From Blasia pusilla (lineage: Eukaryota): a stretch of DNA of 64,000 bases. The notes below the pieces were generated by a model. That model did no database searches, had not been told where the DNA came from, and saw only the letters and a list, made by a program, of their open reading frames with translations. Shown piece by piece: positions 1 to 64,000 of this stretch. Made by a program: the position numbers and the translations under genes. The stretch lies in NCBI GenBank assembly GCA_050084515.1, contig CM114271.1, positions 48,856,001 through 48,920,000 of the forward strand, given 5' to 3'. Positions within the stretch are counted from its first letter, which is position 1. Each line of letters begins with the position of its first letter.

Positions 1-3000
1 ATGACAATTATGCACTAATTGCTCTCTCATGCGACACCGTCCTATCGGGTTTCGTTTGTTCCTTCGTGTCGTCCTTTCGTCTCTACTTCTCTATGAAACG
101 TAGAAAAAGAAAGAAAGGAAAGGGAAAGGGAATGGGTCGTCGCCCAGCCCCGCCCCTAATCGTTATAGATCTATAATTATTGATAGACCTCTAGGGGTCT
201 ATCGATATTAATAAAGGGTAGGATGGTCCGCTGGCGGAGTTCTGGCACGTGTAAAACCATCGCAAAGTACAAACGCATAACACGTGTCGAAAATTGCACT
301 TGAACCCCGGATGTGTAATTGTCACTTTTATTCGGAATTCTTTATTCTAATCACATTTGGTACTTCTTAAGGGAAATCACAAGAAAGTATTGGAGAACAT
401 AGCATCCACTTATAGTTTACTCCCATTTACATGCCCCACATTCTAATGTTGGTGTCAAATGGCACTTACAACGCCTGGTATGCCTTTCTAATAGAAATAC
501 TAGTAATGAAAGCTTGCGTCTTGCTCTAACTTTAAACCTTCCCGGAGTTGTAGCCTTAAATATTCATGTAACACATATTCGAAATCCACCCACCTAGGCA
601 TGTTTTGAATAATCGATAAAATGCCACTCAAACGTCGATGCGAAGCCATCCATCATTCTAGGAACATGTAATGCACATGTCCAAGTTAGCGCATCAAATA
701 TGCGCTAACTTGGACATGGATGATTTTTCTTGAATGTAATCGTGCATCAAATATGACAAAAAGCGAGGATTTCGAACAGAAATTGACGAATTTGAAAATA
801 AAGAGGGGTCGATAATTACATTTCAGGCGAAGACGGGATAGTTACAATAGCCTCACGGTGTGTTGGTCTCCAGATAAATACAGGTCCATCCAAGCGTGGA
901 GCCCGATATTGGCTCCCCCATGTTTGACCCTTTGTTTTCAAGGGAGGAATAATCTTCGAACATAGTTCCAGAAGGCTCAATTATTGGACGATGCAAGAAA
1001 GGCATCAGATCTTTGGGGCACGACTTTTTGGAAGTGGAAAGTGAATTCAAAAGATACCCTTGAGGTTGTGGTGGGGTGGAGAAAGGAGGGTTTTGATTGC
1101 CCTTTAATTTCTCAATGTCCCCAAATCTTAGGTGCCTTTTTTCCCCCACTTATTCGAATCACATGTCACCAACTCTAATCCACTCTCTATGATTCGAGGA
1201 ATTTGTAGGAGCTATCTTTTCACATTGGGATGTGGTCATTTCCAAAATGGGAGGTTTTCATAATAATTCGTATTTTAGCAAGTACGAACATTTGTGTCAC
1301 CACGCTGTTGAGGCCTTTAATCATAAATATACCATATTTAATCTCTTCTCCTACTAATTTTCATATGTATTGATATTGTTTTATTATAGGATGAATTATT
1401 AACCTTTGTGGATATTTGGCCATGAAAATAAATTTGTCCCATCACGCCATACTCTTAGACGGGACATGGAAAATGGGACCAATAATATTTATTTGTTTGT
1501 AACATTTAAATAAAATATTATGCACAGAAAAAATTTTATTGTATACATCTTGGATTGTAGTTTATTATGGTGAAAAGGAGGGAAAGGGGATTTTTATGGG
1601 TGGGTGTAATGGAATGTAGGTAGGCAAATGGGTGAAGAAAAGGAAAGGAGCCTTTAACAAGAGGAAAGGATGATATGTGGAAAGTGGATGACTCGCCCCT
1701 TGTGCATTGCATGGACATTTCACAAAAATATGCATATTCCACGTGGACCAAATAATGAGCAATTTGCAAGGAAGATGTTATGAGGCCTTTTTATTTTGGT
1801 CCTTTTCCTTTTTATTTGGTCCTTTTTAGAATGAGGAATTTTGGCCTCGTGCTCTACTAGGAATAAGCACATTGGAAATTGCAAAAAGGTTGAAAACTTA
1901 CAACTTTCTATAGTCACACCTTCCCATGCAATCTAGGAGTTATGTTTTAGGAAACTCTCCATATCTAGGCCATATGAGTTGGGTGCGGGCCTAGGATCGG
2001 ACCATGGTCCTGGATGTAGGCTAAGGCGCGAGCCTAGATCGGGATATGCAAAAGGCTACGGGCTGGTTGTGGGCCTAGGCTTGGGCCATGCAGGGAGGGT
2101 GCGGCCCCCCTAGGGCTGGGATCAGACCTTAACATGGGCCTCGTGCATGCTTAAATGCGGGGTACAAGGATCATGTGTAGGTAGGGGCAGTCTCTAGGTA
2201 CGATTAGTTTCGGAGGCCACGTGATTGGTATTCACGAGTATAGAGGAAAGGGAAAGGTTAGAGTATAAGTGAATAGGGTAGTTATGTTAGGAAATACTTT
2301 AGTTGCAAATGAAGTGGGTGAAGAAGTTAGGAAAGTTGAAAAAGGATTAGGATTAGGAGAACAAAACAAGATTTGCTACTTGGTGATTAGTGAAGTTTGT
2401 TTAGGCATTAATAGTAAGTAGGGGTAGATGAGAAAAAAGGAGTAAGGGTTAATTTTCTCGGGTTAATTCCCTTCCTCCCATCCTCACCTATATAAACTTG
2501 CTCATTTTTAGTATTATCTCATAATCTCACTCCTCTTTCCATGTTTTCCTCTCTCTACTCTTTTGTATGAGATTATTCTTCTATAGATAGGTGAAAATAT
2601 GTTTTTCCAGGGGATAACCTTGATAATTTAATGTATCTTGGTTATCTAGGCTAGCATATAGATCTTCCTTGTTTATAATGAGTGTTCCAAGGTTTCTATC
2701 AAAGCATTCACAAAAAATATATTGTGCAATTTATATGTATTTCATAAGTTAATATATGTAATTATTGAGCATGTAATATTGTTACGAATTATCCAAATCT
2801 TTTTTGGGTAGGGATAGTATCTACTTGTCGTCATAAACAAAGCCAAAGAATTCCACCAGATTGTGAAGGAACATTGAAAAGAAGTACAAGAGGAAGGTGG
2901 AACAACGAGCAAATGGTAGTGTAAGTATTGTTCCTATTCGATGAGAGCATATAATAGCACGCGGATGGTGGAGCATTTCACATGAGAGAGATTAAAGACA

Positions 3001-5439
3001 AAGGATGGGAATCATGATACCCATCATGTCAAATTATGTATGAAGATCCCTCCTAATATGCAATGGAATCTCCGAAATATGGTGCTGATGGAAAATGGAC
3101 AGAGAAGGGAAGAGACCCTTGAGTGAAGTAGAGGAGACAAGGACATTCCACTTGGGTTCGTAGGAGACAAGAAATTCGCACTTGACAAGTTATGTTGAGG
3201 GCATCCTGGACTTCTTTTGGATTCAATCCATATGTAGAGAAGAAGTTCTCTGCCTCTTGATTTTGGAGATTTATGGCAATTTCATAAATAAGCTTTACTC
3301 GATTGTATACGTCAATGAAGCATATGAGCCAAAATTGCATCATCTCATCAATTCTTTGTTGATGTGGGATTTCTCCTTGAACCATCCTATATATGTTCAC
3401 TTTAGGTTTATAATTCGATCGGGGTCTACAATGTCCCAAACTGCAAGTGAAATTCTCATGCTCATGGGATCGCTTACAATACGAAGCTGGTGCATTACTA
3501 ACGGGTGTGTAGAAAGATGATATGGTCTCCTTGACCAAGATTTTCAATTAGCTAGACCCCTTCGTGATAGTAAAATGGCCTTTGGAAGACAATATGGATG
3601 CCAATAACAGGCTTTACAGGTGCGTGCCACACGAGATGTTACATAGTAATCTTCTACAGAAATTGGGGTTAAAGCAAATTTTTGTTTGGTGTGAGGATCC
3701 CTCCTTTAGGTACGATGAATTTCTTCATCAAATTAGGTATATCTTGCTCTTGTCTTCAAGAATTGAGAGATAATGGTGGTACCAACATCATACAAGCATA
3801 GTTGGTAACGTTTTAACCCAGTGCATTGTCTTATGTTGCGTGTAGAGTATGAGGCCCTAATTGCTCGATAGGTTGAAATAAGATCATATCAACCTCCTTC
3901 ATGCAAAGATCCTCTTGTAGAGTTATCTCAAGAATGAGTTCTCCCACGGTGCCCCTTGTTCTCCATTGTAGGAGTTCATCCATTTCTTGTTGTCATCTTG
4001 CCATGATGGATTCTTATGCCTTCCTCAATTGCTCCGTATGGTCTGCCATTATACATCTTTGTCTTCTATGTAGCTCATCTCTAGAAATTGACTCATTCCC
4101 CATGTTCTCCACCTCTCTCTTTAGTCTCTCATACTCCTCAAACAACTATTGATGCTTAATTCTCCTTTAAAATGTTCAATTTGGCTTCCAAATCGAATGT
4201 GCCTTGGGAATTATTTATTAAACTCTTCAACTATAATAGACGAGAAATAACCTTGCTCTTTTCCAAAGCACTCTCTCCATGAAATATTTTGGGAATAGCA
4301 CCGCTATGTAGAGGGAAATCAAAACTCTCTCTAGGTCCATCAAACTCATATTACAACCTAGATTGAGGTGATTCAAAACACCTCTAAAGTCTTCATTTTG
4401 ATTGGATTGGTGGGGATATTTCATCTTGGGCTTGCGGTATCGGTCTCTTATCTCTTCTCAAAGACCCATCCTCCACATCGCCATAATGAACCTCCATGTC
4501 CTTCATCAACTTTGTGACTTTAAGCTTAATGAATACCTTGCTTACTGACTCCTTCATAACTTGCAAGACCATTAAACAAGGCCCAATCCTTCTTCTAGTC
4601 ATCTTCTACCACTTTCCTTACAAAATCACCAATCACAAAATCTTGCCACTTGAGCTGTGACTTCTCCAACTCTGCCTTAAGAATATTGGGGTCATCGGCA
4701 TTATCTAAGTATGCCTTCAATTCATCCTTGGTAACAAATATGAAGAGTTTCTTCTTGTTCATCTTCTTAAACGTTGGCCAAATCGGTGTATCGTTGGGTT
4801 CTTCTCTTCTTCTTCCATCCTCTTTGTTATGAGGACTATGGTCTTCATGAGGTGGTAATTCCATCTTCAACTTGTCTTCTAGGGAAATCCAAAAGGAAAA
4901 GTTTATTACGAAAAGATTTTAATAATAGTGATACGATGATACATCATACATTCGTGATCATTTACAATCATTTAGAGTCACACATTCATATTTTTCAATC
5001 ATGTCTTAAATTCCTTGTGAAAAATTACAATCCTCAAATGGATTTAGAATCACACTATTATGGTAACAAAAATCCCATCACCATACATTTAATGCGTATA
5101 TATGCATGGTCTTAATCTTGAATCTATATTATCTACACCTAATATTTCTGCATCTGCCCTTATATATGCATGTGTGTACTCTAAGCTTTGCTATCAGAGG
5201 GGTTCATAGTCAGTTTACTTTTGAATCCTTTCCAAATAAGTCCAACTAATATTCGCTTAGGCATCCTTGACAGGGAGGTTGTATGTCACATAGTTCATTT
5301 TTTCACAATCATTCCTATGGCATAGATTTTTGTTACTATGCTAAAAGGAATATTTTTATACACTATTTTCAACTTCAATGAAATTTTCCTGACATAATTA
5401 TTATTTTTGTTTATGGGACCACCATCTCTCAGGTGAGAC

Positions 5440-5770
5440 TAAGCACTCATCATCCTATAAGGCATTTCCCCAATCTCCAACCTTGATGTATGCCTCAAAC
5501 TTGGATCCAAAATGGATGAAAGTATTCCTAGCATGAAGTTTGGGTATAAAAAATCCAAGCTTGTAGAAAGTCTCCATGGCAGCACCCAGGGCAACCACAA
5601 GCTGGATGATATTTGATGATACCTTGTGATAGGTGATCTTCTGCAACTCTCCTAAACCGCCCCCTTGTTCTTCAAGGTATGGCATGCTCGCATAGAATTT
5701 TCAGGTGCCCACCATTGCAATACATGTAGATGGCATGTGGTAGATCCTCAACAACCTTCCCATCATGGAA
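5440..5770 (-). pseudogene. Degenerate protein-kinase-like fragment
   Basis: Minus strand reads IYMYCNGGHL (subdomain V-like). After a frameshift it reads KLGFFIPKLHARNTFIHF...YIKVGDWG, resembling subdomains VIb and VII with the catalytic Asp lost. Confidence 0.5.
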
Positions 5771-8429
5771 ACTATTCCTCGATGTCAAATAGTGGCAAAC
5801 ATCCCTTCTCGCATCATTGATATTCTTGAATATAACTGAGATGCTTTCTTCAACACCTTCATGAAATAGTAAATATCTTCATTAAAGCCAAGGGTTTGGT
5901 TATTTTTATAATGATACATAATTTCGTATAAATATGAGCCCAAAGTATAGTATGGATCCTCTCTTACTACTACGTCCGAGCTAAAAATCTACATACATCC
6001 ACGTGGACTACCAACGTCTTTCCAACCGGAGTATCACGTCCCTTAAAAAGGCATTAAGCACTTTTAACTCAACTTTAAATCTTTGTAGTAGAGTTTTATT
6101 TGCAAACATGGGCTTCTCCTTCTTATTAACATATTGATATACACTCTCCCTAAGTTAACATCTTGTTGGGTTCACAATGCACTTGACCTCTTAGCCTCTT
6201 TGGCATTGACTTCACATATCCATGCCTTTGAAACTCTTGCACAAATCCTTACAATTCCAAGATAAATTCATATATGGAATCCATCCATAATCCTAAAAAT
6301 ATAGGACCGTCTCTTTTCTATGGGCAGCTCGAAAGTCTAGCCATACCTCTGTCACGTCTTTTAGGATAGATCGATGAGATCTAGTAGAGCGCCTTCGTGA
6401 GTAGTGGAGGACATGCTCAATAGGTCGAGGATCACCTGCTGAGGCCCTGGGAAACCTGAGAGAGCACATTTCCCCTTCGTTTCGGCTCATTTGGAGCCAT
6501 ATTGAAGAACTTACTATTTTAGGTGAGTACCATTTTGAGTATATGATCAATTTTCTAATTTTGGTAAGTATCCCTTAACCTCCTACATCAGGTCAAGAGC
6601 CAAGGAGGTGACTTGGGATCATAGGTTGCCATGGAGAGAGCTTGGGAGAGAGGAGGGATATACCTCAAGGAGAGAGAGCTCGAGAGCTCATTCTCTCTTT
6701 GTTGAACCTCTTGGCATAAGGCGGCGGAGCTATGGTCTTGCTTGCCTTCTCTATGTAACCCAAGCCTCTCATTAGGAGAGTGGGTTTGGTTTGACATTGA
6801 GAGAGACATGTGAGAGTGCACACATGTGAGAACTATGATGTTGTGAGAGAGATTGGATCTTATTTTACAAAGAGAGAATGAGTGAGTGGGAGAGCTTCAT
6901 GGGGGAGCTTCCTGGTCACTCGCTAGTTTTGTAGGTTGGGGTTCATGGGAGTGCTCACCGGAGCAAGAGCCGCTTACTTGTGATGTTTCCTTTGTCGATT
7001 TTTTGTGTAAAAGAGTGGCGCGCGGAAGCGCTGCCCAATTTTTGATAGGGATTGAGTATGGGGGCGGGTTGCCCCATGTTGGTGCTCTAGAGGGCACCAT
7101 GTAGCTTGCTGATTTGTGTTCTCACATGTTTTACATTTTTGTTGGGAGAAATCGGCGCGGAAGCGCTACCAAATTTTGTGTAGGAGAAAGAGACATTGGG
7201 CTTTACGACAATCCCTGTCAGTTTTTATTGGAATGTTCAATTTCAAATATTTTTTGACGCTATCATAGATCGTGAAGCTATGCACGCTGTGCAATAAATG
7301 GTGTGCAATTTGAGGTGTGAGAAAAATGTTATGATCAATCTTGCAAAACTGCCATTGTTAGGCAATTTTTAGGGTTAAATTGTTCAAACCCTAAACGAGC
7401 TGCGGCGGCGGCGGCGGCCGTCGCCATCATAGTTACGGTCAATGGTCAACCATCACTATCAATGGTCAATTGTCACCGTCCACCGTCCACCATCCACCTT
7501 CGTCGTCGCCTAGCGCTGCTTAGAGCCGCCTTTGTCTGTTGTCCACCCTTTGGTTGTCATTGCCGCCCATTACGGAGTGGAAGGTCTTCCACGACCACCG
7601 TTGATTCGCTGACTTGCACCGCCACCACGTACTTTGGTTTGGCCGCCACCGTCATCGCAGTTCGTCATCAACCATTGATGGCAGGTGACCTCGGGTTATG
7701 GTGTTTGAGTTTTCATTTCATGTTTCTATGTTGTGATTGGTAGCCGCTCAACGAAGATCGAGTACAGTGCCGTGACGCCCGTAGCCAGAACGCGCCGCCG
7801 ATTGCCACGCCGTGCCGCTCGTGGCCGCACCGCACCGTCTCGATTGCGTAGCCGCTCCTTCACTAAGAAGTAGAGTGTGTGAATTTCTGATTGAGGAGGG
7901 TATGCCACCGAGTTCCGCATCCCATTCTCGAGTGTCGTGCCGTTTGTAGCCGTTCCGTGCCGCCAGTGCTGCATCGGATCGTTGGACCTACACCGCATAT
8001 CGAGGAGGTTTGAGCAGCATCAGTATAGGAGGAGTACGACTTGCTGATTGGAGGAGTTGTCTCCATGACCGAGTTGGGGTCGAGATTTGCAGTTGCCGAG
8101 AAGCGACATCGACATTATTGTCAGGTTACCCTTATTGGTCTCTTACCTTGCACCTGTGAGGGATTCCCGGATGTTGGGAAGTTATTTGGGATATTGGGTT
8201 TTGTGCTGATGCTAGGAGCATCAATGATGTATGGGTTTAGGGGACATAGACCTGTGTGGGATGTCTAGAGTTGAGGATGGTTTATCGATGAGACGATGGA
8301 TCGGTTGATTTTCCGCACCACGTTGCTTGTTGTCGCACAACACCCGTCTCATTGAGAGAGTGTAGATTGAGTGCCGCATGTTTAGTTTGAGTGATTGAGA
8401 AATTACTCACAAGATTGAGAGTGATCTTG

Positions 8430-9698
8430 TGAGAGGGGCACGAGGGCCATCACGGCGTCCTTTCGGGATTTTGAGAGGCGAGGTAGTGGACCTGAGAGTA
8501 GCTCTGGAGGATTTACCCGGAGTGGTGCGAGGTTTCAAGGGTCTCCACGTGAAAGACCACCTCAATCTCCTTCTGTGTCTTCTTCAGAAAAGGGGGAGCG
8601 TGTAGAGAAGTGTGTTAGGCATCTACCATACACATTGAGTGGTTCTACCAGTTGGGCGTACGAGATGGACGACTGGGGTAGAAGACCTCGTAGGTTTTCG
8701 GGTGCTGTAGGCACTATAGAGCTACACAACTTCATTACGAAGTTTAGGAGTTGGTGTGACTCACAACAGGCTACGAACTCTAGAGAGTTCAACCCGTTTA
8801 TAGCTTGGAACGGTATGTTTGAGCATTTAGAGGGGGCGCCCATGGACAATTACCATGAGTTCTCCCACAGATATGCCCAGGAGATTAAGGCATGGTGACT
8901 CTACTATGACCCACACTATGTGTCATGGACGGAGCCGTTCCTTGATGAGGAGGAGGAGTCAGGAGAGGCTACTTCCTCTTCCACTAGTGATGTTTTAGGA
9001 GGGGTGACTCGCACTGGAGCTGTTGCACCATCTAGTGGGGTTCGTTCAAGGTTCAACTCCGTGGTTAAGTTCTTTGCTGAGTTGAGGGCAAGCTACTAGG
9101 GGGTACGGACGAAGAAGTTTCGGAGCATCCATGACTTCTAGAGGCACCCGGGTGAGAGTTTGCGTGAGGCTTACACTCGCTTGCGCCGGTTGATCAACGT
9201 CACTCAGGGGGTGACACATGCTCACGCTATCGAGTCATGGTACGCGATGTTGGACCGGACCCTACGGACACGGGTGCGGGAGGGGTGATCCTTATGAACA
9301 CCTCCCTCGTTGAGAGATGTTTTTAGGACCGCCGAGAACATTGAGCGCAACATGGCGAGGAGAGCGTAGCCACCATGGGTTCTGGGCAAGAGCAGTCATG
9401 ATTGTCTGCACCACCAGTGCACGAATGTGGACTCCGAGATAGGTCGATACCGGGAGGCCGTGGCACAAAACCTGCGCCTTCATATGCGGCTCAACACCAA
9501 CCGCCTATGATTACTTGTTGGTCATGTGGTGGAGCCCATCATGAGCGCGATTACACTCGTCAAGGTCATGGACGTGTGCCTCAGCATGGAGGAGGAGATG
9601 GTGTTGCACCAAGAGGTTATCATTGTAACTATTGTCAGAGGTATGGTCATACACACGCCAGGTGTTTCAATTTACACCCCGAGTTACGTCCGGACTGA
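8430..9698 (+). pseudogene. Gag remnant with zinc knuckles
   Basis: Capsid-like RPRRFSGAVGTIELHNFITKFRSWC (ORF 8575-8898) and F*RHPGESLREAYTRLRRL (~9135-9195). Zinc knuckles CWSCGGAHHERDY (degenerate) and CNYCQRYGHTHARC in ORF 9402-9698. Start is approximate. Confidence 0.8.
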
Positions 9699-10499
9699 GG
9701 GCCAGAGAGGGCACCAGAGCGAGTAGCCGGTTCGGGTGGGCCCAGAGATCGTGCACAAGGTGGTCCCATTGGGGGACGAGGAGCTGGAGTTGCCCAACAG
9801 GATGATGGAGCTACCCGTGGAGGAGGTAGAGTCCTACCACCTAGACGCGTCAAGGGAGTCGTCGGGTGTGAGGCTAGGATGGCTGCTCAGATACAATAGC
9901 TACAAGAGCAGATTGCCGATATGGCATTGAGGTTACCCAATGCCAAATCCGTGGCATCGACATCATATGGAGTAGCCAGAGATATGGAGGATCCTGGTTG
10001 GATGTGCGGGGTTGCCCAGATGGAGGCCGCTGTAGTTGTGACGCGTGGAGCAGCCATAGAGTTGGATCCACAACGAGGGGAAGCCACGAAACAGACTAGG
10101 CTTCCTCAATATTTCACATTGTCTGAGGCAAAGAGGACCCCATCGATGAGTCCTAATCATAGTTTCTGGAGAGTTGGTGATGTTGTTGGTGTGCAGGCAC
10201 GGAGGACGATGGGAGAAGCGAGTGCGACGACTCCTATTGTTGATGCTCAGGAGGGGCATATGTCGAGCATGTCATTGGGGGCGGCCACCATTGTATACGC
10301 GCTCCTTTATTTTCTGCTTCCGATGTTATGACGTTGGGAGGTATGCCCGCCGAGGTTTTTCGGCTGGCTGCTACGCTATGTGAGCATAGAGTTGGAGTTC
10401 CTGCATCACGTTCAAAGGTGATTGCAGAGGAGGTGATGGACCTGCCCTTGGAGCGGATGGTGGGGCTGTCCTCGTCAGATTCATGGCCAGCTACGACTG

Positions 10500-10960
10500 C
10501 TAGGATGGCGGAGATGCCCGTTAGACCCGCGATAGAGCGTGCCATGGCTTCTCCTAGTGTTATGTTGCTGGATAACCGAGGAATGGTCTTTGAGTTGGTG
10601 AGTCCCGGAGGTAGAGCTTTTAGTTTGCAGTGCGTCTTGTTGGACTCCGGAGCGCAACCCCTGACGTTGGGGATAGCATAATTCAGAGGATTGGGCTTGA
10701 CGAGAGCCGATGTGGAGCGTTGTCCATTCTGAATACAGAAATCCTTGGGTGGAGCGAGTACCACACAATATATCAACCGACATGAGGTCATGGTGAGGAT
10801 TCGCTCGGGACATCCTACAGATGAGTCTGTGGTGTGCGCCGAGACGATAGTGATTGATGTGGAGTCCTATGACGTCTTGGTTGGTGGAGCAATGTTATAA
10901 CCGATGGGGTTTTCCCTGGATTACTGGGAGTAGTCAACGTCCTACAGACCAGGATGGCAC
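10500..10960 (+). pseudogene. Retropepsin-type aspartic protease remnant
   Basis: Active-site CVLLDSGAQPL (~10630-10660) and second motif SYDVLVGG (~10865-10888), with internal stops. Confidence 0.8.
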
Positions 10961-11349
10961 TGAGATGATGGATGCCTTAGCTCATTACCCGTTTGATTCA
11001 CAGGTGTAGTGATCGAGCCACGGCGAGGAGAGATGGCGACCTTAGCAGCATTTAGCAATGCCATCACTTGGCCTAGTGATTTGATTGAGGGACATGTCCA
11101 TACAGAGGATACTCAAGTTCCTGACATTTCTATGGAGAGGAGTGTAGCTGCATCAGTCCGTGGAGGAGAGGTGCCGCTTTGGGGCTCGACTGAGGAGATT
11201 CGATGCTTAGCCACTAAGCATGTGTAAATCGCGTGGAGCAAGATGTTTGCACGTGAGTGTGACGGGTCAGAGGAAACCCAAGTAGGCAGGAGTGCTGCTA
11301 TGACCCCTTTGAATACCACCCCGATTATGTGGTGCATCCCAGAGAAGGG

Positions 11350-12300
11350 TATGCGGGTGTTGGATCTCTTTGGAGGGATCAGCACTAGGTTAGCTGCTAT
11401 TTTGCACGCTGGAATGCGCGTGCAATAGTACCCGTATGTGGAGATTGATGATATTGTGAGGCGTGCTTCACATCACCATGTGGCCCTATTACGCCTCCGT
11501 TTTCCCAACTTGTTGTATGGTTCTGCCATTCAGGGTTACCAAAGTTCCCTACCGAGGGACATTTCATTGTAGGGAGCAATGACCAAGTCTATGGTCCCTA
11601 CTTGCTCCCATAGACTTGGTCATTGCTGGTTGGCCGTGTCAGTGCCAATTGAGTTCTGGACAAGGTAGCGGGTAAGTTGACACTCGGTCCTGGTTGTTTT
11701 GGGAGATGATGCGGATCTTGCAACATTTACAAGAGCATCAGCCTTATTCTCCAGCATACATTTTGGAGAATGTGCCAATTTTGGGCGATTCGAGGTCCCG
11801 CATGGTGACGAGTGCACATCAGGTGCATGCATGGATGGCCTCGGCAGTGTTATTAGATGCGGCAAGTGTAGGTTCTAGAGCACACCGCCCGCGTCTTTGG
11901 TGGACCAACTTGAAACCACATGAGGTATTGCGGAGGGCTTATGCGAGAGTGGAGCGTCCCTCCGATTTGTTGGTGGATTCTATATTGGATCTGGGTCGTC
12001 GATCACAGGCAATGAAGCACGATGATCAACCATCGTTGACTGTGGTCAATAGGATTGGTAGGCCACAGGCAACCTTTCCCACATTGGTGAGTTTTCCCGC
12101 TTCCTATGCATTTAATGAGGCCAGACTTCGATTAGTTTGGGATGACCAAGTACAGAGGTTGGTGGAGCCCAACGCCAATGAGCGAGAGCGAGCAATGGGA
12201 TTCCCCATAAGAGTGATGGCAATACCGTCACTATTAGAGGCATTACGACGTTATGTCTTGGGTCAAGCAATGGACCTGAACTGCTTGACATAGATTTTCA
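11350..12300 (+). pseudogene. C5 cytosine DNA methyltransferase domain embedded in the retrotransposon polyprotein
   Basis: Motifs in canonical order: I RVLDLFGGIS (~11353-11382); II YVEID (~11435); III RDIS (~11555); IV catalytic DLVIAGWPCQ (11613-11642); V DTRSWLF; VI YILENVP (~11757-11777); VIII SRAHRPRLWWTN (~11874-11909); IX ERERAMGFP (~12180-12206); X LGQAMD (~12258-12275). Stops at 11426, 11570, 11673 and 12291; one +1 frameshift near 11575-11600. Confidence 0.92.
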
Positions 12301-12619
12301 GCTTAGGAGTAGTTGAGCAGCGTCGTTTGAGGATGCGACAGATCACAACTGTTGCGTTGGTGAGCCCCATGCCTACCGAGATGGTTGAGGCAATGGCTGG
12401 GAGCGAGACCCGAGGAGATCGACACACCAGGGGTGATCGGGAGAGACACCCTTGGACTTCTTGGGATTTTTTGCAGGTACGCTAGGAGATGATAGCCACA
12501 ACATTGAGCATGATTTCACGTATTGCACGTGGAGATAAGAGTTCTATTTTCCGAGACGGGGTTGCACCATAGCAACTACCAACATTCGCACCAGAGAGTC
12601 CTGTTGTAGTCACGATGGA

Positions 12620-14050
12620 GACTTGGGAGCCAGATATGGGCCCTAAGTTGACAGGAGGAGAGCAACGTCAGATACACCAGTTCCTTAGGAGTTATAGGAG
12701 CTATTTTGCATTTAGTATGCATGATTTGGATACGCTGAAGGGTCCAGGGATCCGCATTGAGTTATCGAGTGACACGCCGTTCTTTTGACAACCCTACAGG
12801 TACAGTGACATGGAGAGGGCTCTGATTCAGAGTAGGAGCCAGGACTTGGTTGGAGCAGGACTAATGGAGATATCGCATGGAGAGTATGCATCTGCCAGTG
12901 TCATGCCCGCCAAGAAGGATGTGCATGGCAACTGGACGGAGAGGCGAATCTGTGGGGATTACTGACCTATCAATCGGCAGACGAATTCCGATAGGTATGC
13001 CATGCCCATCCCTCAAGAGATCTTTGATGCGATTGGGCATGCAAAGGTCTTCAATTCATTGGATTTGCGAGTCAGATACCATCAACTGCCTATCAGATTG
13101 CACGACCGGCAGAAGACGGCATTTTGGGGCATCGATCCTCACGGAAAGGATTGTTTGTACCAGTGGCGGTTCTTACCATTCGGGTTAAAGAATGCCCCAG
13201 CTGAGTTTCAGAGGGTGATGGATAGGATCTTGGCAGGTCTGGATTTTTCTAGGTGTTATATTGATGACATCGTAGTCTTTAGCGCCATGGTTGAGAAGCA
13301 TGAGCGACATCTAGAGGAGGTGTTTCGACGATTGCAGTTACATGGGCTCAAGCTACATCCAGGCAAGTGCAAGTTCTTCTATGACCTGATTGAGTACTTG
13401 GGTCATACGATATACCTTGGGGGCCTTGGTGTGCAACAAACGAAGGTAGAGGCTATTTCATGCATTCCATGCCCTAAAGATGTGAGTCGAGTTTGTGCAT
13501 TCATGGGATTGGCAAACTTCTATCGATAGTACGTCAAGGGTTTCACTTCGATTGCAAAGCCGCTAACCTTGATGACCAAGGTGGATCAAGAGTGGCACTA
13601 GAGGGATGAGCAAGAGAGAGCATTTCATATGCTCAAGGATAGATTGACGTTCGCGCCCATATTAAGGAGACCGATCAAGGGACGTCCTTTCTAGTTGCAT
13701 ACCGATTGGAGCATGTTGGGGCTTGGAGCTGTGCTTGTCCAGCATGACGATGATGGTAGAGAGTTCATGGTGGCTTATGCTAGTTGCTCGAACAACGCTA
13801 CAGAGGCAAAGTATAGCTTGTATGAGGGTGAGTGCTTGGCTGCAGTGTGAGCTGTCGCACATTTTAGATGTTATCTATTCGGAAATCCCTTTACCATCAT
13901 TACTGATCATCAGCCACTTAAGTGGTTGATGGAGTCCGAAAAGCTGATAGGGAAGCTTGCGAGGTGGGCTCTTTTGTTGCAGGAGTATGACTTCCAGGTG
14001 GTGCATAGATCTGGGACGCTCAACCAAGATGGTTTGAGCCGTAACCCATG
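12620..14050 (+). pseudogene. Ty3/Gypsy reverse transcriptase and RNase H remnant
   Basis: RRICGDY*PIN, YAMPIP, SLDLRVRYHQL, LPFGLKNAPAEFQR, YIDDIVVF, KCKF...EYLGH, FMGLANFYR. RNase H: F*LHTDWS..GLGAVL, EGECLAAV, TDHQPLKWL, ARWALLLQEYDF. Confidence 0.95.
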
Positions 14051-14419
14051 CCCGAGTCAGCAAGATATGATTGGAGCTCGTTGGCATGGTGAGAGTGATG
14101 AGGAGTTGCTGCCAGTATGCCATGCGTCAGCCTATTTGGGCTTGTTGGCTATGGAGAGCCAGATTGCAGAGACTTCGATGGCAAGGTCTGATGGAGAGTC
14201 CTTAGATCCTAGAGGCCGGTGAGGAGACGAGAGGTGGCCGAGACATTCACGACGATGGAGTGGTCTTGGAGTACCTGCATATTGGCAGCGTCGCGAGCAC
14301 AATGGGTGCTAGAGAGCGGGATTGGATCCTACAATGAGTCAGACGGTTCCGATGGGAGGGCGCACATGTGTTGCGAGTGTGGGAGGATGGTAGAGTGCGT
14401 GTAGTGCCTCATCCTTTGC

Positions 14420-15480
14420 AGAGAGCACGTTTGATGCGTCATGCCCACGAGGAGTTGGGTCATTTTAGAGTGAAGCGGACGTACAACTTGCTCCAGATTT
14501 AGTATTGGTGGCGAGGCATGCAGACTGACGTTCAGAAGTTTGTTGTCAGATGCATAGTGTGTGATCGAGTCCAAGCATCGTTCAATGCTCCAACTCCACA
14601 GTTGCATCGAATTCCGATCATGGGTTTAGGTTAAAGATGGAGTTTGGATTTTGCAGGACCTTTGCCTTTGACGGAGCGCCATAGTCGTTATGTGTTGGTG
14701 ATGGTCGAGCACTTATCGAAGTGGATAGAGTTGGTTGCATTTCCTGACAAAGCGATTCATGGAGTAGCGTATGCCTTCCTAGATCGAGTGTTGAGTCATT
14801 ACGATGCACCAGCTGAGGTGTTGACAGACCAGGGTATAGAGTTCCGCAAGGAGTTTCAGGCCCTGTGTGATCAGGCACTGATCAACCACCGCACTACTTT
14901 GCAAGATCATCCTGAGGCGAATGGACTAGCGGAGCATGTTGTGCAGACAGTAAAGAGAGGAGTACGCAAGTATGGCTTATAGAGAGGTCACCTAGGAGAT
15001 TGGGACCTTCAGTTGCCGTGGTTGGCGATGGGATACAGATTTAGCAGGCAGGCATCCTTAGCGTCTTTCTCACCGTACTTGTTGCTTTATGGCCGAGAGC
15101 CAGATTTACCACCGGCCATTCGACGAGATAATGGTGAGATGTTGAACCTTGATGACCCTGATATATGGATGCGAGCATGTTCTTAGAGGGCCGAGTTGTT
15201 TCAGAGAGTGATGCTCATGGCGTTTGAGAACTTGGCGATTGCGCAACATCGGGATACGTTGAGGTATGCAATTATTTGGGGAGGTGGTTATCAACCTACT
15301 ATCTGGAAGTTTCATCAGGGAGACTATGTCTACTTGCAGCAAACGGCACCCACGACGTTGGATGTGACTACAGGGCGTACCATCTTGAGAGTGCGTGAGG
15401 TTTTTCCATCCGGTGTTCTCTTATTGGAGGGACGCGATGGTATGGTTTGGAAGGACCATATGCGTAATTGTGCACCATGT
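14420..15480 (+). pseudogene. Integrase remnant (HHCC, DDE core, C-terminal extension)
   Basis: HAHEELGH...CIVCDR zinc domain (~14440-14565); DFAGPLP, VLTDQG and HPEANGLAEH catalytic motifs (ORF 14644-14982); FSPYLLLYGR (~15067). Confidence 0.92.
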
Positions 15481-15540
15481 CATCTTCCGAATATTATCGG
15501 TATAGTTGATCCGAGCTTAGCAATAGTTCCTGCACGCTTA

Positions 15541-15684
15541 CGGTGTATGTTGTGTGGTTCCGCCCATGGTGCAGCCACTATGCTAGTCTGTGATGGGTGT
15601 TTGAGAGGATGGCATATGGCATGTTTGACGCCATCTCTCACTTGGGTTCCTCACGGATAATGGATGTGTCCCAGATGTACATAG
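15541..15684 (+). pseudogene. PHD finger (C4HC3) at the integrase C-terminus
   Basis: In frame with the integrase tail: RCMLCGSAHGAATMLVCDGCLRGWHMACLTPSLTWVPHG*WMCPRCT*. Full Cys4-His-Cys3 spacing plus the conserved Trp; one premature TAA at 15658-15660. Confidence 0.9.
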
Positions 15685-15866
15685 AGTAGGTAGTTTTACA
15701 TTCCGACTTGTGTCTGTGATATGGATGACAAGAAGGCGACTAACGATGGGGCCACATGAGCACCCGGCCTTCTTGCTCTTAGCATCCGAGAGATGTATGT
15801 CATGGTAGGTAGGGATAGATGGCTATCTGGAGTTAGAGGGACCTAACCACCAACTAAGGGGGCGAT

Positions 15867-15992
15867 TGTAGATATTTTGGTACTTCTTGTCTCGTTGTTT
15901 GGATGCCATGAGTGAGCATGGGATCGTGCGTGTTTGTGTGTGTGTTCGGTGACAGTGATGTATGTTGTGTAGCGATGTGTATGCGCACGACA
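15867..15992 (+). repeat. Short (126 bp) 3' LTR-type segment of the MTase-Gypsy element
   Basis: Starts TG two bases after the PPT and ends ACGACA. Its 3' part (GATGTGTATGCGCACGACA) resembles the minus-strand LTR end at 46656 and sequence at ~20040-20090. Confidence 0.7.
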
Positions 15993-16007
15993 CCTCTCTT
16001 ACAACCA

Positions 16008-19000
16008 TGTTAAAGTCATTCTTGGAATGACTCTTTGCCTCTTGGTTCTATCACTCAACTCCATTCAGTTATCTCATATCCCCAAAGACTCAACATCACT
16101 AAAAAAATAGCTCGAAGGAAGGAGATAGGAAATTTTTCTACACAACCAAAAAAAGAAAATGGAACTAGATACGTATGAATCTTGAGGTGGAGATTGGGAA
16201 GTAACAAAAAGATAAAAATTGGTGATGCTATACACATGGTTCGGTCTATACAAACATGGATGATGGAATGTGGAATCTAGATTTAGGGTTTATCACTCGA
16301 AGGGAATATATGCATGCTCAGATAAGTTTCTTTGATCACCTCCATATTCTTGATGTACATGTGTTAAGGTAAGCCAATGAAACACATCTAAACTAGAGAC
16401 GATGAATCAAAAATCTCAAGATCACCAAACAAGTTTGGTGACACAAGAGAATTCCCCACTCAAAAATCTTCACCTAAATGAATAAATCATAGTTCTCTTA
16501 AGATACAACAAGGAGCGCAAATCTCCAAGTTGGTTAGAAACAAAATCTAACTATCCCTAAAGACACGCAATGGATTTCCCCAAAATTCCTAGCAACCTTG
16601 AAAGCCCAAAGCTCTCAATGCACCAATATAAATTTGAGACCTTATTTGAGGATCTTATCCAACACTTATTATACTCTTAAAGAAAAGGAGGAAAGCATGA
16701 GGGAAATGGGGTCAATATGGGTTAATTAGGGGGTAATCCTCCACTTGTCAGCATTTTGAGGCCCACTTGTAGGCCTTTTGCTTATGAGTTTATGTTTTCA
16801 ATCCATTTTAGGTGTTGGGAAGGGGGGAGGTGGATTCACACCTAGCCTCAACAAATGACAACACACCACATGTTTGCATGGAATTTGTGGGCTGCGGGTT
16901 AAACATGTGTTGAGTGCGGGCCTTGAGAATGAATTGAAGGCTTCCATGTGGCAGCCTCTGATTGGTTGGAGGGAAGGGAGCAAGACGTGGGCCGGCGTGC
17001 GGTCATTATAGCATATCTACACAAAAACCTTAGTGATAAGGTCCTATCTATGCCACCTTAGCTATGTACTAGAAAAATTTCCCTAGCGCTAAACTCAACT
17101 TCCACTAATGGAATCACCATCTTAAGGTTCAATGCTTGGGTTGGGATGGCTCTTGAGTGTCCTTTTGCATACATCACAACATGAGGTTGCTCCATGTTGA
17201 TTACTCGCACTCCCAACCTCTCCATCGCCTTTGGATCTAGGAAGTTGCAAGTTGCCCTTAGGTCAATCAAAGAAACCATGGATTTCCCATAAATCAGTTC
17301 CTCAACTAGAAATAGATACTTACTATCATCTCCTTTGAAGGCTCATCACCTTCCCTCAACTAGTTCCTTGAACGCTCCTGATCAAACACGCTAAACGTCA
17401 AGGCTTTAGTCTTCCTTGCCAAGTTAATGTCCTCCCACTTGCAGATTGCTCTTGCTTTCTTGAAATGACCAAGATCACTGCACACATAAAACCCCCTAGT
17501 GCCACGTTCAATCTAGGTTTCCCCTTGCTTGGAACTTGGTGTTTTTTGATGTTTGAACCTTTTGGGTTCTGACCCCACATGCGGCCGTGTCTTATTAGGT
17601 TTCCTCTTATTCACCCCTCCAAACGGTGCCTTTGACTTCATAATCAGGGCCAACTTGCCTTGCTTCTCAAGACTCATATCACTTGCCACAAGTTGAATAG
17701 CCTTGTCAATGGACGGCATAGCGCTTTATTTTCCCAAACTTGGTTGATGGCATAGCGCTTTTCTCCCTGAATTTCCATTTCAACTTGGGTGGCATTTCCT
17801 CCACAAAGTTGAAGATTTGATTGGCCTCTAACATATCTTCAATCACTACCAATGTCTATTAGAACTTAGTAATGAAACTCGCAATCAAGCCTTCCAACTA
17901 CATTTTCCATAACCAAATTTTGGCTTAGGGAGCTCGATCTTGAGGTGCCAAACATCTCCTCGGTTTTGAGGTTAGCATCCCCGTAATTCGACTCCATGGT
18001 CTTTTTGTCCTTACAAAATTCTTGGTACCACGTGAGTGCATATGCTTCTAATTTCAAAGAGGACTCAACTCCCCACTTGGTTGTTGGCCTTCGCAAAAAT
18101 ATGTTCTACCTTTGTCACCCATTGATTTAGGCGCTTGATACTTATCTCGCCCCTATACATGGGTAACTCCTTCCTCCCTTCTTCCAATCAATACCATGGG
18201 TATATACTAAAGTCGAGCTACATACATTTATGGTCTCTCCAACCATATAATCCATCTAGGCTTGTAGTTGTTTCTTCAATGCCTTGAAGATGGCGCGCTG
18301 AACCTCATTGAAACTCACGGGCATTTGAATCCCCGAAAACTTCCTCTTCACCGGCGATGACTCCTTAGGTTCACCCATTTGGGTGTTCCATCCCCCAAGG
18401 TCTAGTTCCTCCGACGAGTCGCCAAGAGTCTTGGGCGGAGAGTTTTTTCCGATCGATATTTTGTCCCCCAAACCCTCATCTCGATCAAGTAACTCATTGA
18501 ATCCACTTATATCCTTGAAGTCTTGTGAGAGATTCAACTCAATAGGCTTATTATCCACATCCCTCAAATCTCCCTCAAGCCAAAGCGGCTTGAGATCCAT
18601 GACCTAAACCCCTGTGGGGCTTGTCTTCATGTTTGGCCATGCTAATCGTTGCTGCCAAAATTTCCCACTAAACTATTTAATGATTTTCTCTAATGCCATG
18701 TTAGAGAGTCCAACCTCTTCTTTACCTAGCTTCATCTCGAAGTACTCCCAATCTTGAGTTTTGCAAGTGGAAGACTTAGATTGAGTCCCAAAAACTCGAT
18801 CGGTTGCGTGTTTTGTAGGTAGATGCATGAGAAGCTACCAAGTAGTAATCCGATCCAATCTCCCCAATTGCATAGTGTCTCCATAGGAGGCCTCTTCCCC
18901 AAGTCTTGACCAATCTCCCCAAGTTGCTTGCCTACACTGGAGTACATCGTGTGCGCAATGTGCCCAATTCCTGAATGTGTGTCTTTTAGCTCAAACCTTA

Positions 19001-19750
19001 AACACGGCCAAACACACATATATCACGGTGAGTTCATGGTTCAAGGGCTTGAGCGGGTTGAGAGGGAGAGTGTCCCCCCTATAGGTACTTTTGAGGTTCT
19101 CTAGAGAAACTCCATCTTTCCCATTTTCCCCCTTGGGCCCTTAAGTTTGCCCCTCAATCCAAACGTGTTTTGTAATTCGCGAACCGATATTTGACTATTT
19201 ATCCATCAAGATGGCTTGAAAGAGACTTCTTGTACCTTATGCAAGTCTTGGCTCATCAAATGCACCTTGGATCATGGACTTTAGTTTCATGTATTTCATG
19301 GCTAGCACCCATCTTGACTCTCGTTTGGTGTCTCATTGTTGTCTTGCCGCCCTCTGCGTTTTGTGACTAGTCTCGTAGCGTCTGCCCATCTTGACTACTC
19401 GCATGTTCCTTACTTCTTACTCTTGACTTGGCACTTGGCTCCAAGGTCTCAAAACTTGCTTTCCTTGCCTTTGACCCCATAAGTAGTTATGCCCCTTTTT
19501 CACTTGAGGCTAATCACAAGATTTTAGCGGGTCTTGCCCAACGTTAGTCTCACGGCTAAACCCTAAACCCTAAACCCATTCCACTACAATCTCTTTTACT
19601 CCTTACTTGCTCTACTTGCTCTATGCCCTTCCTAGTCTCATGGCTAGCTAGTCTAGGTTTTGAATTACATGGGTCATACCTAGATCTTTCCTCCTTGGAC
19701 CCGTGATCATGACTCATTTCCCAAGTCCCTGCTAGTCTAAGCGCCACAGA
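16008..19750 (-). mobile_element. Decayed Gypsy-type element(s): LTR ~18699-19750, PBS-like site, gag-protease remnant, LTR-like block ~16008-17010
   Basis: Minus strand ...TAACA TGGCATTAGAG (degenerate iMet PBS, ~18688-18698). Gag-like LKLEAYALTWY (ORF 17866-18096) and protease-like VSLIDLRATCNFLD (ORF 17058-17279). A second TAACA-TGGT junction lies at ~16008. Confidence 0.7.
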
Positions 19751-19759
19751 CTTAGCTAT

Positions 19760-20090
19760 TTGCGATGTGAGGGTGCACCCTATGAATTGTTTGACGGTGA
19801 AGGCTTGGGCGATGGTGATTCGCACTAAGTTGTATAATGTTGGGATTGGTGGTGTCATGTTTTATCCTATGGAATTCACGTTGGACTATTGGTAGGAGTC
19901 AGCCCCTTATCCTCGAAATTCGCAATCATACAATGGCTCTTTCAGTCATTGTTAGTGTTGGTGGTGAGCAATTGGCATGGGCATAGTGGAGATTATTGCA
20001 ATGAAATTTTATGATTCATGATATGTGTGTGTATGTTTGCATATTTGTGACAACGATGTATGTTTTGTAGGGATGTGTATGTACATGACT
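19760..20090 (+). mobile_element. Third, very degenerate fragment of the MTase-Gypsy family (protease end plus LTR end)
   Basis: VIRTKLYNVGIGGVMFYPMEFTLDYW*ES aligns with VIDVESYDVLVGGAML*PMGFSLDYWE*S at 10850-10935. 20040-20090 resembles 15935-15990. Confidence 0.65.
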
Positions 20091-21910
20091 TAATTAAGTG
20101 GGGGAGCGTCATACATTAAAAAAAGTCAATGGCAATCACACTAGTAAGGACCCAAGAAGCGATTCATGATTATGGGTCCAAGGAGGATTGACTTTACTAA
20201 AAGACACCAAAGCAAAACCTCGATTAATTAGCTAGTTTCTTACCTAGGGAAGACAATAGGTCAAGAGAGGTGTAAACCTTTAGACATGTCTTACAAGAAA
20301 ATGGGTGGAGCCGCTCGTGGGGACTTAGGATGAGGCTTAAACATGAAAGGGAGGAGATGTCTTAGTTACCTTTCTCCCTTATTTTGCAACCCCCACCCCA
20401 ATCTAAGACCAATCTTGACTCTTGCCCTTAAGCATCCCCATACTTAGGAGAGCAACGTGGGTAGATCAAATAAATATTAAGGTCCGAGCCTTCCAAGGGA
20501 GATAACACTTACCTTGCAAGTCTCATAACCGGTTATAACTTGACATTTTCATCTACTCACCCTAGGGAATGTGCAACTAGTTGGGGTCTCCAAGACCCAA
20601 ATAAGTCTTTTGCTTGCATGTCTCAAGGTTCAGAACTCTTCACAGAGCAAGCAAGGAGGAGTAGTAGTCAAACTCTACAATGGGCGAGTCCTTCTTACGT
20701 TAGGGCAAGCATTACATCTACCCAACCAAAGGTAGGTGTAGAGGTGGTGGAACCATTCGTGTCTACAATAGGTATATGTATGGCTAGGTAGACGATGGTG
20801 TGGCTTACTTGGTTTGTGCCATCCACATAGTACAAGTCCTTAGTTTTCCAAACTCGATCTTTTGTACATCAAATTTTTGGATATGGATTGTGGGACAAAT
20901 GGATTTCCTTAAATCAATCTTTGATCAAATGTTGTTTAGTGTACAGTTGAGTCGTTTTTGTATTGCCAATTCATTTTCCACATAACAATTTAAAATTGTG
21001 TCAATTATAATAGATGTTTGTGCAATTACTTTTAGAGTCAAGTGATACCTGGAAGTCGTAGTTTATAGCTACTTTGAGGGTGCTAAAAGTCGCAAAGTAA
21101 CTTGTGACATACACACAAAAATATGAATACTATACTAGACTTTTGCATTATGAATATATTGTGAGTATTATGTGACTCATGGGAAATGCATATGTTGGTC
21201 CTTTGTAGTAGTGATTGCTGCTTGTTGGTGCCTTTAAGAAAAGCTCATTTTTTTCAAATAAGCTAGGGTTAGCGCTAGGGTTAGCACTGGATTCTCAGAT
21301 CCTCCGCTCCACATCTCATTCTTCTTCAGCGGCCTAGATTTGTTCCTTCGCTTCCTACTTCGGTGTTTTCTGAGCCTGTGAGGTCCTTCAATCAACTGGT
21401 TCCGTGGTTTTGGGTCCAGTAGGAGGGAGTTGTGTGTGTGTGTCCAGAGCCGGATGATCAATCTATAAGGAAGGCTGAGCGATAAGCCGACGACCCACAG
21501 TCATTTTCGTTTTCACTCAATAAATGCTTGCACATCTCATTCTTCTTCAGTGGAGCCTTGATTCCCATCATACGGATATGTGTTGTGACTACATGAGGCT
21601 GATGCACAACGATCGCAACAATCTCAAACTCTTGAAGCTTCTAATGGTGGCCATTGCACAATGGTTAGATTTTGCCACTTACGATCAAAGAGGTAGCAGT
21701 TGCACCAAGCCACAATCCACCACAATCCATCGAAATAGATTTTATAAAATTCAAGTAAGGCACTCTTGGTTAGTGGTGGAAACTGGGGAAGCTTGATTAG
21801 GTGAGTGAGGTCGTATTGAGGGGTTGTGGGTTCGAGCCTTGAGAGAGTCGGCCACGCAGATTTATCAATGATATTATTCTTATATGGAAGTGGGGTTTTT
21901 TCAAGTTAAG

Positions 21911-21945
21911 TTTTATCGGGTGCATCGCACGGGCATTCTTACTAG
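21911..21945 (+). mobile_element. Helitron 3' terminus (element extends leftwards, start undefined)
   Basis: Imperfect hairpin CGGGTGCATCGCACGGG (21917-21933), then CTAG (21942-21945) followed by T. Confidence 0.7.
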
Positions 21946-24900
21946 TCTATATTATTAAGAGAGCATGGGATAAAAATACCCTCTTCCGTGGTTGACACCT
22001 CTCCTTTCAAACTCGTTTTTATCATGGTCACGTTTGCAGAATAATTAAATTAAGAAAACCAAATACTCAAGAAAAAAATTTATGTAATAATAACCCAACA
22101 TTAGTGGTCGTCCGTGAAACCCGAGGAGGGAAACTGTGGTTGTCAGACAAACGGATATAAGGTACCCATGAGGAAATGCACAATTCAAAGAACAAAACTC
22201 CCAAAGACAAAAGTCACAGTAGACGGAGTCGCAGGAGAGACGTCAACTGACGTGAACAGGGGACTCCGGGAGAAACCGCCAAGCAAGTTTGGAGACCTGA
22301 TGAACGCAGACATTGCAGGGAACTCGCCAAACACACAGGACAAGGATCCTGATTCCTGTGCGCGACTGGAGCGAGCTCCGCGCAACGGGTTGCAGAGGAG
22401 CTTTTGTCTATACACATGGTGACCCCGGGCAATCTTTGTATGTCATGAATGTATTGGACAGCTGCTGCGACGGGAGGCTGTGGATCATCACGGGCTTGGA
22501 GGAGGAAATGCGGAATTAAGTACGAAAGCCATGCACCGCGCTGATAACAGCACGGGCTTCGTTCTTTCAGAACCGTTGCCATCTCCACCGGCTTGTTTAC
22601 CGCCGCGACTGAATTTAAGGTAGGTCATACCAGTAGAGATAGTCTACTGTCTACAGGTACATCGTAAGTTTCAAAAGATCCATCGTACCTACCTGTGCTG
22701 CAGTAGATGATCTGCGTATGGTATGATTAGTAGTAGCGTTTCGAGATATGGTTGATGCTACCGATGACGGACGGCACTTACGATCCGCGTCTGGTCTGTA
22801 AGTGATTGTCTCGTGCGGCGTCAGAGGCTGCTGGGGTGTTGCTGTAGTGTATGAGTCCAGGAAAGTGGACGGACGCTATGAGCTTCACGCCAGATTGAAT
22901 CGGTGATGTTTGTATGGGGATTTCTGTTGGGAGAGACAAATCAGAGAGCGACATGGAGGAAAAGTGTGCTGACTTTTCCGTCCCGATCGGATTTTGCTCA
23001 TTAGAGAAGTGCTTGCAGTGTGCCAGCCAGTCGTATTGGATCGGAGTGGAGAGGAGCTCCTCGATCACGACACGTCATTTTTACTTTATATGTATTATGA
23101 AAAATTGAGAACTACTTAAATTCTTAGTATGTTTTGAATATTGCAACAATTATTTGTTCTTTTGTAGGTCCCACATGAGAATACCAACAAGATTTTGTAA
23201 ATTGGTTTTAGGAGGCAGGAGAATGCTATTTCGATGACCCTGCAACCTCGTGTCACATAGGAAATTACATCTAGAACTAATAATAATATTAACGATCTCA
23301 TTAATGGTTCCATCTATGAGATTGATCTTGAATAGTTTCGTGATATTTAACAAAGTTTGTGAGTACGTGCTTATTTTATGGACTATCCCCACATTATTTG
23401 TCATTAAAGATTTGTCAATTCTCTTCGTGTCCTCTTTCGACTTCGCACGTCCCATTCAACCTTCAAGTTCATGAAAAAACTTCCGCTTGGAGACAAATGG
23501 AAAGTACCAATATCACCCTTCCGGAATATATTTTCCCACACCTCAAATTGAACATCAAATGAAACAAGAGACTTGGATTAACATCCAAATAATGCCAACC
23601 TCACATCCCGAGGGTAATCGGAATTTAACACATCTTATTTCTATTCGAAAGCTGGAGTGATCCGAATGCCACGTGTCTAAAACAAAATTTACAGTCGTGA
23701 AACTTGGAAAGTAATTAGAATTTATCTCATCTCTTTTCCAGCCAAAAGCAAGAGTTATCCCAAGGCAACACATGAATAAGAGAACTTGTAGCAATCATAC
23801 GTTGTTATGAGATTTCTTCTCAACTATTCCAAAAAAATCCTCACACCTATTCATCCGCAGGTTGCTGCGAGTCGAGTTAGAAATGAGTTGCACTTGAAAA
23901 GGTTCTTCAACAAAACCAAGTGCCTCAAACCCATGACTCTAATGCAGGGAACACTTTGTCCACTCCACCATGGTCTCATGCATCTAACATACAAATAAAT
24001 AAAAGACTTATCATGTTTTCCAAACGTAATGAGGACGAATTGGGTAGAGGGGGGAAAAAACTACTCAAGGTAGCAACATAGCTTAACTGCAACACCAACA
24101 ACCCATTGCGTTGCAGTTGTACTTACAGCACAGTCGCCGGTAGCCAACTGCGACCATCCCCACCCCTAGTGAAAATGCCCTTCTGCCTATGAGCGGACGA
24201 GCGAATGACATCAATGTTTGTTGGTGGGGATACCCGCGACTCGACCTTTCGAGGTCCTATCTACACAGTTTCCGCACAGACCACGACGTAGTCATGACGA
24301 GGTTCCTCTCTTTAACAAGAAGAGAAAATGGTGGATGGAGCGATGGAAAGAAGGGATGCAGAGTAGGGGAAGTACAGTACGGCTTGGTACTTAAACCTTC
24401 GGATGAGTACTGTATGTGGATGACAGCGTAGACTTGACCACCAGCTGCGAGCTAGCCATAACATTAGACGCTGAGAGCGAGCCCATTGATACGTAACTAC
24501 AGTAGTGCGCGGCATGGCACAGCGCACCGAAGTGAGCTTGGTGGTCGCACCGCCAAAAACGTCAGGCCCGACTTGGGCACGGGATAGGTGGGGGACGAGA
24601 AAGTTCCGCTCCTTGCGATGATGATGAACATCGCATCCTCTCTTTTTCGGGACTCAGAGAGTGATGGTGCGGGGCTTAATCTCGACAGAAGGGAGGCCTC
24701 ACAGAATTAACGCAGCCGGAAGTCAATACTGCAGAGGAAGGAGGAAGAGAAAGTTGTGGAGGGGACAGCTCACGGCCCGGCCGGGCCAGCCCAGCCCACG
24801 CCACTCCACTCTACTCCACTCCACTCCAGCGAGGTCAGCAACCTGACTTCTACCTAAGGCAAACGCAAAGTGGGAACAGTGGAGTATCCCGATATGCGAG

Positions 24901-25052
24901 TATCGCTAACCGGAAAGAAGCTGCGAGGAGCTCGTGCGCATTGAGAATTGCATACGAGGGCAGATCAACCTGTGCAAGAGGTTGTTCACAGAGCTGAATA
25001 GCAGCAGGAGCAGCTGCAGCGTTGGTAGTCGTAGCTTGGCTTCCCCTTCGTC

Positions 25053-26453
25053 ATGGCCGCCCTCTTGGGTCTGGCCTTCGCTGTCTGCCTCTGCATATCA
25101 ACGACGCCTACGCTCTCGGTGGCTTTCAACAATGAGGGATCCGTTTTACAGGCGTTGCTAGAATCGCAATATTCGGAATGGATGGAGCTCGTCGACCATG
25201 CAGCTATGCTGCATCCACTCGAGCAGCTCGTGGGGTCGGGTGACAAATTGACGATCTTCGCACCCCAAAATCATCTACTTCCTACGAAGGTCAAATCCTT
25301 CCTGCTGAAGCCCGCCAATGCCATCGCGTTGAGGCGGGTGGTGCAGTTTCATGTAATGCCCCAGCGCTTCACCGCTGGACACTGGCACAACACTTCTATT
25401 CCTTCGATGTCGGGCGATGGCATACCCCTGAGCACATATGGCGGGAGACTGTTCGCAGGTGAAGCGGAGGTGGTGGCACCGGACTCCATAGTTTGCGCCG
25501 ATGGTGTAGTGCATGGGGTTGACGGGATGTTGTTGCCCAATTCGGTTATGCGGGAATATGTAGCTCACAGTACTCGCGATATTGCGACTCCATTGCCTAC
25601 AGGAGCACCGGAATTGGATTCCAGACGCGCACGGCTCTTTGAAAAGTCCTACATATTGACGGACGTGAAACTACCGGTGGCTCTTGCTTTTGCCCCCTCC
25701 GTATCAATAGAAACTCTCTCACCTCTTGGTTCACCTGCGCCTGCCCCAGGCCCGGGACCGTCAGCTGCGCCATGGTTGGGCTTCGGAGACGAGGAGGTGA
25801 CGACTTTCATCACAGCCATGCTGCGCTTTGGAGGCTACACCGAATTCGCAGGTCTGTTAGTCGATCTTACGTCTTTGGGCTCAGAAATTTCGAAACTGGT
25901 TAATATGGGATATAAGTTAACAATCCTGGCTCCAGATGATAAGGCCTGGGAGAATGCTCTCACAGTGGAACAACTGAACTCACCCTCTGCCATTGAGCAC
26001 GTCCTTCACTACCATATAATTAGCGAATACCAGACGGAAGAGAGTTTGTACAGCACACTGAGGCGGATGGGAAAGTTGTCGTTCAGCACTCTGAAGGTCC
26101 CGCTGAAGCTGTCCGCTCGCGAGGTGGATGGATCAGTGATGTTCGGTGAAGGAGAGGGTGCGGCTGGTGTATACGACCACGACATTTTCGCAGATGGACG
26201 CATTTCTGTGCAAGGAATCAATAAGGTTCTCATACCGCCAGATGAGACCACAGATTCCCCAGCGCCTTCACCGTCTGTCCCCGCAGGACCGCCTCCTCCG
26301 CCGAAGACAAAAGCGAGGGTGCTGACCGAAGCTTTGCAATTACCGTCTACCACTGACAGCGTTGGAAACGCAGGTACGATTCTCACATTTCAAATATCCC
26401 CCTCCAATGTATGTAAATCCAACAGAGCTCTTCGTTGCGACTTCCGAGACTGA
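25053..26453 (+). CDS. Fasciclin-like arabinogalactan protein with two FAS1 domains (FLA15-18-like)
   Basis: 466-aa ORF with a signal peptide. FAS1 motifs LTIFAPQN...FHV...VVHGVDGMLLP and LTILAPDD...YHII...ISVQGINKVLIPP, plus AP/SP-rich AGP linkers. The C-terminus may be spliced (possible donor GCAG|GTACG at ~26373). Confidence 0.93.
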   Translation: MAALLGLAFAVCLCISTTPTLSVAFNNEGSVLQALLESQYSEWMELVDHAAMLHPLEQLVGSGDKLTIFAPQNHLLPTKVKSFLLKPANAIALRRVVQFHVMPQRFTAGHWHNTSIPSMSGDGIPLSTYGGRLFAGEAEVVAPDSIVCADGVVHGVDGMLLPNSVMREYVAHSTRDIATPLPTGAPELDSRRARLFEKSYILTDVKLPVALAFAPSVSIETLSPLGSPAPAPGPGPSAAPWLGFGDEEVTTFITAMLRFGGYTEFAGLLVDLTSLGSEISKLVNMGYKLTILAPDDKAWENALTVEQLNSPSAIEHVLHYHIISEYQTEESLYSTLRRMGKLSFSTLKVPLKLSAREVDGSVMFGEGEGAAGVYDHDIFADGRISVQGINKVLIPPDETTDSPAPSPSVPAGPPPPPKTKARVLTEALQLPSTTDSVGNAGTILTFQISPSNVCKSNRALRCDFRD

Positions 26454-29400
26454 CGGATTGGAGAAAACTCGTTTCTCCTCGCTGGTAGCTGTATGACTTC
26501 CCAGTCCACTTTCCACTCGTGTCGCTTCATCTGCTACAACACTGGAGTTGCGGGTATGTCGACAGGTCGACAATATCGGATTGAGATGAGGTAGCGAGTA
26601 TTGCTCGCAACTGTAGCGCACTAGACGATGTTGAGGTTGGAACCCGCCATTTCAGGCGCTAGTATTTCCAGCTTAATCCTCCGAACCCGGTGGGGAATCA
26701 CGGCCATTATGGAGGTCAGGTCCAACCCCACACCCTCAGATTGCAAGCGTGTTCATTGCGCATTGAGCGAGGGCACTGTCGGTCTTCTTGCCGTGGGACT
26801 TGGGTGGTAACCAGCCATGAAGAAGGCGTTCCCCTGGACGAAAGTGCTAGAGAGTTCTAAAAAAATGATAGGATCTGAGATTTGTAGCCTAAGTCATGTC
26901 GCCGCTGGTTTCTTGCTTGTTCCCATCTCTATTTCGTGATGTTGGCCAGGGATATGAGTCAGTTGAACCTTCTCGGTATCCTGTTCTGAAATGGAAAACT
27001 CCAATGGCCTCTCTGAATCAGCGGGTACCACTGATGAGTTTATATTGAGTGACGACGATGTGCCTACGACTCTAATCGCTTGTCTGCGCGATGTTCTCTC
27101 CAGGTCAGGAGAGCTCGGTAAGGGAAGGCTCATTCTTCTCAGTAGTGGCTGCTTGCGCGATGCTGTTATTGCACCTTTTAACGTAAGTGCTTTCAGAAAC
27201 GACTCGAAAGCTCGGATCGACGGACTGTGAAGCAGCGGTGGGAAGGAGAATAGTGTCGCAACATTCCACCGGAGTGGAAGGTCAAAAGTGGCGGTCATCC
27301 AGATACTGCAACGACAGAGTATAGCAACACAGAATAGCAATCACTTGCGACTAGTTTGGTAAATATGAGAAATATGTTGCGAGGTTCGATGTCCATACTT
27401 GGCGGGATGACCTCAGACGACCAAACTCAAAGAAAGAGAAGCCCTTCCTTGCACAGATGATATTGCCTTGGCTTTCTTTTCTATGTATGTAACCCTCATA
27501 AACACTGCAGCGATTCGCAGTTCCGATTGTAAAAAATTTGTACCAACCCAATCAGGTCCCACAATTTTTCCCGATCCGAGGGCTCGGATCTTCGGCTCCG
27601 TCTGGTGCAGACACTGGAGTTCATTCATACTTTGAACCCTAGAAGTTGCCCAATCGAAGTTGGCAGGTCCTGGGCTTCTGATTACTAGATATTGCCCATT
27701 GTTACTCCGGAATCCTGCCTGGAACTTGCCTTGTCCCTTAAGATAACCCCCAACTGCGCTTGTGCAAATAAGACCGGGTGCAGATGTGTCTGTTGAGGTT
27801 TTCCGCATGAGTTGTCTACTGAATCCATTCTTAACCGGTATTCTCTTCTAGTTATTACTAGATGATTCATTGAAAAACGGAGGGCGTCTCTGATTGGACT
27901 GGCGTGCGCTGCGGGAGCTTGTTAGTGTAGTATATGCATACCTCAGGCTGTTCTCTCCTTATCATATAATGTCCCCGATGGTGTTTAGTATATTAATATC
28001 GTGTTTTACTATTCCTGCTGGTGCTGTTTCTCTCCGGTGTCGGAGTTTGTGGAATAACACATTAGCTTTGATGGCCTCCTTTTGGGATAATGGTCTCACA
28101 TCTCACTCTCGTCAATTCTATTATGGTGTAATCTGATAGAGGGAGGGTGAGAAGTTCATATATTTAGCCCTACTCATCTCTTGACTTGTCTCTCATTCGG
28201 CTTAGCCCTAGTGGCCGCCTGGATGGAGCTTTGTTCTTGGAGCTGCATTCCTCTATTATGTGTGTGGGCCTGGTCGAAATGTCGATGAATGTATACTGTC
28301 CCAGAGACCTCTCCAGTCGCCGGTTGATGGATGGAAAAAGTGCGAAGGCCTCGCAGGCCTCAGACATTGGTCCCTGGAGTGGACGTCGAGAGAACGATGA
28401 GCTGACGGTCATTAGACTAGTTGTACAGTGCTCTCTCCCTCACCCTCTCGGACCACAAAGCGTGTTTTGCTGAATGTGTGTTTTGTCTCTCGGACTCAGC
28501 TCTTGAGCACTTCGAGAATCCTACAAGGGATTCCGACACGATGAGAATCCTGCCAACGACGTCCATGTGCACCAAGAAAGTATACGCAGACTCCCAAGAA
28601 ATTCACCTTAACGTAAGCATACGGCCCGTTCTGTATCGTGATTGCCGACTTACTTACCTACCTCCCTAATTTTGCAAACCCCGCCCTTCCCCCGCGGCCC
28701 GCCATCTCAATTGGAAGTGCGCGACAGCCGGGACGAGAGCTTGGAACAGTAAGCGGCAATAACCCTTCTCCCACCATTAGTTTGTAACCGGGAAAGTAGG
28801 GAGGGGAGGGTAGCTTAGGTGAGGGTGGTAACAGATCCCGGAACGGATGTTAACAGGGCGTGAAGGAACAGTGTCTGTAACTAAACTCGTCAGGCAAAGA
28901 CGGACGAGGCACGAAATAACTTTTTTGCATGTGAGGCAACGATTCATTGATTGAAGCCATCTTTAAGACCGGTGCCGGTAATCGCATGAGAGGAAACGAA
29001 GCAGGCTTGGAACGAAGGACCGCACATCATTTAATCATCACCCATCTGTCAGAAAGCGACGCAATCGTAGAGCGGCCTGTAATCGAAACTTGCGACACGA
29101 ATATGTCCTTCCAGATGTCATGCCGATGTCTAAACGTGCTGGAAAGGAATGCGAGGAGAGATTGATTCGACCATGAAAAGCGTGGCCTGTAATCCGAACT
29201 GGACGCACGCAGGTGAATATATAACTAGGGAGTTTACAGTGACAGGTGAACTGTCAGCAATGAAGAACTGCAGCATGAGGCTTTGTGGGAGGATTTATGA
29301 GCGGATGTGTGCAATGTGCATATCCTTGGCTCTTCTTGGAAGGAACGCAACCCAGTTTTGGTGCGTCATAAATCCGTTGCGTGCGTGCGTGCGTGCGTGC

Positions 29401-31041
29401 AAGCTCCACGACCACGTAATCATCCACGGACATTCAAGGCGCAAGGCCTGGAATCATGGAGGGTGTGTGCCCAGGCAAGTGTCCTCAAGGGTACAAAGTT
29501 CACACATACACCCACAAATTCGCGAGGTATGTACAAATTTAGGTCGCGCAGCTCGTTCGAACGCTATATGAACTCAGCACAACATTTGAAAAAGTTACGG
29601 ACAAGTACGAAATCTCAATAAAACGATAGCATGCAGATGAGAACCTTCACGATCACCAAGCAATGAGGGACATAGACACACCGGAAACTTAGCGATGTTG
29701 TGGCATACGATACACCCAAGAGTCGCTGGGGAACTTCGTAGAGGTGTGGTATCTATCTAAAGATAGTTGCATGCAGCAATCACCGGCACACGAGTGACAC
29801 GACGCTCACTTTGAATCTAGTCTAGACTACAGCCAGACACCAGAACGAAAGGATCACTTATTGCCCTGCACCTAGATCAATGAGATGGCGTGGAAAGGGC
29901 GGGATTACTAGAGACTTGCAGCAATCAGGAAGGTAGACGTGAATCTCAACTCAGCCATGGCATCTTCGTATTCAATCAGGCTAACCGAAACAATCGGCAC
30001 TATTACAACCCTAAACTCCCATGGCTCCCGTTGATGAGATGAGAAGGTAAAGGAAAAAGAAACCAACCACGTTTGGCCAAAACTCCGAACACCACCCTTT
30101 CCATCATCGTCACGATTCACCATCGACCAACAAACCAAGAAATTTCAAAGAAAGAGAAACCCACGAGTGAAGAAATCATTTTCTTGGACAGCTCTCAAGA
30201 TTGGCGGTTCTGATTTCTACCCCCAGATCTGTCTACACAATTCCGGCGACACGGACAACCTCAAAAAGGCTTGCTATTTACGCATCTAGTAAACTGACAA
30301 ATCCAAGTTCTTACCAACGCGCTCCATAAATGCTAGTCCTCAGAGAAGCAACCTGTCAGCGTTTGTCTTAGATTCTCAGGCCTTAAGACATGAAGACTCG
30401 AAGGGTTCTCAGTAAGGGGATGCCGCGTAATCAAATACTGCCTCCCCAGGAATGCTCAACCTCCACTCACTCAAGATCTCGTCAGTTATTTATAAACCCG
30501 TTATTTCATTCCGATGTAACTTCGACTCCAATTGCGCAATTGTAGGGAACTGACAGTCTGGTACTTTAGCATTTATTTCTGGGATGGTGGGGAACGACCG
30601 TGTATACTAAAGAATAAGAGATTAAAAAGAGGGGCGAATAGGAAAAAAAATCCCGCGGGTCAAAATCGGCTCTCGAAAGAAGGGGGTCTTTTTCCTACCG
30701 CCCAAATAGCACAAACACCTAGAGAACTATGGCTTCTCCTTAGAGGGCCTATTGTGTATAGAGAGCTTAGCCCTCCACAACTTGTGTTTGTAGCAACGTC
30801 CGGGGAGAATTGGGTTACCCGTTGAATTTTCAAATTTCCCATACACGGAATATATGGGTTTGAATTATATGAGTATCAAACCAGTGTGTGGTGCTTTGAG
30901 ATGGGTGGGAGGCATGAGGATAGCCTAAATGGAGAGGGAAAAAAAAAGGAGAGCTAGGGCCCGTAATAAATAGCCAACTTGTATGAGTATCAAACTAATA
31001 TGGCGGCCCCAACAGTGGGATGGGGTATTATTAAAAAAAAA

Positions 31042-31080
31042 CTAGTAAAAATGCCCATGCGATGCACCGGCATAAATTTT
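31042..31080 (-). mobile_element. Helitron 3' terminus on the minus strand (element extends rightwards)
   Basis: Reverse complement reads GCCGGTGCATCGCATGGGCATTTTTACTAG|T, closely similar to the terminus at 21911-21945. Confidence 0.7.
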
Positions 31081-34000
31081 AGCATATATTAGATACCTAC
31101 GGACCAACCTAAGCAGTAGAGTGGGATGACTATGAAAGCTATGATATTCCCAAAGGCGAATATCGCTACTCGGTTGGTCGCGTAGGTGGAGGGAAGTATG
31201 ATAATTACGGATTGGTTCCCAAAATTTTTTATGGAAATCGTTCTGCACCGAATTATCCTCGGAATCAAACCCGCAATCTCCCCCATGTGAACTTCTCCAT
31301 CTTACCATCTTTCCACCCATTCCATCACTTCTAGAATTCCTTCATTACGCAAAGCAATAAAGGTTGTATGCTTGTGGCTTAACGCCCAGGGGTATGCTCA
31401 ATAGGAGGGCACATGGCCGATGGTCCAGCTCCACCAATTGCACTATGTGTGCATAGCAGTGAATTATGAGCCTCACGTAGTAGGGGCCAATCTGGATTTT
31501 TACGGTGATAGTATGCCAAATTCATTCGTCGTAATTGAATTTCTTCATGCGATCCGAGGTGCACTCCAGGAATCGCACTTGGTTTATTTGTACGGGGCAA
31601 GAGATTTCAACTAGTCAAAAAAATTGGAGTGATACTTCCATCGCTGTTTGGTACGGGCGGAAGGCATGATATCATTCGCAAAATAAATCCATTTTTATTC
31701 ACATATGACACAAAGTTGTTCACATAGGAGCATTGTTACTAGGGTGCCAAACAACCACCAGAAAACTCGTTGATGAGATCCTACATGTCATAGACGAGTG
31801 ATTACTTGAGTTGATGTCCACTAATCAGAGTTCAATCGAGAGATTCGAGGGTGAAGGAGAAGACGAGCCTCACCTTCAACTACGCAACGTTCAGTCGGAG
31901 TCGTCGCTACGGAGCTTACGATTTGACAAATCTGAGGGTCCCATGACTCCCAAGTTCAACTAGAATCCAAGCCCTCCAAAGTGAGTCTCTGACAAACCCA
32001 AACATTTATGAGTATATTTATGTTGGTTTATCAGTACATGCGTAATGGTAGTGTTGGCGACATCCTACACAATGCCAAGGCCACATCGATCTTAGATTGG
32101 CCCACCTGATAAAAGATCGTTGTAGGAGCCGTGGAGGTGCTTGCTTACTTGCATTATGAGTGCATACCACACATTGTACACTGAGATGTCAAGTCCAATA
32201 ACTTCCTCTTGAAGATAGAGTTTGAGGCCCATTTTGATTTTGGACTTGCGAAGCTCTTTGAAACCACACATGACCAGGTAGAATCCATGTATCTCGTCGC
32301 CGGTTCATATAGCTATATTGCTCCATGTAATGTGACTTTTGAGTTTTTGTGAAGTTGGCACAGGGACCAATTTCACACAAACTCAGAAGGAGTACCCAAA
32401 GCTAAATACTTTCTCTCACAAAATTTGGAGTTACTTGCACACATCCAACTTTTCTGCTTGAAAGGTAAGCTCAAGCGACTTTCAAGCGGGAGTGGAAGCA
32501 ATGTCCAACTCACCAAAGTTTTTTTCCGTAGTCCTGAGTATAAGAATCCGCATGTGATCGTGACAGACCTTAAAGAGCCTAAATATGAGGGAATAATTGA
32601 CTGGCGACCACCTCACCAATAAAAAAATAGAGCATAGAGATATTGGCGCTCCCACAATCCCAAGAAAATGAGAAGACAGGTGTACAACGTAAACGCCTTG
32701 TCAAGGGTTCTCAAGGCATGTTGGCATTGAAAGATGGATTTGAACCCCACTGTACGGATGGTAATCCCGCTGTCCTGCCGTAATATGCACACGAACTTAT
32801 AGAGGCCCACAGCCATAGAGCGCCACTTAGAACTCTGAATCTTGTAGAAATTGAAATGCGTGTGTGTGACAACATGAGGATTTCATGCCGAATTCAATCA
32901 CTCTTGGATTGCATTCGGCTTGAAGTCCTCACTCAAGGTCTTCTCAAAGATCTAGCGCAAAGTGCAAGAGATCCCGAGAGGATGGTAGTAGGAATCCATG
33001 TATAGCATTCGTGTTTAGTGTAATAATCGACTACTTCTTCAAATTTTCTAGCAAATTGATCAAGCATTCACAAATATAGAGCATAGCCACTCAAAATTTC
33101 TTACTTGTGGTGGCAGAGAAATGACTCCCGGGAGGACGTAAGATCAATTGAACTTACAACACGAACAAACATGATAGAGATCAATATTATTTTAGTTTAC
33201 CTTGATAGCCAACCTCCACCAATAACTTCACCCTCCATTTCTAGTAAATCGGCGTGACAGTAATCTCAGCTTCGTTTAGTTTGGTAGAAAATCCCATGTA
33301 CTTAGTCCATACTTTTCCCAGGTCCGCACGCCTTTGGTAACTCAACATCTCTTCATCCAGGCTCTTCCGCATCATAACGCCTTTGGTAACTTGCACGGTA
33401 GGTTTTCATCCGAGCTATGCATCTCCTCCACATACTTCCGCAACTCCTCCACATACATGCTCACTGTCCGTACAAATAGCTCCTCTATCTTAAAAATTCC
33501 TACCCATTTAATCAGATACATTCTAGTCATTACGAAACAAGTGTTCCTACTATTTTAGAAGGTCCCTTGCTTTTCAAGAAGGACTTCACTTTTTTCGGAA
33601 AGAAAAGTACCAAAAGAGGTAAACCCCCTTTCAAATTATAGTATAGATAATAATATGAAAATGTAACTATACAAAATAAATACACGAGTGTACATAAGTA
33701 CACAACGATAGAAAAGAGACTCACAATATAAAAGAAATCAAAAAAAGTGTACTATAAGGGTGTTATTAGGCGTTATCATTAACACCTAATTTTGTGTATA
33801 GTAGTCTTCAAAGAAAAGAAAAACATACCATAATTCAGAAACGAAATTTGTGGCGGTAGGCATGGATGAGAGATTATAGTAGTCTTCTATACATATAGGG
33901 AGACACTATGTAGGAATGGGAGAGTATAGTAATCTTCAATGCAAACATTACATTAGAGTGGATAAGAATACAATAGTGTATGCAATATAGAGTTGAATGT

Positions 34001-35199
34001 ACTATACTAACCAATCAACATACTATACTAATATGATGGGAACCAAATATGTAATGCGGATTGTTAGGTCATCTTTTTAACATAATGGAATTGTGACATT
34101 AATGCCTTTATATATTTGAGGGCCATCTAGCATTTATATCAAGTGTTATATACTACGACATACAAAGGGGATGCTACAATACAAAGGTTATCACTACATA
34201 CATTTATAATGACATGCATGAAGCCATAAAACAAATGTTCTAATAAGAGTAAGGTTCAAATGTGTGGATATGATAGACCCCTGGTGAAGTGACGGATAAG
34301 TTATAGCACTAGTGTAAACGATTTGCAACACACCATCCAACAGAGTATACTAAACAAAGAATTATATACATCAAGTCTAACGGCGGCGATGGCCGTCAAC
34401 GAAGAGACTTCAATACGAACCCAATACAGACATGTATAGAGTGCCTTGGCAAGTGACCAAAAAGCCTAACCCTAGAGAGATTTCTTGAATTGTATTGGTC
34501 CACATCATTTTAGGAATTCACTGGAGCACTATGGTCTCGCTGTACAAAATATGCACTTTTGCACGCACCTCCGGGGGAACCGCAACTTAAGGCCTTTAAG
34601 TTGGGGCCGTAAATAGGTGTTAGGAAAACTTCACAAAGCAACATTACATTTTATAAAGACCGTAATGTGTCTTTCCTCTCAAAAAAACTACCCCGACTAT
34701 TTGTACAATACACCATTCTAGCAACAACAGGTGGCGCGATGGATCACTCCAAAACTTTTTAGTGTATTTAGCATTTTATGTTTGAGGATTGGGAAATTTT
34801 TCAAAATAAGCAATTATTTCTAGAAGAGGGCTTAACAAAACTTTATCTCACTCAACATGCCAATCATGGAGGCTTTCCGTACAACAACTTCTTTGACATA
34901 ATCTATTTTTGGGGCATGTGCGACTTGAGCATTGGGTCCTCTATCTCCGGTGGTTTCAAGTGGGGGTATAATGGCACGCTTAGAAGCTCTTCACCCTCCT
35001 TCAAGTGGTGTTGCACATCTTTTGTGGAAGACTATACAACAAATCTTAACATGGAACTTGGCTTGGAGGTTTTCACGAGGGCTTTTCTCTATACTCCTTG
35101 CTTATAAGCATGTAGGCTATCAGCCATGGTTTTTAAGTATCTATGCTACTGCTTTATCCCAACAGATTTAGCAAGTGGTTGCATCTCTTTGTATAAGGT

Positions 35200-35823
35200 A
35201 TGCGCACATATTGCGACAAAACGTCTTCTATACTCTTGTCATTAATTGGCTATGGATAAGCCTCCTTTTGGTGTTTGCCCTTTGACTATTGGAGAGGTTA
35301 TATATCGCTTGGTTAGTCAATCCCTTTGCAAGAGATTTCATCCCCACTTTAGCGCCCACTTAGTTCCTCATCAAGTTGGAGTGGCTACGCTTGGTGGTTA
35401 TGAGGTTGTGATTCATAGCATACGCTCTACTCTTGATATTTGTCTAGAGTGGTCAGCAATTCAAGTTGATATGGCTAACGCATTCTATGCAGTTTCTCTT
35501 GTGACCATCTCCGAGGAGTTATGCCCCGCAAGAGGGAAACTTGCAAGTCTCATTCTATGCATATGATATGCCCATTATCTATTTTCACCATACTACTTCA
35601 ATAGAATAGAATATTATCCAATCAACATGTGGCAACCGTCAAGGTGATCCCATGGGTGGCCCACTCTTTGCTATTGCATATTTTCGTGCCCTTCGAGCAT
35701 CAGCCCAAGCATTTCCATCTTGTCTCTTCCCTTCTATTGATACCTACATTATAGGTCCTCCTTCTAGAATGGTTCTTGCTTATACCCATTTTGTGGAGCA
35801 ACCCTCTATCTTAAACCTTAAAT
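35200..35823 (+). pseudogene. Non-LTR retrotransposon RT remnant (CRE-like), left part
   Basis: GVCPLTIGEVIYRLVS, PHQVGVATLGG, QVDMANAF (ORF 35246-35566), then RQGDPMGGPLF (~35638-35670) and SIDTYIIG (decayed YxDD region). Confidence 0.8.
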
Positions 35824-37777
35824 AGAACAATTCAAGAGTTTTATGACTGGCTCATATGACTCCCTCAAGTCATGTATGTCTTAAAATGACTAGAAATGAC
35901 TGATGACTCATGGAGTCATAAAAGCCTAGTAATCTACCATACCATAACTCAAGTCATTTTAGGATGAAAGACCTAGTCATTCATTTAAATGACTGACACG
36001 TCGCCAAAGTGAATAATATTGACAAACTCTGGTCATATAATATGACGGCCATATCAATATATGATGTGGCAAGTGGTCAAGTATGACTACTTAAATCATA
36101 ACACGTGTCATATTGTATGAGTCAACTGTAGTCATAAGAGAGAATTTTAGAAAAATGACTTCAGATTCAATCCTATGACTAAGTCATGTTGATCATTTTG
36201 TTTTGTTTAAATGACTTTAAATGGTTATACACGACTCAATAAATGACGCGGTCTTTGTGTATGACTCAAGTCTGACTACTTTGTATGACTCCATGCTTTG
36301 TGAATATGACTAAGAACTTAACTATATAATTGTTTTAAATGACTCCATAATTTATTATTTTTTTAATACATATTTTCTTATGACTAGAATCTAACTTCTT
36401 TATGATTGATATTTTGCATGACACGTCTTCATGACTCCAAGATTCATTAATATGACTGCATGATAGATGAATATTACTAGGTACCTACATATATGACTTT
36501 TAAATGACTGCATATTGTTTTAGTATGACTTGGTACATGTTTGGATGAGTAGTTTAAATGACTCCATATGGTGTATATGACTAGAGTTTGGCTACATTGT
36601 ATGACTGAATAATTTATGACTAATATGATTCATATGACAGATTTAAATGACTTCAAGTTATGGGAATCAGAAGTAGGTCTCATGATAGAAGGCTAAGGTT
36701 CTCCTTGTAGAATGTAGCCTATCTATTCATGCATTGATTCTCACAAGGCATCGATAAAATGACCAAAGGAAAGGAAAGGTGGAGATTTTAGTTCAAAAAC
36801 TCCATTCATCAATTGAGAATGCGGTGTAAAAACAAATATCTAATTGGAAACTACTAACTGCCCAATGCAAGAACTAGAATAAAATTCAGTAGTCTTATAT
36901 TGAAGAAAAGTAAATTCAACAACAAAAAAAGTGGTCATAAAGATTACCAGAAGTAATCAACACTAATTTTTATGGAGACTCTGAGATTTCATAGAGAACG
37001 AGTCAGCAAAACATGCACTACTATAAGTAAGTATTGTCTACATGTAGGGATGAATGTCTAATATTAGCCTATGATTTCTTCAAATTTACTTCAGGCCAAA
37101 GTACTAAACCTCCAAGAGCATTACCCAAAGTGTATTGAGGTGGCATATCAGCCTCATTTGACTGCCATAACTTATAATCCAAGAATGCAAGATAGACAAT
37201 CTTAAAATCCGACCGTACCACCCCCGATGGGATATCACTCCCATGAAATTTGTGTTTTCCACTCAAGCCGGTTACAACACCAGTGCCCAAAATTGTCCTA
37301 CTGAGCTCGGGCTTTAGGAGTTGAACCTCATCTTCCAATACAAAAATCTGCAAACCCAAGATCCCGGATGAGTCTTTGGAGGAAAAAAATGCATAAACTT
37401 GGTGTTGGACATATAACACAACACATTATTAGTTACAATTCCTTCAATTGTAATATTGTAGCATTTAAACAAAGTTCTGATTATCATGCCAAGCAAGATT
37501 GTTTTTCTTCCAAGTCCACGTGCATACCTTCCCGACGGATTTCTTGTTGCTTCCTGACTTTACATCGTTGACATTTTCACTCCTTGCAACTTGAATGGCG
37601 TCAGAATGCACTGTTGTAACATGTCTCTTTTTCTTTGGGAGAAGACTCTTTCTCCCCAGCAATAAAACCTGCATAGTACAAAAGGACAGTGAAATAAAGG
37701 AAAAGCAATTTTGTTATGTTGAATGTACATCGATAGAAGGCTACTGATATATAGCTATAATATCAGAGAGAGAAATA

Positions 37778-38090
37778 TACCAAGCTGAAACTTGACATTT
37801 ACTTGTTGTACATAATCTCTTGCTGTAAAAAAATGAAGATCTCTTTGAAACTATAGTAAGTGTAAGGATATACCAAGTTGGAAATTGACGTTTACTTGTT
37901 GTACATAATCTCTTGCTGGAAAAAAATGAAGATCTCTTTGAAACTATAGTAAGTGTAAGGAACAACAAGTGCAAGGAAAGTAAGTGTAAGGATGTACCAA
38001 CCTGGAAACTGACATTTACTTGTTGTACATAATCTCTTGCTAAAAAAATTGAAGATCTCTTTGAAACTATAGAAAGTGTGAGGATAACAA
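37778..38090 (+). repeat. Tandem ~90-bp repeat, three copies, with a further copy at ~38325-38410
   Basis: Unit TACCAAGCTGAAACTTGACATTTACTTGTTGTACATAATCTCTTGCTG...GAAGATCTCTTTGAAACTATAGTAAGTGTAAGGA recurs at ~37778, ~37870 and ~37995. Confidence 0.85.
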
Positions 38091-41000
38091 AAGTAGAGAG
38101 GGGAAGAAAAGGAAACCTGAGAGGGTTGTTGTTTTAGGTACGTATGTTGTCAAAGCAGACAACGGAAGAGAAAGGGTCCTACAACACTCTCTTGGAATAT
38201 TTAAAGCCAAGGTTGGTTTGGGTTTAGGGTTAGGTGAAGGGTCATCCATTGTCTACATTAATGTTAGTTGTTGTTACCACAGATTTAGTGAATTCATACA
38301 AAGTAGCAGATCCTAAATTAAAACCTACCAAGCTGGAACTTCACATTTATTTGTTGTACATAAACTTAAACCATAATCCATTGAAGATCTCTTTGAAATT
38401 ATAGAAAGGGTAGGGGTAACAAAAGAATGGAGGGGAAGAAAACCAAACCTGAGAGAGTAGCTTTAGGGTTTTCACACGACGAGCAGGATTTTGATTCATT
38501 TCCCTTCTTGACTATCATACAACAACAATAATTATAAGAAACTAAAAGAATATGCACTTACAAAGGATATACTTTCTATTAACCAAATCAGGATGTTCTA
38601 AACTCAATACTTGCCAGCTCAAGTCCCTTCAGTTTGCCCATCCAAGTCCCTTGATACCTCCTTATGAGCACCCAAAACATCTACTCCAATCTTTGAAGGG
38701 CCATCCTTGACACCAACAAGATCTGCCATGTAATTTCAGAGGAAAAATTATCAATTTCTAAGAACTGCACCAATGCTTCAAAAGAAACTAACTTGAGAGA
38801 GGACTCTTAGCTTCTTGTTGACTCATAATATGACTCTTAGAAGGACCACATGTATTCTCTTTAGGTCTCTTCTTCTCTAAAAGCTTGTTGATCATATCAA
38901 CAAGCATGGAAAAGGCCTCTTTTTGTTCCTTCTCGTTTTTTTTTCCAACTTCTCCTCAATTAGAGATTGATTGATTGACATCTTCTTCTCCAAGAGGAGT
39001 TGGTTCCTCTCCAATTTTTGCTCAAGATCATCCTTGATGACACCCATATCTGCAGTCTATTTCTTCTCTACCTTTAGAAGTTGAGTGGTTATGCTTAACT
39101 CTGCACTCGTCTGAAAAATAAAATAATATCCATATAGTCAATATGTTCCCTGCAAATATATATATATAGCTCAAATTCGTGGCTATATCAGTCTTTGTAT
39201 GAAGATAAATTAAACACATGCATAAGTCAGATTTAACTCGGATTTATCCTCACTTGGGAACCTCTAGTGTAAAGGCTATCACTCGCTGCTGGTGTTTGCT
39301 CTTCAAGTTCTTTTGTGCTCAAGCCTACTCTCGCACCTCTTTCCTATTAGTAAGATTGCATACAAACCAATGATAGTGAATAAATCAGGTGGTGAAAAGT
39401 CTACAATGTACTTACAAACCTTACAATACACGAGAAATAATTCAGACATAATTATAGCTAAATTACAAGACTCTCCGTTTCGCCTTTGAAAGCGTCCATC
39501 CTTCTCAATGCCTAGGCATCCATCCAATGCATTCTTTTTGATACAGTAGGAATTGAACCTACTTCACAGCCAACTAGGCATATCACTTGGATACTCCAGG
39601 AATTTAACCTGCTTGCTGTGGAATTGGCCCACTCTCAGTAACACCTACATTACTTCTTGTGGTTGATCCACCTCTGCCCTATATATGGAGAAACCCAACA
39701 ATACAATTAGAATCAATAACATTGACAAACATAAACAATCTGAACACCAAAGTGCAGAAATCATAAATATAAAAAAAAAATGAAAGGTAAGGATAACTTA
39801 CAGAAAACCCCTCTAAACAACCCCCCGGTCTGCTATGATTTAAAGTCATAACCTTTGATCTTGCGTTCACCATCTTTTGGGCCTTCAACATACCCTCATC
39901 AGAAAGCCAATAATCTACGAAACGGCCCCATGCATCTTCCTTAGCGTTAAGGTGGCAAGGGACATCAACATGAGCCCCATTGGCCACCCAATATGCTTTC
40001 ATCGTGGGCCGTTCTGTTTTTAATAATTGTGCACATTTCTTCTTCAAAAAGTCCAAACAAAACAATGGTGCCCTAACATATGTGTAGGCACTCTCAATGT
40101 GCTTGCAAACAGTTGCCACACTAATATCCTCTTGCCTACTCATCTCGACACATGATAAGTCGAGATAGCGTAGGGTCCATACCTTTAGGTCATTCAACCA
40201 TGGCTCATAACCGGACACCTTGGTCTTTGATACTCCGGTAGACAACAATTCACATCTAGGTAGTAAGTTTTTGTCCTTACGTTGAGCCACATCACGGTTC
40301 CACAAATCTCTCTTGGTCCTACTTCTCCTCGCACTTGCCCTATCACCTGAACAAATGAAAGGCGCAAGAAAATTAATTTAGACATGCACATGTTACAAAA
40401 GGCAAGAAACAAAAGACCAGATCACTAACCAATTGTACCCAACATTCTTGGTCGACATTAAGACCATCCTTCAAAAGCGGTTACATGTGGACATACCCCC
40501 ACTTTTATTTGTGGATTTGGAGAGAGTAGGGGCCATGAAAGACTGACTGTCACTTTGCTGCGAATGTACACGAGCTCCTCCCAACAAATCCCGATGGCCC
40601 ATCAGAAAATGTTGAGTTAGAACCTTCTCTTGCAATTGGATAAGGGGGCAGAGGGCATGGTGCTCCATCTTGTCCACACATGGAGATGTGAAATAAGAAA
40701 GACCAAATAATCATGAATTAGTCTCTTACAAGAAGTTCACTCTAATATTTATCAAGAATGGCCACAAGAAACCAGGGTTCAAAAATTAGTAACATTTTAG
40801 ATTCTGAGTGAGTATATATCACTCTTACATCCTTCATCAACACTATAGACAAGAAATCAGGACTTCACAATCTGGAAAAACACACACAATCAAGAAAGGA
40901 AAATTGCCACTTTTCGAGTCATCATGAGAAGATCAAGAGTTAAAGAGTTATAATTCCTTAAAAATCGAGAAGTTGATCACAAATACACAATGTGGAAAGA

Positions 41001-42597
41001 AGTTTACACTTGGCCTTTCCCATGGTTGGCCAGAAAAAGCACGATGAATGGGTCCCCATTGCTATTGACTCCCCATCGGAGTCAAAGCTTGTGTATGAGG
41101 ACTCCATCCGGCATGAGATCCACATGGTAGAGATGGTTGGGTATTGCCTATCCAGGGGCGTTCTACAACTCCAGGTTGTGACCAAGATATGCCTCCAAGC
41201 CATTGGCCTTGAGCGGTAATGCGTCCAGCTTACCTCCCACTTTTTCCTGAATCACGTGCCTTATAATTGGCATGGGATTTGTGGAATTCTCTCACTCCAA
41301 TAGCCTGAGCATATGAAAAGAGAAATAAAAGTTAGTGTACTATAATAAATAAACACATAGACTGGAAGAATCATGTATCCCACACAAAATCTTTCTGAAG
41401 ATGGTACACAACATATCATTGTAGTTACCCTTTTGACTTGGGTTGGATGGAATGTCGGCCCAGTATCCTTATTCACAAATGGAGGATCAGGTACATCTTC
41501 CTCCTCATCATTCTGGTATTTTGAATCTTCAGTTGGCATATAATGTGGATCTTTCATTTTATTATCCTTTAGGCTTTCAAGCATTGAAGGACCTATTAAG
41601 CTCTCCAAGACCTTTGATGTTAATCTCCAACTTTGTCGCTTTTCCACTACCTCTGCCACTATTGCTCTACAACATGAGGCTTTCTTGGATGCCTTTGCTA
41701 GTCTCAGCCTTTCCAAACAATGATTTCATCATCAATCATCTATGTAAGATCATGCAAGTCTCATTTTCTACGAATAAGGAAACTACATGCAAGAAGGAAT
41801 GGAAAACCATGCAATATTATTGCAATTCACATCTCATGCAAGGTAGTGCACTACTTATTATGGGGGAATAGCACCAAGAATTTATGCTGCTCTTCTTTTG
41901 TTTTCCCTTATCTTCCGTGCCCGTTCTTGTTCAATTGAGAGTAGATCATGAAGGTCCTTATCCAGTAGGTCTGGACTCTCAAATCCATCACCAACATCGA
42001 AGCTCTCCAAGTTTGAAGAGTTGGTGGGCGTATAAGGATGTCTAAAGTTGTCATTATCTTGACCATCTAGCTCCATTGTAATGTGCAGAGGTGATGTTTC
42101 TCTCTCGTAAGTCATTGCCTCTCTTTCAAAACCCTTAGATGTTTCTTGCCCTTTTATACTCAAATCAGAAGCAACCACATTTTTGCTGAGATCTACCCTC
42201 TCCATGGCTGCACTCAGATCTGAAAGGTGCCCTATAGAATCTGGTCTACACACACTTGATATATTACTACCTTCTCTGACTATAGATGCAGTGGAAATCC
42301 TACTTTGCTTCTCGTAGTTCTTTTCTTGGCCCTAGTCAAGTTCCCTTGTCTGCCCTATCTTATCCTCTTGTTCATGAGAATTTGCACATTTCCTTTCACC
42401 ACAAGAAACAATACTTTGATTACCATTGATATTATCCTCTCTAGGACATTCTCTACATCATTGGCCTCTGGAACGTCCTCACGACTGGCGTTCAGCTCTT
42501 CGGGAGTCTCCGTCTCCTCTATAGCTTCACGGTCCGGCATTGGTTCCTCTCTTGGTTCACGTCGCTTCTTGGGTTGTTCTCCCTCGATGAGTTCCTA

Positions 42598-43484
42598 AAC
42601 CCAAACACGCACTCTCATTAGTCGAGTTTGGCCAACCGGCGTTCCAACCCACCGAGTCCTCAACTCGGCGTCTCATCAAACTCAACCTTCCTTAGTTCCT
42701 AGCTTCCAACACATGGCAAGTCCTTCAAGACTTGGAACAGACGTCCTGGTTAGTCCAGGGATCTGAAACGGCTCTTGCGCGCCTAGCGATCCCAACTGTT
42801 CAACGGTCCTCGGGTGAGTTCCGAACCGAGACCCAAGTAATCGAGTCGCGGTGTGAAATCCAAGATGGATGTCTAAAATCACCTCAATGGACTTGGTGCA
42901 GGTTTTCCAACCCAACGCCCAAACTCGCGTTCCGTTCCATGCCCTTGAGCCGCCCCGCGGCGCCCAAAGTGGGGTTTGGGTTCCAAGCACTCTCGGAGAC
43001 CTTCCCCCTTACTAGTACTTCTGGGGTTCTCTAATAACCCCTCCCCTTTGGGAAAAGAGGGTCGAGCCCTTCATTGTGGCCCTCAACCCGACTCCACTTA
43101 TAGTCGTTTTCGGGTCGTATCTCGGCCGCTGCTTATGCGTTTGCAGCGATCTTTAGTGCGTTTGGACCGGCTCTCCATAAGCTTTCCAACGCACCCTTAT
43201 TTGCTCCAAACACATCTTGGAGCTAAAAGTTATGGCCATAAATACAGTCGGAAACTTTCAAACGCTAGTGGCATTCCAAATCCGGATCTTCCCTTTGGCA
43301 ACCCACTTCCTAGACTCGACTTCTTTCAAGTCTGCGACCATAACACCTGAAACGCGACTCCTCGTTCGCGTCTCGTCTCTTGTCTCCTCTTTGAGACAAC
43401 TCCAACGCGCAAACCATCTTAGCGTGAGCCCGCTAATGTTCCGATGTTCCGCTTGGCACTTGTTTGGTCATGAGGGTCGCGACA
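42598..43484 (-). repeat. Second, 3'-truncated copy of the same LTR
   Basis: Aligns collinearly with ~43777-44689 and has the same TGTCGCGACCCTC start. Confidence 0.88.
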
Positions 43485-43689
43485 CTTGGTTCACGCCGCT
43501 TGATTGGGCGCTTCTTGGGTTGTTCTTCCTCGATCGCCATTTTCAAGCCAACTCACTCAGATCTCCTCCTCGTTTCTTGCGTCCCTCCTCGAGCATCTGA
43601 GTCTAGCCGCTACCTTGAGTTTTCCCAAGCGTCCGGTTGATCCCACGACCCCAAGTTCTCGCTCACCAAGGATTAGCTCTGATACCACT

Positions 43690-44689
43690 TGTCGCGCCCC
43701 TACTCTCCTTGAACGTCAATCTTTAGTGTTGCGGAAGCGTACGTTCAGTAGGACACGATCTCATCACCGATCTACACCCAAACACGTATTCTCGTTAGTC
43801 GGGTCCGGGCCAACCAGAGTTCCAACCCACCGAGTTCTCAACTCGGCGTCTCATCAAGCTCACCCTTCCTTAATTCCTAGTTTCCAAAACATGGCAAGTC
43901 CTTCAAGACTTGGAATAGACTTCCTGATTAGTCCAGGAACATAAAACGGCGCTTGCGCGCCTAGCGATCCCAACTGTTCAACGGACCTCGTGCAAGTTCC
44001 AAATCGAGATCCAAGTAATTGAGTCGCGGGATGAAATCCAAGAGGGATGTCTAAAATCGCCTCCGTAGACTTGGTTCAAGTTTTCCAACCCAACCCCAAA
44101 CTCTCGATCCGTTCCATGCCCTTGAGCCGCCCCATAGCGCCCAAAGTAGGGGTTCGAGTTCCAAGCACTCTCGGAGACCTTCCCCCTTACTAGTACTTCT
44201 AGGGTTCTCCAATAACCCCCTTTGGAAAAATAGGGTCGGGCCCTTCATTTGTGGCCCTCAACCCGACTCTACTTACAGTCGTTTCTGAGTTGTTTCTCAG
44301 CCGCTGCTTATGCGTTTGCAGAGATCTTTAGTGCGTTTGAACTGGATTTCCATAAGCCTTCCAACGCACTCTTGTTTAATCCAAACGCATCTTGGTGCTA
44401 AAAGTTATGGTTATAAATATAGTCGGAAACTCTCAAACGCTAGTGGCGTTCCAAATCCGGATTCTTCCTTTGGCAACCCACTTTCTAGACTTGACTCCTT
44501 TCAAGTCTTATTCCGCGTTTGGTCCAGGTTTCTCGGTCGCGACCACAACATCTGAAATGCGAAGCCTCGCTTGCGTCTCGTCTCTTGTCTCTTCTTCGAG
44601 ACTACTCCAACGCGCAAACCATCTTAGCGTGAGCCCGCTAATGTTCCGATGTTCCGCTTGGCACTCGTTTGGTCATGAGGGTCGCGACA
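43690..44689 (-). repeat. Complete ~1.0-kb LTR followed by an iMet PBS
   Basis: Minus strand starts TGTCGCG and ends CGCGACA. It is followed by AG-TGGTATCAGAGCT (43675-43687) and a Gag start MAIEEEQPKKRPIKRREP (~43540-43486). Confidence 0.9.
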
Positions 44690-45710
44690 GCAAGGGCCCC
44701 CATCTCTCATCAATAAGATCATCATACACCACGAAACAATACACACATGTCTCACTCTTGTTTTTGTGACGTCTCCACTTTAGGGCCCAAGCTTGATGAT
44801 TCAGCCCATTAAGAAGTTCCCCACTTGCATCAGGTAGGCCTTCAAAAGCAAGAATAGCCTCAAGGTCTGATCGAGTTCCCCCCTTACCACCTATTGTACT
44901 ACCTTGGAGGGCATATGAATGGCCCTCCATTCTGAAAGGTTTTGTTGAAAAATGTTGTTAAGGAGTTGAATAAGGAGAGTTATCATGCATCATTGACAAA
45001 TGCAACATCTCACACAAAGGTTAAACCAGAACCATGACTTTTGACTCACTTCTCAAAGCAAACCGCACATATGTCAAATATTGTATCAAAAGGAAAATTA
45101 AATCTCTACATCCTCTTCGGAGCTCTCTTCTTCAGAAAGCACTTATGTGGACATGTGGATGATAGGGACATTATTACAATCTCTATTTGCTATCACCACC
45201 TCTTCAGCTGTGAGCTCTACGGCACCTAGAGTGTTAGCTAGTGGCACTCTTCTTGATGGCATTTCAATCTAATCAATTGCAACAGAATGTCCTTCATCTA
45301 GGTTTCCACCATCATAGATATCCAAAAGTACTTGACGGGATCTAGCTTCTTTTCTCAAAACAACCTTCTATCCATTTCCTTTGTTCGCATCTCCAAAGAA
45401 GACTTGTTCCACTTGAGGTGGGAACACAAAGGGTTGATGGTTGATAGGTTTACAAGATCTAAGGTTTACAAGTAGGAAGCCTTTACGGTCTCGCTTCATG
45501 GATGGCATACGTGATTTCCAATCTGCCCTCACCTACCTCCCTCTAATTAATATTATAGATTGATCAACAATCCTATAATCAAGCGCAATTATATTGACCG
45601 GAACTCCCACATTTCAAATCTACTGAATATGTTGAACAATTCTAGTGTTACGAGCTTAGCAATATCAGCATATGCTCTTGCTCTGCGTGTTGTGAATTTG
45701 AGGGATTGGG

Positions 45711-45712
<2 letters not shown>

Positions 45713-45806
<94 letters not shown>

Positions 45807-45822
45807 AAGAAAGAAAGAAAGA
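45713..45822 (+). repeat. (GA)n microsatellite followed by (GAAA)n
   Basis: Directly visible in the sequence. Confidence 0.98.
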
Positions 45823-46513
45823 AGAATGCTTACCTGATCATTAGTAGTTGTGTCACCTTCGAGGACTCAGTTGATATCACTCTTCAATTTTTTGTGCGTT
45901 GATACCCTTGCTTCCTATCTCACTTCCCTCTACTCTCTCTCTTCGCCTTGTTGCACCTTCGCCTCCGCCTTGCTCTCTTCACCTTCGCATTCTGTCTCAT
46001 AAGTCTGTTACGCCCTAGCTTCCCTGATCCTCGTAACAAGTTCGGCCCCTCTTGCTCATACTCCCTCGCTCATTTTCCCCCCAATCGGTAGCTCCTTCTT
46101 TGCTCGTGCACCATGAGCGTGCCATGTCATCTGCCACGTAAGTATGTGAAATTTTGGAAGCCCCATTAATTTTGGTCAATTTTTTTCATCTAAGTGTTAG
46201 TGTACCTTATTTCTATTTAGTTTATGACTTGACATGTTTAGTCATTTTTCATTCCTTACACAAGTGAGTCATATAAATTTTTAGTATGACTATACACAAG
46301 ACTGACTACTTGTTGAGTCATTTCAAATATGACTATACCATATCATAAGATTTCTCTATGACTTAGTCATATTTGTATATGACTACAACTTTACTATTAT
46401 ATGGTATGATATGACTTCTATTTGACTGGAAAACATTCTAGTCATATATTTGAGTCATGAAGAACCTCAGTCATTCTAGTACTAGTCATAAAACCCACTA
46501 TGTTCTTCTAGTG

Positions 46514-46655
46514 AGCTTAAATTCCAACCCAGTAAATATCAAGTATGGTCTCCTTCATATCTTCCAACAATCTTCACCCCATCTACTCTTACCATCTACA
46601 TCAAAGGAGTTTGGGTTTTTGGGGTCCTAATTGGCTTCATTGACTATAGCTCCAA
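46514..46655 (+). pseudogene. Non-LTR RT remnant, right part, resuming after the CACTA insertion
   Basis: LKFQPSKYQVWSP (L-x-x-N-x-x-K type motif) and GVWVFGVLIG (the 'LG.P.G' motif) are the segments expected to follow the left part. Confidence 0.65.
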
Positions 46656-48530
46656 TGTCGTGCGTATACAAATCGCTCCGCAATCTACATCGTTGGTCAC
46701 ATTTACATACCACACAACATTGATCTTCCCAACACACTGGTCAATCCACTCATAAACAAAATATACTCACGCATGTACATCGAGACCACAAAAAATAAGA
46801 GTAGAAACGACTCACACGGCCAACTTCACTCTCCAATCAACATCGGCATATTAAGCCACATCCAACCTGTGCTATAAGGGAATCCAGACGCTAGCACCCT
46901 AGTTCCTAATACACACAAAGCAAGAGGGGTGCTCCTAAGGCCCAACATGAGAAATATGGCTTGGGAAAGCCATCTCTCCTTCTCTTATAGCCTTGGGAAG
47001 AGCCAAAAGGCTCTTCCCTCCAAAATAGCCTTCAAACGTTAACCTGTGTGCCCAAGTTATCGGGTGATCATTGACTCGGTCAACAGGTCACTTGATTGAT
47101 AAAGATCAAAATAGGAAAATCGTCAGAAGAAATATTCCTGATGCAACAGACCTATTGCCAACCTCATCCAACATCTTAGGACGAAGTTTTACCCAAAGAA
47201 CACGTTCGTCGATGTAGTAGAACTATACCTATCGGCTAACTAAGATGTGACATCTCTCATGCGCATACACATCGTTGATCACATCTACACACTAGAGAAC
47301 ATCAATCTTCCCAACACATGGGTCGATCCACTAGCTCATAAACAAAATATACTCATACATATACATTGAGACCACACAACCGCCCCCCTAACTGGCAATA
47401 TGGTCCCCATGACTCCATATAATAGATATCATATCTACCTAACATGATCTACTACTCTATACATGTCTAGCATCATCGATTTTGTCATCCTAGCAATATC
47501 TCCCAACACATGCTCGTCTGCAGATCCATCTTGTCTCTTTCCACCAAGGGATATCGATGCATCTATGTGTCATCATGCAAGAGTGCAGCTAAGAGGTCTA
47601 ACACTCTCACACCCTCCTCCAAGCTCTGCCACACAATAAGTATATATATAATATTCAAAGACCAAGTCTCCAAGAGCACGATCGCCACCTGATTCTATTT
47701 GCTTCAATACATAAGCACGACTCCACATTGGCCTCACAAGCTCGTCTGCAATCCTCAAGAAATCAACATCCGTACGTAACAACGATTAAGAGGTCTCTGC
47801 ACCGTGGGAAGAGACACCCACCCTGACATGTCTCTCCGTGGGACTATCCGCTATGGGGATGTCCTCTACATGTGTGCTCCCCTCCAAAAACTCCCTTACC
47901 AACTACTCACTACTCGTAGATGCTGCCAACATGGTTATGACATCACCTCGTAGACCATCACTACGCCTTGGAAATCACACAGGTAAATGGATCACCTATC
48001 CATCATCTAATCGTCATCTTGGCCGATAAAAAATGGTCTCCTCCTAGAAATCAAGTATGAAACCAAGAAGATATATCAACGTACTCCCTACCAACACATC
48101 ATCTGGCTTTGTCGGTGTTGTAATCGTCCAAGTGCGCACTATCGCACTATCTGAATCATATTCAGGCTGGGGTCTAACAATGAACTCCTGTTGAGTCATG
48201 TACTGCTTGGGTGACACGTCCCAAGAGAGGTCTATATCTGAAAGGAACAAGGCTCAATGTCTCCTTTTTGTAACTCCAATGCCAAACACATTTCCTTCCC
48301 TAACATCAAGGGTCGAGCATATGAATCAAGTAGAACACACTGCGTGTGGTACACCGCACATGTGGGACTAACCAAGCAAAAAGCTCCATCTGGGTTGTCT
48401 AACAATTCCATACCCGGTGTTACCATGGCTTGCTCTATGACTAGTTGAGATGGCATATCCACCAACTTCATCGCCGTAGCTTAGCATGACTGAGTGGGGG
48501 ACGTCTTGAGCACCAACCTTGAGTTTCACT
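46656..48530 (-). mobile_element. Internally deleted second member of the MTase-Gypsy family (protease, MTase start, PPT, LTR 46656-47378)
   Basis: CVLLDSYARPLMLG (ORF 48232-48471) aligns with the protease at 10500-10740. IVWQSLEEGVRVLDLLAALLH (47638-47575) aligns with the MTase start. PPT TAAGGGGGCG at 47381-47390; LTR TGTGTGG...ACGACA. Confidence 0.85.
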
Positions 48531-48599
48531 ATCCACTTTATATCCAATTTTGCCTAAATTTTTTTAAATTTTTTTTTCTCCAAGTATTATAACTTATAA

Positions 48600-49784
48600 T
48601 TTATCTCCCGATGTCATTTGTAATTTATCAGCCAATAGTGATGAAGTGGGCTTAATCCGTGATGTGATGCTCATTATATGGCTCATTTTCATGTATTCGA
48701 GACTATGAATCACACTTTATGAGATATTATAGGAGTGGTCTTTGATGATCTACAACAAATACCATTTGGTGGAAAACTTGTGATATTTGGTGGTGACTTT
48801 GTCAAGTGTTGCCTGTTGTTCATCATAGGGATTGATCGCAACCTGTCCAAGCCATTATGAAGAGGTCATCTCTTTAGTCTAGTGTAAGGTTGGAAGGTCA
48901 TTTTTGTATTGAACAAGAAGGTTGTGCTTCATTGGTTATTAGAAGTGGGAGAGGATCATGGACCTTTGCATCTTTATGTGGGAGAAGAATTAAAAAAATT
49001 ACCATTTGGAACTGTCACTGATAGTAACAAGATATGGGATCTTATTGATTCGATCTATGACAATTCTCTTAGCTGATTCCATGATATTCATTTCTTGAGA
49101 GATATGTTTATTTTGACATTGAGAAATATGAATGTTGACAAAATAAATGGAGATATCGAGATATCATGTCTCGATTTCTTGGATAGGTTATCTTTTTAAA
49201 TTACATATTTTCTTAGTAATGATTTTATTGGGAATTTTACATAGTAATATTACTTCTTCTCACCAATTCAATACATATTTTGTACTAGAATATACGTATC
49301 TCAACCTCAATTCTATTCTAAATGAGGGGATGAGTCATATCTATCCAATCATGCTCTTACGAAACATAAATGGGTCACATGGATAAGAAAATGAGACTAG
49401 ATTTGTGATTCATGGATTTATGCAACATTGCATGTATGCTACAATATTACATAAATCATCATATGGAAGAATATTGGAGATCATGTTTTTCTTCCACGTA
49501 TTCCGTTGATTGCATATGACTTTGGTTTGCCATTTGATTTACCTCAGTTTTAATTCCCTAATCGGCATATTCTTGCTATGACTATTAATAAGTCTCAACG
49601 TCAAACTTTGCAAAAGGTTGATATTTACATGCATATTCTCGTATTTTATCATGGTCAATTGTGCATAGCATTATCTAGAGTTGGGAAGAAAAATTCCAGC
49701 CATATTACCATTGGAAGTAATGAATATTCAAATAAGGAAGGTGACTATACTCAAAATGTAATGTATAAAGAAATACTTGGATGA
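48600..49784 (+). pseudogene. Helitron PIF1-like helicase remnant
   Basis: IPFGGKLVIFGGDF then QVLPVV (~48760-48820), PIMLLRNIN (~49345), AMTINKSQRQTL and HGQLCIALSRV (ORF 49578-49784), ending NVMYKEIL. Confidence 0.9.
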
Positions 49785-49876
49785 AATTAAATTTGTAAAG
49801 ATTGCACCGGATGACGCATTTAGGGTTTAAAGCAAGATCCGGATTAAGATCTTTACTAGTACTATTTTATCCTCAC

Positions 49877-51350
49877 TAGTTAGCATGCACGTGCTTGCTT
49901 ACGAAAATGACTTTTTCAAAACTTAGAAACATTTTTTCATTTCAAAATTTAAGTATAATTTCCACTTTCTTAAGTCTTAAAAGATTAATAATATTTAAAT
50001 TTTTAAAATAATTATACTCTTCCATCAAAATTGAAATAATACCCGATTCCCCTAAATAATTTCACCTCTCCATAATTTTTTAACAATAATTACTCTTCTC
50101 ACGAAAATAACATCCATGAACTAAATCATTAGTTAATTTTAATTAATGAAAGCATTTCCATTTTCCATTCAAATTCATTTTCCTTTCCCAAAATATCAAA
50201 TAAGAATTAACAAGATAATTTATGAAATTTTTAAAAGAGAGCTTACATTCCACTCATTAATTAAAATTTAAATAATACCCAACTCCTCTAACATCTACAT
50301 CTTTCCATAAAATTTTAAAAAGTCTAGTCTTCTCCCTCTATTCCTCCTATCAAAGTACCACTCATTAATCAATAATTAATTTTAATTAATAAAATTATTT
50401 TTATTAAAAATAAAATTCCCTTCACATCAAGTATGAATTACAGGAATTTTTTAAGCTTGTTGCTATTTTTTTGGTGATATCTTATTTTACATATAGGATG
50501 GCCCATCGTAATATAAATTAATTAAATAATTAATTGATAAAAATTTACCTCTATTTAAATTTATGTTTTTTCGAGAAAATTTGAATTAAAGGGAAAATTT
50601 AAAAACTTTCTATTATTTTATCTTACTAGTTACATTCCTCAACATGCGCATAAAACTTATTTTTTAATTATTTAAAAGTATTATTTCAAAATGTAAGTAT
50701 AGTTTCCACTTTCTTAAATCTTAAAAGAGTAAAATTGTTTCACTTTTAAGATAATTATAATTTTCAATAAAAATAAAAAATAAACCAAACTCACCTAAAT
50801 AATTTTGCTCTCCATAAAAGTTTAAAGAATAACTACTCTTCCCACCAAAATAAGTTAAATAACATCCACTAACTAAATTATTAATTATTTAAATTTATAA
50901 AATTATTTCCCTTTTCGTCATTCATACGAATTTTCCTTTCCCAAAATATCAAACATGAATTATCGTGATTATCTTTTAAAATATTCTTATTTTTCATTTC
51001 AAAATTTAAATAGATCTTCTAATTTCTTAAATCCTAGAATAGTTATAATTAATAACATAGAGGCTACTCTTCTAAATAATTTCACTTCTGAATTAAAATT
51101 TAAATGATACCTCACTCCCATGAATAATTCCACCATTCCATACAATTTTAAAAATATAGACTCCTTCTCCATTAATATTTATTTTCCCTTCCTATCAAAT
51201 ATGAATTAAATAAAAAAATCGATATTTTTTAATTATCCCAATATTTTGTTTCATTGGACATTTAAGATTATCCATTAAAGTGTAATTTAATTTAATTATT
51301 TATTAATAAAAGTATTTTCCTCTTCTAGTTAAATTTAATTTTCTACTCAT
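49877..51350 (-). repeat. AT-rich diverged tandem units, probably non-autonomous Helitron-like
   Basis: ATTTCAAAATTTAAGTATAATTTCCACTTTCTTAAGTCTTAAAAGA-like blocks at ~49938, ~50682 and ~50996. The first two units begin ACTAGTTA; the first reads ...AAGCACGTGCATGCTAACTAG|T on the minus strand. Confidence 0.6.
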
Positions 51351-52453
51351 TTGATGATAAAATCCTAACATGTTACTATCTCACTATCTATTCTCTAATC
51401 TGCGGAGTGGTTATGACACGACGACACACTTGTAGAACATGACACATGTCATCATAAATCTGATATTGATCTATAGTATTATGGGAGAGAGCCTTCTCAA
51501 TTTGCAAATATCTTTCTATTTAACATGTGAAAACTTGAAAAATAATATTTCACATACTAAAAATAATAATTACTACCTCTATAGATATGTTTATTTTTTC
51601 AGTGGGACTATCCATGCATCCTCCACCACGTGGTGATTTGGTAATTTAATACTATAAGCTGCACATCGATGTTCCGTGGAACATCGTTAGGGTTTAAGGT
51701 CCCTTCTCGTATGCATAGGACTAATGAGGGCACTAACCATTCATGGGTCATACACTAGCAAAAACACTTTTGTATGTACTAAGGGGCACTAACTAGTGTT
51801 TTTTTTTCCCGTAAATGTAGGGTCGCCGAATAGGTTTAGACCCTAAACGCTCTAATATAGATTAGAGCACCCATTATAATTTACACCCTAAAGTTTTTCC
51901 TCTCGGAGCAGTTTCGTCCATTATTCGTGCATGTATGGGATATCGGAATACATGAAAGCAGTGAACGATGTTTTCCGTAGTTGTCGGTGGAATCCATCTG
52001 AGGATATTCGAAAGTGAACAGTCGAGTTCAGGAGTTACCCTTAGTTGGGAGCCTGCTCCTAGTTGCCGATTTTAATCCACTTCGATGTAAATCATCGTCT
52101 AAATGTTTTGTTTCTCTGTGGTGATTGAAGACAGCAGTGGGATATTTTCCCTTTTCGCCCGTGGAACGAAAGGGAGTCGAAAATAGGGTGCAGAGGATGA
52201 AAAAGTTGGGTTCTACAGTGCAGTGTATCCGCAACTACGGAAAGAATTTGACTGGAATTAGGGCGAGTGTTTGTGAATCGGTCTTGTCTGGAACAATTTT
52301 GGAATTACGGGAGTGATTTCAAGACGCCACGAATCGGCGTGACGAGAAGACTTTCATGCCTTCAATGACTGCGGGGAGCAACTGGAAGACGTTTCGTCAG
52401 CATTGATTGGAAATTTTTTTTGGAAGCATTTGAAGGACGCTTGTTTAGCAGAT

Positions 52454-54399
52454 ATGGGTGATGAGGACGAAGACTATATGGCTGATTTGAATCGATTCAT
52501 TCCGGCTGAATTTGCCTTTCCTTCTCAGGTATGTATAGAGAAGTGCTGCGGTAGTGTGTCAGCTGGTATATCATTCATTCCTTCAGTGCACGAGGTCAAG
52601 TGTTTGTGAAGTGGGGATGTTCCTGTGAGTCAAACTTCTAACTTTCAGGAATTTGCAATGATACTCAAGCTACTTGCCGTGAAAATTCTTCCAATGCCTC
52701 GGTTAATGCTCCCACATACGGCATTACTTCTGCTCCCACCTATCAGAAGTTTTGGAAACCTGTGTTACCGTGGTAGTCTCTTGGACCTTTTTCATTGATG
52801 TATTTAGCTTGTTGCTTCATCGGTCTATCTTGATCCCCCCAGGTATGTTCCAAGACTTAAGGTTAGTGGTGCGGAGACATTTGTTGTACCTGCCATGCCT
52901 GCTACACCTTCAAATCAGCTGGGTTGTATAGCTGAACGCTTGTTCTGATTGCCATTGATTTGAGTACTGCTGGAACTCGCAAGATTTGTCTATCCTCAAG
53001 TAGTCATACTTCAAATGTCCAGGGTCACGAGTATTCCAAAGGATCATGAAACCAGGAGGTTCTACTGAGAGAACAGCTGTCAGACTTCATAATCGAACCT
53101 TCTCCGTGATAGCAACAGGAAGAAATTTTATAATTCGTATTATCATCTATTTGAGGCGATCTGCTTACGGTGATTGGGGCATCCTAAACGACTTATTCAG
53201 CTTTTTGCAGGTACAAAATGGGAAGCCCCAGGGAGAAGATAAAGAGAAGCAGCATTGGAAAGAAAAGAGAAAGATGAAACAGGAGCAGCGGAAGAAGGCG
53301 GAAGAAACCCAGCGCAATGAGGGCCTGGGCTCAGCTATACCATCCACCAATATTGGCTTTAAAATGCTTCAACAGATGGGCTATACCCCTGGAGCTGCTC
53401 TTGGAAAGCACGGTCAAGGAGTTTTGGAACCAGTGAATGTGGACCTCAAACGTGGTAGGACAGGGTTGGGAAGAGATAGTGCTGTGAAGGAAGAGCAAAT
53501 TGTGAAGGCCAAGCGGGCAGAATTTGACAATGTCAGGAAAAGCCAAATGGAGAAGGAACTAAGGGCTGATTTTCAAGAAAGGAGAAGAGGAACGTGGCAA
53601 AGTAGGAAGATTGCTACTGAATATGGAAAAGCTTGTGCCACCCTTGCTCAGCTTGAAGAAGGGTCTGCAAGCTCTTCTGGGCCCAAGCAGAAAGAGAAAG
53701 ATAAAAAGTGCACTCAAGAATGTGAGGTGTCTAAAGTTGGGGCAGACACTGTGGAAGATAAGGCTGATGAAGAAGAAGAGGAAATCACTGCAGAGGTAAC
53801 ATGCTCTCTTCCACTTTTCTACTCTGCTCATCGACTGGTTAGTCATTTCTGATTCAGATAGTAGGAATGCAGTTTACGAACATTGGATATCACAACTGGA
53901 TTTCACATCTTGTTCTAGATAAGAACAATGGTAAGTCATATATCTGAGGTAGGATGCGCTCACTGTAGTCTCATGACTTTTTAAGTCTACAAGAGAATCT
54001 GCTAATGGTGTTTTCTTTATAACACAAACTCAAACTAGTGAGACCTTAGAGACTTTCTGGTGGTTATGTGGAACTGGTGATGGTGAATCTCCATGTGTTA
54101 GAAGATCTAACACATGGAGATTAGCCATTGATTCCTGATGTTTTGATCAAAGCAGGCACTTCAGGAGATATTGCAAAAACTGCGAAGGGAATACAACTAC
54201 TGCTTATATTGTGGGTTTAAGGTGTGGCTTTTCTCATTCTTTCTGTACTTGCATCCTGTTTTATCCTGAACTAGTGATTCCTCCAACATCATTTAGTTGT
54301 TCTGCTAGCTGACTTTTACATATATCCACTTTACTGCAGTATGACTCTGCAGAAGCGTTGGTTGCTGATTGTCCTGGCATAGAAGATGAATCTCACTAA
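52454..54399 (+). CDS. G-patch domain protein, GPATCH11/CCDC75-like with DUF4187; exons 52454-52528, 53211-53795, 54156-54221, 54340-54399
   Basis: N-terminal EDYMAD; G-patch NIGFKMLQQMGYTPGAALGKHGQG...GLG; C-terminal LRREYNYCLYCGFKYD...CPGIEDESH. All introns are GT-AG and phase 0. Confidence 0.92.
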
Positions 54400-57300
54400 T
54401 ATGGACAAATGATCAACTTCCTTTTTGGATCTGTCACTCGAATCATGTATGTACAGGTATGGACATTACCCCAGTAGTCCCAAGTTAGTACTTTCATCTC
54501 CAGGTATTGCAGAAACAGCTGGCTTCTGAATTGTAGAATTTCATAGAAAAAGAGTGAATGGTTCTCAGAGAGTACATTTGTGGAGGTCTTCAGCTCCTGA
54601 AAGTTCATGTCCTTTGCTCTAAACTGCACAGCACCTATTTATTAGGTCGTGTGATATATTATTTTTCATAGATAAGGAGTATTTCTTATTTAACTTGTGT
54701 GTTACTTAAAAGAAAGAGACAAAAATATCAGGGACAAAATGTCTTTGTTATTTTTTTGAAAAAAATAGATGGTCTAGAATGTGTCCAGCACGGATGGTAT
54801 GTGGGGTCAGGTTGTGGTTTAATCTCGACCAGTGACTAAGGTTCCTGGTCCTAATATCCAGATCCTACCTTGGTAAAGCTTGTAGTGTCTCCTAAGTCTT
54901 CTGTTTTCCTAAATTTGTAATTTAGGCACTCGCCTGTGTTGATCCATCATTCTCTAAATTATCTTGTGAAGTTCATTATACTGGATATATCCTCTTTTTG
55001 ATAGAGTTCACTCCGACTTACACTGAGATGTTCATCATGTAGATGTAGTGGCAGAGCTTGAGACGACTAATATACCTGTGGCCAGTGGGGTGTTTACTCA
55101 AGATGAAGTCTTCTATTACAGCATAATGCAGACTCTGGAAGGTCTATCACTGAGGCCCGAAGGGATTCCTCAAACTTGGGTTCTGACAATATCCCACACA
55201 GCCTACTTTCAGTAAAGGTTTGTAGAAGTAATATCTCCTCTGTGAGTCACAAACCCAGGTTCATGACAGAAATTGATTCTCTGCCTATTGCCCTTGGATA
55301 TTGTTATGCAACTGTTTTGTAATCGGCTATTTCCTTACACTTCTACATGCACCTGGTGGAAAATGCTATTTGCGGAATCAAAGCATGAAGCTTTACACAT
55401 GATCATGTCTAGTTTTATGTTACCCACTGTATAAAATATAAGGGTTTCCCTTGATTGAACCTGGCAGAGTGTGCATTTCTGGCCATGAGGTGAATCATGT
55501 TCTCTTCTGCAAAAGGATCTGACTCTGGGCTACCTTCCTGACTTGAGGAGCATCTTGTATGATTGGGACATTACCTCCTGTCTTTTTCCTCATTTTCAAG
55601 GATGATGATAGGAACAGTTTGACTCCAAGACTATACTTCGTGATCCACCCCCCCAAATGATGCATTACGTCTCAGTGGAGGAGGATGAGTAGTCCAGTTC
55701 TCAAAAGGGGCTTGGAAGGAGATGGCAAAACAGTGTTGCAGAGTTTCCAAACACGTCAGATTCCTGTAATTGCGCTGTTAGTGTAATTTTATCTCTGATC
55801 TTACTCGAAGTCTGACATTTGTTAGTGTAGTTTATTGTCCAAATGGAGTGATGCCTATGATTTGGTCAGCAAAGAGTCCAATGCAAAGTGGTGCGATTGC
55901 ATTAGACTCAACTTTCTGCCCTAGAGTTTTGGTGGAGTGCATTTCTACCAGACGTTTAAAGAGAAAGCAGGAACCGAATCTCTCCTCTGCAAGATTCTGG
56001 TACATCTTAGTTGTAAACGTGATACTCAAACTGGTATTTATGTTTGCAGAGTTTCTTTCAAAATTTACAATACCTCTCTGAACCCTATTTTGAAAACGCG
56101 ACACCTAAGTTGTTCCGTTTGAACACGGTTGCTTTCAAATATTACAGTAACTTCCTGAACCCAGTTCCGAAATGGAACAATCTCCGAAGATTGCAAGAGA
56201 TGGGCAATTCCACGCGAATGGAATGGCACAAATTTTGGCGGTTTTGATGGGAACAGTATCCTATTCAGTCTCTAAAGGTTGTCAACATTTTTCGAGTATA
56301 TCCAAGTTAACCTAAACGAGGGTTCTTTGCCATTCAAACGATTGTTCAGAGATGTTTTCAGTGAACAGGAGAGCTGGTGAAACACAAGCACGGCTTGTCT
56401 TTGGCAATGTAAAGTCCTTCCCCTCTTGCACACTCCACAAACATGCTATGAGAACATCATAGGTACAGTGAGTAAGTACCTTTGCTGTGCAGGACAGTAT
56501 TACAGTACAGAATCGTGAGATATATAGGATAGAGTAAGTCGTGATGTAGTTCCTTATTGAGGAAGCCCCCAGGTATTTCCAAGTTGTGATGACAGTTGGG
56601 TAGGCATGATTGGGTGATAAGTTGTGCATTCATCATCCATTGCTTGGAAGAATTTGTATGGCGAGATATTATAAAGGTTTTGTTGCAAGAGGGATACGAA
56701 AACAATTTCCAAGGAAGGCAAAGGTGGTTATAGAGTGTAGTCCTGGTCTAAATGCATTCATGAAGGCAAATTGAGAAACTGATTATGCACCCAGAATTGG
56801 CAATGGTATTGATGAGTTGTACTCCACCAACATGCACCACCGCCATGTATGACGAGGTAGAGGGCTGGGAGATTACCACCAAGCAAGTCCATTAATGTAT
56901 ACCACCAGTTTAGGTTGACCCTGAAGGCTTAAGGCACCATTGTTGGAGTGAGTCTAAGAATGTACCATGTGAGATTATAAAGTTGGCTTCCAAGGTAGGA
57001 ATGCCTATGATAAATGGGGAAGATAGCGAGTTAGTGGAGAAGTGTTTCCTAGCATCCTATATGGGATCTTGGTCCATCAAGAGCTCACATGTTTGATCCA
57101 CGTCGTTTATGATGCTAGAAAATGAATAAAATTAAAGGATGACTAATTGAGGCAATCTGGCCATTAGATGGATCCGGAGTTAGGCATGGGTTTCGAACTA
57201 GTTCTTTGTATCTCACAACTATTACTTAGTAAATATTGCATGTGATAATGTTGTCATCTCCACATTGATGCATCAAATGCAAACTCTAGAGTCCCAAGCG

Positions 57301-58169
57301 CTTCAAATTTGCTGCATTGTACTGAGCAGAATATGTAAGTGAAAGAAAGCAAAATAAAATTTATCATATCAAAGTCTAAGGACGGGTCCTAACTCCACAA
57401 ACTTTCCAAAGATTTTCTCTGGTTATGGTCTAAACTTAATGGTCTTAAATGCATCAAGACTTCCATGCTAGGTGAGGTATAAGAAAGAAATCAAGGGATC
57501 TAGGATAATCTCTTGCGTGGTCAATTTTTAAAAATTTGATTTAGAGTTTGTTTGAAAACTTCATGTATTCTAACCCTTTTCCACAATCTTTACTTTTTGG
57601 TTCTAAAAAATTTGAGAATGGGAAGTTAAGTTTCAACTAAATCATCCTTGATAGGTGAAATTTAGGTGGCAATGGTTGAGAAGTTTGATCCGTTTCACTC
57701 CTATTAATGCTTAACTTTGTAAGAGTGAGTAACCTCCTAAAACAAAATTACTCAATTTAAAAATACTTATATTCCATTGTTTGGAAACATTGTAATGTGG
57801 AAAAAAAAGGCCTTTTGAGATATGTTCTTGCTAAGAATCTAGTGAAAAGGGTCTTTTTTTAATACATTTCCCACTCTTTAATTTATCATTTTTGTGATAT
57901 TAATTTAACTATTTTCAAAAGGTTCGGTTGTGACCTCCTATAGAATGACTTTTCTATATATATAGAAATATGCCTTACATCTCCTCTTGATATACATGGT
58001 AAGAACATGAGGAACTACTCATTACCATGCTCTACCACAAACAAATTGTAATCTTCAACTTATACATCAAATCTCCAAATCCATACGTTGCTTTATTTCA
58101 AAAATATCACAACCTAGTTACAATGAGGTTTGAGTTGCCCAAGCTCCAGTTATGTCCCTAGTATCTCAT

Positions 58170-58660
58170 ATGCTTTCCTTGCATACGCTTGAAATTTTGT
58201 AACACCTCTTGAGCATGTTCCATATTGGCTTCTACAATCCAAGTCGCCTCCTTCACATGGTAGCCCTTCCACTTGATCAAGTACTCGTACTTGTTGCTAT
58301 TATGTCTCGAACGTTAGATGATCTCCAACTCAAACTTTGGTTCATCCTTTATGATTACTAGTTGGGGTCTTAATATTTTCCTTTGCTCGGGATGCACATT
58401 ATCCTTGAAGAACCTCTTCAATAATGACACATGGAAGGTTGGATGGATCTTCAACTCTTCTCGAAGCTCCAATGCATAAACATCCTCAAAGGGGTTAGCC
58501 TTGATCATATACGATCCAACATACTAGACGAAAATTTTTGAGTACAACTCTTTCCGAAGAGTGAGATTCTTCACATTCAATCACACTTGCTTTCCCACTT
58601 GAAATCTCACTTGGCGTTGACTTTTCTCAACTTGCTTCATGTGCCTCCAATGAGGCTTCA
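58170..58660 (-). mobile_element. Chromovirus (Gypsy) integrase C-terminus with chromodomain, remnant
   Basis: YALEL...IHPTFHVSLLK (ORF 58314-58508), continuing past a stop into YEYLIKWKGYHVKEATW. Confidence 0.85.
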
Positions 58661-59750
58661 CGAGACTCACTCCGCATTAATATTGGTTAAATTTTCTTAG
58701 CATTAATAATTATTTTCCTCTCCACTTCTCCCTTCCATGCCTGTTAATGCTCTCATGCAGTGACAACATGGACAACCCTCCATGCCCTGTTTCTTGTGTC
58801 GTGGCCGTGGTACTCGGTGTTGCTCTCCATATTCTATTTGTTTCATTTTCTTATTTTCTGGTGTTAGTCTTTAAGGCCCTTACATGTGAGCCTCGTTTTG
58901 TTTCTTGACCAGGTCGTGTGATTTTATTAACCGTAGGATTAAGAATTTTGTATGGAGATGCGTAATATGATTTGAGTGATTTAATTAAGGTTCGTGAATA
59001 AGTTTACTTAATGCAAATTCATATTAATACGAACTCATGATAGTGTGACCTTAAACTCTAAAGGTACAAAGACTATGAAGGATTTCATTTACAAACCCCT
59101 TTTGATTATTAATAATCCAAAATTCTTATGAAAGTTCTAATACGAACTTTTCGGAGTAGCAAACTTCGAGTTGCAACCCATCTAAGTCTTTTTTATCTTG
59201 AATTTTGGTTAAAAGAATCCAAAACGAGTGCTGATGGCCCCTTGAGGTTTTTTCCCCTCTCTATGCCCCCTCATTTGTATCCGATCCTGATGGGTTTCCC
59301 TCCTATTTTCTATTTATTATTATTACAAATTTTTTTATCCGGGCGCATACTGGTTCCTCTCGAAGTACTGGCGTTTGCTGAAGAGTAGAAGTGTTAAGAA
59401 AAAAAAGTGAGAGGAAACATAAAAGAAAGCGAAGGAACTGACCGGCAGCAGTAACAGCGGAAGCGCAGTAGGACACGTGGAGGTGAGCGAGCTGATCTCA
59501 TTGGCGAGATGTCATCGACTCTATCTGTGGTTCTACCCACACTTGCTCGCTCGCTCGCTCGATTGCTTGCAGTTGTGGGAAAAGGTGAAATGTAAACACG
59601 ATCTGCGCTGCGCTAAACGCATTCGGAGCTCGTAGCCCCGGAGGATTTGGAGCCGGAGCCTTGGCCCGTGTCAAGTTAGAGCTTGGGGGCTTCTTTCTAT
59701 CGGATTTGAGCTTCTGAATCCTGGTAGCAACTGGCTTGACCTCTCTAGGC

Positions 59751-62700
59751 ATGGCGGCCATGGCTGTGGGATTCTCCCTGAGCTTGGGGTGGCTTGCTGA
59801 AGCCCCGAAAGCCACAAGAGGTCGAAGCAGTGCAGCTGCTAGTGCGTTGAGCTTCTCTCTGGCGCGACTTCCAGGATCCCTGCGATCGTTCCAGCACCGG
59901 AGACTTTCGTCGGGGCCGGGTGTGCAATTGCCAACTTTCTCGAGCTTCTTGGGATGATTGGATGTGGCTTCACAGCACTCTTCCGGGAATTTTCTTGCGA
60001 GGAATGTCGTCGATGACAATTTTAGAACACTCCTCTGGTCCTTGCTTCCTATCGATTGATTGATTGAGAGATGGATGTTTGACTCCAACATTGTTTTGAC
60101 AGGATTTCTCAGCATCAGGGCAGCTGACGCAGACACAGGAGGTATGTTTCTCTTCAATCTTTCATGCCTTTCTTGTGTTTGAAAGGAAAATCAAAGTGAA
60201 GAGGGGAATTGCGAATGTCTGCACGCTCCTATCTGTCTCTGCCGCGGGGGACGCATCCTTGAAGCATTTTCACCATATAAGGAATAGGCGCGCATTCGAC
60301 CTGGCCTGCGCAGATACAATGGGGCAATTTGCACCTGTACCTGTGTCCTAGTGAATAATGTGGGCAGGGTTAACAACACGGCGGTGTAACCTCAAATAAT
60401 ATCTACAGCATAATACAATGCAGTGAAGTTGATTGAGTGTGTACGCGTTTGCATGAGCCAAAAATAATAGTTGACGCGGGGAGACTAATCTACTTCATAT
60501 TTCTGTGGAGGCTCTAAGCGTGCATTTCTCCATCTCCAGGCAAAGCCGAAACTGAATCCAAGCTGGAGAAAAGCGGATCGTCTTTGAATCAGATACTTGG
60601 GATCAAGGGGGCATCCACTGAAACGGTACAATACCTCGAAGCACCGTGGTGCTGCTTTCTTCCATGGCCTAGCAGATTTCCCACTGAAGCTCGTGGTATC
60701 AAACCGCCTTAAATGTTTTGAAAACTACGGCTTCCTCGTTGTGCCGTGGACGTCTTGTGGACGCTGAACGATGAACATGTTTTATGGGTATACTTGTCGT
60801 ACACTTATTTCCGAGGGAAGGGCTGGATGAACTACAGAACATATGGAAGATTCGGCTCCAACTAACTAAACCTGTGACATGGGCTCCTCTCATTTGGGGT
60901 GTTGCCTGCGGTGCTGCTGCGTCTGGTATGGTGTTTTTCTTCACCTATCAGTACATTTTTCTTCTTAATTGTGGGGATCTTCTGGAATTTTTTGCAATGC
61001 TAGGGCACTGAGGCTACATTTATCTCGAGCAAGATAGTGCCCACGTAGCCTTTGAGTATCAACTTTACAATTTTCCGTACGCAAAGTACTTGTGATGAGC
61101 TGTGGAAGGGTTTCGATTATGATCTTGGCTGCACCCATGGATGTATGCAGGAAATTTCGAGTGGAATATTGAAGATGTGTCAAAGGCAGCATTGTGTATG
61201 TTCATGTCAGGACCGTTGCTCACTGGCTATACTCAGGTTTCTTCAATCTCACAATCCTCACGTTGACAGCATAGAAAATTCAAATTGCTTCCATTCTGTT
61301 ATTGATATGAAACCAAAGTCACTGTGCGTGATAGTGACTTGGCTTGAGCAATGTGTGGATTGCATGTTGCAGACAATGAACGATTGGTATGATCGTGAAA
61401 TTGATGCCATTAATGAGCCATATCGGCCCATTCCATCAGGTGCCATAGCAGAGACGGATGTAAGTTACCTGTATGGAAGATGGAAATTGGCCTTGGAATG
61501 TCAATTGAGAAGTGTTCAGCAGGCTTAGGAACGCACATGCTTATCATACTTCTTCCACAGCTTGTTAGTTTATAGAAATTGAAGTTGATCAGATGAAATT
61601 TTTTCCTTCATTGCCAGCTGAGCAGGGAGTGATTTTAAGCTCCATAGTTGATCATTCTTCATTCTCCAGTGCTGTTATTGCGCATGTCTATTGTGAATCT
61701 ACTTTTGATATACTCAGCCATTTTTGTGTATCAATACGTATAGGTTATCATTCAAATATGGGTTCTACTTCTGGGTGGCATTGGAGTTGCTTACTCACTG
61801 GATTTGTGGGTAAGTTTCCGAAGTGAGCCTTGGAGTCACTCTGGTGACCCATTTTCAGATCTGAATTTTAAACTATTGACAGTGTAAGAGAGTAATCATT
61901 CTCAAAAGGTGTAAAAGGAGGTGGTTGATTTCTTAGATGCCTAAATAACCTGATTGTGCAGGCAGGTCATGAATTCCCTGTAATTTTGAGCTTGGCTGTT
62001 GGAGGATCTTTTCTGTCGTACATTTATTCTGCCCCACCTTTGAAGGTAAGAGTGGCCTGCTTGTAATGGTTGTTCAATGTCCTCTTGCACATGGATTTAA
62101 CTAGATGTATCGCATGCTCTGTCAGAAAGGGATTCACCTTTAAAAGTAGCATTGAGTTGTAGCTCAATTTTATAAGACTTCACATATAGAATATCTGTTG
62201 TTGATGTTTATTTTTTTAGGCGTACTCCCAAACACCATCCCAGTAGGTTTTATTTGTATTCCTTTGACTTCCAAGTCTTGTCTTTACTTTTGTTTCTGGA
62301 TGTCTTCACATCTCGCCTTTATACATGGGTAATTTCCCTCATTATGCACCTGCCTCGTGTTATTTTCTTTTCCCTGCTAAAAGTTTCCTGCTCCCATGGT
62401 CCTGTGTGCACAGCTGAAGCAAAGTGGATGGCTTGGCAACTATGCTTTGGGCTCCAGTTATATTTCTCTGCCATGGTTCGTACGTGTTTCTTGTATCCAA
62501 ATGCTGCACCGTGATATTAAAATTGTGCTTGTAGGATGAAACTCAATTTTCACCAACTGTAGGCATACCCATTTAACAAGACATTTGGGTCGAGCTTTAC
62601 AGTCCAATCATATACTACCAATCCAATGAACTACTTGGCAAATTGTGGGTGTGTGTCTGTCAGCAAAACCGCTCACTTTTCATGATGTTATCTTTGTGTA

Positions 62701-63367
62701 CATGTCTCGATGTTTGAGATTGAGATTGCTGTCATCTTTCCGTATGACAGGTGGTCAGGTCAAGCTCTTTTTGGAACTCTTACACCTGATGTGATCATTT
62801 TGACTCTCTTGTATAGTACTGCTGGGGTGGGTTGGCAGTCCTTCCTTACCCGTTTCAATTTGCTTCTGACCATTTCCAGTATATTCTTGCATGCATTTAC
62901 CTTACGCCTGCAACTGTTCTCAGTGCAGCGGATTTGTCTCCATCAAGTGAAGGATTGTTGTTGTGGGCATGGAACCCACTGATAGAAAATAAGTTCTTCT
63001 GCTGATTATCCATCTTCACAGAAGTTCTAACCCGCTTTGATCCTGTACAGTTAGGAATTGCTATTATCAATGACTTCAAAAGTATTGAAGGGGACAGGGC
63101 ATTAGGATTACAGGTGAAGTTGATCATTTTATACTGCTTTTTAAACTTAAAAATATGGTTTTATAGCACGAGTGTGATAATTTTTGCAGCAATATTATTG
63201 CATGGATGGAATTGTGTATATGACATAGCAAACAGGGTTACATAGCCAACTTGAGTTTGATGGCTTGTGGTTACATCTGCTACAGTCATTACCTGTTGCA
63301 TTTGGAGTTGACGCGGCGAAGTGGATCTGTGCCGGAACAATTGATGTCACACAACTTGGTGTTGCAG
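59751..63367 (+). CDS. CHLG: Chlorophyll synthase, 3'-incomplete; exons 59751-59919, 60103-60141, 60540-60625, 60838-60925, 61151-61236, 61373-61459, 61744-61809, 61962-62045, 62415-62476, 62751-62826, 63051-63113, 63286-63367
   Basis: Spliced translation gives a transit peptide, then WKIRLQLTKPVTWAPLIWGVACGAAASG, NDWYDREIDAINEPYRPIPSG, YSAPPLKLKQ, NDFKSIEGDRALGLQSLPVAFG. GT-AG junctions keep the frame. Confidence 0.96.
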
Positions 63368-64000
63368 GTCTGTATCTTGCTGTTTTTGCTCAAATATTGA
63401 TGCCTCTTGTCTTGAGCTTCATGTAAGGCATGCCTTTCTTTGGTGAGAAAAAGGTCAGGGAAACCTCTATCCCAACGGGGTGTTCCAGGTTTAGAGACTC
63501 CCTTACATTTAGTGAGGACCAGGGGTGTTTTCTACTTGCAGTTCTCCTTCCCCTCCTACTCAAGAATATGGTCTGGATGCATGGCAGGGTGGTATTGTGT
63601 GGACCATGTCACTGTTCATGTCTGACCTACTGAACAAGATATCCTGCCAAGACAGGATTGGTTCATTGAGTGATTGCGTTTATGTTTGGCCCGTCTTCAG
63701 AACGGGGATGTCTGGATAATTGTATAAGGCAGCTAGTTTGAGCAGGTTAACCCTACAACTTTTGGAAGTTGCGATCTGCAGCATACCTTCTGGCCCAAGG
63801 GAAGACAACCTATGGATTGATTTTGCTGGCACTTATTGCTCCGCAAATTCTTTTCCAGGTGGGAGATTATCCATCAGCCAAAAAAATTTATGTTCTAGTG
63901 TTTGAGTGGAAGTTGTGCACATGTTGAATTTGGTTCAATCTACGAGATTTTCATTTGTCTCAAGTGCATATGTATTGATGGCTGGTTCTTAAATCTAACA

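Follow-up and report, generated by a model that had tools for sequence, protein, structure and literature searches.

A decayed Ty3/Gypsy retrotransposon copy with a DNMT3-type methyltransferase domain in the genome of Blasia pusilla

Domain organisation of the element

The window analysed here is a stretch of 64,000 nucleotides of Blasia pusilla DNA (contig CM114271.1). Between approximately 7000 and 15992 on its plus strand lies the remnant of a Ty3/Gypsy LTR retrotransposon, an old and inactive copy that contains a DNMT3-type DNMT within pol. The extent of this repeated element (7000-15992) was taken from DNA read depth as far as reads were mapped; the left limit is the start of the read-mapped stretch and not necessarily the element's own end, and the right end is located at ~15992. 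A gag-like region in frame 1 (8662-9354), interrupted by five in-frame stops, was detected by tblastn with Marchantia and Sphagnum polyproteins (39-50% identity) and is followed by two CCHC zinc knuckles (9516-9638; CWSCGG... and CNYCQ...), recognised from their motifs and from the presence of PF00098 at the same place in relatives. The aspartic protease (10295-10681, frame 2) is identified by its active-site motif LDSGA (10640-10654) and by alignment to relatives; the Klebsormidium nitens relative P0108 has Asp_protease_2 upstream of its DNMT. Its C-terminal part, together with a linker leading to the DNMT (10844-11329), aligns to residues 140-300 of Calypogeia P0003.

The N-terminal part of the DNMT occupies 11330-11578 in frame 2 and contains motif I (FGGI, 11369-11380), as judged from the motif and the alignment, whereas motifs IV-X are encoded in frame 3 (11610-12293; PF00145, E 7.6e-9). 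An inverted duplication, revealed by self-comparison and inspection of the sequence, is present at 11575-11627. Downstream are the reverse transcriptase (RT; 12624-13529; RVT_1, E 1.2e-26), with YIDD at 13257-13268, and RNase H (13851-14222; RT_RNaseH, E 4.8e-14), which together show 64% identity to Marchantia P0005, and then the integrase core (14569-14982; rve, E 8.5e-11), which is 71% identical to Sphagnum fallax P0028. The integrase C-terminal region (15187-15681) is 62% identical to Marchantia P0084 and terminates in a PHD finger (CMLCGS... from 15544; PF00628, E 2.4e-6), as does that protein. All of these domains are on the plus strand. The element therefore has both the protease-RT-RNase H-integrase order of Ty3/Gypsy pol and a CCHC-bearing gag, and ancestrally it comprised a single gag-pol frame in the order gag-CCHC-protease-DNMT-RT-RNase H-integrase-PHD.

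No LTRs were found in the window by self-blastn, by a repeat search of 4000-20000 or by a low-stringency comparison of 5500-8700 with 15600-19000. Read depth drops at ~15992, where a 3' LTR would start, and the window copy lacks at least this LTR.

Decay, copy number and transcription

The window copy carries 32 in-frame stops and at least four frame changes. Within the DNMT (11330-12293) there are stops at 11426, 11570, 11673 and 12291 and one frame change. The latter coincides with the inverted duplication, the arms of which (11575-11594 and 11608-11627) are 20 nt long, perfectly complementary and separated by a 13-nt loop; the upstream arm has replaced coding sequence of the family, and the frame changes at this place, between motifs I and IV. 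The opposite-strand joint 11574/11608 is present in 27 DNA reads, and depth dips in the bin 11438-11754. As a pseudogene of a C5 DNMT family member, the window copy cannot make the enzyme.

DNA depth, with both orientations summed, ranges from 923 to 3520 per bin over 7000-16192, compared with ~20 in 16193-16500, and 3469 DNA reads come loose from the window sequence beyond 15992. The depth of the family is thus about 100-fold or more above that of the flank, indicating a high copy number in the host, and in an independent DNA run it is continuous across the protease, DNMT and RT. In three RNA runs the depth of first mates in the DNMT bins was 17-88 on the minus strand versus 0-6 on the plus strand, which corresponds to sense RNA if the libraries are of the usual stranded type. 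Most of the RNA reads (4872-5244 of the 6823-7221 mapped per run) are less than 90% alike to the window and so derive from other copies. Sense transcripts of the family cover the DNMT, and most of them stem from copies other than that in the window.

A diverged, truncated second copy is located on the minus strand at 47612-48501 and aligns to residues 100-390 of Marchantia P0005. It spans the protease (LLDSYA), the linker and the opening residues of DNMT motif I, where the alignment ends. The initial annotation had described this copy as sharing the protease-to-DNMT junction, which it does, but the second methyltransferase is represented by a stump and not by a whole domain. Self-blastn of the window did not find the copy at the nucleotide level, and it is detectable at the protein level only; a loose tblastn search for DNMT remains past 47612 yielded chance-level matches (E>1).

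Identity of the methyltransferase domain

The motifs named in the initial annotation lie where it placed them, on the plus strand and free of introns, between LDSGA (10640) and YIDD (13257). LDSGA and FGGI are in frame 2, and WPCQ (11631-11642), ENV (11766-11774), HRPR (11883-11894), LWWTN (11895-11909), RAMGFP (12189-12206), LGQA (12258-12269) and YIDD are in frame 3. We take FGGI to be motif I, WPCQ to be motif IV (PCQ containing the catalytic Cys) and ENV to be motif VI, followed by motifs VIII, IX and X. These C5 motifs occur in canonical order, and the domain is non-permuted.

When stops were read through as X, the segment 11565-12560 matched PF00145 (E 7.6e-9) with a score of 35.9 bits against a cut-off of 22. 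The match covers profile positions 62-157, so that it is the motif IV-VIII part alone that scores. At E<=0.01, five of the nine raw ORF pieces (two DNMT pieces, protease, gag and zinc knuckle) had no Pfam match, and neither did the N-terminal read-through containing motif I. The closest solved relatives of the 11565-12560 read-through in the PDB are DNMT3A chains (E 8.8e-7), and the agreement of the motif IV-X read-through with both PF00145 and DNMT3A excludes a chance match. Intact relatives align collinearly and without introns, to 10844-11578 in frame 2 and then to 11601-12497 in frame 3, the latter segment showing 57.5% identity to Calypogeia P0003 over 299 aa. The profile match, the motifs and this collinear alignment together bear out the proposal that a C5 methyltransferase resides in the pol of a Gypsy element, flanked by protease and RT.

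The suggested resemblance to DNMT3 is likewise borne out by a profile of the family, which matched DNMT3A (86.5 bits, E 1.8e-23) and DNMT3B (E 1.7e-21) in the PDB more strongly than DRM (E 1.2e-13), DNMT2 (E 6e-8) or M.HhaI (E 3e-7); no DNMT1 or CMT chain appeared among its 60 PDB matches. An Atlas model of the Calypogeia domain resembles chordate DNMT3A clusters (TM 0.75). By this ranking of similarities, which is not a rooted phylogeny, the window DNMT appears nearer to DNMT3 than to DNMT1, CMT, DRM, DNMT2 or the bacterial enzymes.

Host DNMT3 proteins possess accessory reader domains (PWWP and ADD, and a DUF in land plants). The window domain shares the catalytic fold and motif order of the animal DNMT3A/B/C and plant DNMT3 enzymes, but it forms part of a retrotransposon polyprotein, lacks introns and lacks PWWP and ADD; neither the window pieces nor the relatives gave a Pfam match to these or to other reader domains of host DNMT3. 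DRM is a rearranged paralogue of plant DNMT3. Unlike DRM, the window DNMT is not permuted, and the match of the family profile to DRM spans only positions 63-191. The C-terminal PHD finger recalls the chromoviruses, a group of Gypsy elements whose integrase carries a C-terminal chromodomain, in that a histone-reader module is located at the end of the integrase. The module is nevertheless a different one, a PHD finger, and the Pfam scan gave no chromo match in the window element.

Relatives in other genomes

Searches for relatives returned 32 long proteins at E<=1e-3, with Calypogeia fissa (63% identity), Marchantia polymorpha and Sphagnum at the top. For example, Marchantia P0005 and P0017 encode the DNMT followed by RVT_1 and then RNase H. 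Among 80 related metagenome loci, 78 are collinear with the order GAG-PR-MT-RT-RH-IN-PHD (PR, protease; MT, DNMT; RH, RNase H; IN, integrase), and in 44 the protease is directly upstream and the RT directly downstream of the DNMT. Only four of the 80 have an ORF of >=600 aa; most of the close relatives among these loci are decayed too. Two full relatives are flanked by LTR pairs (L007, 94%; L031, 92%; ~8.7 kb start to start). As the same domain order recurs in Marchantia, Calypogeia, Sphagnum and the metagenome loci, and the DNMT in the window is not bordered by repeats or termini, the domain belongs to the family as a whole and did not arrive as a nested insertion, in agreement with the initial annotation.

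Proteins from the charophyte alga Klebsormidium nitens are among the best of 15059 matches to the family profile (E 4e-127 and 3e-108). In the K. nitens protein GAQ93235.1 a zf-CCHC lies at 297, Asp_protease at 598-691 and the DNMT from 833 onwards; in KFL_000540020 the beginning of an RT follows the DNMT, and of two further K. nitens proteins one contains both protease and DNMT. Identity between the DNMTs of the bryophyte group and those of K. nitens is only ~31%, yet an alignment of 18 sequences shows idiosyncratic motifs common to both (RxWWTNL, PTFVS, EPNxxERERAMGF and LGQAMD) and catalytic motifs that are nearly invariant. A variation in the arrangement of the domains is also observed, whereby the DNMT lies between RNase H and integrase (RT-RH-DNMT-IN-PHD); this second layout is represented by intact polyproteins of 1.6-3.4 thousand aa, and our searches found no description of the group.

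Phylogeny and sequence constraint

Searches for host DNMT3 or DRM outgroups, including the 150 profile matches listed, yielded only element-like or unnamed proteins. A tree of 205 DNMT domains was built with no host DNMT3, DRM or bacterial outgroup and thus has no root relative to host DNMT3. All 37 sequences with the PR-DNMT-RT order fall in one clade of 77 (support 0.99), which also holds K. nitens and contains no RT-RH-DNMT-IN sequence. The window domain belongs to a 17-leaf clade (support 1.0) with all named bryophyte sequences, nested within the PR-DNMT-RT clade. Because the tree has neither host nor bacterial outgroup, a single capture of the DNMT rests on the shared junction together with this clade.

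In comparisons of the window with 31 loci the DNMT gave pN 0.26 and pS 0.75 (saturated), a ratio of 0.36, compared with 0.23 for the RT and 0.64 for the protease-DNMT linker, which is kept in the family yet is its least constrained segment. Median dN/dS values among the loci were 0.53 (DNMT), 0.37 (RT) and 0.71 (linker); this estimate of selection is rough, as 22 of the 31 deep comparisons are saturated at synonymous sites. PCQ, ENV and RxR are kept across the 77 + 128 diverse sequences and in the intact polyproteins of 1.6-3.4 thousand aa.

Comparison with published DNMT-bearing retrotransposons

The initial annotation had cited a 2018 paper on DNMT-bearing retrotransposons of dinoflagellates and charophyte algae, and this paper exists and reports such elements as stated there (de Mendoza et al. 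2018, Nat Commun 9:1341, PMC5890265). Among them is KnitGypsy-Dnmt3, a Gypsy-DNMT3 element of K. nitens, which resembles the window element in that its Gypsy-type pol includes a DNMT3-type domain that is free of introns and not rearranged (PMC5890265). The two are also alike in the CCHC-protease-DNMT order and the DNMT-RT junction, as judged from K. nitens proteins in the databases and not from the paper's own map. They differ in host, a charophyte alga in one case and a bryophyte-like land plant in the other, and in their repeats: the K. nitens elements have DIRS-like repeats (Fig. 4c legend, PMC5890265), L007 and L031 plain direct LTRs, and the window copy none. KnitGypsy-Dnmt3 is present in few copies (PMC5890265), whereas the depth of the window family is about 100-fold that of the flank or more, and the window element has a PHD finger, a term absent from the available text of PMC5890265. 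PHD fingers in retrotransposons are, however, already known (PMC6673714). The Symbiodinium elements SymbioDIRS-Dnmt3 and SymbioLINE-Dnmt are likewise retrotransposons that carry DNMTs, DNMT3-like in the DIRS case, but they belong to the DIRS and LINE classes and are treated as independent acquisitions (PMC5890265).

Our literature search found no description of Gypsy elements carrying a DNMT in bryophytes or any other land plants, a weak negative since subscription papers and supplements lay outside the search; such elements are equally absent from the available text of PMC5784723, bioRxiv 2021.02.12.428880, PMC12344493, PMC11982613 and PMC9033089. No mention of the six Marchantia gene ids was found in the literature searched. 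A 2026 preprint (10.64898/2026.05.21.726589) refers to 'streptophytes (Gypsy-DNMT3)' in its available text, citing the 2018 work. The element is consequently not of a new kind, as K. nitens has the same CCHC-protease-DNMT order and DNMT-RT junction and falls in the same clade. What is new is the land-plant member, the PR-DNMT-RT design itself having been published for Klebsormidium.

Origin and possible function of the domain

Order, junctions and clade shared with K. nitens place the window element in the published Gypsy-DNMT3 lineage, and we consider it very probable that its DNMT is of DNMT3 type and was inherited within pol. It might be supposed instead that a host DNMT fragment or a mobile DNMT gene became nested in this particular copy, or that the assembly is chimeric. 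The inverted duplication at 11575-11627, a local rearrangement within the DNMT, is the one observation that could be cited in favour of such a one-off event, and nothing else supports it. The same order in three bryophyte genera and in 78 of the 80 metagenome loci, the stump with the same junction elsewhere in the window, the continuous, thousand-fold depth over protease, DNMT and RT in an independent DNA run and the lack of repeats or termini around the domain leave it with a negligible probability, and a one-off insertion or artefact was ruled out on the basis of the domain order of relatives, the metagenome loci and DNA read depth. It is also conceivable that a bryophyte Gypsy element took a host DNMT3 domain independently of Klebsormidium, the identical position being coincidental. 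Capture of DNMTs by retrotransposons is recurrent (PMC5890265), the ~31% identity between the bryophyte and K. nitens domains is low and the tree includes no host DNMT3 to root it. Convergence would nevertheless have to account for identical CCHC-PR-DNMT and DNMT-RT junctions in K. nitens, for the shared idiosyncratic motifs, for a single clade with support of 0.99 and for the rank of the K. nitens proteins among the 15059 profile matches, and we regard it as highly unlikely.

For inheritance within the Gypsy-DNMT3 lineage we can propose a function, and a dead Gypsy copy with an inherited DNMT serving such a function is in our judgement probably the best overall explanation of the locus. In intact members the element's protease would cut the DNMT out of Pol, and the freed enzyme would methylate cytosines de novo on the element cDNA or at the new insertion; the initial annotation had further supposed that the enzyme would be packaged. 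The PHD finger of the integrase would read histone tails and so choose the insertion site; together, DNMT and PHD finger would fix the epigenetic state of each new copy, in mimicry of host-methylated DNA or as self-limitation. That the domain methylates the element's own cDNA or insertion is suggested tentatively, at somewhat less than even probability. Within the same lineage the DNMT might instead act on an RNA target or in trans on host chromatin, might act in integration as a module that binds SAM or DNA, or might be tolerated cargo drifting towards inactivity. Points in this direction are that a yeast assay of KnitGypsy-Dnmt3 detected no de novo methylation, a result its authors call inconclusive, that the same authors raise RNA methylation for the LINE-borne DNMT (PMC5890265), and that dN/dS of the DNMT is above that of the RT. 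Against them may be set the retention of PCQ, ENV and RxR in the 77 + 128 sequences and the intact polyproteins, the clearly stronger constraint on the DNMT than on the adjoining linker, and the de novo methylation of CG in yeast by the DNMT3-like SymbioDIRS-Dnmt3, albeit from another retrotransposon class (PMC5890265). We consider a role other than self-methylation rather unlikely.

Significance

A transposon equipped with the enzyme that hosts use for transposon silencing is a striking case of a host-parasite arms race. The Gypsy form has so far been documented in only one charophyte alga, in which the bench test was inconclusive; its abundance and transcription in a land plant imply that the architecture is old and successful and no curiosity of a single alga. 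It is possible, although we would hesitate to favour it, that Gypsy-DNMT3-PHD is an ancient streptophyte lineage that went ashore with its hosts and survives in liverworts and mosses, including Marchantia, that it is still transcribed here from many copies, and that the RT-RH-DNMT-IN-PHD elements form a larger sister group beside it. Gene models of Marchantia polymorpha carry the DNMT, which brings the question of retrotransposon-borne DNMT3 into a tractable model with methylome tools. For annotators, PF00145 matches in bryophytes that are labelled 'DNA (cytosine-5-)-methyltransferase' can be fragments of transposon pol and not host methylation genes. If the reading of an ancient streptophyte lineage is true, the host genome would hold a large store of de novo DNMT3 activity encoded by retrotransposons, which could reach element cDNA and, in trans, the host methylome.

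Identification of a DNMT domain within a Gypsy polyprotein

The window contains, on the plus strand at about 8.6-15.7 kb, what is left of a single gag-pol reading frame. Pfam searches of raw ORF pieces identified RVT_1 (12966-13529, E 1.2e-26), RT_RNaseH (13851-14222, E 4.8e-14), rve (14635-14982, E 8.5e-11) and, where 15187-15660 ends, a PHD finger (E 2.4e-6), all on this strand. The two raw ORF pieces with methyltransferase motifs gave no Pfam match when scanned singly. When 11565-12560 was translated across stops (rendered as X), the read-through matched PF00145, as the initial annotation had proposed to check, with 35.9 bits (cut-off 22; E 7.6e-9), and its nearest solved structures are DNMT3A chains (E 8.8e-7), followed by DNMT3C, DNMT3B and M.HhaI. 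Every protease, methyltransferase and reverse transcriptase (RT) motif named in that annotation is present at its position on the single plus strand: LDSGA (10640), FGGI (11369), WPCQ (11631), ENV (11766), HRPR-LWWTN (11883), RAMGFP (12189), LGQA (12258) and YIDD (13257). The stretch from protease to RT aligns collinearly with intact relatives and leaves no space for introns. Motifs, PF00145 match and alignment together bear out a C5 methyltransferase inside Gypsy pol, in the protease-RT interval; they confirm the observation, whose attached interpretation is supported in part.

The suggestion that the motif wording is DNMT3-like also holds, as a similarity ranking and not a rooted tree with host DNMT3 or DRM sequences. 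A profile built from 18 family DNMT domains and scored against the PDB ranked DNMT3A highest (86.5 bits, E 1.8e-23), followed by DNMT3B (E 1.7e-21), tobacco and Arabidopsis DRM (E 1.2e-13, collinear part only), DNMT2 (E 6e-8) and M.HhaI (E 3e-7). An Atlas model of the Calypogeia domain matched chordate DNMT3A clusters at TM 0.75.

Distribution of the DNMT-bearing family

Thirty-two longer proteins match the window DNMT at E<=1e-3, headed by one from Calypogeia fissa (63% identity), after which come some twenty gene models from Marchantia polymorpha as well as proteins from Sphagnum. Several of these combine PF00145 with RT and RNase H in one protein; for example, Marchantia P0005 and P0017 contain the DNMT followed by RVT_1 and RNase H. 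A scan of JGI metagenome contigs gave 185 relatives; 80 loci were retained, and 78 of these are collinear in the order GAG-PR-MT-RT-RH-IN-PHD, the remaining two being adjoining elements. Selection of the loci was based on similarity to a query of the 'PR-DNMT' type, so other arrangements were not sampled. The methyltransferase has the protease directly upstream and RT directly downstream in 44/80. Direct LTRs flank two loci (L007, 94%; L031, 92%), and in each pair the LTR starts lie about 8.7 kb apart. The DNMT is therefore a family trait, as had been claimed, with the same order in Marchantia proteins and in these query-selected loci.

Klebsormidium nitens is the host of the published KnitGypsy-Dnmt3 (de Mendoza et al., PMC5890265). 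Its protein GAQ93235.1 runs from zf-CCHC through Asp_protease_2 to the DNMT, in KFL_000540020 the beginning of RT comes after the DNMT, and KFL_014710010 has protease and DNMT. These proteins are the decisive link as to which family the window element belongs to: it falls within the Gypsy-DNMT3 kind already published.

A search of 1.84 billion representatives with the family profile returned 15059 matches at E<=1e-3, of which 3032 reach E<=1e-10 and 516 reach E<=1e-30. Architecture was typed on 217 database proteins with a near-complete domain: 38 have the window order PR-DNMT-RT (type A), the order RT-RH-DNMT-IN-PHD occurs in 110 (type B) and 69 are too short for typing. Type B (P0030, P0112, P0125, P0130, P0134, P0138, P0151 and about 100 more, from metagenome/Logan contigs) includes many intact polyproteins, of 1649-3456 aa. 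A midpoint-rooted FastTree (LG+gamma) of 205 non-identical DNMT domains, host DNMT3 and DRM not included, contains a type A clade of 77 leaves (support 0.99) with no type B member and a type B clade of 128 leaves (support 0.80) with no type A member. All named liverwort and moss sequences share a 17-leaf clade (support 1.0) with the window, and the two K. nitens sequences pair elsewhere within type A (support 0.91). Type B is thus a larger sister group of Gypsy elements with the same DNMT3-like domain at a different site, of which we found no description in the literature searched.

A PHD finger closes the integrase in both groups (window 15187-15681, plus strand; metagenome loci L007, L012, L013, L029-L031, L033 ff.), and the same finger as in the window ends Marchantia P0084. 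Chromoviruses, in contrast, have a chromodomain at this place. The combination of a catalytic domain of DNMT3 type and a reader of PHD type is reminiscent of host DNMT3, with its ADD-plus-catalytic design, a parallel offered as an idea only.

Decay and constraint

The window copy is a fossil. Read against Marchantia and Sphagnum polyproteins, it consists of five plus-strand segments (8686-9354, frame 1; 9420-10154, frame 3; 10295-11578, frame 2; 11610-14105, frame 3; 14239-15681, frame 1) with 32 in-frame stops, four of them in the DNMT portion together with one frame change. At the site of this frame change lies a perfect 20-nt inverted duplication (11575-11594 and 11608-11627, 13-nt loop), which looks like a template-switch lesion: the downstream arm codes for the conserved residues immediately before motif IV, and the upstream arm is the reverse complement of that coding sequence and overwrites the family's own residues. 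The matching opposite-strand joint occurs in 27 host DNA reads. Near three of the four frame changes most family DNA reads differ from the window by one-letter length changes, which fits lesions private to the window copy or its close kin. No LTRs of the element were found in the window; family read depth ends at about 15992, some 280 nt past the PHD finger and roughly where the 3' LTR of relatives starts, so that at least this LTR has apparently been lost from the copy.

Codons were taken from tblastn alignments to Marchantia P0005, leaving out stops. The median Nei-Gojobori dN/dS across the window and 31 close loci, pushed up by decayed copies and blurred by saturation, was 0.37 for RT (218 pairs) and RNase H (96 pairs), 0.53 for DNMT (442 pairs), 0.58 for protease (204 pairs) and 0.71 for the PR-DNMT linker (295 pairs). 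Uncorrected pN and pS of the window against the loci were 0.155 and 0.685 for RT (ratio 0.23), 0.26 and 0.75 for DNMT (ratio 0.36; pS saturated in 22/31) and 0.46 and 0.73 for the linker (ratio 0.64). The order RT < DNMT < linker argues that the DNMT domain has been kept by selection over the history of the family, less tightly than RT.

A diverged minus-strand copy (48501->47612) shows 27-47% identity to the same Marchantia proteins. It had been described as having the same protease-to-methyltransferase junction, which is supported, but it is not a second DNMT: the alignment extends from the protease (LLDSYA) across the linker and breaks off at P0005 residue 390, within the opening residues of motif I. 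On the element's sense strand (8000-16000) G exceeds C (GC skew about +0.2) and T exceeds A; the region of the minus-strand copy (42000-48000) has the mirror-image skew, so this composition belongs to the family rather than to the locus. A third short fragment (19776-19949, plus strand) is similar to Marchantia proteins in the C-terminal portion of this protease region, with 34-52% identity over 33-58 aa, and is, by its sequence, a remnant of another Gypsy copy. Transposon remains also occur at 39679-40377 (minus) and 48723-49784 (plus), where, by eye from translation, a 232-aa ORF resembles a plant transposase-associated (CACTA-type) domain and other ORFs a Helitron/PIF1-type helicase. A direct repeat of about 920 nt (43772-44689 and 42595-43484, 86% identity) adjoins the second copy and may represent the LTRs, or a tandem segment, of another element.

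The family in host reads

One DNA run and three RNA runs from the host itself were mapped at >=80% likeness. DNA depth, both orientations summed, was 923-3520 per bin over 7000-16192 (1158-2360 in the four DNMT bins) and about 20 in the flank (16193-16500); this is a ratio relative to the flank and not a copy count. RNA in the DNMT bins was strongly one-sided, with first-mate-on-minus depth of 17-88 vs 0-6 on plus. The first mate is antisense to the RNA in most stranded libraries, and given this usual type these are sense transcripts across the DNMT. Most mapped RNA reads were <90% alike (4950/6823, 4872/6970 and 5244/7221) and only 2-11 per run were >=99% alike to the window, so other family members, not the window fossil, are the source of the transcripts. 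A 1071-nt skip (12737->13809; 37 RNA reads, 0 DNA reads) and a 155-nt skip with GT..AG ends (13826->13982; 18 RNA reads, 2 DNA reads) may mark spliced or internally deleted family transcripts.

Possible function and significance

The identity, position, descent, abundance and transcription of the DNMT-bearing family are established by these data. The mechanism that we propose draws on retroelement biology and on the hypothesis of de Mendoza et al. (PMC5890265). In intact members, cleavage by the protease within the particle or the pre-integration complex would release a DNMT3-type enzyme, whose putative activity would be de novo methylation of new cDNA or of the site of integration. The integrase PHD finger may read histone tails and so direct site choice, by analogy with the chromodomains of chromoviruses. 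In that paper, KnitGypsy-Dnmt3 was negative in yeast, a result judged inconclusive; SymbioDIRS-Dnmt3 did methylate CG.

We found no description of DNMT-bearing Gypsy elements in bryophytes in the literature searched, which is weak evidence of absence as subscription journals and supplements lay outside the search; public databases already contain these proteins, as hypothetical proteins or 'DNA (cytosine-5-)-methyltransferase'. What is new is a host range extended to land plants (Marchantia, Calypogeia, Sphagnum and Blasia pusilla), the abundance and sense transcription of the family, its constant integrase PHD finger and the large type B sister group.

Follow-up and report, generated by a model that had tools for sequence, protein, structure and literature searches.

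Retrotransposon choice of insertion site and the handling of host silencing are central questions of genome biology, and chromodomains are the textbook histone reader carried by transposable elements. The locus considered here, in a 64,000-nucleotide stretch of Blasia pusilla DNA (the window), raises the question of whether a retroelement can combine a different reader with a writer of epigenetic marks. According to the initial annotation, a PHD finger stands in place of a chromodomain at the integrase tail of an element that also encodes a DNA methyltransferase, and the two would form a self-contained module that selects insertion sites by histone state and then methylates the element or its target. 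We asked what the element is, whether the finger is a regular feature of its relatives, and what it may read.

The element in the window

With very high confidence, the region from about 8.4 to 15.9 kb of the window is the long-dead remnant of an LTR retrotransposon of Ty3/gypsy type, from a Viridiplantae-wide clade, in which Pol comprises protease (PR), a Dnmt3-like C5-methyltransferase (MTase), reverse transcriptase (RT), RNase H (RH), integrase (INT) and a PHD finger. Pfam, motif searches and tblastn together give the following features, preceded by gag and in this order.

8425-9665, forward strand: putative gag/nucleocapsid region, assigned by position and motif only, with an ORF at 8425-8898
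10502-11191, forward strand: aspartic protease region, broken by stops, located by tblastn with residues 963-1176 of relative P0359
11342-12419, forward strand: Dnmt3-like C5 cytosine MTase domain (Pfam PF00145), with stops and a frame change near 11590
12609-14204, forward strand: RT and RNase H (Pfam and tblastn), with 6 in-frame stops
14212-15543, forward strand: integrase (Pfam and relatives), with 5 in-frame stops
15544-15684, forward strand: C4HC3 PHD finger at the integrase C-terminus (Pfam PF00628 and C4HC3 pattern)
15735-15863, forward strand: 3' non-coding stretch, 75% identical by blastn to positions 4037-4159 of metagenome locus L001

Pfam by itself orders DNA_methylase, RVT_1, RT_RNaseH, Integrase_H2C2, rve and PHD along the forward strand. 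The order PR-RT-RH-INT is that of Ty3/gypsy elements, with an extra MTase between PR and RT, and the two further marks of this group, a CCHC knuckle in gag and a D(S/T)G motif in the aspartic protease, are both present. The motif search located a degenerate zinc knuckle at 9516-9554 and an intact CCHC knuckle at 9624-9665; in the intact relative P0359, two CCHC knuckles precede the protease, and no Pfam gag family was reported for the window element at E<=0.01. The protease active site reads LLDSGAQP (10637-10660), and the RT motif is YIDD (13257-13268). Pfam E-values are 8.2e-25 for RVT_1, 7.7e-33 for RT_RNaseH, 3.5e-27 for RT_RNaseH_2, 4.4e-15 for Integrase_H2C2 and 4.6e-9 for rve. Within the integrase, the H2C2 zinc domain (~14419-14577) and the rve catalytic core (~14632-14898) are followed by a C-terminal region that extends up to the PHD; the best relative is 75% identical over the whole integrase query.

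The MTase domain matches PF00145 with an E-value of 1.9e-7 (31.3 bits, cutoff 22), and among solved structures it matches DNMT3A chains best (E 5.7e-7). In the usual DNMT motif numbering, motif I lies in frame 2 (11360-11383), while motifs IV (IAGWPCQ, 11622-11642), VI (ILENVP, 11760-11777), VIII (11871-11909) and X (12177-12206) lie in frame 3. These motifs vary among relatives (ECQ and ENT versus PC[QTS] and E[NQ]V), and some of the proteins start inside the domain. Pfam detected no ADD or PWWP partner of the MTase.

The integrase frame ends in CMLCGSAHGAATMLVCDGCLRGWHMACLTPSLTWVPHG*WMCPRCT*, where asterisks are stops. All eight C4HC3 ligands lie in this frame, downstream of Integrase_H2C2 and rve, from Cys1 (15544-15546) to Cys8 (15676-15678), and their spacing, C-x2-C-x11-C-x2-C-x4-H-x2-C-x14-C-x2-C over 15544-15678, is canonical. 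When stops in the translation are read as X, the full PF00628 profile (1-47 of 47) matches 15544-15678 with an E-value of 2.2e-7. The HMMER check suggested in the initial annotation thus came out above the cutoff (31.2 versus 24 bits); intact relatives score 33.7-48.2 bits. A six-frame search of the window gives the strict C4HC3 pattern once, and none of 200 first-order Markov resamples contains it. Also as annotated, a single Thr codon separates the last Cys of the finger from the terminal TAG (15682-15684). The description of a complete PHD closing the pol frame is correct as regards the ligands and the profile match, but not the reading frame: the PHD coding sequence is interrupted after ligand 6 and before ligand 7 by an in-frame TAA (15658-15660), and the ORF reaching the finger ends, as it stands, at 15660. 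Nor is there a single pol frame, since the frame changes from 2 to 3 near 11590 and from 3 to 1 near 14205, and 21 in-frame stops are spread across 10847-15681.

The window copy is dead. With its PHD ORF cut by the TAA and its Pol full of stops, neither the PHD nor the MTase can function in it, and the suggestion of an element that targets integration and then methylates itself or its target does not apply to this copy. As a decayed relic, the copy makes no functional contribution. LTRs around it were not found by direct-repeat search, self-blastn, sensitive blastn of 4000-8600 against 15600-20000, or a query with the start of the putative 3' LTR; they may have been lost by truncation or have decayed beyond detection. 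The direct-repeat search, self-blastn and sensitive blastn likewise detected no repeats in any arrangement, DIRS-like or other, around it, and no 5' repeat matching the 3' non-coding stretch was found. By eye, a purine-rich AAGGGGG tract is seen after that stretch (~15857-15863), which may be a polypurine tract.

The family and the placement of its methyltransferase

The window copy is an ordinary member of a large, partly described family, which ranges over liverworts, Sphagnum, Coleochaete, Klebsormidium and chlorophytes. The named relatives belong to Calypogeia, Marchantia, Riccia, Sphagnum, Klebsormidium, Haematococcus, Pleodorina, Tetrabaena and Chromochloris, and a transcript of Coleochaete scutata is a further one. 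The window is colinear by tblastn with relatives P0131 and P0359, the latter an unbroken ORF of 2811 amino acids in which DNMT (1380-1481), RT (1845-2008), RH, INT and PHD (2765-2808) follow one another.

The PHD is the normal C-terminal end of the integrase in this clade and no peculiarity of the window copy. PF00628 is present in 119 of 120 longer relatives and, counted by eye, in 85 of the 120 near-length relatives among those listed, the remaining 35 being mostly partial proteins. A manual count of the best 150 cluster representatives found that in 139 the alignment runs through query residue 452 or beyond, the last Cys pair of the finger being query residues 451 and 454. The strict C4HC3 pattern is found in 291 of 356 relatives. 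All eight ligands (C7, C10, C22, C25, H30, C33, C48 and C51) are invariant in alignment A1, which comprises the window and 19 relatives, and are at least 90% conserved in alignment A2 (37 sequences, mean column identity 33%). In intact relatives the finger is present and in frame, which leaves this part of the original proposal standing.

The pairing of MTase and PHD in one retroelement was likewise borne out, both in the window (PF00145 and PF00628) and across the family. Among 121 relatives with RT and INT, the PHD pattern occurs in 113, MTase-region homology in at least 84, and both in 80; MTase co-occurrence was counted by phmmer with queries that include linker sequence, supplemented by Pfam spot checks, and precomputed Pfam annotation marks PF00145 in just 19 of 120 long relatives. 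A word-filtered database search with the MTase region gave six matches, each of which carries INT and PHD. The MTase occupies one of two positions, either ahead of RT or flanked by RNase H and INT. The second arrangement, in which the MTase is directly upstream of INT-PHD (RH-DNMT-INT-PHD), is that of 80 of the 84 MTase-bearing relatives with RT and INT. Proteins P0309 and P0330 have long N-termini and a PHD, with the MTase region undetectable.

A metagenome scan for related DNA produced two degraded loci. In L001 a frameshift falls within the PHD; L002, truncated after the first Cys pair, retains the order PR-DNMT-RT-RH-INT-PHD(start) at the DNA level. Element-borne repeats were not found in either locus, the repeats there being a nested insertion and a tandem array. 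In a midpoint-rooted FastTree of the INT-to-PHD region (128 tips), the window groups with Coleochaete-like and P0002-cluster sequences, in a clade that holds all proteins with the MTase before RT, plus P0358, which was scored as having it between RH and INT. The root of this tree is arbitrary, so that it gives no order of events.

These data bear on the most elementary alternative, namely that the stretch lies outside any retroelement and represents a PHD gene that belongs to the host or was domesticated, or Cys and His residues so spaced by chance beside a transposon. Two Marchantia gene models, P0025 and P0089, are indeed annotated as PHD-type domain proteins; however, the models from Marchantia are assembled from parts of one and the same element, namely protease, MTase and INT-PHD. 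In the window and in hundreds of relatives, some of them single ORFs from gag to PHD, the PHD directly continues the integrase in the same frame, and the 21 stops of the copy and the resampling result also speak against a host gene or chance. We consider this alternative extremely improbable; the shared integrase frame, the family ORFs and the resampling refute it for practical purposes.

Position and likely ligand of the finger

In chromoviruses, Pol terminates in a small histone-tail reader placed after the C-terminal barrel of the integrase, its presumed role being to tether integration to a chromatin state; the finger described here resembles it in both respects. The two differ in that one is a zinc-bound PHD and the other a chromo barrel, and in their likely ligands, which would be the unmodified H3 N-terminus for the PHD and is H3K9me for chromodomains. 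The notion of a PHD in place of a chromodomain is sustained as a positional analogy, with the finger after the C-terminal beta-barrel, but not as a relation of sequence: hhalign of the family tail against the chromovirus tail in the window gave a probability of 0.4%, i.e., no detectable relation. That tail, initially annotated at 58170-58660, does contain SH3_Tf2-1 (E 6.3e-7) and Chromo (PF00385, E 1.9e-10), but at ~58185-58592 of the minus strand; nothing of the kind was found there on the forward strand. No Chromo match occurs in the three forward frames of the element, and SH3_Tf2-1/GPY-F (PF24626) was not found in 7 relatives, even at E<=1. The AF2 model of relative P0031 has a five-strand barrel (residues 150-200) before the PHD, and Foldseek matches the Ty3 and PFV integrases. 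Chromodomain-bearing Ty3/gypsy elements, such as MAGGY, were reportedly described by Gao et al. in 2008. In the REXdb classification of plant Gypsy elements (PMC6317226), the main text contains neither a PHD nor a methyltransferase.

A profile of 20 family PHDs matches the fingers of CHD4, KMT2C/D, Lid/KDM5A/B, WSTF, ATXR5, PHF12, DPF3, BAZ2A/B, KAT6A, PHF21A, UHRF1 and AIRE, with E-values from 3e-22 to 2e-10. The PHD fold is supported on the AF2 model of P0031, not on the window copy; within this model, which is poor as a whole (mean pLDDT 62.8, pTM 0.33), the PHD has a pLDDT of 81-91. By Foldseek, it superposes on the ATXR5 PHD-H3 complex with a TM of 0.85 and an rmsd of 1.7 A. It also superposes on BAZ2A in complex with an unmodified H3K4 peptide, on UHRF1 with the unmodified H3 N-terminal tail and on BHC80, and it fits the DPF2, DPF3 and BAZ2 fingers with an rmsd of 0.5-1.3 A. 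It shares 38-47% identity with PHDs whose structures contain H3 peptides. Judged by likeness to solved PHDs and by the ligands known for them, the nearest solved fingers belong to the kind seen in structures with unmodified H3 tails (CHD4, KDM5, ATXR5, BAZ2A/B, BHC80), not aromatic-cage readers of H3K4me3. Other marks are also read by near matches, namely H3K14 acylation (DPF, KAT6A), H3R2 (UHRF1) and H4 (KMT2D).

This likeness suggests a mechanism for active members of the family, the chances of which we judge to be about evenly balanced: the PHD would bind the N-terminal tail of H3, most likely with K4 unmethylated, and thereby steer insertion. Such binding would tether the integrase/cDNA complex to nucleosomes away from H3K4me3-marked promoters, and the tethering would bias insertion to silent or intergenic chromatin. 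That PHD or chromo readers borne by transposable elements guide insertion is an idea already in print. A published precedent is the active PHD-carrying Gypsy of Chlamydomonas, with its excess of intergenic insertions (PMC9940879).

The opposite specificity, in which the PHD would read H3K4me3 and direct integration to active promoters, much as other means bring Tf1 and MLV to promoters, is in our opinion very unlikely. PHD fingers commonly read the H3K4 state, as pointed out in the initial annotation. In H3K4me3 readers such as ING and BPTF, a cage Trp stands two residues before the His ligand; in the window and its relatives, the residues up to this His are G-W-H, G-Y-H or A-W-H, so that the family has Gly, or Ala in A-W-H, at the cage position. 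Neither the best 60 solved relatives of the family profile nor the Foldseek matches listed include an ING, BPTF, TAF3 or PYGO chain. Some PHDs of transposable elements have been related to the H3K4me-binding PYGO finger (10.1101/2021.11.30.470311); the PHD-bearing Gypsy of Chlamydomonas, however, prefers intergenic insertion (PMC9940879).

We also regard as unlikely that the PHD is no histone reader but a zinc module for binding a host protein or nucleic acid, for stability of the integrase multimer or for nuclear import. PHD fingers are versatile, and Craig et al. name "chromatin remodeling", not tail reading, in their account (PMC9940879). Moreover, compared with chlorophyte members, the liverwort-like members, which include the window copy and are the closest, have lost most acidic residues before the "ML-CD" motif, and this loss, as judged from sequence, could weaken or change tail binding. 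Against this alternative, the features of H3-tail binders are kept: in A1, P42 and G44 never vary, and conservation of L20, D23, P36 and W46 is 90% or higher. The identity to H3-peptide-solved fingers and the lowest profile E-values argue in the same direction.

A third alternative assigns the PHD to the MTase rather than to integration, in the manner of an ADD domain that recruits or licenses the Dnmt3-like enzyme on H3K4-unmethylated nucleosomes, with methylation of the new copy or its surroundings. The ADD of DNMT3 has H3K4me0-type specificity, as do the nearest PHDs here, and the enzyme is Dnmt3-like yet lacks a Pfam-detectable ADD or PWWP. Where the order is RH-DNMT-INT-PHD, the prevailing one, a single mature DNMT-INT-PHD protein is conceivable. 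However, in the window the MTase precedes RT, and RT, RH and INT separate it from the PHD by over 1000 residues; every relative has the PHD directly joined to the C-terminal barrel of its integrase; and P0309 and P0330 keep a PHD while their MTase region is undetectable. Furthermore, MTase activity is putative, the corresponding domain of KnitGypsy-Dnmt3 having given no methylation in yeast, a result its authors called inconclusive (PMC5890265). On balance, the probability of this alternative is low.

The writer-reader module of the initial annotation can be assessed on the same grounds. In the window arrangement, with the MTase before RT and far from the PHD, writer and reader would be separate proteins if Pol is processed as usual; a single module is more plausible in the RH-DNMT-INT-PHD arrangement. 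It is tentatively possible that the Dnmt3-like domain, whose activity is putative, acts separately, on reverse-transcribed cDNA or on the new insertion; methylation of their own cDNA by DNMTs of transposable elements is an idea already in print. Identity and H3-tail tethering by the PHD of active members, taken together, are the overall best explanation, which we hold to be moderately probable.

Described systems and significance

The closest described element is KnitGypsy-Dnmt3 of Klebsormidium nitens (de Mendoza et al. 2018, PMC5890265), a Gypsy-type element with an intronless Dnmt3-related C5-MTase inside Pol. The acquisition of the MTase is presented there as specific to the K. nitens lineage, whereas the family described here extends from chlorophytes to liverworts and has two MTase positions. 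KnitGypsy-Dnmt3 has DIRS-like terminal repeats according to the legend of Fig. 4c (PMC5890265); no repeats in any arrangement were detected around the window copy, and no element-borne ones at L001 and L002. A PHD is not mentioned in the main text of that paper (0 occurrences); Fig. 4c and the supplements may show one. Two Klebsormidium proteins with INT and a C-terminal PHD, P0030 and P0076, are 48-51% identical to the INT-PHD of the window at the protein level and may belong to KnitGypsy-Dnmt3. The yeast assay of KnitGypsy-Dnmt3 is the sole published test of the closest described element.

On the PHD side, REM1 is reportedly a PHD-carrying Gypsy of Chlamydomonas, ascribed to Perez-Alegre et al. 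in 2005. Gypsy-7a_cRei of Chlamydomonas (Craig et al. 2022, PMC9940879), compared by description only, is likewise a green-lineage Gypsy whose Gag-Pol has a PHD as accessory domain. Unlike the present family, it has no MTase among its listed domains, and the legend lists the PHD before INT, so that its position may differ (PMC9940879). Its authors suggested that the PHD may serve targeted insertion or minimise harmful insertions; 86 new insertions of the active element are known, and intergenic sites among them are 2.6 times commoner than expected (PMC9940879). EpiLTRs and DAM-LTRs (10.64898/2026.05.21.726589) are LTR retrotransposons that, as "epigenetic toolkits", also unite DNA methyltransferase domains and a histone reader in single elements. 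In EpiLTRs, from Cymbomonas and Euglena, an adenine MTase and a DNMT4-like cytosine MTase accompany a chromodomain; here, a Dnmt3-like MTase accompanies a PHD. A weak D12-class adenine-MTase match after the PHD of Chromochloris P0103 (E 0.0027, below cutoff) hints at an overlap between the EpiLTR-type group and the PHD-Dnmt3 family.

Cellular DNMT3 also joins a Dnmt3-type catalytic domain and a non-cage PHD-type zinc finger in one gene product. It differs in that the family has a single canonical PHD, closest to the CHD4 and KDM5 fingers, with no ADD and no PWWP, and in that the finger is on the integrase, not on the MTase.

A Dnmt3-carrying Gypsy (Klebsormidium, PMC5890265) and a PHD-carrying Gypsy (Chlamydomonas, PMC9940879) are already in print. 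Our literature search found no explicit description of the pairing of Dnmt3-MTase and PHD in a Gypsy element, and PMC9998398, PMC12344493, PMC11982613 and PMC8226300 yielded no description of a PHD-tailed DNMT Gypsy. The family suggests that, across the green lineage, a second type of reader is widespread: an integrase-borne PHD of the non-cage kind that regularly accompanies a Dnmt3-type MTase.

A broader reading, which we offer as doubtful but worth stating, is that PHD-tailed Dnmt3 Gypsy elements form one ancient chlorophyte-charophyte-bryophyte clade, in which an H3K4me0-type PHD took the chromodomain role and an early-acquired Dnmt3-like enzyme subsequently changed its place within Pol. 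The RH-DNMT-INT-PHD form would then rebuild the reader-plus-writer logic of DNMT3 on an integrase, with insertion into H3K4-unmethylated chromatin and methylation of the new copy, as a self-contained means of hiding in silent chromatin or of seeding it. Should the family prove to be a single old clade, the published account of DNMT capture as specific to Klebsormidium would have to be widened, and liverworts, Klebsormidium and Chlamydomonas would be tractable systems for asking whether a transposable element can both read and write epigenetic marks.

A dead Ty3/gypsy copy with a PHD finger at the end of Pol

The element at ~8.4–15.9 kb of the forward strand carries the following features.

Features of the element in plus-strand order, with Pfam E-values
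9516–9554, plus: degenerate CCHC knuckle, upstream of the methyltransferase (motif)
9624–9665, plus: intact CCHC knuckle, upstream of the methyltransferase (motif)
10637–10660, plus: protease motif LLDSGAQP, upstream of the methyltransferase
First Pfam domain, plus: DNA_methylase (PF00145), 1.9e-7
After DNA_methylase, plus: RVT_1, 8.2e-25
After RVT_1, plus: RT_RNaseH, 7.7e-33
Next, plus, in the frame of the PHD: Integrase_H2C2, 4.4e-15, and rve, 4.6e-9
15544–15684, plus: PHD finger (PF00628), 2.2e-7

Motifs I, IV (IAGWPCQ), VI (ILENV), VIII and X of the C5 methyltransferase (MTase) are all found, and its closest solved relatives are DNMT3A chains (E 5.7e-7). Domain order, motifs and likeness to DNMT3A therefore identify the element as Ty3/gypsy-type, with a Dnmt3-like domain placed between the protease and reverse transcriptase (RT) and a PHD finger ending the integrase (INT).

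In the integrase frame, 15544–15684 reads CMLCGSAHGAATMLVCDGCLRGWHMACLTPSLTWVPHG*WMCPRCT* (asterisks are stops) and holds all eight zinc ligands of a C4HC3 PHD at canonical spacing. With stops read as X, PF00628 matches over its full length at 31.2 bits, against a cutoff of 24. A strict C4HC3 expression matches once in the six frames of the window and in 0 of 200 first-order Markov resamples; thus, the pattern at 15544–15678 is not due to chance. The last Cys codon (15676–15678) is followed by a single Thr codon and then by the TAG (15682–15684) that ends the frame, just as the initial annotation described. Its description of a complete finger holds for the eight ligands but not for the open frame: it overlooked an in-frame TAA at 15658–15660, between ligands 6 and 7, which closes the ORF 15187–15660, as it stands, inside the PHD.

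The copy is a dead relic, as indicated by 21 stops that interrupt its frame between 10847 and 15681, changes of frame from 2 to 3 near 11590 and from 3 to 1 near 14205, and the failure of four approaches to find its LTRs within the window. No second copy was found there either. At the six stops of the INT-PHD stretch, the closest relatives (read by eye) have Gln four times and Arg and Tyr once each, a pattern that would fit C-to-T decay of a methylated, long-silent element.

Separately, the coding strand of 8400–15684 contains 2203 G vs 1498 C (GC skew about +0.2), and this interval has a CpG observed/expected ratio of 0.70, vs 0.52–0.58 in the flanks, with a CpA excess (1.40).

Other features of the window
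19812–19910, plus, and 47612–48124, minus: weak protein matches to the protease-side N-terminus of the Marchantia model P0025 (E 3e-6 and 6e-8)
37775–38455 and 45714–45825: short tandem-repeat arrays (80–93% identity in self-blastn)
42595–43484 and 43772–44689, plus: direct repeat of ~890 bp, 88–92% identity, spacing ~1.18 kb
~53300–54200, plus: G-patch (E 2.9e-14) and DUF4187 (E 1.8e-6, slightly below cutoff), ~220 residues apart in one frame
58185–58592, minus: isolated chromovirus tail fragment, SH3_Tf2-1 (E 6.3e-7) and Chromo (E 1.9e-10), with in-frame stops

The weak matches to P0025 suggest more decayed fragments of related Gypsy elements, and the direct repeat could be a tandem duplication or else represent the two LTRs of a small element. 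The G-patch region resembles a fragment of a host GPATCH11-like gene, probably with further exons nearby in other frames. No integrase core was detected upstream of the chromovirus tail on the minus strand of 55000–64000.

PHD finger and methyltransferase across the family

The INT-PHD stretch, queried with its stops read as X, yielded 232 near-length relatives. PF00628 is present in 85 of the 120 listed (counted by eye), the other 35 being mostly partial proteins that fall short of the C-terminus, and in 119 of the 120 longer relatives listed. When 50% cluster representatives were searched, 697 proteins were recovered at E<=1e-30; among the best 150, 139 alignments (counted by eye) reach at least query residue 452, residues 451 and 454 being the last Cys pair of the PHD. 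The strict C4HC3 pattern occurs in 291/356 fetched relatives. When the window is aligned with 19 relatives, its ligands show no variation, and in a second alignment, of 37 sequences with a mean column identity of just 33%, they are at least 90% conserved. Where the window has its TAA, the residue in relatives is Q, R, E, S, D or another. In the relative P0359, one uninterrupted ORF of 2811 aa spans knuckles, protease, DNMT (1380–1481), RT, RNase H (RH), INT and a PHD (2765–2808) that stops three residues short of the ORF end. The PHD is thus a feature of the family; its absence or loss of frame in intact copies, which the initial annotation named as a refutation, was not seen.

Named relatives are spread over liverworts (Calypogeia fissa, with 75% identity, Marchantia polymorpha and Riccia sorocarpa), Sphagnum fallax, Klebsormidium nitens (48–51%) and chlorophytes (Haematococcus, Pleodorina, Tetrabaena and Chromochloris); P0121, a Coleochaete scutata (charophyte) transcript, is 67% identical. 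Judged by likeness, the window probably belongs to a bryophyte-like genome.

Two Pol arrangements occur: MTase-RT-RH-INT-PHD with a terminal PHD (the window, P0131, P0359 and the metagenome locus L002) and RT-RH-MTase-INT-PHD with a long C-terminal extension (P0159, P0163, P0235 and P0182). Local phmmer with three MTase regions as queries, linker sequence included, was applied to 121 fetched RT+INT proteins: the PHD pattern is present in 113, MTase-region homology in 84 (before RT in 4, between RH and INT in 80), and the two together in 80. The pairing of writer and reader noted in the initial annotation does hold across a large family, and its interpretation is supported in part. Among the 37 proteins without MTase-region homology, 35 begin <220 residues ahead of RT and are uninformative, because an upstream MTase could not show; P0309 and P0330 have long N-termini and apparently no MTase by phmmer. 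In precomputed Pfam annotation, just 19 of the 120 long relatives listed are flagged for PF00145, and a Pfam spot check placed it above cutoff in 6/8 proteins. Searching from the MTase side returned six proteins, each of which also has INT and PHD.

The MTases of the two arrangements are 30–33% identical and have unusual motifs in common. In a midpoint-rooted INT-to-PHD tree, the window falls in a clade with all MTase-before-RT proteins, with one exception inside it (P0358, scored as having the MTase between RH and INT), and nearly all of the remainder is of the RH-MTase-INT arrangement. On the simplest reading of these comparisons, made with no outgroup, the PHD would be older than the split of the two arrangements, as, probably, would the MTase.

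Several additional features deserve mention. The proteins run >100 residues past the finger in 203 of 291 PHD-bearing relatives, with no Pfam domain in the extensions of P0159 and P0163; between its MTase and INT, P0159 also matches G-patch at a score below cutoff. After INT-PHD in P0103 (Chromochloris zofingiensis), residues 612–645 weakly match the D12-class N6-adenine DNA methyltransferases (E 0.0027, 17.9 bits, cutoff 22), a hint that an adenine MTase may be present in some PHD-tailed Gypsy elements, as it is in the DAM-LTRs described in a 2026 preprint (10.64898/2026.05.21.726589). The related metagenome copy L001 has a ~0.9 kb insertion within RT (750–1650), which is a nested repeat, since a second copy lies at 6697–8412 of the same locus.

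Likeness of the finger to readers of the H3 tail

A profile of 20 family fingers, run against solved structures, matched the PHDs of CHD4, KMT2C/D, Lid/KDM5A/B, WSTF, ATXR5, PHF12, DPF3/DPF2, BAZ2A/B, KAT6A/B, PHF21A (BHC80), UHRF1 and AIRE at E 3e-22 to 2e-10; no ING, BPTF or TAF3 chain was among the best 60 matches. For the relative P0031, the AlphaFold model is of poor overall quality (mean pLDDT 62.8) and is confident in two parts, the finger (pLDDT 81–91) and a five-strand barrel before it. Foldseek with this model retrieved the Tudor-PHD tandems of PHF1, MTF2 and UHRF1 and the integrases of PFV and Ty3 (7q5b_B), as well as single fingers: the ATXR5 PHD-H3 complex (TM 0.85), DPF2, DPF3, BHC80, BAZ2A "in complex with unmodified H3K4 histone peptide" and UHRF1 "with unmodified H3 N-terminal tail".

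Readers of H3K4me3 have a cage Trp two residues ahead of the His ligand; the family has Gly, not Trp, at this position. Because of this Gly and the likeness to solved PHDs, the finger is predicted most likely to bind the unmodified H3 tail (H3K4me0 type). It should be noted that some PHDs near the family profile read other features, and that liverwort-like members have lost most acidic residues before the "ML-CD" motif, whereas chlorophyte members keep them.

Proposed targeting and methylation, and the standing of the reading

Pol ends with the PHD, which is joined directly to the C-terminal barrel of the integrase. In active members, the finger would tether the complex of integrase and cDNA to nucleosomes with unmethylated H3K4, and insertions would thereby be kept off active promoters. 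It would thus share the tethering logic of the chromoviral chromodomain but rely on another mark. In the arrangement found in the window, the MTase and the PHD have RT, RNase H and integrase between them, and ordinary Pol processing would release the MTase as a separate protein, perhaps acting on cDNA, which de Mendoza et al. (2018; PMC5890265) proposed as the MTase target for other elements. A single reader-writer protein is plausible only in the RH-MTase-INT-PHD arrangement, which the picture of a self-contained module suits better than it does that of the window. MTase activity in elements of this type is putative; in yeast, the KnitGypsy-Dnmt3 domain on its own produced no methylation, an outcome that the authors considered inconclusive (PMC5890265).

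Parts of this targeting-then-methylating mechanism have already been proposed in print. An active Chlamydomonas Gypsy with a PHD in Gag-Pol made 86 new insertions, with intergenic sites 2.6-fold over expectation, and targeted insertion was suggested for it (Craig et al. 2022; PMC9940879). Craig et al. (2021) refer to the PHD as "a common accessory domain" among the TEs of C. reinhardtii, and de Mendoza et al. (2019) point out that PHDs with the capacity to read histone tails occur in many retrotransposons. Of the readers in fusion with TE domains, PHD and Chromo are the most frequent (Grau-Bove et al., 10.1101/2021.11.30.470311). In "EpiLTRs", a chromodomain accompanies adenine and cytosine MTases, according to the 2026 preprint. 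The K. nitens Dnmt3-carrying Gypsy elements were interpreted as an independent, lineage-specific acquisition by de Mendoza et al. (2018), whose main text does not mention a PHD; the main text of the REXdb classification of plant LTR elements (PMC6317226) names neither PHD nor methyltransferase. We found no description of a Dnmt3-plus-PHD Gypsy clade across green plants in literature that excluded many subscription papers, Repbase reports and supplements. At its broadest, the finding would describe an ancient, Viridiplantae-wide clade in which DNMT3-like reader/writer logic was rebuilt on an integrase, a reading that is, in our opinion, possible but rather unlikely.
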